DNA from: Yuukianura sp. NJ FZ-2021
Lineage: Eukaryota
Assembly: GCA_046563655.1 (NCBI GenBank)
Contig: CM102285.1
Location: 5,766,001-5,830,000 of the forward strand
Direction: 5' to 3'
DNA length: 64,000 nt
Each line of letters opens with the position of its first letter. Position 1 is the stretch's first letter. A program made the translations under genes and the position numbers. This document shows, one piece after another, positions 1 through 64,000 of this stretch. The notes beneath the pieces are model-generated. The model saw nothing but the letters and a program-made list of their open reading frames with translations, was not told the origin of the DNA and did no database searches.

Positions 1-221
1 TGAAATAGGATTTGTGAAGACAGACGCAAAATAGGTCCAGAAATTCCAGAGTTGTTACAGCTACAGACACGCAGAACGACAGACGGACAGATAGATTTTA
101 GTAAAAAATATAAAGTAGCATACTACTCCCGCTACTTAAAAGGCAAGGCTAAGGTTGATTGAGCATAAAGAGTGACTACCTCTAATCGACGAATTTCCGC
201 CTGCGCAAAAACAGATCTTAT

Positions 222-1959
222 TCAAAATGCACACAGTAGATCGACGACATTTGCGATAATGATATCTTGCATGACAGATGGGAATGTGGATTCGCTGATG
301 TAAGTAGTCGATGAAATATTTGTACGGATTGGACGCAACGCCAGGAGAAATTTGTCTTGGATTTTGGATACTTTTCGAGTTTTGGAGCGGATGAAAGTTT
401 TGCGGAAATCGCTTGTACTTGCGAAAATGCTCGCCGACATGTCCATGAATATTTTCATCATTGTCATAATAGCAATAATGAATCCAGTTGCCAAGGTTGA
501 TTCAAAGAAGCCGCATTCCGGTGCACAGTAGATTGTGCAGAATAGCATTTCGATTATGCAAATGTATCCAATGACCATCACAGCTCCAAGATAATTCTGC
601 ATTTCGATGTTGAATTCTTGGAACAAAAGTTGCGCCACTTGGTATTGACGCAATGGCGCAACATCGTTTTCGTCATGGTTGGCTCTGTAAAGCAAAAAAA
701 GAAGCAATGGCACGCGTAGCACAAAATAGGTACAGACTAATCCGCTGATTCGCTGATGGGATTCCGCCTTAAGTTTCGCGGACATATCACTTGCGTCCAA
801 TCATGGAATCCGCGGGATAGTCCAATGTTCCTTGACAACGAAAAGTTAATTTTCTTTAACAGGTTGGGTTGCGCTTTAACAGGCGCTTGTTGACGAAAAA
901 AACAACACAAAAAATAGTATCAATAAAGTATTACCCACCCAAAAATTGGTACAACCTCGTACGCAAAATTTAAAAAAATTAGCAGTATCGTTATAACGAT
1001 ACGATAACGATCGTGGTCATATATGACCACGATGCCCCGAAATGAAAGGATTACTTTTTTTTGTAAAATCGAAAAAAACATAAGCTATTACCCAACCTGT
1101 TAAAGAAAATCAAAAGTCAACAAACCTTGGGAATAGGCTGTCCCAAATTGAAAATGTAAATGCACATGCACAAATGTATATACATGGGTATACCGTGTAG
1201 CCAGGTCAGGAATGATGACATTGGCAGCTCGAAGCGCCATCAACGGCATGCTGATGGCGAACAAGAACAGGAAGTCGATGAATACGACAACCAACATGAT
1301 CACACTGAAAACGCCAACGGCGATTTCATAGTAACTCCCAAAGACTTGTATCGTTAAAAATCGGGCCAGTTTCATAGCATGAGTCTCCGTTTCAAAGTAT
1401 ATGAAAACGACAAAGGGCACGAGCGCCAATGACAACGACAACATCATCAGCAGTGGCCGGATAACTTTGGCTGGATCGGCTTCCTTTTGCGCATCTTCCG
1501 GGACATATTCTATGACGGTAATTTTAAACCGATTTTTAAAAAATTAAGAAAAAGTGTGCTTAAAAAATACCAACTAGTCTTACTCAGTAGTTGCATGAAT
1601 TCCATGACTTTTTTGAAAAAACTTGCCACAGCGTCGTACTTTAAGAGCGCCAGAAATTGGAATACCAAGCATCCGCTTATCATTATTACAAGACCGGAAG
1701 CCTCGATGCGATCTTTAGTAGGAATGTCCGGTACGGTTCGGTCATATACAGCGATTGCGAGGATAGTCAAGAAGTGGACGCCAATCAATACGCTAATACC
1801 GATTCGGAATCGATAGCGGTTTGACGGATTCATGACTATTTTGACCACTGTTTCGCCAGTCGTATCGTTCTTTGTAAATGTAAAGAAATACGGAAAAAGA
1901 CCCAGAGAGCTTCCAACGTTCCAATAGTTGAACAATATCAAGGCTTGTTCAAAAACCAT
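222..1959 (-). CDS. Multi-pass chemoreceptor-like protein (gustatory/odorant receptor-like), 3 exons, apparently intact
   Basis: Exons 1959-1584, 1509-1194 and 684-222 join in frame through GT-AG introns (phases 1 and 2). Several hydrophobic helices. C-terminus 'FLLALRPIRTNI...IIIANVVDLL' resembles that of the receptor at 55222. Confidence 0.7.
826..1133. mobile_element. Intronic MITE-like element with imperfect inverted ends; second copy at about 34970-35226
   Basis: Left 'ttttctttaacaggttgggt' is inverted relative to right 'acccaacctgttaaagaaaa'. Both ends recur in an intron at about 34970-35226. Confidence 0.6.
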
Positions 1960-2624
1960 TTCGGTCGTTGTTCTCAACCGAGGAACCTTACTGGTATATC
2001 GTACTGCACAGAAGTCATTCCCGAGTTTTGAAAAACCGCCAAGAAAACTTCCCTTTTCGAGAAAGTTTCCTTTGCGTTTTTTTCAAAGCTCGGGAACTAC
2101 TGTGCAGAACGATAAAAAGGCTACCGTAGTTCGGTGGGGGGTAGTTCGCTAGAAGGTCGTTATATTGTTAGCAAAATCGTATGTTCTGTCCAAAAGTTGC
2201 TGTAGAGTCTATTTCTACAAATGCCCTTAACATGTCATACCATAACTCGATTTTTCAAAAAATTGCGAAAACACAAATTTTGTTCAAATTTTGTACTAAT
2301 CCCGGTCGCTTTGCGGCTAGAGGTCAAGACATCCTTTTTCAGAAAAAAATGAAAACAGACAATTGAATAAACAGGAGTTATGGTATAACCTTTTAAGAAA
2401 GACAAATGAAATTTTGATTTAAACAACCTTGCTCTGTCCTGCAAGTGATCTACGGTTGGCTTTCCGTAATTTTAAAATTTTTGAATTATTTTCTCCATTC
2501 TTTTTGTACGAACCTTCCAGCGGTGAATACAAGCCTGGACGCCTATCCAGTGCGTTTAGTTGTTTTCGTGGAAATTTTCAATTAGAAAGTAAGTAGGTAA
2601 CTGAAAATTTAACAAAAATTATCT

Positions 2625-2902
2625 TAAAAAATTGGAACCACTTCCGTCGTTTTTGTAGAAGCAGAAATTTTTGTGCTTGTTTTTCATGTTTAATAAATTA
2701 GGAACAAGTTATGAGAACAAATTGATTATTAAACGAAAAATGATGTCACGCACATTGTTCTATTTCTAATTAGAATTGGAATTTTAAAAAATGAGACCAC
2801 TTCCTTAATTTTGTGGAAAGCGGAATCTTTTTTCAAATTTAATAAATTGAAAACCCAAGTTTTGAAAACAAGTGGATTATTTAGCGGCAAATGATGTCAC
2901 GC
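2625..2902. repeat. Diverged tandem duplication, period about 160 bp
   Basis: Two units of the form 'accacttcc...taataaatt...aatgatgtcacgc'. Confidence 0.6.
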
Positions 2903-4088
2903 CATTTTTCCAACGCAACCCCTACAAGTGAACGTGGAAACCTTGAACAGGAAGCTGACGGAATTACGGAACGGACGGCGTAGAACGAGACCCAAAGCAA
3001 ATGAGTCGGCTAACTTACTACTTCTACGCTGACTAAAAGCTCCGCACTAAATACTCTGTCCAAATTCAACCCACTCGTCGTAAATGTTGTTATCACGCAG
3101 ATACTGTTTATAACTGTCCATTAACACAATTCTAATTAACATTAAATAAAGTACAATCCTAAGCAGTTCAATAAAAGCTTGTACCGTTAAACTTCTAAAA
3201 GAAGCCCGGTCTTTTATTGATTTTTGAACCTTGCAGACACCCGGCTTATGTTGGAAGCTCGGCGTTTATTGGAGACGGACTTCTATTTCCAATTTGAGAA
3301 TTCGCAACTCTTTTGAACAACAAAATCAAACAAAATGTCCCACTTTTTTCAATTTAGAATTGGTTTTTTGAAATTAATGGGAAATATTCCCCATTAAAAT
3401 AGAAATTGTGCATAATACCAATATTAGCTGTCCTAAAAATGTCCTTTTTGTTGAGTATAAAACAACAGGACAAACGTGAAGGTCAAAATACCAATCGATT
3501 TTTGGCAAGGTTCGTAAACAAAAAAAAAAGTTTACGCCATGATGTGTACCAAAAATTCGGGCTGTTAATTTATTTTTGTTTTGTAGAAATTTATAAAAAT
3601 GGAACCGGTTAAACTTTACCTCTAATTTATGACTTTTTCCACGTTTTTTTAGTCCTAGCCAATTTACTAAGGGGTTCATAGTTTGAAAAAAGAATCGAGA
3701 GAAGAGGCATAGGCAAAAATGGTGCTAAAAGCTGTTTGAAGCAAGGTTTTTGTAAATCCTGAGCAACGTGTTATAGGAAATGGTACGATTGTTACGTGCC
3801 GTATGAATTTATTAAAGTATATGAAATTCACAAAAATTTGAATTTTGAAGTTAGTTTGAAAATTCAAAAAACAGCAAGTTTAAAAATAAACAAAACGAGT
3901 TTCGGTAATGATTGAAACCTCCTCGGCGTGAAATAACTCATCTAATTTTACTCAAATATATTACATTATTTATTAAATGTTAGATATATTATTAGGATAT
4001 TATAATGTTCTCGTCAATTCATTTACTCTCTAAAAGCTAAAATTTAGACAGTATACTGCAACGTCAGCTAAATTGATGCAGGTAAAAT

Positions 4089-4470
4089 TGTAATTAAAAC
4101 TAAGTTTCTTTTTTTTCAAAAGTGTAAGGTCAGGTCACTTGACCTAACCATAAAGTTAGCATCCTGTTTTTGATCCAGTTTCTTAAAATCTTTTGAGAAT
4201 CTGCCGACTTGTTTTTCAATCTCCCTTTTCCAATTCTAAAAGTGCAAGGACTTCCTGTCATAAAAATCCTCATATGACGGTCACCCATACAATAGTATTA
4301 GGTGACCCCAAAAACTGTTTTTGCTCTCAATTTCAGTTTTATACTTTCTATCCTTTTATTATGTTACAAACAAACCCTTAGCTAAGGACAATACCTTTTT
4401 GCTAAGTATAAATATTTCTGGAATCTCTGAATAAATCATCAGTATTCTTCCGAATCTCTTACTTACTACA
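4089..4470 (+). repeat. 5' LTR of copia element (382 bp)
   Basis: TGTAATT...TACTACA. About 8 substitutions versus the 3' LTR, counted by eye. TATA-like 'tataaata' and 'aataaa' near the 3' end. Confidence 0.97.
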
Positions 4471-4486
4471 TCGTAGCAGAGGTTGG
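4471..4486 (+). promoter_or_regulatory. Primer-binding site, initiator tRNA-Met type
   Basis: TCGTAGCAGAGGTTGG immediately after the LTR. It matches TGGTAGCAGAGGATGG (complement of the 3' end of an animal initiator tRNA-Met) with 2 mismatches. Confidence 0.8.
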
Positions 4487-4821
4487 GGGTTGTCTAAAAC
4501 AATAACGTTTAAAGCTTCAAATCTTGAAACATTAGGGAAAACTCTGTCCATCCCAAAGCTCAGGAGCACTCAACGTCCGATTGTTGTACTCCAATCGCTC
4601 AAACGTCACAAAGCATCGATTTGTTGCCCCAGTTCAGGCATCCAGTCAACAGCTCCTCTCGCGTGGAGGTTGAAATTAGCTTGTGTTGCACAAACTGGCT
4701 GTGTGGTGCATATCACCTCGTTGACACAGAGACTTGGAGAGGAACGTTGGCAAAGAGTTGTCCCTGTGGCCAAAGTTGTTCAGAGTCTACCTATTGTTTT
4801 AAAGGTTTAAAACAATAAGAA

Positions 4822-5700
4822 ATGTCTACGCCAGCAACAACAACCAAAAAAAGATCGACATTACGCATGTCGTCAAGCTTAACGACAAAAACTACGCGGT
4901 ATGGAGGTTCCAGATAACAGCCATATTAAAAGCCGCCACGCTGATTGGCGTTGTCGATGGGTCGAAGCCACGCCCAGGAGCAGCCAGCATGGGATGAGCT
5001 GGCCATTGAAGCTCAAGCTCTTGTAACCCCAACCTTGGATGAACGAAACGCAAGCCATGTCATCAATTGTCAAACTTCTAAGGAGATCGTGGACCGCCTC
5101 AAAAGTATCCACTCAGATGCCAGCCAGCTTAACAAGCAGCTAACACTCTCAGCATTCCTTAACTACAAAATTAAGGAAAATCAAACTCTACAAGAAGCCT
5201 ATGAAGATCTGGAGAAGCTCTCTAGTAACTTAAGAGATATCGGTAGCCAGTCGATGACTCTGTCGGCATTACAAAACTTGTCACCGCTTTTCCTGACAAG
5301 TACATTGGATTTCGAAAAGCTTGGTTCAGCGTCACACAGGCTGAACAGACCATGCCGAATCTGCTCGCCCGTCGGTAGCAGGAAGATCTGGAGCACCGCA
5401 ATAAGCCACAAGCGTCTTCCAGCACCTCCAAAGCCTTCCAATGCCTTCCAATGCCAAACCAATGGCAAGAAGAAAACTAATATCGCCGAACTGAAGAAGC
5501 GTACAAACTGCGCCAACTACGGTCGCAGAGGTCATTGGGCGAAGGAATGCCGCAGCCCTTCAACGTCCAATGGCAATGGATCTCACAATGGCAACAACGG
5601 ACAGCACAATGGCAACAACGGAGCACAAACAGCAACAATGGGTCTAGAGCGGGCCAACAGCAAGTCAAGTCAGCGTCAACCTTCATGGCAGGAGGATTAG
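4822..5700 (+). pseudogene. gag: Copia gag (frameshifted)
   Basis: N-terminal 'VVKLNDKNYAVWRFQI'. Zinc knuckle CANYGRRGHWAKEC with the second Cys changed to Tyr. NGNNG repeats follow. Confidence 0.85.
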
Positions 5701-6128
5701 TTGAATCAGAAGCATGGGTCAGTGACAGTGGTGCCACTCATCACATGACTGGAAATCGAGATTGGATCTTCAACTTCAAGCGCTTCGCACAACCCAGGAC
5801 TGTGGAATTGGCCAATGGGCAAAAGGCCAAATCCATTGGATATGGAGATGTCAACATCCTCGTCAAAGAAAACGAAAACGCACGCCATTTTCAAGATGGC
5901 GACGCGATGCAACTCCACCACATCAAGCTAACTCGCGTCTGGTTCGTACCCGGCTTCAGGAATATCATCTCTGAAATCGTCCTAACAGCCAAAGGCTACT
6001 TGATTTCAAGAAACCACTTCTGCACTCAGTACTATGGACAAAAAGGTAACGCTGACATGACAGCAACTCGCAGAGATGGCCTATTCATCCTAAACCTAAA
6101 CGCTGAAGCTAGAGACGACGGAGCCTAA
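5680..6128 (+). pseudogene. Copia aspartic protease domain, copy 1
   Basis: AWVSDSGATHHMTGNRDW...VELANG...GYGDV...VWFVPG...RDGLFIL. Confidence 0.85.
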
Positions 6129-6296
6129 CCCAGCAGATTCGACTCAAAATTCCAAGAAGCGGAGGATTGGCATCCCTCCTGGATATGGCATCACGAAGTA
6201 CCTTCGGGTGGAGACCGAAGTCCGTTTGCTGACGAACCAAATGAAGCAAATCAACGTCATCGCCAAAGGACAAGACAAGAGACCACATTATGCCAC

Positions 6297-6700
6297 AATG
6301 GCAAACACAAATAATAATGATAAGCTAGTATGGTACTCCGATTCTGGAGCTTCTCAACACATTTGTGGAAATAAAGATCTCTTTCTTTCCTTCGAGCCTT
6401 TTATAATTAAGAAGCAGGTTCACCAGACATCGGGTTCACCAGTAGAAGCTCTTTGACAAGGAAACGTGTTAATTGAAGCCCGAATTAGTGGGAAATGGGA
6501 AGAGAGGCTCATCGAAGACGTGCTCTACTTCCCGCAAGCCTCCAACTTGTTCTCGGAAACCGTAATAGCACAGAAGGGCTACATCATCACAAGAAATGTC
6601 CAAGCGACCCTGTTTGCCAAGGATACAGGAGAGCCAGGCCCAATTGCGAAGTTCAAAAATGGGCTTTATATCATGGACTTCAAGCCGCTACAAATACAGC
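6297..6700 (+). pseudogene. Copia aspartic protease domain, copy 2 (one internal stop at 6454-6456)
   Basis: VWYSDSGASQHICGNKDLF...QGNVLI...DVLYFP...NLFSE...KNGLYIM. Confidence 0.85.
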
Positions 6701-6729
6701 ATGCACTTAAATCCACCATAGACGATAGC

Positions 6730-7600
6730 TTCGTATGGCACAAACGACTGTGCCATATCAACTCCAGTTACATCACAGCCACGATTCAAAACGAAGCTGC
6801 CACGGGAATCAAGAACTTCAGCGAACGAACGAAATTAAACTGCGAAGCCTGCCATCTAGGGAAGTAAACTAGGAAGCCCTTCCCATCGTCAACTTCAAAA
6901 CGAAAATGTCTTGTTGGTAAAATGGCGCATGCAGACCTTAGTGGGTACATGGCAGTACATCACTATGAGGCGCCAATTACTTTCTTCTCATCAAAGATGA
7001 AGCATCCGGATTCAAAGTTGTTTATTTCCTGAAACAAAAATCAGAAGCACCAAGCGCCATACATGACTACATCAAGTTCATCGAGAACAAAACTGGAAAT
7101 CCTTTCAAAACACTACGCACAGACAACGGCACTGAGTTCGTAAATGACGAACTTCAGAGCCACCTAGCGAGCCGTGGAATTACACACGACACCACTTAAG
7201 CATATTGCCCAGAGTCCAACGGGAAAATAGAACGTGACATTCGTACAGTTAAAGAAGCAGCCAGAACTCTACTCCATGACTTCAAAACCCCCAACTCATT
7301 TCTGGGGAGAAGCACTAGCAACCTCTGTTTACGTTCTAAACAGAGTCATCAATCGGCAATCTGGAGAAACAACAGCATACGAACAAATTTTTAAAATGAA
7401 GCCCAAGCTTGCACACTTACGCGTGTTTGGCTGCACAGCCTATATGCACATCCCAGCAAACAAAGGATCTGTCTGGAAGCCAAAGAGGCAGAAGAGGATT
7501 TTTGTTGTTTATTCTAATGGCCAGTACCGCTTGTACAATCCAGAGACACGACAAATCATGGTAGCCAGAAATGTCTCATTTATTGAAGAGCAAGAATCCT
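6730..7600 (+). pseudogene. Copia GAG-pre-integrase and integrase (disabled)
   Basis: WHKRLCH...CEACHLGK; HADL; LRTDNGTEF; ESNGKIER; FWGEALATSVYVLNR; LRVFGC. Contains stops and frameshifts. Confidence 0.9.
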
Positions 7601-7959
7601 CTCATCAGCGGATCACAATCAGATCAGCTGTCTCTGACGTGTTTTCTAAACAAGAGGCGAAGGAAGACACTGAACTAAAAGAAGATAGTGACCTTGGGGG
7701 AAAAGAACACGTCAAACGAGAGGATGAAGAGGAACTTGATCTCAGTAATGCCGATACTGAACCCGTGGATCCTGAGGATCTTTCAGAAATACAAGCCCCG
7801 CCTACTATGGAAGTATGTGTTCAAACCAACGATGAGAGCTTTGTCACGAATGTTCCAATCAACAAATCCGTTGAAAAAAGAAAAACAAAAAGCATTTTGA
7901 AATGGAACTGAGGGATCGAAAATCTCCAAAAACGCCCGCAAAGTACCAAGCCAACATGG

Positions 7960-8930
7960 CTCAAGTGCGTGAGACTCCATCTGACTACAACGAAGCAATT
8001 AAAAGCCGAGACTCACATCAATGGATTCAAGCAATGACTGAAGAAATTCAAAGCCATGAGACTGAATTGTCCCAAGACCAGTTAACACAACAACTTTGGA
8101 CAGCCGCTGGATCTACCGCATCAAGAATGGACCAGATGGCGCTGAGCTGTACTAAGCTCGTCTTGTAGCTGGGGGATTCCAACAGCAATACGGAATCGAT
8201 TACGAAGATACATTTGCGTCTGTTTGCCGATTCGAATCTCTTCGACTCGTTTTGGCCATTTCTGCAGCTCTACAACACACCCTATTGCAAATGGACATAA
8301 AAACTGCCTTTCTGCACGGAGAGCTCAAGGAACAAATCTTCATGGAAGTTCCGCAACGGGTCACAGTCAGCGGTAACGTTGTCTGCAACCTAAACAAAAG
8401 CTTATATGGTCTCAAGCAATCTCCGAGATGTTGGAATAAAAAGATCATAGATGCATTGTCCTTCGTCATTGCCACAAGCTCCAAATTTTCAATATACCTC
8501 GGAGTGTACGTAGATGATTGCCTTATCTCAGCACCAGATGAAAAGATGGCTCTGAAAATAGTTGAAGGCATCAAAGAATTCTTCACACTGACATTTAACC
8601 ATGCCGAGACTTTTGTTGGTATCGAAATTACCAAAGTGGATCAAGGGTACTTCATCTGCCAGCAAAAATATGTGAAGCAGTTACTACTTCAATTCAACAT
8701 GCAATACTGCAAAGCCATTTCCACGCCTCTTCAGCCAACCGTGGAACTAATAGCCGCAAAGGAATGTAGCAAGAACGTGCCATATCAACAACTCATTGGG
8801 GCTCTGCTGTTCCTGAGCCGATTGACATATCATACGCTGTGTCGAGGCTGTCGCAGTTTGACAATGCTTATGACACCTCGCACTGGGACCAAGCAAAGAA
8901 CATTCTTCCCTCTCAGGAACTCCAAACCTT
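7960..8930 (+). pseudogene. Copia reverse transcriptase (disabled)
   Basis: QMDIKTAFLHG, LNKSLYGLKQSPRCW, VYVDD, YQQLIGALL. Contains frameshifts and short deletions. Confidence 0.95.
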
Positions 8931-8949
8931 GGAATCAGCTACAAACAGA

Positions 8950-9423
8950 AGAAGCTCCTTACAGCTAATTGGATTTTCAGATTCAGACTTTGCAGGAGAT
9001 AAAAATGATCGAAAGTCCACGAGCGGATTCGTCTTTTTCCTCGGAAACTCACTGATCAGCTGGAAATCAGTTAAACAGCCAATAATAGCGATGTCCTCAA
9101 CAGAGGCCGAATACATTGCTTTGGCTGAAGCTTCACGAGAAGCCGTCTGGTTGAGGGCCCAAATTGACGAACTTGGAATTAAACAAGACCGCCCCACGCA
9201 GATCTTCGTCGACAACCAGAATACTATCAAGCTTTCGCAAAATCCAGAATTTCATAAGCGGACGAAGCACATAGATGTAAAATTCCATTACATCAGAGAA
9301 CTTACAGCTAACAGGATAATCGAAGTAAAATACGTTCCCTCAGCGGAACAAAAAGCGGATATCTTCACTAAAGCACTTCAAAAAACGAAGCATTCCATAA
9401 TGGTGGACAAACTTGGACTCACA
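8950..9423 (+). CDS. Copia RNase H domain, open and continuing in frame into env
   Basis: GFSDSDFAGD...RKSTSG...SSTEAEY...VDNQ...KHIDVKFH...ADIFTKAL. Confidence 0.95.
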
Positions 9424-11038
9424 ATGCCACCCATAGCAAGCAAGCTGTCCCGACTTGTGACTTTGCTCATTATCATGTGCTTATTTTGCTCAACAAACGC
9501 CTGGATGATGACTCAGCCAGTGATTTGGAAGCCATCAGAACTTCCAGTTACCAGTATAATCAACCAAGTTCATCTACTGGTTAAACTTCTCAGGCCATGT
9601 GAGCTACTGTATAACTCAACTATGCACCCGGATCTTGTCGTGCCTGCACAAACAAAGTGCAACAAGATATACAAGGCGCTGTTTTTGGACGAAATTCAAA
9701 TTCTCTGCCCAGGAACCGAAACAACCGAGATTCATCATCCATCTAAACGTGAACTTGGACAGCACAAAAGATTTTTTACGCTGATGGTAATTGCAGGCGC
9801 CATAATCATCACTGCCATTGTCGGAATCGCTGTCGGTATTACCGGAACCGTGATTGCAGTACAAACAAAAAATGAGTTGCTCAACATGCGTGACCTAATG
9901 GCCGAACAAGAAAAAAGGCTTGAAGCCGAAGCAGCCCGACTCCTTGCAGCAGAAACTGCCATCAACGAGCAAAATCAGAACTTGAAAACGCTGGCTGACT
10001 ATCTTAAGGAATACGAAACAGATTTTCAAACCTTGAAAGCTACGCAAGTAGACACCATTTTCGGAATATCTTATATTACAAGCCGTCTACTTTATGGAAA
10101 TCAACTCATCAAAGAAGCAAGGAGGAAATGGAGTACAAGGAAGCCCTATGCTCCTTTGTTTGACTTTTTCAACATGACACTCCCATGCAAAGATGACTGC
10201 CCGCTTCAACACGGAACTCCGCAGAACTGCTGGATGTCCCATGACAAGACTAAGCTATACATAGACTTCACAGTTCCAGTCGTTAATAAACAAGCTCATC
10301 TCGTGGAAGCCGATGCTTTTGTTCAAATGCATCAAACAGAAAATGAGACGTGCACCATCAACTACGTCGGACCACAGATCGCTGTCATTTCAACCGACAA
10401 GGATTGCATTATAACCACAAATGACAACAAGGGATATATGGTTTACTTAGCCGACACAAAGTGTGTCTCCAGCGGATTGCTTCCAAACCCGTCATCATTC
10501 TTCTCAATGAGAAAATGCAATCCAAAGCATGAAAATGACGCCGCGTCGTTCGTGCAAATTAAGTACTTCGACAAGTACTACCATGTTTACTGAGCTGGAA
10601 ACTACATAACAGTTGGCACCGTCACGAAGGAATGCCCAAACGGTACGTTTCTGCTGCCACTAGCGTCCAACTTCCACATCAACAACCAGTACTACAAAGG
10701 GAATGAATTTAAGCTGGAGCACGAAGAAACATTGGCGCCATCGTTCCACACTAACTGGCATCTTCAACCTAAATTCAACTTGGACGAAATCATTGCAAAG
10801 GATTTCGCTACGAAGCTAAGCTACGAAGGATGTTCCAGTCGGTCCAGCCGCCACTATGGAAGACAAGGGGAGCAAGCACTCGCCCTGGTTCATCTCCTTC
10901 ATTGCCCTACTCACGTTGATACTTCTATTTTTGGCGATTCTCATCTACCTGACGATGACTCGGAAGAAGAACAACGTCACCGTTCGGATTGCAAACCAAC
11001 ATCCATCCAATGGAATTCAAATGGGAAATCGAGATTGA
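9424..11038 (+). pseudogene. env: Envelope / class I fusion glycoprotein-like ORF (stop at 10591-10593, frameshift near 10830-10856)
   Basis: Signal-like RLVTLLIIMCLFCSTNA. Basic site QHKR followed by a roughly 30-aa G/A-rich hydrophobic peptide. Heptad-like coiled coil, then a Cys-rich region with N-glycosylation sequons. C-terminal TM 'WFISFIALLTLILLFLAILIYL' and a short basic tail. Confidence 0.85.
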
Positions 11039-11042
11039 GGGG
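11031..11042 (+). promoter_or_regulatory. Polypurine tract of copia element
   Basis: GAGATTGAGGGG just before the 3' LTR. Confidence 0.7.
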
Positions 11043-11045
11043 TCA

Positions 11046-11427
11046 TGTAATTAAAACTAAGTTTCTGTTTTTTCAAAAGTGTAAGGTCAGGTCACTTGAC
11101 CTAAACATAAAGTTAGCATCCTGTTTTTGATCCAGTTTCTTAAAATCTTTTGAGAATCTGCCGACTTGTTTTTCAATCTCCCTTTTCCAATTCTAAAAGT
11201 GCAAGGACTTCCTGTCATAAAAATCCTCATATGACGGTCACCCATACAATAGTATTAGGTGACCCCAAAAACTGTTTTTGCTCTCAATTCCAGTTTTATA
11301 CTTTCTGTCTTTTTATTGTGTTACAAACAAACTCTTAGCTAAGGACAACACCTTTTTGCTAAGTATAAATATTTCTGGAATCTCTGAATAAATCATCAGT
11401 ATTCTTCCGAATCTCTTACTTACTACA
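11046..11427 (+). repeat. 3' LTR of copia element (382 bp)
   Basis: Near-identical direct repeat of 4089-4470, followed by the AAAAT TSD. Confidence 0.97.
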
Positions 11428-11649
11428 AAAATTAAAATGTAGTTTGTGAGACTTCAATGTACTGGTTATCTAATTGATAGTGCAAATATGGCATACGCTA
11501 ATTGAGGATTATGCATTTCTCTCACGTTTTCCTTCGGCTGTTTTCATAAAACTAATTTTCCCGTCGTTACTTTTGCTGTGGAGACAAACGGAAAACTTTA
11601 GTTTTTCTTAGTTTAATCACACGTAGAATGACCAATTGCAAACAGTGAA

Positions 11650-12920
11650 ATGCAGCTTTAACTCGAACAATTATGCATGTATAAATAAGTGATTTCACCT
11701 CATAAAGAAGTACTAAACTACATAAAGCCAAACAACCTAAAATCATGTAGAAACACGTAATAATGTTCCCGCTTAAGGACGGGTAAGAGGCAGCGTTTGT
11801 TTACGAACACACTAAGTGGTACAAAAAGTGGTACCCGAAAATAGTTGTGCCGAGTGACTCCGTTCCTTTGCGGAAACGGACATAAGATTCAGTAGAAGCC
11901 AAGCCCTTGGGTTTCAGTTGGGTTCCGTAGAGTGCTAAATTCAAAGTCAAGTTTGACTCCGTTGACACTACAGCCGTTTTCGAGCAAAAAACAAGCATTC
12001 CTAAGAGTCTTTTAAGTTTAGTATTTAGGTCGAGAGGTGTGACAGAAAACAGCATAGGGCTCGGACAGACATGAATAAAGCTTTAAGTAATTTTTGCATC
12101 AATATCAATCCATTTAGAGAATTTCTCTGTTCCAGATCCTGTGTGTAGTATGTAAAAACGTTTATACAAGATTGCCATGTTGCTATGGAACCCAACCACA
12201 TTGAACTATTTAAACATTTATACGCGGGTAATTCGGTATAATGTGCTAATCGCCTCAAAGCTGCATTGTCAGAAATCTCTTTTTTGGAATCTTCAATGGA
12301 AGGTTTGAAAATTACATCAAAAATACGATTCTTCTGGATTCTGCACTCACGAAAGTAAAGCATCTACAGTAGCGCCTTGGTAAAAGCGCAACGTATATAG
12401 CCATGCCATAAACATAAATGGGTAATGTGAAAATATCCCTCCCCGTCGCTTATCACCACAAAGTTTTCCAGCTGATCGAACCGGTGGTACATTTGTCTAA
12501 TGGGTATTGCAGCAGTCAAATGCGACACAACTACTCCCTTGTACGCATTTGTCAGAATAACGGAAATCATGAACCACAAGCTAATCACAACAATTTTACG
12601 ATTTCGAGTTACCTTTTTTTGCGGGTCACAAGAAATTCCGAATAGGCTCCCAAAATATACAAGAAAAAGTCCAGCAGGATCGGACAAACAACATGTTTAA
12701 ATTTAAATGTTATGTGTGCCTCGCCATAGATTACCCAAGTAGGAAAGAGTGTGAGTAAAACTCCTGTTTCTAATATTCCACTCCACGACCACTTATCGTA
12801 CGGTTTCGTGTAAATTGCAAAGCTGAGCACGTCAGTTATACTGTCACAAGTCAAGAAAAACTTATGTTTTCCATCTGAACTGGAACAAATGAACCTTGAA
12901 AGTACTTGATCTCCACCGCT
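11650..12920 (-). pseudogene. Divergent ionotropic receptor pseudogene, paralog of 20281-22590, broken at the BEL element
   Basis: LTCDS...YTKPYDKWSW; LWFMISVILTNAYKGVVVSHLT; FRKG; GNIITCFYM all align with the intact paralog. Multiple frameshifts and stops. Confidence 0.8.
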
Positions 12921-15900
12921 AGATGTATACCAGTCGCTTGACTGACAACCATGACAACAAAAATGACGTCATCGCGGCTGTAACAATGTTGGATGACACA
13001 GTGGAGACATTGGCGGATCTCAATGAACAGGCGCTGACTTTTCTTTTGGATGATGAATCCTCGACCCCAGAGACGTTGTACACGGAGCATCGTGTCAACA
13101 ATGACATCAAGAGAAAAGCTACTCTAGTGAAGATTGAAGCATAGAAGATTCTCCATCCACTTGTCAAGTCACAGAATCGTTCGTCAAATGATGATGACGC
13201 ATCGTCAACCAGCAGACATATGAAAATGAAATTACCGGACAGAGTTACGGAAGTACTCTGGAGAACTGGTCGACTGGATTGGATGGTGGTCACAATTCAA
13301 GAAGATTGACGACGATGACGAAATACACATTGTGGACAAGTTCGGTTATCTCGTTCAGTGTATGGTGCGAGGATCCAAAGCAGAGGAAGCAAGAGAAAGC
13401 AGAGCCCTTGGTGTAAGTGTTGACAACATGGTTGAGCTGTTGTTTCCTATGGTGGAATCCTGCTTGCCGGATGACATTTTGGTTGCATGGCAACGAAGTT
13501 CCGACTTTGGGCGTGATGGGTCCAAGGAGAACCCATCAAAGAGTGAACTTGATTTCCTACTGGCATTTCTGAAGAAAGAAGCTGGCAACAAGGAACAACG
13601 GGCACTTACTCAGGTTGGTTTCGGACCTGGTCCTAGCCAAAAGAAGAAAAGCCACAGCAGTCCGAGAGAAGAAGAAGATGTGCCCACGGCGGCTGGACTG
13701 TTCAGTGGACAATTTGAAAACAAAGAGAAGCCAGGGCTTGTTTGTGAGAAGCAGCATCCTTCCAAAGACTGCTTCAAGGCACAGAAGATGACATTAGAAG
13801 ACAAATAGGAGGTCATCAAGAAAAAGGGTGTTTGTTTTTCGTGTTTAAAAGGTGGACATAGGTCAAATAAGTGTCGTAGTACTCCTCAGTGCCTTGTCTG
13901 CGGTAAGAAGCATTTGGTTCTACTCTGCCCCCCCCCAGATCTCATCGTCATCCAGTGGTTTCAGTGATGGAAAAGAAAAAGATGATGGGAAGAAGAATCA
14001 GACGGTGCTCTCACGTCTCAATTGTACCAGCGAAGTCGTACTCCAGACGCTGATCGTGCAGTTGGAGAATCCAGTGAGCCATAAGAAGAAGAACGTTCGT
14101 GTTCTACTAGATTGCGGGAGTCAAAAATCTTACATCCTAGATTGTACGGCCAAGGAGCTGGATCTGGATCAGAAGGACACCGTGGTCATGAATCATTGAT
14201 TGTTTGGTTACAGTACTGTAATAGTACAGTTACTACAGATCTTGAGGGAAGATACACTGTCTCTTTACCTTGGATCAATGGCTCTCAATCTCTTCCTAGA
14301 AATCGTGCAGTGGCTCAGAAGCGGTTGGAAATCACCACACGGAAGTTAGTGTCTCTGAATCGGTTCTCAGATTATGACAAAGTATTTCAAGAATGGTAAT
14401 CCGAGGGCATAATTTCAGTGGTCGAGGACTTGGGTGACAGTGAGAGTGTTCCGGGTCATTATGTTCCTCATCGCGCCGTCTTCAAGGCCAGTCTAACTAC
14501 TCCAGTGCGTCCAGTGTTCGACGCCTCGTGTAAAGTAGGGAGGAATCCGTCACTTAATGAGTGCTTGGAGAAAGGACCGAATTTCCTTGAGGTTCTTCCG
14601 TCAATTTTACTTCGTTTCCGGATGGGGAAGATTGGTGTGATAGCAGATATCCGTAAGGCCTTTCTAATGATCAATGTGAAAGAAAGTGATCGTGATTTCC
14701 TGCGATTTCTATGGTGGGAGGACAAGCAACGACAAAAAGTGAAAGCGTGTCGGCACAACCGAGCCGTTTTTGGAATGAACTGTAGTCCATTCCTTCTAGG
14801 TGCAGTCGTCTTCCATCATTTGAACCAGCATCGGTATGAAAATCCCGAGGTCAAACTGTTTGACCCCCTACGACTTTGGACTCCAGTTGTCACTTTACCG
14901 AAAGTACTTCCTCAACAAGCATGGAACGAGAACAAGACTTGGGATGAAGAAGTATCTGCAGAAATGAAGACAAAATTCCTCAGTTGGTCCAAGGAATTCG
15001 CTGAAGTGAGTGACAAAGTTCGACTACCTCGGAACTGTACCAGTGGCACAACCAGAGACAACCGAAAGATCCAAATTCATGTGTTTTGTGATGCAAGTAA
15101 GAAGGCTTACGCAACGGTGGTGTTTCTTCGCATTGAAACTGAAGACGGTGTGAAAATCCGATTTATTCAAGCGAAGTCTAGAGTGGCACCGCTGAAACCA
15201 ACCACATTCTCCAGATTGGAGCTTCTTTTGTGTTGTATCTCAGCAAGACTGGTGACAGCAATTAAGTCAGCGTTAGACCTCGAAAACGACGTTCCGACTT
15301 ACCTTTGGACGGATTCCATAACGGCCTTGTCGTGGATTCGCCGAAGTGACGAGTGGGGAACGGAATAGGGTCAAGGAGATCCTGAAGCTGACAAAAGTCG
15401 AAGACTGGAACCACATTCCGGGTTTGGAAAATCCGGCAGATCTGCCATCCAGGGGGACTTCTCCGACCAGGTTCGTGTTGTCGCGATGGTGGGAGGGACC
15501 TGATTTGTTGAAAATGGAAAAGGAGATGTGGCCTAGATCAGAATCATCGGTGGACGAAGTTGCAGTCAATCAGGAGCGTAAGAAGAGTATCATCGTCATC
15601 CGGTTTGTGAGTCTTTTGAAGAAGGAGTCTACGGAGAAGTGCGAGATTCCTACCATCACAGAACTGGAAGAGGCAGAACGAAGATTGATCAAGATCATTC
15701 AAGAGGAATCATTTCCCATGCACAAAAGTGTCATTTAGGGTTTGAGAGTGCAAGTGGACTCAGAGGGACTACTAAAAGTGAAAACCAAAGTGACTAATCG
15801 AGTTGACACAGACACTTTTAGGAAACCAATTTTACTTCCACATTCTCATCCCATTGTCAATCTCATGATCCGGGACACTCACATCTTCAACGCACACGGA

Positions 15901-17440
15901 GGAGCACAGCTGATGATGGCCAAGTTGCGTGAAAAGTACTGGATCATCTAGGGAAGAAGAGCCATCAAGAAAGTGCTAACCAAGTGTATCGTGTGTAAGA
16001 GGTTTAATGGTAAGACAGTTGAGGTTGTGGCTAGTGCTGTACCGGAACCGCGGGTAAGGGAGGCCAGTGCCTTTGAAGTGACTGGAGTGGATCTGGCAGG
16101 CCCCTTAACTCTGAGGAACAGGAAGAAAGCATACATTGTCATGTTTACTTGTGCAGTGTTTCGGTGTGTTCATCTGGAGGTGACCGAATCATTGTCAACT
16201 GATGACTTTCTTTTCTCATTTATCAGATTCTGCAAAAGGAAACAACGGCCATCGATCATCTACTCCGACAACGGAACAAACTTCGTCGGAGCAGTGAATT
16301 TGTTCAAAGAGATCGACTGGGACCTTGTTCAAGAGAAGACGCAGAAACAGAAAATCAAATGGATCTTCAATCCACCTTCCGCACCGTGGTGGGGCGGATG
16401 GTGGGAGAGGCTCATCAAGAGCACCAAGGATCTTCGTCGTAGGATGCTTGGATTCCAGAAGTTGACTTACGTTCAATTGGAAACAGCCTTGTGCGAAGTG
16501 GAAGCTGCGGTGAACCACAGACCATTGACGTACGTCACAGAAGATCAAGATGAATTGTACCATTGATCCCGGTCATGTTCATCCATAATCTTCCGAATTG
16601 TGAAGCGCCGGAGGCTCAACTGATCATGCAAAAGACCCTGGGACAAGAGAAAAGATGGCTGGACCAGCGTTTTCGTTCTGAGTACTTGGGTCAGTTAGTC
16701 CAACGGGGCAAGGAACAGAAGACCAGGACTTTCAACATTGGAGAAATCGTACTCATCGAAGTGGATAACAAGAAGCGGATTTTCTGGCCAATGGGGAGGA
16801 TTCTGGAGCTGCTTCCTGGGAAGGATGGAGAAATTCGGGTAGCCAAATTGAAGACGAAGAATGAACAGCTACTGCGTACCATCCAACGACTCGTGCCATT
16901 GGAATTGAGACGAGATATCGTAGCCACCAGTCAAGACAGCCGAGATTTTTTAATTTTGTGACTTTCCCTTTCGTTAGCACTAAAGGCAAAGGTGGGAGTA
17001 AATGTCGGATAAGTTGGCATTTCTATTTTTACTTAAGCATAACTTTAAGTTTCCCGCCCTTTAAAACGAAAGGTCAGTTTTTCTTGGGACTTAGGGGACT
17101 TATAGGTTTAAGTGTTTTATGTATCCCTTATAAGTTTTAGCTTCGCCATAAGTCGCGTTTATGTGTACTGGGTGGAAGTAGGGTGCGACGATAGCGTCTG
17201 GCGTCTGGCCTTCGGCTATTCTGTCTTTTCTTCTTTCCCTCTTCTTGTTGTGTTCCCATAAGAATAAGTAAGAAAAAGACAAGATTCAGCAAGAGAAGAG
17301 ACAACATCTCCTTTTAAGTTTCTAAGTTGTCAATAATTGGATTAATTGGTAAAGAATATTAATAAACTAGTAAAACTAACATCCGCCTCAGTCCAATCGA
17401 TCAGTCCATTAAGCAGCGTTTGAGAGCTGGCCAAGTGACA
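12921..17440 (+). mobile_element. BEL/Pao LTR retrotransposon, 5'-truncated and internally deleted
   Basis: Gag Cys/His clusters; protease LLDCGSQKSYI; RT RPVFDAS and ADIRKAFL; RNase H HVFCDAS and AKSRVAPLK; integrase GVDLAGP, YSDNGTNF, APWWGGWWER. The RT YVDD region is deleted. No 5' LTR visible, and the left boundary is approximate. Confidence 0.93.
17003..17440 (+). repeat. 3' LTR of BEL/Pao element
   Basis: Follows the purine tract 'aaaggcaaaggtgggag'. Termini TGTC...GACA. Confidence 0.7.
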
Positions 17441-19589
17441 GAACTCCCATTGATGTGGCGTAAAGAACGGGTAGTTTTTTAGCGTCATATTCTACAGCTA
17501 GCGTTGCAGTTGCGAAAATTCTACGACTTTTTTTTCTATTTCCTGAAAATTTCGAAAGATTAATCTTTTCAAAATATTCAAAATTTGGAAATCCAATGCA
17601 GGAGTCGGGGGGAGTCGTTAATTAGTGGTTAATTACTGGGAGTCGTGTGAAAATGGCGTAGATCATGTGGAATATTCCAAAACCGCATATTAAAGTGAGA
17701 AAACGGAGTTGCGTAATGGAACACAAATTTCGAAAAAGAAATTCAGGGGTTTCAAAATTCCAACTGAAAAGGGATATACTCCTGGTAGCGTCGTTATTTT
17801 TTGATTCCACTGAAACCAAAAAACATAGGTTCTGAAGAATTGGAGATTTAAAATTTCCACACATTTTCATGCTTTTATACAAAAACGTTTTTTTTTAATT
17901 TCCATTTTTTAAATTCTAACCTCTTCAAAATTTTCATTGCAGTAGACTTTGGTTTGGTTCCGTGCGGTTTTTCGTCTCCGCTTGGAGCTGGAACTATTCA
18001 GCTGTGCTCCATATATAATCAGGCACAAATTGCAACAAAGATTCCAAAAACGAGATGCAACTGATGTGACATTTTTTTTGAAAATACTATGCTACACTGT
18101 TTGGTTCGAAATCCAAGTCATCAGTATGTAAAATGTCGAATTTTGAGACTAAACAAAAGTTTTACTTTCGTAATTTAGACCCCCTATATAATTATGAAAT
18201 TGCACAGCCCCCTGCAAATGGCGCCCACAGCAACCAGCGCAATTTTTGTTTGTGACGTCGCCAGCTGAAAAAATACCGCAATCGTGAAATTGGAACCCGC
18301 TGGCACCTATGTTACACAAGATGCACCTATATACAAGATGCGTCTTACGAGTTTCTATAGTACACCATCATTAATGGGCAGAATTCCGGTATTTTTCAGC
18401 GAGTGACGTCATTTTTTTTCCACATGGCAACCACACAAACTTTCCATTCGCACTACCTAGTAGTATTCTATTTACCTTGGAAATTGCATATATTTTAAGT
18501 GACCTTCGACTTAACTTTAGCTTTAAACGTTAAATTAGCATAAACTAATCGTTAACTCACGAATTACCGAAGACTGCAGAAGATCAGTCCCATTTGATGT
18601 GACTGTGTGTGTTTTAGCGTATATGGCACCAGGCATTTCAATTTTAAAAAATCGAAATACATATGAGAGAGTGAAGAAGAAGGTTTTAATTGTATTAAAT
18701 TTCACCTTAGATTGCATCCTTACGCAGCAATTATAACAATCTATATTGCAGCCATGAAAGGATATTTTAATAAAAAAAATACTAACGTTTTCAAGAGAAT
18801 AAAGTTTTAAAAATAAAGTGGTTTTTTAAATGGGTGAGTTTGAAAAAAAAAATTAATTCCGTTCCACTCACATCAGAAGCGGCAAAATTTGAAAAACTTG
18901 TTTTTTTAAATTTTGATGAAACTTAATTTCCACATCCATCCGGACTCAGTACAGGAAAAACAGAAATTAACAAACACACACTTAAAAATACACAGACTAC
19001 TTTGATTTGAATATTAAAATCCTTGCATTTTTAAAACGTAACAAACGTCTTAAAAGTACTGTTTTCCAAATAAATTGTTTAACTTCTCCTCTCCGGAAAA
19101 AAGTAAAACTTGCCTAATGATGGATTTTCTCCGGATTTCAGGATTACAGATCCGGAAATGCCTAAGTTGGAAATCCGGTGAAACCTCGTTTAACGCATAC
19201 AATCCTGTTGAGACCCAGCAGTATCTTCCCTCGGTGGCAGTGAATGTCTTTTGCGGTAGAAATTTCTGATGTTGCATAGAGTTGTATGTACCATTCAAAA
19301 ACATTCCGCTGGAACGTATGTGACAAAGCATTTGAACAAATAGAGATGTGAAAATTAACAAGGACATGATTCGTAGTTTAGTTTGAAATCGTGAAGCCAG
19401 GTTGGAAATCCAGTGATACCTCCCTCAACAAATACAATCGTGTTGAGACACAGTGCCATTTTCCATCGGTTAAATTGTAATCCGGATTACGGATCCGGAA
19501 ATTTTAAATTGGTTTTCATCCGGATTTCCTTCTAGACATGCCAAACGTTTGTCGTTTGCCCTCCGTAGTTTTGAAATAAACAAGGTATT

Positions 19590-19993
19590 TGTTGAAAATT
19601 AGCGTTATTTTAGGCTAAGTTTGACTTTCTATGATGCGAATGCTTTTCTGTATATTAGGGTATATAGGATATAAGGTGAAGACAGCGTCTGTCGTTGGGC
19701 GATTCTGATTTTGTGTTTTTTCTCATAAGTAAGAATAAGCATAGGAAGTAAGTAAAAAAAGTAACGGACGACACAACTACTGTTTTGACAGCATCCAATT
19801 TTGCTATTCTCAATTAACCTGTATGTAATTAAGTGTTAGGTTTAAAATAAGTAATTAAAATCAATTCCAACAATTGGACATTGACGTTGGGAGAGAGTAT
19901 CGTTTTCTGTTAACTGAAAATATCCAGTGATTAGAAGGAGTCTTCTACCCGGTGGGTTTTAGCTCCTACTGAAATGCTGACCTACATTCAATA
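19590..19993. mobile_element. Solo LTR (404 bp), probably BEL-like
   Basis: Termini TGTTGAA...TTCAATA. 5-bp TSD GTATT at 19585-19589 and 19994-19998. Patches resemble the LTR at 17003 ('agcgtctg', 'agaataag'). Confidence 0.7.
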
Positions 19994-20280
19994 GTATTTT
20001 TTAGCTGGCGGTCACCGAACACTTACTATTGTAAACTAAAAAATATTCTCTGAGGAGTTGCATGCTTTTTTTTATAGCGAACCTTGAAAAAATTGGCATT
20101 TTGAGAAATCAACATCGCTACCGGCCAAACTGAACCAAGCTAACCTAAGCTACTCCTTGCGTGGCAAGGTCGCATGCTAAAAAATGCACAAAACAACATG
20201 TTTTGAATTGATCGAGCAGACAGTTAAAATTTGAGTCTATTTAAGAGATGTAGACGATTAACAAGCAATCGGTCAAAGTG

Positions 20281-22590
20281 ATGAAGTTTTACACTATGCA
20301 GAAAATTTTTTTAGTTAGTGTTGCTGCTGTTGTGTTTCATTTGTTTGTAGCTGTGTGTGCAGCGGAAAGCAATCCTATACAGATCCAAAACTTACATCTC
20401 CTGGTAAATCAATTTCCATACAGTGATAATTTAGTTCTAACTTCACACACTAGACACACTGAAATCAGCGGTATCGAAGTTCCAATCAAGTTGTATCATA
20501 TGAAGTTCAAACAATTTTACTGTCACAACGCAAGTGGTTACACAAGATACACATATCTGATGAAAAAACCGATTAGTTCTAAAAGTAAATTGAATCACTT
20601 TTCAATTTTTATGATATTCCCTGACACCACTGACCTTCCTAAGTATGGTTGGAAGCCTCAATATTGGGCAAAACTTAGTCCAAATACTGACTCTAATTCT
20701 TGCCGCCTATTGCCTTTCTCACTTGAGTCGCCTACTCATGTATTGAATATTTTTGCCCACGTTGTTGGAAACGAAGACCAAGTGGGAATTGTTGATGGTG
20801 GTATTTCTGGAATGTTGCCAATTCAAACACACAAATTATTTTACAAAGTTCAAAAATGCACAACAAAATCCGACAAGTTTACAACAACAAGTAGAATTTC
20901 CGAAATTTCATTTTTGTTTAGAAATAGACGTTTTGGGATCAATACAACCGAAGCGTTGGAATTCAGTCGTCTTAGAGAACTCATTCTTAGTGAGGCTGAA
21001 GAGGCACGGATTATAGAACATTACCCAAACGGTTATCAGTACGGTACAAACTATGTTAACTTAGAAGGCAAAGGGCGCGTAAACCCGTTTAAATCTTTGG
21101 AACAGCAATTAGGTCAAAAGCTTGCGCTAGTTCATTATGTCCGTTTGCTTCTTCATGAACACATTCAAATATTAGTGCCGCAGGAGATGTATGCAGAGTT
21201 GACCGCACAGCCTAATTTAGACTTACAAATAAAGCTATGGAATGCGGATGCCAATGCTATACTTACCATGCGAGCTCCCTACATATTCTACCACGAATAT
21301 TTCGTTTCTGTTCGAGTCGAGACTCTAAATTTCTTAACTTGTGACGGTACGAGAAACATGTTGACGTTTGAGTTCTACACAACACCATACGATATGCACT
21401 CATGGTGTTTAACAGCAACAGTTGGAATGATCCTGCTACTTTTTATTTGTATCTCCATCTACGTCCGATCAAATTTTCACCTTACACGGGAGCATTTTGT
21501 TTTCTACATGTCCAACTACAGTCTCAAACTATTTAGTAGCCTCCTGGAAGTTTATCACCACGTTCCAGAACTCAAGTCAACAAAGAACAAACGTTTGTTT
21601 GCAACAAGTTTGTGGGTACTGTTAACAGTTGTATTGACAAATGGGTACAAAGGCGTTGTAGTTTCATTTTTAACCACAGAACCACCAATTACAAAAACTT
21701 ATCGCGCTCTGAAGCAATTGAACCGCTTTCTTGTATTTGCCGGGGACGACTCAATTAACTTCATAGATGAGCGCATGAGAATGTTTGACTACACGCGTCA
21801 AAAACTTCAAGTCACAAAAAAATCTTATTTCAGTTTCAATCGATCTCTGGAAGACAGTTTTGAAGGCTGCCTAAAAAACGTACAAGACAAAAAAGTTTCA
21901 GTGTTGCCAGCACAGCGTTTGCAAGGAGGAGATGTTGCAGGTTTTGTAGTATGGTCTCCATCTTACATGTTATGGTGTAAGAAGGATAACATCGAAATGA
22001 CAACTGTAGATGGCATTGTAGTAGACTCAGTACTACCCAAAACAATTGTACTTGGAAGCATTCAACTCGTCGTGGGAATTCTACATGACGCTACTCTAGA
22101 AGTGGAATTGACAACGTTATCAAAAACGATTTCAAACTGTACGAGGTTGGCTTTGATGAGCTTTGATTCCTACCTAGATGCGTTTATAGCACATCATGAA
22201 ATCACCAAAGAAAATAACAAAAGATTGCACTCAAATTCACCTACTATTACGGAAGATGAAATACATTTTCGTAAAGGCGACAACGTAATTGGCACGGTAT
22301 ACATGGGTTTTGAAACAAATGTGCAGCACATTTATAACCGATTGCAGATACTAATGTGCTCAGGAATATTCAGATTGTGGGAAAAGTGGCAACCTGTTCG
22401 CTCCCCAACAGCTTATGACGACATTTCAAAAAAATACGAGGAACTGAAGTTGATAAGAAGCGGTCCGAAAACATTAAACTTGGCGGGAAACGTAATCACA
22501 TGCTTTTACATGCTTGCCTTTTGTTGGTGTGTATGTACTGTTCGGTTTCTGTGTGAAAAGAAGTATTTTGCCTTTGTGTGCCTACCATGA
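20281..22590 (+). CDS. Divergent ionotropic receptor (IR-like), single exon, intact
   Basis: About 770-aa ORF. Signal peptide; NFLTC and 'YTTPYD..SW' before TM1; 'LWVLLTVVLTNGYKGVVVSFLT' TM; 'CSGIFRLW'; final TM. Confidence 0.85.
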   Translation: MKFYTMQKIFLVSVAAVVFHLFVAVCAAESNPIQIQNLHLLVNQFPYSDNLVLTSHTRHTEISGIEVPIKLYHMKFKQFYCHNASGYTRYTYLMKKPISSKSKLNHFSIFMIFPDTTDLPKYGWKPQYWAKLSPNTDSNSCRLLPFSLESPTHVLNIFAHVVGNEDQVGIVDGGISGMLPIQTHKLFYKVQKCTTKSDKFTTTSRISEISFLFRNRRFGINTTEALEFSRLRELILSEAEEARIIEHYPNGYQYGTNYVNLEGKGRVNPFKSLEQQLGQKLALVHYVRLLLHEHIQILVPQEMYAELTAQPNLDLQIKLWNADANAILTMRAPYIFYHEYFVSVRVETLNFLTCDGTRNMLTFEFYTTPYDMHSWCLTATVGMILLLFICISIYVRSNFHLTREHFVFYMSNYSLKLFSSLLEVYHHVPELKSTKNKRLFATSLWVLLTVVLTNGYKGVVVSFLTTEPPITKTYRALKQLNRFLVFAGDDSINFIDERMRMFDYTRQKLQVTKKSYFSFNRSLEDSFEGCLKNVQDKKVSVLPAQRLQGGDVAGFVVWSPSYMLWCKKDNIEMTTVDGIVVDSVLPKTIVLGSIQLVVGILHDATLEVELTTLSKTISNCTRLALMSFDSYLDAFIAHHEITKENNKRLHSNSPTITEDEIHFRKGDNVIGTVYMGFETNVQHIYNRLQILMCSGIFRLWEKWQPVRSPTAYDDISKKYEELKLIRSGPKTLNLAGNVITCFYMLAFCWCVCTVRFLCEKKYFAFVCLP

Positions 22591-23189
22591 AAACTGGGGG
22601 GGGGGGGGTAAGATCTGTCATTAACTGATGAATTTTTAAGTAGTTTAGCTCCGCATTTTAATAAGGTGTATTGACTATCAATATAATAACAAACTTTAGG
22701 AAAGGATTTAATCCCGTATTCTGCAAAGAAAAAAATTAGTTGTTTAACTATCAATCAAACGTTGGTACACCAACGTTTTACTCACAATACTCACCTCACC
22801 ACCCTCAATCGACTTTGTATTAAATTTTAAATAGTGTCTGCGAATTGACTACGTTTATCCTTCATACACATCCGAGAAATCCGAGATACGACATTTGATT
22901 TAGCCAGACCAGAAAATCAAATCTTCACAACTTCTTCACAATTCGTCGATTAAACACGATTTAACAAATTTATTTTTAACTTGAGAAACAACTAACAGTT
23001 GCAAATTTTCCATATCAGATTAGATAGGCGTGTAGCCTCGAAGTTTCAAATTTCTTCAACAGGAAGTTTTTCGTGGGTCAGACATGGAACACATTCCAAG
23101 TGAAGTAAGGCCATTGTCCAATTCCGTATTATTTCCTTTTTTATTAAAAGTTTCCCGTTGTTGAGTAATGGAATAATAATTAATTCCTT

Positions 23190-24790
23190 TTAGATACTCG
23201 TGGAAGTCATAAATCGTATGGACACGGATGATATTCCAACGTTGCGTCTCGTGAGTCGTGAGTCACCGTTTCACTCAGCTGGCTATTCCATTTGTTCAAT
23301 TTCCATTTGTGGATTTTGGAACAGTCACTGACATAGTGAACTTTGTTTCGGTATTTCAACACAACCAAGCCTTTCAACCTAAGCCACAGAAGTTTGGGTT
23401 TAGAGGTAACATCTTGTGCAACCCTGAGCTGCGTCGACCACTGAAAAAGTTTTGTGCCACAATGGGTGAATTCGTTACAAGTTGGGAAATACTGGATTCT
23501 TCCTACGCCCAGACAAGTGCCATATTCTCGGAAATCGGAAAACGTCACAACCTTTTTGGAAAACTGCAAAAATATACAAGAAATAAGTTGCTACATTTCA
23601 CAAAACGGGATGACTCCCTACGTAGCCAAAATTCCTCCATTCAACAAAGTACGCAATAATCAACATCCACTACTCGGATGAAATTCCGCCCACAACGGAC
23701 TACATCCAACTTCTGAACCGAATTATAAAGAGCATGCCAAGTATTTCCAATATTTCAGTGACTCCTAGACCACTAACACAAGCTGCAAACCTTCCGAATG
23801 AACTGGACATACCCCATAACCGAACCGTTGAAGTTGAGTGGTACGGTGGGCATCAGATTCCAACAAGGCCAGATGAACTCAAGGAAATATGTACTACACA
23901 ACTGCGAATTGTTGTCTTGCACCTACTTATTTGGCCACGAGAAAACGTCGACTCAAGATCGATGCCATGTGCAAACAAATTGAGAAAGTGGCAGCATGGA
24001 TTGGAAAACTGACATTTGTGCGCAAGCTTACTATAACTTTTCGACACTCCATGTGGGTGAGCTCTTTACTTTCTTCGATGGTGATTCCGTTCTTGATTCA
24101 GCACATGGCGACTGTAGAATTTCTGGAAGTTAGTTCTATATTCATTTTTGCAGTTCCGACTCAAAAGATTGAACTTCCAGCACTGATGGTACTCAAGTCC
24201 AAAAACTCCGACGCTACTACTGTGGCAAACTTCTCCGGTTGTGTTTTTCCAAACATAAAGTTTGCGCAGATCAGTTTAGACATACGAGAAGAAATTGAAA
24301 AATGGTCGCTGGTCATACCAAATGTTGAAGAATGATAGTCAGTTCTAAAAACTTGGAAGAGATTTTTCGATTTCACAAATTGAAAAAAGTGGACATAACT
24401 ATTGACGACACATACATTCTACAAGAAACTGGTCGCTTGCACTGGAAACAATTAACAGGCGGGGATGAATGTTTATCAAATACTGCAGTTCTCGATTCTC
24501 CGGTTGAACCGCGAAGCATTACGAATTCGGTCGATTTATGATTTTAAGAATTTGGTGAACATGGATGAGTCTGATATCATCGCAGCTCCTGGGGAGTCCA
24601 CAATGCTGGTTATCTCGCCTTCGATAGTTCCTGGAAGACCTGATCAGGATAACCCAAGAGTCCAAGCTTCCCTTGTGACACTGCCATTTCCGGAACAAGA
24701 TAAGGTTGACGTGTTTGGCATCGTTGACTCTCAGGGCATTCCCAACACCAGTCCTGTTCTGTTCGACTTAAAACTCCTAAAATCTTGGAT
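23190..24790 (+). pseudogene. F-box/LRR-like gene remnant
   Basis: 'ILVEVINRMDTDDIPTLRLVS' is an F-box-like N-terminus. It is followed by frameshifted ORF pieces with LRR-like spacing. Confidence 0.4.
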
Positions 24791-25051
24791 TGCCTGTTCG
24801 TCACTTGCCAAAACTTCTAGCAGTTACATGAGTTTTCAAAAAGGGAATTTGCTTTCAATTTTTTTTCAAAAATATTTTTCCCCAAGGTTTGTCAATAACA
24901 GGTTACGTACTACCTTATGTTTTTTTTTAAATTTTGAAAAAAAGTGCAGTTGCATTTCTGGGTATTGTAACCATGACATTATAACTAATTTTTGCACATT
25001 TTGCATAGGAAATTGATACCAAAATTTTATTTTTTTAAATTGGTACCAATG

Positions 25052-26408
25052 GTAGAGTAGGACGGGGGCAGTCGGATAGTTTTTTGTTTAGAATTCTGCT
25101 GTAATTAATTGGTTAAGATTTTTGAAAATTTGTTTTTGTAGCATCATATTTTATACGATTCTCTACAGAATGTCTAATTTTGCGGAATATTGAAATGTTA
25201 ATTAGTACGCTAAAAATCGTTTCTTAAAAAAAGTAGCAAACTATCCAACTGACCCCATGCACGGGGTCAGTCGGATAATAGGATGGGGTCAGTCGGATAA
25301 TTCAAATCGTAACTTAGATTTCGCTTCCATCAGTTTATTTTTGATGAAACTAAAGATCAAAATGAATTGACAAGTTATTTTTTATTGGAATAGTTTAACT
25401 TGTCTTAAGTTACCACGCTTTGAGGTCGGTTTAGAACCATTTGGTACGGAAGTAACCTTCTTAGCCTTCTTTTTGTTTTTGGTTTTGGTTTTCTTGGTGG
25501 GTTTTTGACGCAACAAACGTTCGGTTTCCTCAGTTCTGACCACGTTTAATGTTGGCGTATCAGTCAGCACGCAGGACTTTCTCTTCTTCCCTCTTTTGGA
25601 AGTTTTCCTTGGTCCGCCTTCGGATGCGGACGGATTGAACGCAAAACCTTAGGAGTTGACGAGTGATTTGCCGCGTCTGAAGTTGGTTGAAGAATGGGAA
25701 TTTGCGTACTCAATTGCAGAAACTGAAATATGTGAGTCGTGATTATCCAGGACAAGTAGGATCTTGTTGTTGGGTGAAGGGTTCGCATGCTTTTTAAAGT
25801 GCTCTAAAAATGTCACAAAATTTTCTTTTTGCATCCACCCTGAACAGTTGGAAATTCCAGTGCAACCAATAGGGCCATCAGAAATGAAGTGTTCATAGGT
25901 AATTAAGTCCGTAATTACGTTTAGATCAACACCTCGTTGCGATTTTCGGAAACGTTTTCGTATCATTGCTAGAAGCATATAAATACAAATTATCCAACTG
26001 ACCCCAAGGTTGATTATCCGACTGACCCCAACCTCTCAGTTTTAAAATATTTTAATTATCTAATTCAACTCAAGAGTAAAAATTAAAAATATTACCGTGA
26101 GCGATTCAGATTCGTTTGTGGAACATTCCTGATATTCAAATGATCAATTACAATGCCTACTTTTATTGGAATCCTCCTTCTAGTAACAAAGTTAAAATTT
26201 TACTTTTGACTTTTTTGGAGATACTTTTTTTTCATAATTAAGTTAAACAAAGCGCACACTCCTAACAAAGTTACTTTAGACTGCCGCCCCAAGCACACTC
26301 CTTAAGGAACATACTTTGAATTTACCCGATTTTTAGATTCACTGATGAGAAAGATATTAACAATTATCCGACTGACCCCACTATCCGACTGCCCCCGTTC
26401 TACTCTAC
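25052..26408 (-). mobile_element. Internally deleted pogo/Tigger-type (DDE_1) DNA transposon
   Basis: About 28-bp TIRs 'gtagagtaggacgggggcagtcggatag' (1 mismatch), with TA near both ends. Transposase fragment SGWMQKENF..FLEHF..ILLVLDNHDSH. Confidence 0.9.
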
Positions 26409-26559
26409 TCAGTTTTTTTTGTTATTTTCATTTTTTTGGTAAACAACGGAGGTAGTACGTAACCTCTTAGAGAAGACGATTTGGTAGTCAAGGTAGCTTG
26501 ATTTTTCCCTACTAACTTAGAAGTGCAAAAAAGTGCCTTTACCTGGTATTAGTTATCGC

Positions 26560-27931
26560 TTAAAGATTTAAATCCTGCGTAACTCTGGCTGGATGAAATG
26601 TTGAGTTCTTCAGTGGATTTTTGCCAAAAACCTGGAAACACAATAATTAAACTGCAATAGAGTAGGGTTAATTAGTTTAGTAAACTGGAATAAGTTATTG
26701 GAATTAGAAAGCGAAAATTATATTTATTTTGCCGTACGGTTATAAAGTAGTTGACGCAGCGACTGCGTTCTACAAAGTGGTTGGGGCGACTCGAGATTCC
26801 TGTGTGGCGTCCCCACGGATTAAATATTTTGGTTTCATCAAACACCTATTTCAATATCATAAAAAAAGTTAAAATTTATATTCTTTGAATATTCAAAAGT
26901 TCGCAAAGTACCGTTTAAATTTACCGGTACTGGCCCGTTTTCGGTAAAATTTGAAACGATAAAATTCATAGCAATGTCTTCACAGTTTACTTTTTTGTCG
27001 ATCCACTTTTTAATTTGGGTGGGTAGGTTATACGTGTACAACCAGAGGTACCGTCGATGAAGAAACGTTGAGCCTGTCAAGGTCATGGAAATTTCGGTTT
27101 CTACGGGATGCCTCTCGTACTGGAATGTTTTTGTGGTTTCGTTGAAACTAATTCCACGGTGCTTAAAGCCGACGAGACTGTCGTAATTTGCTTTCCACGC
27201 ACTCAATAATTTAAAAATTCAATAAAATTTAAAAATTGGAGAAGTTTTGGAAATTTTTACTGAAAGTAATTTATGCTTAGTATTTTGGTATGTACTTGAA
27301 TGCTGCCAGTATGTACTTGCTGTCAATAAAAACGTCATCATCGAGTGTCAGTACTGCTTCGGTATTAATCACCCGAAGTGGCAAAAATCTGTCATTGAGT
27401 GAGTCTCGACCGGTCCGAAACACACGAACTGGAAAGTTCGTTTTCGGCCGGTTCGGAACAGTTTCCGGTAGTTTAAGAAAGAATTTGGTAGGTGCAAGTT
27501 CCGCTCCCGGATTACTCCAAACGATCAAAATAGTGTCGATGGGCAACCCGGAATTAGACAAATGCTGAATCAAGTGTGATAGCATCTCTACACGCTGGAA
27601 TTTGAATGTGTACAGTAAAACTGTAAAATTTTGAGGAAATTTTTTGCTGATTGAGAGTTTTAGTGAAAGAGCGAGGTCCCATTTTTCCAAATTTTCAATG
27701 TCGTTGGGACTTAAAACAAAATCGTCCAGAATCTCTACTGACAATTCCATCATATGCGGAAGTGGTACAAACACTGACTAAATGAAAAAATAGATTAAGG
27801 TGCATTCTTTTGAGTTTTAAAAATGTCATTTTGCTTACATGATCGTTGCGCGGAGGAAACCGAAAAATGAGTGAAGCACAGACCAACATGGACAGTAGGA
27901 GTAGTACAACACAAAATCGCAGTTTCAACAT
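26560..27931 (-). CDS. Exostosin-like GT64 glycosyltransferase (EXTL2-like), multi-exon
   Basis: N-terminal signal anchor; ILIVWSN; SLNDRFLP...TEAVLTLDDD; SMTLTGSTFLHRRY; NCEDIAMNFIVS; HFVERSRCVNYF; VFGKNPL. GT-AG introns. Confidence 0.88.
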
Positions 27932-28636
27932 TATTACAAATGCCAAAGTAAAAACGGAATTTTGCTTTTAAAAATTGTTGTTTTGTATATCTGAAGTTAG
28001 TTTCTCGTTTTGTGCTTCATTTTATGTTATTGAAAACTTGTATGGTCTTGACTTAAAAACTTGAAAAAAGAGAGATTGTCACGCGTTATGAGCCGTGACA
28101 ACGCTTTCCAAATTAATAATTAACGACTGAGTAGTTCCTGATGATGTCCTCAGAACGTGCTCAAAATACTTTTCTGTTCTTACTTAACCTGTTTTGGTGG
28201 AACTTGTCAAACGGAATTATGAACTTTTCTTAAATCCACTGCAAAGTCTTCTTTGCCCGAAGCTGTAAATTGGAAATAGAATTTCAGCATTTTCTAATTA
28301 TATCGCATAGGAGCAGACACGAAAAGTAAAAAGTGTTTTTGAAAAAACAGAAGAAATGGTACTTGTTTGTGTCTTCGCTTCTAGGGGCTCTTCTGCGTTT
28401 TTCATTTTTTACCAAATTTGAAAGGAATTTGAAATGGTATGTAATGACTCATGCGGGGAACCTCCCACCTTTTGCAATAATGTACACCTCTAACAAAATT
28501 TAATAAAAAAAATTGATATGGATCTGTATTAAAGCTTTTTGTTGATTGAATTTTATTGTTCGGAGCTTCGAAGCTCCGGAAATTTAGCATTTAGTGTCTA
28601 TCTGTAGTGGCAATTGGCAAAGCAAAAGACAAAAAC

Positions 28637-29010
28637 ATGACTGTTGACAACAGCAGTAGAGTAGTTCCCATAAAGTACATTGCACAGTACATTGGGTTTT
28701 TGTCAAAGTTGAATGTTGTTCCACTTGAATTTAACACGAACGGACAACTTTACATCAACACTTAAACTTGGATATTATTGCTGTTTCTTCTTATCTTAAC
28801 GTATTGTAAAGTAACATTATTCGGTTTTGGTCTATGCTGTTACTTTCTAAACTTCATCAAGGTAAAAATTGGGGATGCAATTCTAACTTTCTTCTACTTT
28901 TTAACATACGTGATGTCAGCGGAAATACATAGCGGAATAATATTCAAACGTAGAGAGTTTGCCTACACGTTTAACCAAATCATATTCCTGCATGGTCAAA
29001 TAGAAGGTAA
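28637..29010 (+). pseudogene. Chemoreceptor-like N-terminal fragment (same family as 29837)
   Basis: 'IGFLSKLNVVPLEFN...IFKRREFAYTFNQII' parallels 'FLGSLCIVPFRFN...IFTRDEFVFGFNQ'. One in-frame stop. Confidence 0.55.
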
Positions 29011-29074
29011 TTAGTCCAACAAAGTTCAAACTAGCTAACATAAGCTAAATTTACTATTATAATTATAATTGTAT

Positions 29075-29130
29075 ATAATAAAATATGTATAATAAAATAT
29101 GTATAATAAAATATGTATAATAAAATATAT
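29075..29130. repeat. Minisatellite (TATAATAAAATATG) x about 4
   Basis: Direct reading. Confidence 0.85.
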
Positions 29131-29836
29131 ATATATGATATAGTTATAGTGTTACAAACGCGTAACGTTTCAGAGCGCTACAACGATAAGTTTAAGCTCC
29201 TATGGAAACAAATTTGCGTGGTTTGCAAAATTTCTGGGCGTTTCTACCATTTTTAACACATCGGTTTGCTTTGTATTTGAAATGACGTTTCCACGTTTCC
29301 GCGCAAACTTTTTCATCCCTGGTTTTATATGTTCCAAACTCCTTCCAATCTGATTTTTGTGTAAAATTTTTTGGAGCCATTTTAAACGCTTACACTATCT
29401 ACTTTTTCCAAACATTTGGAGTTTTTGTGGTTCTCCTCAGCATTCTTTATGTTTTGCCAATCACCAAGGCAGCTAGGCTTCTTAGGTAATGCTTTGCCTC
29501 GAAAAGCAGAATCTTAATATTTATGGTAACCTAACCTTGGTTACGTTATCCCTAGTTACATTTTTCATACACTATTTTCAACTCTAAACCAAAAAATTTT
29601 ACAAAATTGACATAGGTTCGACCGCAGGCCCTCAATCACTCTTTACCATCAATTTCAATTGGTTGACCTGAACTACAGAAATTGTTTTCCCCCGTACACT
29701 GCCCTACTATGGTTTCTATGCTGGGTTTGTCTTGGATTATCCAAGCATATTTTCTCATAACAGACAAACATGGATTCCTGGGAACACTTTTATTGGAAAT
29801 TTAAGAAATTACACATTTGAAACTTTTAAGCAAAAA

Positions 29837-32100
29837 ATGCTTAGAAGTAATAGGCCTGGTAATATGAGCAGTAAAACTCAAAATATTGCGTTTATTGCGA
29901 AATTTACAAGTTTTTTGGGCAGCCTATGCATTGTGCCGTTCAGGTTCAATAAAGCTGGCGAATTTGAGCGTACCTCAAAATTTCATCAGTCACTTTGGCT
30001 ATTTTTATATTCCATTAATCTCTTGAAATCGGTTTCCTTCGGAACGGTTTTCGTTCAATGGTACCTCAGTATCATTTCGGTGACAATTTTCGACATTAAT
30101 AGTTTCACTATACTTCGCTTCTCGCTACACTACGTCTGCATCGTGTAATGCTGCATAATAAAATGCACAATACTGTCATTGATTTTCACAAGAGACGAGT
30201 TTGTATTTGGATTGAACCAAATAGTTTTTGTAAACAATATGAATCACAGTAACAATTTTTGTCTAATTTGCATAAAAATATTGAGATACTTTTTGAACGC
30301 CAAATTTGTATTGATTTATTTTCTCCTAGTACAGTGAAGCATGTAAAAGAGTATAAAAAATTGTGGCTGAAAATATCGCATCGTTTTAAACTTTTTGCTT
30401 TGATTCTGGTCTTCATTGACAATATGGCTGCCCCGATGGGTTTGATTTTTCCTCGGAGAATTTTCGATTTTTACTACTTTGCTTCTCATTTTTTGAATAA
30501 TTTTGTCGTGATGGTTCTGTTTGCTGTAATGGAAGCGTGTCTCTTGTTTTAATTGGGTGGTATGGGAGAATTTATGATAAAACTTAGTCTTGCTTACATG
30601 TTATCCTGCATACTTACACTACAACAATTACGGTAAGTAGAGCGCAGTAGAAACAGAAAGACAATACTTAGGTTACAAGGTAGAAAGAATCTACTGCAAA
30701 TTCTGCAAACGAATGTTCTGCAGAAAGAAAACGCGTTACCGTTGGAAATTTTTAGCAGAAGGGACTGAGGTGTTTTGCATAGCATTATTATTTTGAGAAA
30801 TATTTAAATCAAAAATATTTCCTACTCGTGTGGCGTGCTGGGTACGTCAGTTCGCCCTATACAAAATGTCAAAGCGTTTTACTTTTTTTTTCGCGATACA
30901 TGCAGCAGAAGATCCTTCCTTGCAAACAGTGGAACTTGGCTACGGCTACCATAGTACGTTCCGTTTCCGTTCTTTTGAAACGGAACGGTAGGCCACAAAA
31001 CGGAAACGGTCACATAACATATTAACAAAAACGGAACAAAAAAATGGTAAAACAGTTGACTTCATAACGAAATTTCAAAAGTAAGATTTCGCGTTTTGCC
31101 TTTCAAAAGTCATCTTTTCTTTCCAATTGTGGTCAAAATAGTTAGAATGGACAATAAATCTACCGTATAATTTTCTTTTTTTTGGCGACAACGAAAACGA
31201 AACAAAAGGTACAGTTTCAAAAAATTCAAGAAACGAAAACGAAAAAATGGAACGTCCGTCGTGTCGTTTTTCGTTTCACACGGAGTAGGCGGCACCGATT
31301 ACCCCGGCAAAAAATCCAACTAAGAGTCATTTCACGCCTACTGCTCTTCATACTAAAATCAATTTGCACTAATAATATAAATATAATACAATGACAGTAC
31401 AGTATAGGACCTCTTGTGGAAACTCCTCTGATTGGGCCTTCTCATCCTACTCCTCCCATGGTCACCGTAAAACTTCTAGTAATATGTAAAACTCTTACGT
31501 AGAGTTGAGTTTTGAAAATTTCTCTTCTCGCCTTCCCTCCACTAGTTGGAAGTTGGCGGTATAAGAGGAGGGAGAAAGAGGGATAGCGTGGTTTCCACAA
31601 GAGGTCCTATACTGTAGTAATAAGTGTCTCTCCAGATCCGAAATTCGAACAAACCGGATTGAAACTTTTTACTCCGAGTCAAAAATTTCCGTTTTGACTT
31701 ACCGTCAGTTTCAACTGCTTGATCGTCGCTACCGAGATTGCTGCTCAACAGTTCCCGTTCCAACTCTGGTAGTTCTAGTGGCTTCTGCTATGGTCATGCA
31801 ACGCTATGCTCTCATAACAAAACGGTTTGGATCTCTTGGTACTGTCATCTACTGCATGTTTGGAGTGACACTTGTGTACGGAACTACAACATTGTCGGTT
31901 TAACATTCTAATGGCTGGAACGTTGAATACTGAAGGTGAGAAGTTTATTGCGACGTGGAAACGGAACGTCAAAAGTCGCAAAAAACTGCAGGTAGTAAGA
32001 AGTTTCCGACCGCTGTGTGGCAAGTTATAAGTTATAACAAGTGACACGCCGATGACATCTTCCGACTTCTTCTTGATAGCCTCATTGACCTATTATTGTC
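29837..32100 (+). pseudogene. 7TM chemoreceptor-like pseudogene, copy A (MITEs in an intron)
   Basis: Hydrophobic ORF pieces with stops and frameshifts. C-terminal '...LQVVRSFRPL' motif. Paralogous to 43615 and 63570. Confidence 0.65.
31400..31614. mobile_element. Tc1/mariner-pogo-type MITE
   Basis: Perfect 24-bp TIR CAGTATAGGACCTCTTGTGGAAAC, with TA on both sides. Confidence 0.9.
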
Positions 32101-32789
32101 AACTTTATGCATTATGCATATGGGGTATATATGGGGTACGTTATGCCTTCTCATGTATGTTATATATTAATTATTTTTTTCTACTATATATTATATAAAA
32201 AAAATATACACCGGCAATATTTATCGAACTTGGAGATACACAACTCCACTATGTTTTTGAAACTAGTGGCGTCAACTATCATTTGCAAACAATTAGATTA
32301 TGTCTCCCTAAGAAATTTTTAGTTTGAGGTTTTCAGACATAGAAAAGCAGCGCCACACTTTGACCATGATGGCAATTTCTAAAAGTTAGGTTAGCAGAAC
32401 CAAAAAAAACAGATGTAGCATAGTTAGCTTAATCGGAGGAGTTATCACAAGTAGAGCATGCTGAGTTGGGAAGAGGAGAACGTCCGAAGTCGATTGTTGT
32501 AATTTTCCGTCCAGTTTTCAGTTATTCGATTATTAATCGAATCAACTTAACATTTTCATGAAGTTAGGTTACATTTGAACCATCGAGTTAGTATCCAATC
32601 ATTGGTTTGTTCGGTAATAGTTTTAGTAGTAGGCAAAACTTCGCTGGCTATCTTTGACCTAGTGTGCATACTAAAGGTACGGATTTAAAGCTACTATACA
32701 TACCTCAATTTCCGTCGTACCTACAATAGATTCATCTGGTTACGTATCATTTTCATTCATTTTTAGAAGCATCTCTTTCAGAATCTAGA

Positions 32790-35631
32790 ATGGATCAAAC
32801 GCCAGCTCGCCGTGCCCCAAGGTCTCAACACCGACGTCAGACTTCCATCTCTAACAAAAGCACTCACAGTGGTGTCAACAATAACGTCGATGCTACCAAT
32901 AAGACTACCACTCCAGCCATGTCTCCGGAAGTTCTGGCAGTCGACGTTTCAACTCCAGCCAAACGTAAGGTGTGTCCGCAAACTTCATCAGCCACAAAAT
33001 CGCCATTAATGCCCTTGCCAAATGGCAAAAAACGGAAAGTACAAAGAAAACCTGAACAGAGCCTACCACCCAGGGAGCCTGAAGGTGAGTAAAACTGAGT
33101 AAAACTAACACTACTAAAAGAGTGATACAATATCAAGGATTGCAATTCATGATCCCGATCCTAACTAATTTGAGGATGCTGAACATGAATATGAGAAATA
33201 ATTCCGCGGTAACCATATTTTCAAATTTTTACAAAATTTTGAAAAAAAAAAAATTTTTTTTGTGGATGTTTCGGTCTCTGATTTGCATGAAAAGCGTATA
33301 CAAGCTCAGTAATCTATCTTAAGCTACAAATGGAATCACTGTTGCGAACTTTTGTAACAACGCGCCTTAGGCGCGGGAAATCGAAAGTCATTTCAATTTC
33401 AATGAAAGTTATTTGAGGATTCCGGCTAAACCCGGTTGCAGATACGAATTCAGCACCCTACAATTCGGAAAATAAATTTGATGCAAATCAGGGAACACAA
33501 AGATGAATTTATTTTTTCAAAAATTTCAAAAAGTACGAAAAACTGGTTTCTGCTGAAAATTTGAGTGTTCAGCACCATCAAATTAGTCTAGAAAAACGAT
33601 ATGCAAATCCGGGTTTCCCAGGAATTATGCATTTTTACCCGATCCTAATTAAAATGATATGAAGCGCCGTGCCCGCTCCCAACTGCCGAGGATCGGGTGC
33701 CTCGAAATCGGGAGTGCTTAGTGTTTTCCGATCATTTGACTATCCAATTCCCCGCTCATAATGTTAATAGCACTGGAGCGGGAACTGTGGTGTAAGCCAA
33801 TAGATCGGGAGCGAGCCAAACTCTGTCATAGTAACCTTGTATTTGTAATTTGAAAATTCTGAACAATAATCTTGTTATCCATAAAATCCAGAGCAGCAAA
33901 CAACAACCACACCATCATGCAGTTCAAATTCAACTGAAAATGGATTAACCCCATCTCAACTAAACCAGAAATTTGTTGATCATTTAGCCAACGGCGGTGA
34001 TGATTATAATACTGTAAAGAACTTCTGGTTCCGAATCCAGCCTAATACTCAGGCTATTACTGAAACAACAGGAAACAAGGCTAAACAGATTAAACCTTGG
34101 GACATTTCTGCGTTTATAGCAGTAATATATTGCTTTAACTTAACCTTGTTTAACACAAAACATCACAAAGCCCTGGATAAGTACAGTATAACATCTATTT
34201 TAGGAATATGGACCAAAGATGAAGGAGATAGTAATAACTGCATATGAACAATACCAAATTGGCTACGTCCTGCTGCAACGTGGTAACTACAAAGACGTCT
34301 TGCGCAGGAATTGGTTTAAAGGATGCAAAGAACCGGTGTTGATGAAAAAGGAAAGCAACGAGAAATTTTTGGTGGAACCAGCTACTGACAGTAATGTTGT
34401 CAAGCGTGTGTTTCGGGAAACTGAGAAAACTTATCGGAACGACCCCGGGAAAGATGTTGAAATCCGAAGCACTCCAACGGTAAAAAATAAGTTTGTATAA
34501 AAAGATCTTTATGATGTGGAATTAATAGTTGTTGACAGTTACACTTAGTCGTCCTACTACTCGTTCTATTTTTAAATTCTCATAGTTTTTGAATTTAAGA
34601 AATTTATTTTTTTTAAATCTGTTTCTAGGACATTTTGATAAAACAATCATTCAACATGGACACTCCCCACGATGCTTTAGGTCACATTGAGAATGTGAGA
34701 CCATCGTTATTCTTGTCAGCCTCAGGGTTGGAAGATTACGTCACATCTAAATATGACACCGATATACCAAAGTTTGATAAAAACACTTTTAAAATTGAAT
34801 TTATGGGACGAGACTTTTTGACAAAATTTGCTCTGTTCATCTGTGGAAAAGCTGGATGTGGGAAATCCGCCTACGCAGCAGCACATTTCGAAAACCCTTT
34901 GATTCTCTCTGGTCCAGAGCAGGTTTGAAACAAAAAATATGAATATATAAAAATATAATAATTTGTATATCAAGGTTCCTTAACAACAAGAAGTTAACTT
35001 TCTTTAACAAGTTAGGCACTACATCGGTTATTGAAAAAAAAACTAAAAAAAAAACAAACATTAGTACCAATTTAATACCAATCCAAAAAACTGGTACCAA
35101 TTCGTATGCAAAATTTAAAAAATTGACTGTGTTGTTATGACTACAGACTTTTTCTTTTGCAAAATAAAAAAAAACACCAAGTATATTACCCAACCTGTGA
35201 AAGAAAATGAAAGGTCAACAAACCTTGCTGTATATGAAAATATAGCAATTTGAATTTATTATATCGCCAACAATGACAATTTCAAAGATACCTTAAATAT
35301 TTTCTATATTTTATTCCAGTTTACTAAAAGACGCTATAATCCACGCAAACACGACGGAGTAGTTTTCGAAGAAATTGACTTGAGCGTACTAAACAGCGAA
35401 GACGTCCTGCACTTGGTTGATGTCCAACAACAAAACTCTGTCCGAGTTCGTTATGGCAACGTCACTTTACCACGATTCTTGCCAAGGATTTTCACAACGA
35501 ACAAAAAGATGAAAGCTCTAATTCCAGAATTTCCTCGGTTGTATAAAAAGAAAGGATGGTGTAAAGAACAAATTGCAGCATTCCACAGAAGGATCGGAAT
35601 TGTACATTTCATAAAAAAAAAATATTTATGA
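32790..35631 (+). CDS. Intron-containing CRESS-DNA-virus Rep-like gene (SF3 helicase)
   Basis: Exons 32790-33084, 33892-34121, 34204-34478, 34629-34922 and 35320-35631 splice GT-AG in one frame. Walker A GKAGCGKS, Walker B-like HDGVVFEEI, B' 'VRVRYGNVTLP', motif C RIFTTN, Arg finger AFHRR. Confidence 0.8.
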
Positions 35632-35773
35632 ACTATAAAATTTTATAATGCAATTCTCTTTTTCTTTCAAACAGATGTCTGCCTTTGAGATAGATAAGTT
35701 GTATCATGAACCAGCAGACAAAAGTGTTGAAAAATTTACTCAGCTCGGTGTGGAGTCAACCGTCGACTGGCAG

Positions 35774-35948
35774 CGTAGCAGGTGAAATGATCAGAAATAT
35801 TTGGTCAGAAGTGAAATGATCAGAAGTGAAAAGGTCAGAATTCAAAAGATCTCAGGTTAGGTTTCGTTACGTTCCTTCCTTTTCTGACCTTTTTTTTCTG
35901 ATCATTTCACTTTTGATCTTTTCACTTTCTGACCAAATCACATGGAAC
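35774..35948. mobile_element. Small foldback MITE with 9-10-bp TSD
   Basis: Arms of tandem 'atgatcagaagtgaa' units in inverted orientation. CGACTGGCAG flanks both sides (35764-35773, 35949-35958). Confidence 0.7.
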
Positions 35949-37649
35949 CGACTGGCAGAACCAAGCAACATGGAGTGTGAATATTGAGAATGGAATCAAT
36001 GGAGAACTGATTGTGAAACCAGGGCATACGGTAACTCACTAAATGAAATACTTTTTTTTAAATAGTAATGAACTTGGAATTGTAGTAATTCGGAATATAG
36101 TAACGCATCACTTATACCAATACGTATGTGTAATACACTAAATCTTAGTTAGGCAATCCTTATACTCTTTTATTGTTCGAACTTGTGTCAATGTAGGGTG
36201 AAATAATGTTCCGAGGGAACTTGTATACAACTATAACCATAATTGCCTTACTCTCTTTTTTTTTTGGATCATCATACATTGTATATATCATATATATCAT
36301 ATATATTTATCATATATAGTTATCATATAAAATTAACATTTTATTCTCGGCTATAAGTATTAGACGTGCAATAGATTTAACACTTAAACCCTACATCTGA
36401 TCCGCAAAAGTTAATTTCGTACAATACTTCAGCTATATTTTGTTACTCTGTGGAACGAAATTGACCAAATAAATGTGCCAATCAAAAGTGTTAAATTGGT
36501 GAGTGTTTCCAAATCCAAACTGAAAATGGAATTTCAGGATTTCTCTTTATATTACGTAGTTCCAATCACCAAAGCCGTATGACAGTTAAAAGACTTATTT
36601 ATTATTAGTACATAATAAGTGAAGTAGTATTCAAATGCTACACTAGCACCAACATAATGTAAACAGAGTTCTACGTGTCTGTATCATTACTGGTGGAAAT
36701 TTTTATGTTTGAAGTGTGGCACTACTCACCAGTTGGAGTAGCTCCGCTTGCGGTCCTGCGGAAGCTCGGGATTTAAAAAGTTTGCAGCCGCTCAGAATTT
36801 ATGTTTGTCAACTGTTCTTCTTCAGAAAGGCCACGCCGGTGGTCTACTTTCAGCTTCTGTTTGATTGTCTCATCAACATGTTATTGTCCACATAGATTCT
36901 GGCACTGGCCATTTCAAAATGAACCCGGATGTCAATTACTGATATGCATCAGCGGAAAGTGTGCTAATTATTTAACCTACCAATTTTCCGCGTTGTAATT
37001 ATAATGCAGTGTTAATTAATGAGTTTTCAAATTTTAAAAAGTTCCTTTAATGCTTATCACCTTGGTACCATAATTAGTTAAAAGGAATCGTAATTAAACA
37101 AAAACGTAATTTTTATTTTGCCCACTCGAAAAACTTTTCAACTTACTCTCCTGGTACCGCTCTGAAAAAGCAAAGGTGTGACGATGTGAAAAGTTCTCGA
37201 GACAAAATCAAAAGTTTTTACAAAAATTTTTGTAAACTTTTCAAGTATGAAGTCCTTTCTAAGTTTATTCTCATTTTTGCTTGCGTCAGAAGCGGAGTCT
37301 AAAAGGAATATTACTGTAAGTACATAAAACTTGGATACGGGAGATTTTAAAATATAATATTTTAATTTAACTTTACTATATAATATATAATTATTTATAA
37401 GTGGAAGAATTCAATGCATATTTATATCGACTTATATAGTTACTTGTAAATTGCTTGTAAATGCAAACCTTCAAACCTTTGTTGTTTAAATATTTTAAGT
37501 GTAATCGAAACCAAACGTTTTCGCCGTGCCAGAAGTCCGATGTTACAGTGAGCTTTTGGTAGCATGCAGCACAACCTCCCAATAAGTCGAGCTTACGTGT
37601 TCGCTGAATTTCACGATAACATTTGCCAACAAATTTTTGGCCACGAAGG

Positions 37650-38400
37650 CAAGCCTAGACCTCTGTACTGGTCTGCTAGAAAATAGTACCGAGGCTTATA
37701 GACGGCGTCCTTGATAATAGCGAACTTTATCTTTTGAGCGTAAAAAACTATCCAAATCCGTAAGGCACAAGCTCACTGAAGTTGCAAGCAAATACGAAGC
37801 TGACTGCGTCATACTGTTATGCTACGGCAAATAATTTGCCTAACGCGAAAACCCTTAAACTGTATAGCGCATTATGATACGTTAGTGTTTGACTTTTGAG
37901 TTTTGTACGAAATCGGTCCAAATATTTGGGAATCACACTTCAGTGACATGATCCTCTCCAAATTGGACACAACTTTTATTTGGGTCGTTTTTTATTTACG
38001 ACATTTTTTTTCGACATTTTTGGAAATTTCTTTACTTTGTACGAAATCGGTCCAAATATTTGGGAATCACACTTCAGGGAAATGATTCGTTCCACATTGG
38101 CTACACTTGCAATGTGTAATTGGGAAAAGGACCCTCTGCTGACAGCCGTACTCAAAGTCGTATCAATTGCTAACTCCTCCAGAAGACTGATGCTCAACCC
38201 CTGAGCATCGTCCTACCTTATCTGTCTACGGGATTTCGGCCAATGCCTCTCTTTATAAGTCTGCCAGAAAATAGTAACGAGAATTAGACCGCGTCATTGA
38301 TAACAGAGTACGTTTTTAATTGAGCGTAAAAAATATCAACAACTGTAAGAACTGTAAAGTGAGAGGTCACTTAAGATGCAAACGCATAGGAAGTAGACGG
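37650..38400. repeat. Local duplications
   Basis: About 40-bp identical block 'ttgtacgaaatcggtccaaatatttgggaatcacacttcag' at about 37903 and 38036. Diverged repeat about 37660-37810 versus 38250-38400. Confidence 0.75.
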
Positions 38401-38599
38401 CGTGTAATATGTACACAACTAATTACACAATTGTGGAGAGAAAACAAGGGAGCAAACGCGATTTAGAAAAATTCAATCCTAAATAATTTAAGAATTCATT
38501 AAAGCTTCAAATTTGTCTCGTTTCTATGGAAACAAAATAGGAGTGTACTGTTTTAGTTGGCGCTCACGGTATACCGCTCTGTATTAATTACATTTTCAG

Positions 38600-39730
38600 G
38601 CATATAAAGTCATATAATGGCCGAGAACAAAACAGTTCTGGAGGATCTTAACGGAATTGAAAGAATGTTAACGGTGGATGGTCAGTGCCCATTAACAGAA
38701 CTGGAATTGGAATACGTCCGCGTGACAAGATCCGAACTTGCAAGTTTTGTCACCAATTGTATCAAACTGACAAGTTTGAATTTGACAAAAATTGACTGGG
38801 AGTGGACAGCTGAAACGAACTTTGAAAAAATTGAACTTGCAAATTTAAAAAAATTTGTGTTTGTTGAAATTGACGAACCGCTTTTAGATGGAACTTCTGC
38901 CGAAGGCTCCAATCATTCATCTGTTTTCACACAAATGCAACCACTGGAATCACGGAGTTTCAAAATTTGAATTTCCAAATTTCCTGTCGTACCCCACCAG
39001 ATGCATTCTTGAGAGTGAGTAATTCCGTGTTGGAAGTAAGAAACATTCAGATACCGCCACTTGGACAATGTTGTACACCATAATCACAAAAGTTGAAACA
39101 CTCCATGAGTACTGCACAATTGACGTGGGGTCATTGACCTTTGCCTCTGTAAAAACCTTGACCTTGTGGTACAATCACATCACCGACGGTACCATATCGC
39201 AAATGATAAACTCAGCTATTGTTGTTGAGCGGCTATCGATTTATAGTAAAGTTCCTAAACCAATTGACGTCGCACTGTTTCCCGTCATATCACTCGTCGA
39301 AATTGACACAAAATGGTTGAGTTTTCGCTACAACTCGGTTCCTCCTCACTTGCGACACTTCTCCAAACTGAGTGTAATTAGAGTGACCTTTGGTGACCTT
39401 GACCTCAATGTTTTCAGTTTATGCAAAGACTTGTAGACCTTGCGCTACTCAATTCATCTTTGTGGAATAGCAAGGAACCTATCCTAACTCTTTGAGAAAC
39501 TCTAGCTTGAAACATTTGAGTATCAACTGTCAATTGTTAAATAAAGATGAGTGTCCGGTAGTTGATCTTGGATTGCCTGAATTAAAGTCATTGTTAAGTT
39601 TAGAGCTCCAGTATGTTGAAGTTATATTTAAAACTTTACCGGTGCTATAGTTGAAAAATTTGGAATATTTGACGCTAATGAGATGTTCAATTGACGATGC
39701 AGTTTTGGAATTTTTTGGAGAAATTTTTCC
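38600..39730 (+). pseudogene. LRR-containing (F-box/LRR-like) gene remnant
   Basis: LxxLxL spacing (LTELELE, LTSLNL, VKTLTL, LSVIRV) in interrupted ORFs. Confidence 0.45.
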
Positions 39731-40036
39731 TAGTTAGGTTCAGAAGCCGTAAAACACAGAACTCAGAGGATCAGGATCATAATGCCTGCCAGTGACCCAG
39801 GAACCAAGGTCAAAGTTCAATTTAAAAAAAACGATAAAAACAGTTTTTAACACAACAAGCCTCAACAGCAGTTTTGAAGGGCAACAGGTGCTAGAGTTTT
39901 CTCTGAACAGTTCATCTGGCTGCAGTCTAAGCAGTGACTCTAGAGGCTCATGGCTACATAAACGGCATAGGATTGCAAGCCCTTTGAAACTACAAGGCTT
40001 CACGAAAATGGTATCATCCTCCACATTCATCTCACA

Positions 40037-41252
40037 AACTTTCAACATCGCAAAAATGTACAAAAATGTATATTTATTGCGTTTCTGGAATTGGATTCAT
40101 TTGTAACTGCTTGAGCATGATTGTGCTCATGCGCAAAACAATGCGCAGCTCAACTAGCATACTACTTTTGGGACTCACAAGTTGCGATTCGATATACCTA
40201 CTTGCCTGTTGTGTTACGGCGGAGGAATCTAGTAATTTGTTTCAAGATAGATCCTTTATCTCAAAACTGACGGAATACCTGGCTTACGCAATGAAAAAAC
40301 AAGTAATCATTTAACCTTATGATAAGAAAAGTAGCAATATATCATTATGTAATATTCTGTACGTGTTGTATTAATTGATTTTAATATGCACTTGCCTACC
40401 AAAGCATGTACACAATACTTCTTTTATATACATATATTGTTTTTGTATACAAATTTAATACAAATACACTTGTTGTCTTTTTAGTGTATACAGCGTCGGT
40501 GTACATGACAATTTTGGTTACATGGAGCGCTATGTTGCAATTTCAAAGCCGCTTCTCGTGTCGTCAATTTTTACTATAGGCAAAGCACGAAGCTACACAC
40601 TGCTAGTTTTTGGATTCGCAGCATTTTTGAATTTACCGCGGTGGTTGGAATTTGTAAAATGGAGCTACGAAGCATCTTTCCCTTGACTGGAACAGAAGTT
40701 TCTCAGCGTCAGTTGCACAGATTTCCAATCTATCAAATCATTTACCAACAACTGATTTGGTATACATGCATCTATACTTGATTCCCTTCGTCATCGTTAC
40801 GCTCAACATACTCATCATTAAGGCGGTAAATTCAAAACTATACTTGGGAAATCTTCAAATAAATGTTGCTTTTTGGTTTTTGTTGGTTAGGTAACAAAAG
40901 CTGCAAGAGAACGGCGACTCAGCGCTGCAACCCATGATTCTGTGAATGATAATTCTTTGACAAAAATGCTGCTAATCGTTGTATCGTTTTTATTTATTGT
41001 AACTGTTTAGCCGCTGGACTAGAACACAACTTTTCTCTGAAGGGATTTGACCCAGACGTTGCAGCCACAATGGTGTCTCGGCCGCTCCTTATATACTCGG
41101 CCGTAAATTTCATTTTCTACTGTATTTTTGGCAATAAATTTCGCTCCGAATTGAAACTTCTAGTCATAGAAGTTGAACATGGATTTCAACTAAATGTATT
41201 CATGGAAGAATACGCAGATCCAATTCGTTCGAACTCTGTCAACCTAGGATGA
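40037..41252 (+). pseudogene. Rhodopsin-like peptide GPCR pseudogene (FMRFamide receptor-like)
   Basis: GFICNCLSMIVL..MRSSTSILLLGL..CD; ERYVAISKPL; NLPRWLEF; LTKMLLIV; SAVNFIFYCIFGNKFR. Contains introns and frameshifts. Confidence 0.8.
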
Positions 41253-42158
41253 CGGAGTGATGCAAAGTTCAGTTGTCCATGTCGAACAAACCTACACACA
41301 AAATTTATTGCTACAAATTTTGCGATTGCCGCTGAGAGAAATTAAAAAAAATGTATTTGAGAGTGGACTCTCTACCAAGAACTTGAATGTTATTTATAAT
41401 ATTATATATAGTATTTATATGCTATATAAACTATTTCTTTTTGTTCTGTATTATTGGTTATATATCGATCGCCGAATTTTGGCGTGTTTTTAGCTGCTCT
41501 ATTTGTTTCAATCAGTAATGTTCAACCTACTCAAGGTTCTTAAACAAAAACAAAACTTTTTCAAATACCAGGTTGTCAAATAACTCCAAGTTTTAAAATT
41601 TGTTTCAAAGGAGCAAATCTGCCTTTTTATGGTAATTATTTGCATGTAATCTAAATGAGAGTGGTGATAAATTGGTGCTAAAAGTTGTTTGAAGCAAATT
41701 TTTTGAAAAACCCTGAGTTATTGGGTAACCTATTGTAAGAAATAAAATCTGGTTCTTCAGTACAGAACACTTTTTCTTTTCTTTTTTTTATACTTTATGT
41801 ACGAAAGAAATAGACTTCCATCTACAAATACAAACAAATACTCGCAAATATCATACTCCTAAGCAATTTCCCATATCCCATGGCACGAATTCTCATGCTA
41901 TCAGTGTATCTCTCCGCTAGAAGTCTTTCGTTCGACCATTAAAAGCAAAGAAACCCGTTTTCAAGGAGAAATTGTCTGAGACCCGTTTGTTAATCATAAG
42001 AACAGCGATCGGAAAGGGGGAATTTAAACACTAGAACGCACTTTGCGGTTCCTTGATTGACCATTTTTATCTGGTTAAACCTTTCTCGCTACCGAATTTT
42101 TGTTTGTTGTTTTCACAACAACGTCTGAATTTGTAAGTGAGGAATGACTAACGGTCGG

Positions 42159-43257
42159 TACGGACTTACCGTGCTGCTGCCTTGAGGATGCTTTGCTGTG
42201 CTGTTTTTGTTAAAAATTACCGATCCTAATATACTTGTGCCTTCCACGTGCTGTGCTGCCTCATTTTTCCAAGGCAACGACAGAGCAAGGGAAAGCATCC
42301 TAAATTACCGTTTTGCTTACCGTGCTTTTTTGAAAGTAGGAACGGTAGCAACTTTTGAGGAAGCACGACGAGAGCAAATTTGCTTTTACAATTATTTTTT
42401 GTTCATTTTCTGAATACTACTACTACTCCGAAACTACTGGACCGATTTGGACAAATGAGGTGTCCTTCTCTTCGTCAGATCACTCCGAAAAGCGTAGGCT
42501 GCTACAAGTAGCATATTGTTGGAACCGGCTTGACGTCCTGATTCCGAAAATGTATACATGTCGATATCTATGACGTAAGACAACGCAGTAATGGCGCCTA
42601 ATGTCCAAAAATGTGAATTTCGAGAACTGATTGGGACTTGTGAACTTGCGATTTTTACGTTTTACGTCACAACTTCGTTGTCTTACGTCATAAGTAATGA
42701 CATATATACATTTTCAGAATTAGGACGTCAAGCCCATTCCAATGATATGCAACTTGTATGGCGTCGTCATATGATGACATGGTGGGTGACCTTTGACCCC
42801 CCGTGATCCTTGACCTATTGTTTCTAGGAGTCTGAAAATTTGCAAAAAAAAACATTTCATTTGAATACCACCAAGGCAACTTTCTTATGGAGTTTGTGCC
42901 ATCCCCTTTTAAAAAAATTTTGAAATTTTCTTTTTTGAAACTTTTTTTTTTGCTTGATTTTGATGAAAATCATTTTTTAGACTAATTCGTGCATGGAGAA
43001 CACAAATCTGACATTTTTTTTATTAAAAAGTGATTTTAAAATGAATTTTGAGTGGGAAACCAGTGATTTACTTGCAAAAATGCAAGAAAACTTACCGATT
43101 CGATCCTAACTTACCGGAAGAAATTTGAACAGAGCATGAGCACGGTAAGCAGAGAGCATGTTGTGCTTCCGCTAAAAATTGGGAAGTTAGGATGATAACA
43201 ATGCAAAGCACGGGGATGCCACGGCAACAGCACAGCAGCAGCACAGTAAGTCCGTAG
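42159..43257. mobile_element. Non-autonomous TIR element, probably nested
   Basis: Left 'tacggacttaccgtgctgctg' is inverted relative to right 'cagcagcacagtaagtccgta'. Confidence 0.6.
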
Positions 43258-43614
43258 CAGGCGTAAAACTCAGGTTTTCTCACACCAGTTCACCAGTTTT
43301 TTTTTTCTGATTGGTTGACATGGAAATGAAATTAACATGTAAAGCGGGGTTTTTTTTTATATAAAAAACACACATACGCGATATCCGTCTCTGATGCTTG
43401 TTATTTAATATCACGTATTTGTGCCTCCGTTAGCGAAATGGTTTAACAAGTTGCAATTATAGATTTTCAGATTAGAAATGTCAACCTACCTAACCTACAC
43501 AACCATATAACCACACTAAATTTTGGCGGTAATTAAACTATGAATTTTTCAAAAGCGCGCAAGTATAACAATGTACAGAACGCACTCCGTGTCGAAGCCT
43601 TTTCTCAGACGAAA

Positions 43615-44378
43615 ATGCTTGGAAGTAGTATTTCTGGTAATGTTAGCAATAAAATTCAAAATATATCAATCCATCAATCAATTTATTTGATTTGGCCTTT
43701 TGCCCTATCAATTACAAGTCATGCAGCTAGTTTAAGTTAAAATTCAAAATACTAAAATCATTGCTAAATTTACAAGGTTTTTGGGCAGCCTATAGGCATC
43801 GTGCCGTTCAGGTTCAATAAAGCGGGCGAATTTGAACGTACCTCAAAATTTCATCAGTCACTTTGGCTATTTCTATATTTCTTGACTCTTTTGAAATTGG
43901 TTTCCTTGGGAACAGTTTTGGTTCAATGGTATCTCAACATCATCTCAGTGACTATTTTTGACGTTGTAGTTACACTCTACTTCATTTCTTTCTACACTAT
44001 TTCTGTATCGTGTCATAATACTGTACTATTGATTTTTACAAGAGACGAGTTTGTATTTGGATTCAACCAAACAGTTTTCATAAATCATCTAAATCACAGT
44101 AACATTTTTGTATAACAAAAGAAATATCAAAACACTTTTTGTATACCAAATTTGTATTGATTTATTTTCTCCTACAGTGAAACATCCAAGAGAGTAGGAG
44201 AACTTGTGGTTGCAACTTGCAAATATCCCGTCTTGCTAAATTTTTGCTTTGATTCTGGTCAACATTGACAACATGGCTGCGCTGATGGGTTTGATTTTTC
44301 CTCGCAGAATTTTCCATTTTTACTGTTTTGTTCCTCATTTTTGGATAATTTTGTCGTGATGGTTCTGTTTGCTGTAAT
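43615..44378 (+). pseudogene. 7TM chemoreceptor-like pseudogene, copy B, cut by a BEL LTR
   Basis: Closely similar to 29837-30530 at the DNA level. Homology stops at 'gctgtaat', where the LTR begins. Confidence 0.8.
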
Positions 44379-47300
44379 TGAAATGGATTGGATGGTAGGC
44401 GGTGATTGGATTTTGTGGTTTTTATTACAAAATAAAGTTTTACTTTAAAGTATTTACATTTAATTCATTTGTAATTGGAAAAAGCAGACCATGCTGCTTA
44501 CAATCAGAACTAGAAGTGAAGTGGGCAGTTCCTCTGCTCATCTTCTCCTTTTTTGCACACACTTTTTCTTAATTGGATATACTTGTATCTAACACGCTTT
44601 TCGACAATTTGAAATTGGCGCTTCCCTATTGAGAAGCGTCTCAAATGCCAAAACACCGCCCTCCATTGAATGACTGAGTCATTCAATTTTTGAAAAATAC
44701 AAAAGAAAAATGGTGACCAATTTTAAATATACACAAATTGAAAAATTGAAGGGTGCTCCGATGCTACTGGATTCGGTGGCTGAAGGTGGACAAAGCCTTC
44801 TTCCAGTTGCTCAGGCTGGATTTTGCCGTTTACTGGACCCTACCAGTAGATCAGAACACAAAAGATCACCCACACAATCACACATCCAAAATTAAGTCAC
44901 CTTAGGTTCAGTAAATTACTCTACTCGAACGGAAGGTGTTCTAGCAAATGATTTTACCCCTAATTTGAAATTTTGAAAGAGATAAATACACTAACCGCTA
45001 AACCAACACCTAAATTTTGGAAAGAGATAGACTTAACACGAAGCCTAACTAACCACTTATGCTTTGATAGCTTAAAAATACCACTTAATACTTAAGATTT
45101 TCAATGTAATTTTAACCCAAACTTTAAAGTTAATGAATAAATGAATGAATATTATTGAATATAACACTAAATTATTTGACACTAAATGACTTTAAATTTT
45201 TTAACACTACATTATTTACACACAGTCCCTAGACTTACGCTACTCTGGTTCTAGTAGCTTGACGATTTTTACGACTGGACGAAGAAACACATGAGCCTTC
45301 ACTTTGGATTTTTCTTTCTTGTCGATTTCAGTCGTCTTGTAGATTACCTCCACTGATCGTACCAAATTGTCTTCTCCAGGGAATGTTTTGGTGATTCTGG
45401 CAAGTTTCCACTTCAACGGTGGAGTGTCGTCGTCTTTGATGAGAACGAGATCGCCAAACACTGGTAATTCGACATTTTTTAGCCAATCTGGGCCACACCA
45501 CCACAATTTTGAACTTACGAATTCTTCTGCAGAAATTCCACGAGTACCAAGGTCAGCCGGATTGTCCACTCCAGGAACAAAATGCCGCGAACTGACTGGA
45601 AGTACTTCCTGGATTTCTGAAACGCGATTAGCAACGAAAGTTACGCACTTACGACTTGTGTTACGCAGCCACTTGAGTACCGTTTCACTGTCGGTCCAAG
45701 TGATGATTGTGCAATTCAGACGAGTGGCTTCCATCACTTTGGGAATCAATTTCGCCAGAAGTAGAGCACCACACAACTCGAGGCGTGGTAGGCTGATCTG
45801 CTTCATAGGAGCCACTTTCGTCTTTGATGCGATGATGTAGATAGTGACCCGACCATTCCTCCGAATTGAACGGACGTATACTACCGCACAGTAGGCCAGT
45901 TCCGATGCGTCACAAAATTCATGAATTTCAACAATTTCTGGAGAACCTGAGAACAAAAACCTAGGAATGGTTAGACTTTTGATGTCGTGGACACTTTGGA
46001 CATAGTCATGCCATTGTCCGACTAGGTCAGGCGGAATCTCATCGTCCCATGACAAGATTCCATTTTCCTTTCCCTGCACTGGTGACCACAAGACCTGCAA
46101 GTAAACTTTGATTTTAACTGTTAGAGGGGACAAAAAGCCAAGTGGGTCAAAAACTTTGGACATAGTCGACAAGACCGTCCTCTTTGTAACCACTCCCACT
46201 GGTTTTGGTGTGTAACCTTTGAAATGAAAGTAGTCACTTCCACTGTCCCAACACACGCCTAAAACCCTGTCAAATTCAGCATCACATGTTATTACGGCAT
46301 TTTTACCTGGCTTGACCTTGGGAATGGACTTGAGTACATCTTTTGAATTCGAGTCCCACTTTGTAATTTCCAGGCAACCAGGTCGTAATAGTCCTTCCAG
46401 CTCTGTTACGAGTCGATTGGCCTCCTGGACACTGTTAGCTCCTCCCATCAGATCATCCACATCGAAATTTGATTTGAACACCTCAACAGCATTAGGAAAC
46501 TTGCCCTTCACGTCTTCTACGAGTTGCTGTTCCAAGTTCGGTAGCATTGTTTCCAACATCGCAGTTGACACGTTTGAGTCTCCATTCACCTGGGACTCAA
46601 AAAATAATAATTTTAAATTAATTTGATCAATTAATTGGTCACAAATGTTGAATTGCGCAGCTTGCTCTACTATTTGAGTTTCATCATCGCAATTCATGTA
46701 CACTTCAGTGCGGATTTTTGCCAACCTCGCATCTAAATTTTCAAAGTTTTGAATTTCCGTAGCCATCATGGACTCGGACACAGTTTCGGGAGCATTCATG
46801 TACTCCTCGATGTTTTCCTAAAAGTGCTGGAAGTCACAATTAAACTCCCAAATGGCCTTTACCACTCTCTGCATACTTTCGGATTCCACATTTGGTAATT
46901 ACACATTCAGCACGGTCCTTGAGCCAGTCCCCATGACTTGACCTTGACCTCGTGCTGCGGCCTTACTCCTACTTTCCTGTTCTTGGTCAGACATACCCAA
47001 AGCCACTTCTTTGGTTTTCATTCTGGTCAACAGCTTGTACCTTGATTAATTGCTCAAAAGAGCCACACACAAATTAGGTTACAAGTACTATTGCCAGACA
47101 CACACAATGACATGACCCAAGATAGGAACACACAATTTAATTTTACACAATGATCATCACATTAGGTCAATTTCCCCCTTTGAACTCACCTAAGTTAACT
47201 GTTACGTTAGTTAACGATTACATTACCAAAATACCGCATGCTTCATCCTCTGTTGATTGGTGGTTCGTTGTCTTGTCGACGCAACCGTCTTTCGGCACCA

Positions 47301-47594
47301 TGAAGTGGTTTGGATGGTAAAGCGGTGATTGGTTTTTTGTATTTTTATTATAAAATAAAGTTCTGCTATAATATTTACATTTAATTGTAAATTTAATTAG
47401 TAAATGAAAAGTGCAGACCATGCTGCTGCCAAATCAGAATTGGAAGTGTGGAGATGGCAGTTCCTCTGCTCATCTCTCTTTACGCACACTTTCTTACACA
47501 CTTTTACACTTAATGGCTATACTCTATAGCTAACACTTTTTAACAATTTTAAATTTAGCGCTTCCCAGTGAAGCGTTTCAAATGCCAAAACACC
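44379..47594 (-). mobile_element. Deleted BEL/Pao element with two diverged LTRs
   Basis: LTR-like repeats at 44379 to about 44858 and 47301 to about 47594 (the latter truncated). Minus-strand PBS TGGTGCCGAAA (tRNA-Phe-like) at 47300-47290. 519-aa ORF with FDVDD, KVFDPLG, FCDAS, SLPRLELCGA, DNPADLGTRG. Confidence 0.9.
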
Positions 47595-48149
47595 CACCAA
47601 GTGGGGACAAATGTATCCATCCGGTGGGGACACTGGGTGGGGACAATGGAAGCAGCGCGAAAATTTGAACGGGTGGGGACAATCCTGTCTCTCAAGTTTA
47701 CTTCGACCAATTTGGGTAATGGACATAAATTTTACAACTGAGAATCACAGCGAATTTCGGTACTTTATGGTTTTGGCCGTGTCTGTCTGTCCGTCTGCCG
47801 GTCTACGTGCGTCTATAACTCTGCAACCACCGGACCGATTTTTAATCTGTCTTTGCAGATGACCTACATATGGTTCAGGGGTGTCTAAACTGAATCGAAA
47901 ATTTATAACCTCAACGCTTACAATTTTTCAGAATTCTAGTCAATTAAAAACAGTTCGGATAAATAGTGTTAGTTAAAATTTTGACAAAACTTCCGGAATT
48001 TATTCTTCAAAAAATTTTGTTCCAGTTTCTTGTTATTGACGCAGAACGCTAAATAACCAAGTTTGAGAAATTTTCAGAACTTATCATAATATTCGGAAAG
48101 TGGGAAGTGTCAGAATGGTGTCGGCCATCCTTGCAATTATATGATGCTA

Positions 48150-49216
48150 GTGCCACCAAACAAAGGATAGCTGAGCCTATGCTTTTGAGAAGATGTCATC
48201 AACCCATTATTGGCGGAGTGAACCAGTGTTTACTTGAACCAGCCTGTTTGTTTGAACTGTGATGTAGTGCAAATGTGGCAGCTAAAACTTGTGTTTCGTT
48301 CGCATGCTTTTTCTCCAATTGTGTTAATCGCTGCATTACAGTGTCTTGCAAATTCTTCAAAGCTGTTGTGTGAGTGTTAGCCGCAGTGGTAGCCTAAAAA
48401 TATGACGAAATTGATTATGTTTAATTGACAACTCAACTTAACCTGACTAATTTGCTATATATATTATCGTTACTTTTACTACCTTATGTTTGGAAAGTTA
48501 TATTATTTTGTACCTGTACTTATGTTATCTTTTATCTATATATCTTTTACTATATTATGTACCTGTGTTTGTAGAAAACTCACTGAAGTGCTCAGTCTTG
48601 CGTTGATATCGTGGATATGTGCAGTTAGTTCCCGTTTAGCAACATCAGCTGAGGTTGAAATTCGATTAGTTAATTGAATAACTTGATTTGTGGTGTATTC
48701 TTTCATTAGTGATTCCGTTAAGTTCAATTTCTTAGAAAGAGTTTCTTCTGTACGTAACAACTTTTGTTGAGATTCGACGGACATTTGATCAAGTCTCCGT
48801 CCATGTACAGTAGATTGCAAATTTGAAATTTCCTTGCTCTGATTTAAAGCTACTCCGACTTGTGTTAATTGTTTTGTAAGTTCTGCATTTTGTTTAACAA
48901 GGGCTTCTTCCCGCTTAGTAACAGCTTCACCCAGTTTCTCGACGTGTGCAACTTTTGCAACAAGTTGAGAGTTTAGCCTAAAGAGGTCTTGAGTTTGATT
49001 GGTAAGTTCTGTAATTTGGTTTGTGAGTTCTGCGTTGCGTCGTTGAAGTGCTGCGTTCTGATTGGCTGTTTGAATTGCAAGGTCTGCATCTTGTCTTGCA
49101 AGTTTTCCGTTTTGTTCGAGCAGCTCTTGATTTTTTACTACAAGTTCAGCATAGCGTTCCGCCAGCAGTTGCAGTGCGTTCTGTTGTTCGACAAGTTGTT
49201 GCTCAAACTCATTCAC
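48150..49216 (-). CDS. Uncharacterised coiled-coil protein, multi-exon (partial model)
   Basis: 226-aa Q/E/L-rich heptad ORF bounded by splice-like sites. A further open segment lies at about 48150-48392. Confidence 0.55.
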
Positions 49217-51314
49217 CTGAAAACGTTTAGTCTCGAGTCAAAATTATTTTTTATGTTTCCCTCTGAAAAAATTTGAATTTGCGAAAGCCATTTCAGGCGA
49301 AAACTGAAAATTTTACCCCTGTTACAACTTCGTCCAAGTATTCTCTGACGTCAAAGTTCCGTTTGTCACGTCGTCCAAAATCCGGCTGCTAAAAAACAAA
49401 AATTTTTCTAAAAGCTTAAAAAAAATCTTCCTTAAGAAAAGGAAAAAAACACTTGAAGAAACTAGTTTATTGTTTATATTTTCAAAAACCGTACCTTTGC
49501 AACGGCGCTGACCAGGAAAACAATACAAATGCAAAAAATAGTTTGTTTAGAATTCATAGTGGAGAAACAAATATAAATGAATAATGAAAGTCGAAAATAT
49601 GAAATTATGAAAAGAAATTCAATTGTTAACTTAATAAAACCAATTGCGGCTCAGATATGTTGACAAAACCCAGTGGGATTTGTTATTATATACTAATTTG
49701 AAACTTTTCATTGCGCAAAATTTCTTAAGAATTTTAGTTAAATGCCAATTAAAAATGCGATTTAGCAATGCAATTTTAGTTTAAAATTTGATAACAAATT
49801 GGGAATTTACTTAAATTAAAAAAAATCTGGTTCCAGTTTAACTTTATGTTTTTGATAAAACGTTGGAAAGTTTCTTTCAATTTAAAAATCCAGTTCTTGG
49901 AAGTTGTTAGTTTTGATAACCTCCGTGAGCCTACGCTTAAGATAAATCGAATTTATGTAATGTGTTTTCATAAATCTTCGCACTAAATTTTCCGCAATAC
50001 TACTTCAGTTTTTTGCATCTCCGTTTAATCTAAAATAATAAGACTCCAATGTTGTTAAAACCTAATCACAGTTTGACTCGTTTCTAAAGAACATTTTTCC
50101 CATTTTTTCTCTTTGAAAATCAAAATTCAACCTGAAAGTGTCCTACTAAAGTTCATAAATTAGAACATTGTTAATTCGGATTGTTAGACTACGTGTCATG
50201 ATCCACTTTTAGGTCAGATTTTAGTCTTTATAGTGTCTTCGTTGTTATTTGTATTCGTCGGACGTAAAACGTCTACTGAAAAACCACTTTTCACTGCGTC
50301 TAGGTCTATGCCAAACTACTGTCAAAATGAGGCAAGCTCAACCTATTTCTCTTAGGAGTAAAATTTGCAAAACAGGAATATTTTTTTTAAAAGTTGAAAT
50401 TCTCCACTTTTTTTTTAGATTCTTTGTTGTATCTGCAATTGTTGTAATTGCAGTAGTGCAGTTTGGGTTTGACGTCAATGCTTCATCAATTGAACTTCGG
50501 AAGAGCCATCATACAGTAAAAAATCTTTAAATCTAAAATTTTCAACAAAAAAAGAAGATTTCGAAGAATGTTTAGCGTGGGAATTGCCTTCCGAAGAACG
50601 CCGAAGATTGCCGAGAAGGCGACTGTCGCCGTGGATATGTCTGTGTGTTTTGAATGGTGATAGAGACACAAAGTGCAAAAGATATTCCAAATGCAAAAGC
50701 AATCAACTTTAATTGGACCCGGACTACTTCGAAATCGAAATATAAATAGAAAATTGTATAACTACTATTACGGACATATCTCAAATTGTCACTTTTTGAC
50801 TTTTCACTTTTTGATCAAATTGTATTGACCATTTCATCTGCATGTCCAATTCATTTCCTAACAAAATTCTCAAAAATTGAAATCTAACAAAAGTAAAACT
50901 TTTTTTCCGTTTCTGGCAATTCAAACTTAAACCTAAACTAACTTCTGGTTAAAAGTTGGTCAAGAATGTAAATACTGAAGTGACCCGTAAGTAGGTCACT
51001 TTGAACCCACATTCTGCCATTTCCAGATTTTCAAATTTTGCGGCAAGTTTAAATTCCGTCGTCGCTATTTCTGGAACATTCAACCTCAACTGAACAAACA
51101 TAACCACAACATGCAGTAGGACGCCAGAAGAGCCGTTTAAAAAGCGATAATTCAAAAAAAAGTACAAAGAAACTAGGTTTCATATATATTTTCGATTTCC
51201 AGCTTGACTCGAATCGAATCCGTTCCGTTCCAGACGAATAAGCTGCATTTTGAATTTTGAATATACATTTTTTTGCTGTTTTTTAAAAAACGGGTTTGAG
51301 TTTAAATTTCTAAA

Positions 51315-51830
51315 ATGAAGGTCTCTGGAACGTTTTTGTTCGTGACTGGAATCACGTCCTTAGCATCGCTAATCTTGTCGCTCCCGACTGTAAGTCACAA
51401 AATGTGTTCATTTTTGAACGTTTTCTCTTTTTTTTTGAAAAATTTGAAATTTATTTTCTGAAAGAATGACATGACGCACAAACTGCCGCCAGAAGTAGCT
51501 GAAATCCTGCTTGGAAAGGGCATGGCGCAGACGTGTGGGAAAGTATTTTGAATGGAGCTGAGAGCCTGACGGAACTTGACCTCAGTCAGGACGGCCGCAT
51601 TACACCGGAAGCAAGAAGTAAAATTTTTAAAATTTTGATAAATTTATACTTATTTACAGAATGATTTAGTTATTTAATATTATTATTATATTTTTTACAG
51701 CTTTTGGCAATTTGTTTAACTTCTCCTCAATTATTGCAAATGCTCCCAACGACACAGCAGCCGTAACGCTAGTACCGCTCATTACCATTCTGGCAAGCAT
51801 CTTTAACAAAACCGGATAAAACCGGATCTG
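51315..51830 (+). CDS. Small secreted protein-like gene or remnant, 3 exons
   Basis: MKVSGTFLFVTGITSLASLILSLP signal-like exon followed by GTAAGT. Short AT-rich introns. The frame may be broken. Confidence 0.35.
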
Positions 51831-51999
51831 GAGCACTCATAAGCATTGCATCACTTTAAAAATACACTTAAATAACATATTAATATATTAAATAACAATA
51901 AACTCACATCGTAAAATAAATAAAATAGCCGAAAACGAAAAGTTATACTCATCTTTGGAAATAACAAGCATGTTGCGGGTGCGTGCTGGGGCTTCGCTC

Positions 52000-54728
52000 T
52001 ATATATGTATATATATATGTTTATAAGAGGGGACTCACTATCTATTGATTAGAATAGTGAGGTCCACGCTGAGCATGCTCATTGGCATATTTCAGACTCT
52101 CCTAGAGAAACAGCGTTACTCTTGCGGGCTGTCCCTCTGCTTTGCCCGGTTTAACCTCCCTGTTTTCACGACATAGTCAAGCAGGGAGGGCAGAGGGATC
52201 GTGGCAAGGTCTTTCTTGTCTAGGAACGGTTTCCCAAACAGAATCAACCTTGTGTGTGCATGGCCTTCACACTCTGCCAGAAAATGATCTCTGCTTTCAT
52301 CCCCTTTCCCACAGGTACTGCAGGTAGGGGAGTCGGCGAGACCGATTTTATGGAGATGCAAGGCTAATAAACAATGTCCGGTTACAATCATAGCTAGGAG
52401 TCGTAACGACCCCCTGCTTAGACCTAGACAGAACTTTGCTGTTTTGTCGCTGAGGGTTCTCAGCATAGTTTTTGAGTCCTTATAATCCTTGCTGATGCTC
52501 CATCTCTTTTCGTGACGCATCTTAGCCCATCTGCTAATGGCAGTATGAACTGTGCGCATCGAAATCGGTAGAGCGGGTGCAGGACCATAGAACGGTATAT
52601 TTGTTGCCTCTTTTGCTAGCACGTCAACAGTCTCATTCCCTTCATACCCGCTGTGAGCTGGTATCCAGTGAACTGTAACTTGTCTAGTGTTAGCTAGGTT
52701 GTTCAATGCGTCAAAACACTCTCTGAGCATGCCCGTTTGCATCCACGGGCTTCTCAGGCTGTCTAGTACGCTCAATGAGTCGACGTAAATATTCGCGGGA
52801 AGCACGTTCCTTTCGAGAATCAGTTTCTCCGCAGCTTTTAGCAAAGCAAAGACTTCCGCCTGGTAAACAGTCGGATGTTCTCCCAGTGCTAGTCTATACT
52901 TCCTTGCAGGTCGGTTGGGGGCTACGATGTAGAACGCTGCTCCCGACCTGCCATCGATGCGTGAACCGTCCGTGAAACAGTTCAGGGCTTCTTTAGGCAG
53001 ACCTTGCTTGGGGTGTTCTGCCCATTGTTCCCTTGAGCATACTTTTATTTCAAAGAATCTCTCGGTGGGTAGAACGTTATGATTCTCGCAGGGGAATCCC
53101 ATTTCTGGTATTTCCACTGCGTTTGATTCACAAATTTGAGCGTGGGTTCGCGTTTTCAGCGCGTTAACCCTTGCTGGTATCCAGTCTCCTGACAGTTTGA
53201 GTCGATACATTGTTCGGACTGCTACTGACTGGAGCTCTATATCCATTGGTCTCAAGTTCAAAAGAGCCTCCATTGCGGCCGTTGGTGTTGATCTCATCAC
53301 GCCAAACGTTGCCAGCAGGGCCGCTCTTTGTACTCGGACTAATGGTTTTATAGTATTTGGTTTACATGCAGCCTCAGTCCAGACCACCGCCCCGTAGGTT
53401 AAGGTTGGCCTCACTACAGCTTTGTAAATCCAATTTGTGTATTTTGGAGAGAGTCCTTGCGTTTTTCCAATAGCGCGTTTGCACTGGGCTAGCGCAATGG
53501 AAGCTGCTGTTGCTCTCCTTTGTATGTGAGTTGTCCATTGTAGCTTGTCATCTAGAGTAACGCCTAGGTAACGTACCACTTTGGAGTATTTAATTTCTAC
53601 CTCCCCAACTGTAAGAGGTATAAGTTTTGTGTTTCGTTTTCTGGTGAACAGAATGGCTTCCGCCTTATCCCCGCATAGACCTAAATCTATGTCTGGGCGG
53701 CAGCACCATTCTAGCACCTTGTTTAATGCCTGTTGCGTAATGCTGACAATAGTGGAATAATCAATCCCCACTTGGAGGAGTCCCAAATCATCAGCAAAAG
53801 CCTGGCTTAGTAGTTGTGGAAATTGCTGGTTTAGTGATACTAACAACTCACTTACCAGCAGAATCCATAGGAGAGGAGAGAGTACTCCGCCTTGTGGGCA
53901 GCCCCTCTCTACGATGCTTTCTGCAGATTCGTCCTGGAGTTCACTGGCTACTGTGCGGGTCATCAGCATGTGCTGGACAACCCGGATGCAGCCGTCGTCC
54001 AGGCCCTCCCTCCGCATTGCAGCAATCATAGAACGAAAAGTCGCATGGCTGAAAGCTCCTTCAATGTCAAGGAGCACTGCCAACGCGTACTGTTGATTGC
54101 GTAATGCTTGCTCTGCAAGACTGACAAATCTGTGCAGCGCAAGCTCAGTCGACGCTCCTCTGAGATACGCACATTGCTTAGCAGCTTTAAGTCTTTCCAC
54201 AATTGTAGGAGACCTAAGGTACCAGTCAATGAGCCGCTCGAGGACTTTTAGAAGAAATGAAGTTAGTGATATCGGCCTCCAAGAGTTAGCCTTACCATAA
54301 CTGTCTTTTCCTGGCTTGGGAATGAAGACGGCCTTGGTTTTCCTCCAACTCAATGGAATATAACCAAAGCGTAAACACGCCCGCATGATTCTGCCCAGTA
54401 TGGGGGTTAACGTCTTTCGTCCTTCAATTAACATTCCCGGAAAAATGTTATCCGGGCCTGCGGCCTTGTATGGACTAAAAGTTTTTAACACCCTGTCAAC
54501 TATGGCGTCGTGTGCCACATCCTTTACGACGGGGCCGTCGATTGGGGTGTGGTCATGTGTAAGCTCCACCTTGTTAGGATCTGGAGGATAATGTTTGTGA
54601 AGAAGATATTTTATCGTCTCCGCCACCCCCTCCGTGTACGATCCGTCTGGGAGTTCAACCGGACCAAGTTTGATCGTCTTTCCTCCCGCTAGGACCCTGT
54701 ACAGCCTGGCGGCTCTAGATTCGATCAA
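52000..54728 (-). mobile_element. 5'-truncated non-LTR retrotransposon (RT + RNase H; LOA/Lian-like, I/R1 group)
   Basis: 870-aa open ORF: KAAGPD, FIPKPGK..RPISLTSFLLK.LERL, LDIEGAF, GCPQGGVLSPLLW, FADD, YLGV, RNase H FTDGS and HWIPAHSG..GNE, C-terminal CxxC..H..C. (TA)n tail near 52000-52020. No endonuclease. Confidence 0.93.
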
Positions 54729-54902
54729 GCAACAAACAATTTTTTTTTACCCTACTAAGTAAGAACTTTTTTTTTCAAAAGTAATACCGTAAATCTTCAA
54801 ATAATGCCCCATGTCCTATTAGTGCCCCTCTCCGACGGTTTTATTTTGTCTGCCTACATCGTGTGTAATCGTATAATTTTGTATTCTGAATTGCCATTTG
54901 CC

Positions 54903-54972
54903 AAATGGTATATGAAAATAGAAATGGTATATGTTTGAAAAATAGAAATGGTATATGTTTGAAAAATAGAAA
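54903..54972. repeat. Tandem repeat of a roughly 24-bp unit, 3 copies
   Basis: aaatggtatatg(ttt)gaaaaatag repeated. Confidence 0.85.
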
Positions 54973-55221
54973 TTCAAACCAAGCTGCGTGTACTTGCTGG
55001 GGCTTCGCCGCAGACCTGTTGGTCTGTTATTATTTTTTAACATATCATCAATTATTGTTTTCTAAAAGTAATACGCTTCAAGGTAAAAAGCTACATTACA
55101 TTTTAGATAGCTTTAGAGGTAGCTCTGCAACCTAAAAATTTGAGATTAAACAAATCCATTAGGAACAATTCCGGAATTACCTCTCACCCGTAACTTCTCA
55201 TTAGTTAGTATATAACAGATT

Positions 55222-56712
55222 TTAAAAGTTACGATAGTAGAGGATAAATGTGATTGTATTGTTTGCAATGGCATCAACAATTATGAAAATGCTCATATAT
55301 GAAATAGTGTACACGTGACCGCCTTCTACTTTGCATGGATGGATCGCTTTCAAGGATTTTCTGTAGTACAACTTTCGCTCCTTACGCAGCCTACCGTTCC
55401 AAGCCAAATTTTGGCGCCATTTTTCAATCCACTTTTCCGACTTGGTGCGAATGGAAGCCGCGTTGAGATAAAATCTAAGCGTGCCCAGGAGACTACACAA
55501 TGCAAAGAGCATTAGACTAATTGCCAGCACGGCCGATTCTTTTTCTACAACGCTGAATCCAAATGCCATTGTGACATTTACCATTCCAATCAATGTTAAA
55601 AGTGCAATGATTTTGTTGTGAGCGATATTGAACAGACCAATCAGGATGCGGAGACAGTTGAATCGTGATAGGTTAAAGGTAGTACATTCCAGCACATGAT
55701 TGGATAGCACCGAGTACGACATAACAAAAATTGACATTTGCGCAATTGCAGTATATACTTTCACTAATGAGAAATATACTGCCCATCCACCGACAAGTTC
55801 GCTCACTATTGCAAAAAAACTGACGACATTATGAGGAAGTGGAATAAAAGGGAAAAAAACCTTGTTCAAAATTTTGACAACTAAAAGTGCATCGTTGTGG
55901 TAGAGAATTAGAGAGGCAAGCATGACCACATTCAAAAAGCCAAACCACGTTACATCGATCCACAGCATTTTTGAAAAGTTTGTTGTCAGTAGGTCACTCC
56001 AATAGCTTTTCGTTTCTGAAAATTTCAAAAAAAAAAAGTTTTCATTGAAAATTCCAAGTATAGAAGATGTGAACATTATTTCTAACACAGAAAATGGTCA
56101 TGTTTGAGTTCGAAAGTCCGAACTTGAAGTAACTAGTGAGCATCAGCTAAAAGAGTACACTCATATTTTGTTTCCATACAAACGAGTTAAAACTTATATA
56201 AACATAAGGGGAACGCAAATTCGAAATTGAAAATTTAGTTCTGTTATGAAGGAATTTTGCAAATGCGTTACTTCACTCGTATCCAATCCACAGTTTCGAA
56301 ATTAAACAAATAACTGACTTTTGCGTTATAATATTACAATCCTATTATATATTTTTAAAAATTATCAACCTTTGTCTGAAATGATAGCATAATGAATGGA
56401 ATTGAGCACTTGTAGACGTTCTAGTGCGTTCGCATTGCCTGTAATGTCAAATACGAGAACCATTACTGCAATAGGGATTAAAAAATGAACAAATTTTTCC
56501 GCAGATGAACTGAACTCAAAGCGTTTAAATAGAATGTATACGATGATACTGCTAAGTACGAAACAAAAGTCGGCAAAAATCCAAAACCGATACATTAGAT
56601 TGTACTTTAGTGAAGTATCAATTTTTCCTGTTTTAGTTCCATTTCGTGAAAATTTGAGTGGAGAGTTATACGTAATGTTCGAAAAGTTCAAAATTTGGTA
56701 GTACAATTCCAT
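55222..56712 (-). CDS. 7TM chemoreceptor-like protein (GR/OR-like), 2 exons, apparently intact
   Basis: Exons 56712-56370 and 56015-55222 join through a phase-1 GT-AG intron. Multiple TM helices. C-terminal 'KSLKAIHP...IANNTITFIL'. Confidence 0.75.
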
Positions 56713-57725
56713 GTTCACCTCAGTTTTACTCCTGCGGACAAAATTGCAAACCGAAAAGTAAAAAAAAAACTTCAGTTTTTGTCCTTTAAAATGAAAGCTT
56801 AGAACTGTCCTTGATCTTATTATCTTAGATTCCAACTTCAGTTTTCAATTTACAAAATTATATGACAGAACATACGGAACTATACACATCATGTTATTTC
56901 TAGTTAGGTTAATATTTGCAAAATAGGTGTCATCATTTTGTGTGGAAATTCCAGATATTCAAAAAAACGATGACAACTTTTTTTTTCACAAATAAGCTAA
57001 ATTAGTGCATCCTATTTGGTGTTTTACAATTTAAATATGCAAAACCTTTTTAAGAATTTTCTTCCTACTTCGAAAACGGGCGGGACGTTAAGTTCGCCTT
57101 GCCTCTCATTTTTTTTTAAAACGTTCTATTTGGAAACTGTTTAAGTTTCCAAGAACTTACAAAAGTGTTTCCTATATTGATGAACAACTTCTAAACAAAA
57201 TCGTAGTTTTAGCCTTAAAATGCCATGTACCAAGTGTTCCATGTGTTGAAGCACTTTTTAATAGAAAGTGAACAAACTTATTAAAAAATATGTAGTTTGG
57301 ATCATCCGGTATCACATTGATATTATTTAGAAATGTAAATAAGATAAAATTTGATTAAAATAAAAAATGTTATAAGTTATTGTAAGCTAAATATTTAAAT
57401 TGGCTGGATAGTCATGCAGTGGCATAAGTGTGGTTATTGAACCAAGCAACAGAGTTTCGAAATCATAAAGACAAATGACAGAGATAGAAACCAGAAATTG
57501 AATTATTAATTTCGAATTCTTATTGAAATTCTAACTTTCAGAGTTACTATGAATTGAAACCAAATGAAATTCAATGCGACTTTGAAAGACTAATGAGAAA
57601 ATAGAAACATTTAAAATCAAAGACGGCAAATGTATTTTATTGACAAAATTACATTTTTCTTGTGAATCAACTGTAAGCTATGATTGATTAAGCTAATATT
57701 TTAAACTATTTTAAACTTTTTAAAA

Positions 57726-58528
57726 TTAAACACTCAAAATCATAAATGTTTTTGTGGAGTTCGGCCGACCTGCACTATGTTTTAATATTTTGCTTAATTT
57801 AAGATTCTGTTGTTCAGGAGTTGCAGCTGAATTTGAATTTAAATTTCCCGCCGTTTGCCATTTTGAAATTGCTTCAAACGGATGAAGGAGTTGAATCACA
57901 TTGAGAGTCACGGATGAGGAATACCAAAATGAGTTCCTCAGCAATGGCCAAGGTCACGGTGAGCCATGGGGGGAGAACATAGGCCAACCAGAAGCCAATT
58001 GACATGGCAACTGTGTCGCAGATGCTGTTTAGAATACTGTCTCCGTTGTATCCATTGGCCAATGCAGTGGCTCTGTAACGCTCAATCACCCAAGGAGAGT
58101 TTTCAATCACTTCCCAAGCAGTGCACCAATGAAAAACGCTTTGACTCCAACGTCAGCCAATGGGAAGAGAGCTACTATTCCAGCAGCCACTCCATAGAAA
58201 ATGGCTCCTTGAAGTACATGGCTGAAAGTGTACCAGTCGGAAATTTGTTGCGAATTTTCTGGTATTTCCCTCCCACAGTTTGATTTTCCCGCTCTTTGAT
58301 ATGATTGGTTGTCCCATGACGAATAGAATGAAAGCATGGAGAAATATGATGTAGGCGATGATGGCACCAAAGGCGAAGTTATTTGAAAAAAATATATAAA
58401 CTTCCCGGGCAGTTTCACTCTGTTCAAAAGTTGAGTTTGCGCCGTATGAACTTTTTTCGGTCAATTTTGAAGACTCGTCGATGATTTGCTGATTTGAAGC
58501 TCCGGCGCTCAGAGTATCATCATGTTCC
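57726..58528 (-). pseudogene. DUF2585/UPF0314-family membrane protein of bacterial type, frameshifted
   Basis: MGQPII..G.IKLWEG; ENSQQISDWYTFSH; WEVIENSPWVIERYR; GYNGDSILNS; IRD..TLNVIQL..P..AI..WQ, spread over successive frames. Splice acceptor at about 58529. Confidence 0.8.
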
Positions 58529-59974
58529 TGTAAAAACAGAAAATTTGGAATATTTTGAAAATTTTTGAGGAAATGAACAATTTTTGCAAAATAATATATT
58601 TTTTCTTCTCCAAAATAAAACTTTTAATAAAAAAAAAGTAGAAAGTAAAAACATGATTAAACAAATAATTTTTTTTTGTTTTTCAATTATTTTTTTTTGG
58701 AAAACGGCGAAAACTTATTACAAAACCTCTGATGTGACTTGACCTAAGCAAAATTTACTCGTTCAACTTGATCCTTTACTAAAGTTTGACCTGACCTTTG
58801 ACCTGATTAGTTTAATTCTCAACTTGTATTAAATTTTACCTTAGTCGATGGTCCAAGGTTTTGGCAAGTTATGAATGGATTGAAGTTTGAAAAAATTAAA
58901 TACGTCAGGATTCCTCGGATCCCCATGTCCTACAAATTCAAAAAAAAATCCCCCTCAAGTCAAAAGTTCTACTCACACCAACATATTTGTTGGGTGTGTT
59001 TCAAAAACCTACAAAAAATCAAACACCGATTTGTTTATTACCACTTTGAGCACTGCATGTCTCAACTCCATTTTCATGAAATTCCAATGCAAACAGTGAA
59101 AAAATGACCTTTTCAAAATGAAACCTGTAAACAAAGTTCAAAATAGAAACTAAAGGAGCACAAAGTGTAATTTTAGCCTACTGCACCTCAACACCAAAAC
59201 ATTCTTGGTGTCCTGACTTACCAACAGGAACTTGAACTTACTCTGCTTTTAGCAGAGTGTAGCAACACTAACACAAAAGATAAAGAGAGGGATAGCCAAT
59301 AGTGGCCAAAATTTGACTTTTAAGTTAGAACTGTGGGAACTGCAAGTTTAATACTAAAATGTCAACCACAAACACAATTATGCACAGCCACAAGAGGAAG
59401 AAATGGACATGAAATGAAGTACAAAAACCCGATTCAGATATTTTCGCGAATAAGCGATTCAGCAATTCGGGCACCCCTTTGAATCGCCTGCGCGATGCAT
59501 CGCGGATTCATCGCCCTAATCTAAACATATACCGAAAGCCTATTTTCAACTGCCGGAATTATTTATAAACTTGCGTTTCTTAACTGAAATGTGCGTTCTT
59601 TGAACTTTGACTATGAGTAGCTAAATAGTTTAGGATTTACTAAATAGTTATTTAGGCGAAAATTCATCTTTCCGAAAGAAATAAATTTAAAACTCTCGGA
59701 ATTCACTTAAAAGTTGAGATTTTAATGAATCGCCCAAGAATCTTCCGAATCGCGATTCTTTGGTCTCAAAAAATGGCTAAAAGTGACGTGTAAGTGAGAA
59801 TTGCAGCGAAGAACTTCAAATTCAAGGGATCGGATTGGTGGAGACATAGACAATAGTTTGATTTGAGTTCGTATAGTTCATTTCCATCTGCCAATGCCAA
59901 TGTGGTATGCTCAAACCAAGTTTGACATAGAGTCTTATGCTGACATCTACAGCCTCTAGTTCCATTTTCCAGTT

Positions 59975-60120
59975 CCTGTCGACACTGGCACAGCTAAGGC
60001 CGGCACTGGCACAACAGGAATGGAAATGGAGTTAATTTGGTTGAGGGACAGTTAATTGGCTAGCGGTTTCTCGGTACCTGTCGTGCCAGTGCCAGCGTTA
60101 GCTGTGCCAGTGTCGACAGG
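59975..60120. mobile_element. Small foldback/MITE
   Basis: About 44-bp imperfect inverted arms: cctgtcgacactggcacagctaa.../...ttagctgtgccagtgtcgacagg. Confidence 0.75.
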
Positions 60121-61746
60121 CCCTGGGGAAGATTCCCTGGCTCTTCGGGTGGTCACTTAAGGACTTTAGTGGTATGGACATACAGCGACTCAAACCAAAT
60201 GTAAAAAATATCCATATCGCCGTCCACAAATGGCAGTTCATAAGAATACAAGCGATGATGTATAAAATCTATAAGTGTCTGGCAACGCCACTGGACTCGT
60301 CACTTGAATCATGTTTGGTTTAGGTTTAGTTTTAACACTAGAGAAACCGGGGCACTAACTTTTACTTCATTTTTTTGGCAAATTTGACAATTTGAGTGCA
60401 TTTAGTAGTTCCCGCGAGTCCCTTGAAGCTGCGCGTTCTCTTGTTCAAGTTGTTTTTGTTTACCAAAAAAAAAACAGCAAAATTTAAAAAAGCAAACTCG
60501 AAATGCGCATGCTTGCTGGTTTTGCTTTAAAAGCAAAAAAAAAGCAAGCAAAAAAAGCATCTGCTTTAAAGCACCGCGGAACAATGCTTGCCAGTGACAT
60601 GAGCAATGTGTTAGTTCTAATACTGCGACAGAGCAACGAAAACTACCGACCCGGAAACAACTGATTGCGAACGAAGGGCGAAGCGGAAACGTACGTCGAA
60701 AAGATTGGATTTCTCTCCGTCTCGATCTCCATCTCCTCAGAAACGACGACAGTTCCAGTGGCAACGGTCAACCAAAATACACCACTCCGGATCGGAATTT
60801 CGGTAAGCAACAGTATTATGACTTATAATGTTTCCACATTCCACTAAAACGTTAACGTTAATGTTGGTTGCACTTCTATCCTGGAATTCGAATCTAAAAT
60901 TAGTTCTAAAAGATAAATTCGTCAGTCTTATGTGTTACTTCATGGATTGCATATTTCTTTTTATGTGTATGTGGATTGACGAAAAAGCAATCGACACAAA
61001 CCACGTCTAAAACATTGAGTCAAACCTTGTCTGACCGTACCACTACTTCAACAGTTGCAGAGGCAACAGTAACTCGAACGGAATTTGAACAATTTAAGCA
61101 GGAGGTATTCGCTAAGCTGGACGTGAGTTACCACTAATTTAATAAAACAATCACTGGGAGCACTATTATTTTAAGTCAATTTTAAATTAATTTTAAATCT
61201 GGTTTTGTTTTATGTATTAGATTTTACCAAGAGTTCCATGCGAAATACAATTGATGTAAAAGACGACTTACAACAGCTGATTTTACAAAGCGGTAACCAA
61301 TCAAACGATCGTTTGGATTTTGAACAAATCCCAGGACTTCCACTAGTCGACGAGACTCAGTTTATAGAACTGAATTTGTGGTTAGCGGCTGAACCTAACT
61401 TCAGCACATTCGTTATGCAATTAATTATTTAGTTTTGGAATTAAATTTTTAATAAAATTATATATAAAAAAAAGTATTAGTTTTCAATGTGATTTATTTT
61501 GGGGCCAATTATGGAATAAAAGAAGAATGTTTACTTGGGCCAAGATTGGGGTTTTACCAGAAACACTATTTTGCCTAACCTGGGCCATAATTAGGCAGGA
61601 GTGGCCCAAGTGCGGGCTATTACAGGCCGCAGTCACGGGCCGAACTTGGGTCAGAATCTTGTCCCCTTCTTGCGCCGCGCGACATTTCCATACTTTTTTT
61701 TTTTTTTTTGAATGGGTACAAGAGGTAGTCCCCCCTAAGGGCCTTA

Positions 61747-62759
61747 AGCGCCCCGCTCACCAAAGTGAAACGACAGCCGCCGACTGTCGTCGCCACTTTT
61801 TCGTCTGACTTTGGGCCAGCACACTGCCCAAAAAGTGAGACGACAACTTTCGTCTCAGAAAGTGAGACGAAAAGTTTCGTCTCACTTTGACTCATGACAC
61901 CCGCACACCGGGAGTCAAGTCGCGCGACAACTTTCGGCTGACAGAAGTGAAAAGAATTTTTTCTTTTCACTTTCGTCGTCGCAACCAGCACACTGCCGAG
62001 AGAAACCCTTTCGGCGGCCAGAATTTTGTCTTTTCGGAAAGTTGAACTTTTTCAACTTCCGAGACGAAAGTTGTCGGCGCCACTTTTTCTGTGCATACCT
62101 CACACCAGACGAGAAGCAATACTTTGGAACCTTTTGCTGCTTTCAGTCAAAGAAGCGCATTATACCAATTATCATGATAGAAATTATGCTCATCCCTCTT
62201 CATATGGAGAATACTAGAGATTCAAAGATACGAAAATGTTTATAATTAGTGTAAGTGTAAATAATTAATTAACCTATAACTTAATTAGAGCTATAAATGC
62301 TTCTGTAACCCCTTTTGGACTAAAACTGCAGCACAATTCGTCAGTTTAGGTACAAAAGGTTTACATTGATGACATCCATAAGCTACATAGCTATAGTAGC
62401 ATAGCTCTATGCTCTTTTGCTAATCAGCATATGTAATCAAGTTTGTAAACAAACCTTATTTTTGAATTTCTGAAAATGGCGCCAATCTATGGAAGACAGG
62501 CATTGAGACATACAGCACACCAAGTGAAACGAAAGTTGGCCGCCGAACGTCGGCGCTACTTTTTCGTTTCACTTTGGCAGTGTGCTGTGTGGAGAGAAAA
62601 AGTGGAGACGAAAAAAGTTCTGCTCCAAAAGTGGCACCGACGCGCCGTCGTTTGAGTCACGGCAGTGTGCTGTACTCAGATTCTGAAAAGACAAAGTAGA
62701 GCCGACAAATCGTCGTCGCCACTTTTTCGGGCCGAAAGTTTGGTGAGCGGGAAGCTTTA
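61747..62759. mobile_element. Non-autonomous TIR element (PIF/Harbinger-like ends)
   Basis: Left 'cccgctcaccaaa' is inverted relative to right 'tttggtgagcggg'. TTAA/TTTA flanks. Internal repeats 'caccaa(a)gtgaaacga' and 'cgtcgccacttttt'. Confidence 0.6.
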
Positions 62760-63069
62760 CACTACTTCGCGTTGTGAGTTGCTTACTATCTTTCCATTCG
62801 GCTAGAGAAGGTGACTCTAGGTATTAGGAAAAACACATCGGGAAAAACGCTAATACAAAGTTGATAAGCAAGGCAACTCGGGACGTCACTTTACAGTTAC
62901 GTTACATATGCTGATGAGAAAGGCAGGTCCACTGCTTGTTTTTACGGAGAGTTTACAGCTCACCAACCTCATGGGAACAGACTCATCAGCATGGAATGAA
63001 ATTGAAAGGGAATAAGGAAATTGCAAATTCCTTATGCTCATAGGCAATTTTTCATTCACTTTTTTTATT

Positions 63070-63151
63070 GCGAGTGACCGACAGGATTCGATCTCACAGA
63101 CAGGCAAATGGCAGAATAGAGACTCGTACCACTGCGCTACCAAGGCTCGCC
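63070..63151 (-). repeat. tRNA-derived SINE-like head
   Basis: Minus strand carries A-box-like TAGCGCAGTGG and B-box-like GATCGAATCC. No convincing cloverleaf. Confidence 0.5.
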
Positions 63152-63564
63152 CACTTGGGGCAAACATTTGCCAAGCCTTGGCCCATTACATTTTAGTCCA
63201 AACCTTGCAGCTTGGGTTCTAATGTAATCAAATCAAGGTCAGACTATTCTTATTTCAATTTTTATCTAGTTAATAAGTCGTTAGATTAGTAACCTAATCT
63301 TCCTGCTTCTTTATTCTTACACCCAAATTAGAAAGTCGTTCTCATTTGGGGAACCTTACCACCTTCATATTCATTGCTTTTTGCTATCTGCAAGATCTAA
63401 TCAAAAGACTCAACTTTAGTAGTAATTGACTTTTTTGAATTATTGGTATGCACAGAAAGTTATAAAATGTACTCAGTTTGGAACACTCAGCACATTTTTT
63501 TCTGAAGAACTGAGAAAGCGAAACTTTTAAGAAAAAATGCATGAAAGTAGTAGATCTGGTAATA

Positions 63565-63646
63565 TTAGCAGCAAAATTCAAAATATCAAATTCATTGCTA
63601 AATATACAAGTTTTACGGGCAGCCTAGGAATTGTGCCGTTCAGGTT
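63565..63646 (+). pseudogene. Start of chemoreceptor-like copy C, interrupted by an insertion
   Basis: 'aaaattcaaaatatc...ggcagccta..attgtgccgttcaggtt' matches copies A and B. Confidence 0.7.
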
Positions 63647-64000
63647 TGTAAGGGTCAACCAGGTCAAGGGGTCACTTTGAATAAGTGCCCTACCCGATTG
63701 ACCACTTAGCGAAGGAGCGTGGTCACCAGGCGCTAAAAAGGCCTAATTGAATGAGAGGACGAATTTTTACAGTGTAAGCTTGGAGGTCCCTTTAGGGCAC
63801 TTCAAATAAACTTAAGAAAAATTGAAGTTACTTTTGCAATTTAAAAAGATTTTGAATTCCGGTCAGCAGACCCACTTCGTCGCCTTGGGTCAGTCGCAAC
63901 TGCCATTATGTCTGCGGCGCGGAGTGGACGCTGAAAGGGCGCACCTATGAAATCCAAGGGCCCACTTAAATGTACGCCCCACCTCCTTCGGTCAGTCGCA
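63647..64000. mobile_element. Probable LTR or other insertion, running off the window
   Basis: Begins TGTAAG exactly where homology to the receptor stops. Higher GC and an internal repeat 'ggtcagtcgca'. Confidence 0.5.

Follow-up and report, generated by a model that had tools for sequence, protein, structure and literature searches.

A putative co-opted Rep helicase gene with four predicted introns in a Yuukianura chromosome

Has the replication gene of a CRESS-DNA virus become a host gene at positions 32790 to 35631 of the DNA analysed here, and how much of the viral Rep is left in it? The whole stretch (hereafter the window) comprises 64,000 nucleotides of Yuukianura sp. NJ FZ-2021 (GenBank assembly GCA_046563655.1, contig CM102285.1, forward-strand positions 5,766,001 to 5,830,000). 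Rep-derived fossils are common, and the majority are decaying, intronless fragments. Judged from its sequence, the present locus is best described as a putative co-opted endogenous Rep helicase gene with four predicted introns, of which the helicase half alone is recognisably viral. With a probability of about 0.7, it is an intron-bearing animal gene, single-copy within the window, that descended from a CRESS-DNA virus Rep and was kept as a protein-coding host gene.

Five exons, all on the forward strand, were joined into one frame of 1407 nt (468 codons plus stop) with zero internal stops. The four introns all run from GT to AG (807, 82, 149 and 397 nt; phases 1, 0, 0 and 0), and the exon number, phases and single frame proposed in an earlier note on this DNA were reproduced from the sequence. 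Exon 1 (32790..33084) starts with ATG and contributes 98 codons and one further base. It encodes a low-complexity basic N-terminus with PAKRKV and GKKRKVQRK, which we take from the general consensus to be NLS-like; the KKRK quoted in the note lies here. Intron 1 (33085..33891; phase 1, GTGAGT...CAG) carries an inserted MITE-like palindrome, whose arms lie at 33202-33251 and 33508-33557. Exon 2 (33892..34121) encodes a Thr/Ser-rich linker followed by the start of an N-terminal domain, including KNFWFRIQP, and gave no family match. After intron 2 (34122..34203; phase 0), exon 3 (34204..34479) encodes the remainder of this domain with IGYVLLQ and VEPATDSNVVKRVFRE, at the position of the endonuclease domain of Rep; in a word-index search against proteins of similar length it matched nothing. 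Intron 3 (34480..34628; phase 0) leads to exon 4 (34629..34922), and intron 4 (34923..35319; phase 0) separates this from exon 5, which includes the stop (35320..35631). The exon junctions are predicted. Since exons 1-3 are without homologs, their place in the gene was inferred: their frames are open, their splice sites canonical and their phases compatible, and the gene model needs a start codon. Intron 4 is the sole intron with independent support, in the form of an intron at the identical codon boundary of a homolog described below. Translation could also begin at a Met within exon 4, yielding a short product with the oligomerisation and helicase domains only.

Exon 4 encodes a homolog of the Rep oligomerisation domain and Walker A (GKAGCGKS, 34845-34868), and contains LFICGKAGCGKS. 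Exon 5 encodes Walker B (VVFEEID, 35359-35379), motif C (IFTTN, 35488-35502), a lineage-specific insertion of 8 residues (35530-35553) and, behind it, the arginine finger (RR, 35587-35592). All other helicase peptides listed in the note (HDGVVFEEI, HLVD, VRVRYGNVTLP, RIFTTN, AFHRR) were found in exon 5, and columns of this exon that are invariant across the aligned relatives include D12, G13, T59, N61, R90 and R91. A search of 1.84 billion representatives with exon 5 alone retrieved 339 proteins at E<=1e-3 (top E 3e-12). When the best 37 of these 339 were scanned for domains, 8 carried Viral_Rep, 7 Gemini_AL1 and 1 Gemini_AL1_M, so that 15 of the 37 had either Viral_Rep or Gemini_AL1. A profile built from 32 Rep sequences was run against the 1578 six-frame ORF peptides of the window and matched the frames of exon 4 (E 2.3e-11, profile positions 144-207) and exon 5 (E 1.2e-25, profile positions 211-299) only. 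The spliced protein aligned to its matches without a break over the exon 4/5 junction at 60-85 bits, and identity to metagenomic Reps was 30-45% over about 160 residues. Alignments with three relatives (P0140, P0124 and P0087) start at the first residues of exon 4, with high posterior to P0140 and P0124 from about residue 270. A profile of the closest relatives matched two solved structures of Rep, that of a nanovirus (6h8o) and that of PCV2 (7lar). Pfam searches with the five exon peptides one by one detected no Rep family (weak matches to AAA_33, E 0.088, and DUF4853, E 0.15), PDB sequences searched by phmmer with exons 4 and 5 yielded P-loop or chance matches only, and exon 5 had no match among longer proteins in the word-index search. 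Two GC-rich contigs (L002 and L003) encode proteins 30-37% identical to the gene and look like ordinary distant Rep relatives. Sequence comparison shows homology of exons 4 and 5 to CRESS-DNA virus Rep, specifically to its oligomerisation and SF3 helicase domains, with a helicase match well above chance level, and the motifs predict NTPase activity of the protein. The note's assignment to a CRESS-type SF3 helicase with intact motifs is borne out by the exon 5 search and the Rep profile. A picorna-like 2C or cellular AAA+ helicase was also considered as a source and rejected: the top matches were Rep-like, 15 of the 37 with HUH-domain families, and the PDB matches were Rep. The outcome named in advance as speaking against the assignment, namely best matches to RNA-virus 2C or cellular AAA+ proteins, thus did not occur.

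A more closely related homolog was found on a eukaryotic metagenome contig (L001), which encodes a protein 42-48% identical to that of the gene (about 46% overall; 42% between exon 4 and exon A of L001). Its intron (229-310, 82 nt) has the same codon boundary and phase as intron 4, after ...PEQ in both genes, so the intron that had been noticed between Walker A and Walker B is at a shared position. The 8-residue insertion is likewise common to both genes and missing from 7 viral relatives, and in a tree of 135 rows the two form a clade with an SH-aLRT value of 99. Over 176 aligned codons of exons 4-5, identity was 52%, 68% and 35% at codon positions 1, 2 and 3, respectively. This order (2>1>3) indicates purifying selection on the sequence of exons 4-5, as read from one comparator whose 5' half falls off its contig. 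With dN at 0.57 and dS saturated, no numerical dN/dS is given. Some of the selection signal could stem from a viral phase, if the two genes arose by separate endogenisation of an intron-bearing virus; viral contigs scanned with the alignment of the window and L001 contained no relative. The exhaustive protein search recovered a single relative of the lineage, L001 (a 1-member cluster from 1 contig), and its contig has two exons only in common with the window. Of the features that mark co-opted endogenous viral elements, a chromosomal location, an intact ORF and conservation in more than one lineage were found. The suggestion that the Rep had been domesticated is strengthened by the second, divergent homolog, the shared intron and the signature of purifying selection.

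The domain encoded by exons 2-3 comprises about 130 residues and sits directly upstream of the oligomerisation domain. The earlier note had read KNFWFRIQP, IGYVLLQ and VEPATDSNVVKRVFRE as degenerate RCR motifs I-III of an HUH nuclease. All three peptides are present in these exons, and the reading itself was not supported: in all sequence and profile tests the region performed no better than shuffled sequence. Pfam Viral_Rep and Gemini_AL1 gave nothing at E<=10 on the exon pieces, phmmer of the N-terminal region against 150 Reps reached a best E of 0.56, an HMM from 99 Rep N-termini scored -0.3 bits, and hhalign against Rep N-termini returned a probability of 0.4%. An HUH HMM from 33 sequences scored -0.9 bits, and 755 of 1000 shuffles were equal or better. 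A global profile alignment anchored on the helicase placed FWFRIQP on motif I, LLQ on HUQ and VFRE on YxxK, with a score that 23 of 100 shuffles equalled or exceeded. AlphaFold2 modelled the exon 3 peptide alone with a pLDDT of 50.9, too low to be of use, and profile search of the six-frame ORF peptides found no HUH-coding ORF across the window (best E 1.1). At the sequence level, HUH motif I, an HUH/HUQ motif and the catalytic Tyr are not recognisable in the N-terminal domain. An unrelated, acquired N-terminus is the somewhat likelier origin of the domain, and a Rep endonuclease domain that has diverged past sequence recognition is a serious but less probable one.

Two rival explanations turn on what exons 1-3 encode. 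A whole Rep may have been endogenised, with exons 2-3 keeping the HUH fold as a present-day DNA-binding module in which the catalytic His and Tyr are mutated. Both the size of the domain and its place upstream of the oligomerisation domain fit, the anchored alignment sets its peptides on the three motifs, and captured Reps with a dead endonuclease are known (described in PMC10193959). Against this, similarity to HUH domains never rose above chance in Pfam, phmmer, two HMMs, hhalign or the anchored alignment; and because the helicase domain retains 30-45% identity to viruses, total erasure of the neighbouring domain would be unexpected had its fold been conserved. We therefore consider retention of the whole Rep rather unlikely. 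Alternatively, exons 4-5 could be the only real Rep coding sequence, either translated as a short product from the internal Met or decaying as an unexpressed fossil, with exons 1-3 being chance frames or part of another transcript. This accords with the lack of homologs for exons 1-3 and with the presence, close by on the other strand, of chance ORFs 100-125 codons long, one of which scored 0.16 in the codon-usage test. In the same test the annotated frame came out best of the six in exons 1, 2 and 3 alike (exon 1 with the lowest coding score among the five exons), a weak result because stop-free frames are favoured whatever they are. However, three successive open frames reach the frame of exon 4 through canonical sites and matching phases, exon 4 shows Rep homology from its first residues as an internal exon would, and the conservation of exons 4-5 with a coding signature speaks against a fossil. 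Restriction of the gene to exons 4-5 is accordingly judged improbable.

A further possibility is that the gene, instead of being fixed in the host, belongs to an undescribed mobile element, as its cargo or its enzyme. Transposons abound in the window: the flanks of the gene contain copia, Pao and non-LTR retroelements, together with a GT64 glycosyltransferase gene, a GPCR exon and a weak match to a ligand-gated channel, a mixture of retroelements and host genes that agrees with a host chromosomal setting. MITE-like palindromes occur both in intron 1 and in the 3' flank (35774..35948, folding z = -7.2), the latter between two copies of the 10-nt direct repeat CGACTGGCAG (35764-35773 and 35949-35958); this 3' element probably arose by transposon insertion and is unlikely to be a viral origin. 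Geminivirus-like Rep transposons have moreover been described in fungi (PMC3198968). Yet the gene is present in 1 copy in the 64-kb window, and within 29-39 kb no terminal inverted or direct repeats bracket it except AT-rich chance matches. A multicopy element would be expected to leave many fragments, and one lineage relative was found; the intron has stayed in place at a protein identity of 46%, and neither a nuclease nor a transposase domain is detectable. A mobile element is thus a very improbable explanation. The note had also reported neither capsid gene nor origin stem-loop, and none was apparent in the window. The absence of a capsid gene is a weak negative, as Pfam is poor at detecting CRESS capsids, and none of the 14 matches to NANTATTAC (9.0 +/- 2.9 expected) lay in an evident stem-loop at the gene.

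If the locus is a co-opted Rep gene, the basic exon 1 would bring the protein into the nucleus, the oligomerisation and helicase domains would build Rep-like hexamers, and the motifs suggest that the protein may bind and hydrolyse NTP on DNA. Because the HUH/HUQ metal site and the catalytic tyrosine are unrecognisable, it would presumably be unable to nick or join DNA. As its most likely role we tentatively and purely conjecturally propose that of a Rep mimic, which might act against related viruses by forming inactive oligomers of mixed composition or by taking up the sites that Rep binds; if not, it may serve as a host DNA-transaction ATPase. A bolder and doubtful extension is that the gene belongs to an old, conserved gene family of animals, with members in two or more deeply separated lineages of eukaryotes, and that in this family the Rep oligomerisation-helicase module obtained a new, non-viral nuclear DNA-binding N-terminus by exon acquisition. 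Such a protein could now be a restriction factor that poisons the Rep hexamers of ssDNA viruses, or a new cellular replicative or repair helicase, and apvRep of poxviruses and U94 of HHV-6 would have a cellular counterpart in the fused family. A Rep helicase with four introns, no recognisable nuclease, all ATPase motifs and an intron shared with a distant eukaryote would clearly exemplify the conversion of a viral replication motor into a cellular gene. The gene is also a tractable candidate for asking whether EVE-encoded proteins, beyond piRNAs, restrict invertebrate ssDNA viruses.

With Rep of CRESS-DNA viruses (Cressdnaviricota; PCV2 Rep, PDB 7lar, and nanovirus Rep) the predicted protein shares the oligomerisation domain and the SF3 helicase with Walker A and B, motif C and arginine finger. 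Unlike these, it has no recognisable HUH domain or catalytic Tyr, its Walker B reads EE instead of DD, and it adds the low-complexity basic N-terminus and the 8-residue insertion before the arginine finger. The gene furthermore has four predicted spliceosomal introns and a chromosomal site, and no capsid gene or origin was found with it. CRESS-like endogenous viral elements (CEVs) are known in animal, fungal, plant and protist genomes, and for some of them, which are expressed from ORFs still intact, co-option has been suggested (Liu et al. 2011, PMC3198968; Rosario et al. 2018, PMC6186406). Like them, the gene is a Rep-derived sequence fixed in a eukaryotic chromosome. As described in these papers, however, CEVs consist for the most part of uninterrupted Rep ORFs or of fragments in which Viral_Rep or Gemini_AL1 can be recognised, whereas in the present gene the helicase half alone is recognisably viral. 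The word 'intron' is absent from PMC3198968; the gene has four predicted ones, one of them common to a 46%-identical relative. In avipoxvirus apvRep and HHV-6 U94, acquired Reps have inactivated endonuclease motifs, preserved Walker A and B, purifying selection and a non-canonical function (PMC10193959). As described there, these Reps reside in large DNA viruses, have no introns and retain a recognisable endonuclease fold, whereas the present gene lies in a cellular genome and its N-terminal domain is unrecognisable. Horizontal acquisition of Rep, retained Walker A and B as well as purifying selection are nevertheless common to all three. The gene is a parallel to the nuclease-dead Reps that poxviruses and herpesviruses have captured independently.

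The five proposed exons of the gene were joined by script after window positions 32400-36000 had been read. Exons at 32790-33084, 33892-34121, 34204-34479, 34629-34922 and 35320-35631 (all on the + strand) gave a 1407-nt open frame of 468 codons plus stop with no internal stops. Introns of 807, 82, 149 and 397 nt carried the donor sites AAG/GTGAGT, GCA/GTAATA, ACG/GTAAAA and CAG/GTTTGA, respectively, and all four acceptors ended in AG preceded by pyrimidine-rich stretches. Joining confirmed the intron phases proposed in the earlier note (1,0,0,0), and every peptide string cited there was recovered in the exon translations. When the spliced protein was compared with the window by tblastn, the five exons and no other match were obtained, i.e. 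one copy. Much of intron 1 is accounted for by a palindromic insert (33154-33657) with 50-nt, 76% complementary arms at 33202-33251 and 33508-33557 and direct repeats CCCGATCCTAA at 33154 and 33638.

Single exon peptides matched no Pfam family, PDB sequence matches of exons 4 and 5 did not go beyond P-loop noise, and a word-index protein search with exon 5 gave no match. Exhaustive HMMER search of 1.84 billion representatives with exon 5 alone (103 aa) retrieved 339 proteins at the E<=1e-3 threshold, and two of these also passed E<=1e-10. Pfam was scanned for 37 of the 150 listed matches: 8 contained Viral_Rep, 7 Gemini_AL1, 1 Gemini_AL1_M, 1 AAA_24 only, 1 Response_reg and 19 no family. Matches were mostly 300-400 residues long and aligned around residues 200-330, which is the architecture of a CRESS-DNA virus Rep. 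Source contigs, looked up for eight matches, measured 1.5-5.3 kb, and many top matches carried canonical N-terminal motifs (CFTLNN, HxQGY, YCxKE). A profile including the closest relatives matched solved Reps among nanovirus and PCV2 structures (6h8o, 8e-18; 7lar, 2e-13).

Local alignment of the spliced protein with Reps ran unbroken across the exon 4/5 junction (residues ~311-435, 60-85 bits). Alignments with the database proteins P0140, P0124 and P0087 began right at the start of exon 4; this region is the oligomerisation domain, which lies between endonuclease and helicase in Rep. An HMM built from 32 full-length Reps was run on 1578 six-frame ORF peptides of the window (at least 25 aa). 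Two frames in this set matched and no others: that of exon 5, over profile positions 211-299 of 305 (E 1.2e-25), and that of exon 4, over positions 144-207 (E 2.3e-11); the next best E was 3.6. Walker A (GKAGCGKS), motif C (IFTTN) and the arginine finger (HRR) were in place; Walker B reads acidic VVFEEID, whereas relatives carry IVFDDM. The CRESS-type Rep SF3 helicase claimed in the earlier note is thus borne out by HMM, Pfam content of the matches, solved structures and intact motifs. A 2C-like or cellular AAA+ helicase, named there as the contrary outcome, was rejected because the best matches had Rep architecture and the SF3 motifs were in place.

The N-terminal half was different in that the degenerate RCR motifs I-III read there (KNFWFRIQP, IGYVLLQ, VEPATDSNVVKRVFRE) gained no statistical weight in profile or permutation tests. 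Viral_Rep and Gemini_AL1 were absent from exons 2 and 3 at E<=10 in Pfam, and a phmmer query with residues 99-310 found nothing better than E 0.56 (3.1 bits) among the 150 Rep matches. An HMM of 99 Rep N-termini scored -0.3 bits, with its sole aligned stretch within the oligomerisation region, and hhalign against the alignment of these 99 N-termini returned a probability of 0.4%. With an HMM of 33 canonical HUH domains the real region scored -0.9 bits, and 755 of 1000 shuffles scored at least as high; an HUH HMM run on every window ORF gave a best E of 1.1. Helicase-anchored global hhalign was controlled by shuffling the N-terminal 143 residues 100 times: the real score was 204.65 vs 201.58 +/- 4.15 for shuffles, 23 of which scored at least as high. 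In the anchored alignment motif I fell on FWFRIQP, HUQ on LLQ and YxxK on VFRE, which makes the mapping geometrically reasonable; size and position of the domain also suit a Rep endonuclease. AlphaFold2 of exon 3 alone was unusable (pLDDT 50.9). The adjoining helicase retains 30-45% identity to viruses, and in other captured Reps the endonuclease fold is described as recognisable although active sites were lost (PMC10193959). An unrelated N-terminus is the reading we favour, at a probability of about 0.6; an HUH fold diverged beyond recognition is somewhat less probable. Whichever the origin, the protein is very unlikely to nick, because neither a metal-binding HUH/HUQ motif nor a catalytic Tyr is recognisable in this half.

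Among other relatives, P0019 has its Rep endonuclease domain replaced by a bacterial response-regulator receiver domain (E 5e-15) and is another case of an SF3 module of Rep type whose N-terminus has been swapped. The second-best exon 5 match (P0007/P0156; 382 aa, contigs of 3.8-4.6 kb) has no Pfam families, and neither HUH/HUQ nor YxxK was obvious when its N-terminus was inspected by eye. Atypical N-termini may therefore occur in some free Rep relatives too.

The best exon 5 match, the 75-aa protein P0006, pointed to L001, a metagenome contig of 5276 bp and 41% GC. L001 holds the two 3'-terminal exons of a homolog, ...FFLCGPANCGKSSYAESHFKNPLVINSPEQ, an 82-nt GT-AG intron, and FKSAYDPERHDGLVIDEIDLSVL...RIFTTN...NRRIGIVRF followed by a stop; the contig ends before the 5' part, and the comparison covers exons 4-5. 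Identity to the gene was 42% across exon 4 and 48% across exon 5. The intron is in phase 0 after an identical PEQ codon, between Walker A and Walker B as in the gene. Both also carry 8 extra residues between motif C and arginine finger, an insertion missing from seven aligned viral relatives. A tree built from 135 helicase regions placed them in one clade (SH-aLRT 99); the path between them was 1.34, and paths to viral Reps measured 2.75 or more. Of the 176 codons aligned, 37 were identical as codons and 79 in their amino acid. Nucleotide identity at codon positions 1, 2 and 3 was 52%, 68% and 35%, and dN was 0.57 with saturated dS, a pattern that points to long-term purifying selection on the protein. 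L001 and the window have nothing in common beyond the two exons; the two genes are therefore distantly related orthologs or paralogs that belong to different organisms. For exons 4-5, common intron, insertion and selection pattern strengthen the earlier suggestion of domestication.

A neutral fossil is contradicted by the intact joined frame and by this codon-position conservation. Exons 1-3 might lie outside the gene, or a short isoform might start at a Met in exon 4; a codon test weakly favours the five-exon model. Cargo of a mobile element is disfavoured: the window holds one copy without termini, and the sequence is rare in protein databases, with a single relative that is the sole member of its cluster.

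The flanks are animal chromosome. They include two exons of a GT64 (exostosin-type) glycosyltransferase gene (26838-27777, -) and a Srw-type GPCR (7TM receptor) exon (39988-40314, +). A 778-codon uninterrupted ORF (20254-22590, +) matches Lig_chan weakly (E 0.0045, short of the Pfam cut-off) and may be an intronless, divergent ionotropic-receptor-like gene. The window is rich in transposons: copia-type gag, Pol_BBD, SH3, integrase and RT (RVT_2) at 4945-10593, Pao/BEL proteases at 14400-15368 and 45240-46817 (-), a non-LTR RT with RNase H and zf-RVT at 52116-54746 (-) and a DDE_1 transposase fragment at 25649-26035 (-). No capsid-like family was seen in the window, no repeats bracket the gene, and nonanucleotide-like matches were at chance level (14 vs 9.0 +/- 2.9 expected). 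About 140 nt 3' of the stop codon lies a 175-bp palindromic element (35774-35948) that carries GTGAAATGATCAGAA-type repeats internally and is bracketed by the 10-nt direct repeat CGACTGGCAG in two perfect copies (35764-35958 overall). It looks like a MITE with target-site duplication, folds at -43.1 kcal/mol vs -19.9 +/- 3.2 for shuffles, and has no further copies within the window. Another short, MITE-like element (31398-31616), 1.2 kb upstream of the gene, has perfect 26-nt terminal inverted repeats TACAGTATAGGACCTCTTGTGGAAAC, 167 nt apart.

The gene thus has a complete Rep-type oligomerisation and SF3 module, introns and conservation, and no detectable nuclease. Basic exon 1 contains PAKRKV and GKKRKVQRK, which resemble the NLS consensus and would mediate nuclear import. 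The protein would assemble Rep-like hexamers and hydrolyse NTP on DNA, and would be incapable of starting rolling-circle replication. By analogy to nuclease-dead captured Reps and dominant-negative Rep fragments, its most likely role would be interference with related viruses, via mixed oligomers or origin competition; purely cellular DNA transactions are the alternative.

Endogenous elements derived from CRESS Rep are well documented, and co-option is suspected for some (PMC3198968, PMC6186406); the word 'intron' has 0 occurrences in PMC3198968. In a limited body of open-access text, no description of a multi-intron, Rep-helicase-derived animal gene with unrecognisable N-terminus was found. 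Captured Reps that are nuclease-dead but helicase-intact and evolve under purifying selection are described for avipoxviruses (apvRep) and HHV-6 (U94) in PMC10193959.
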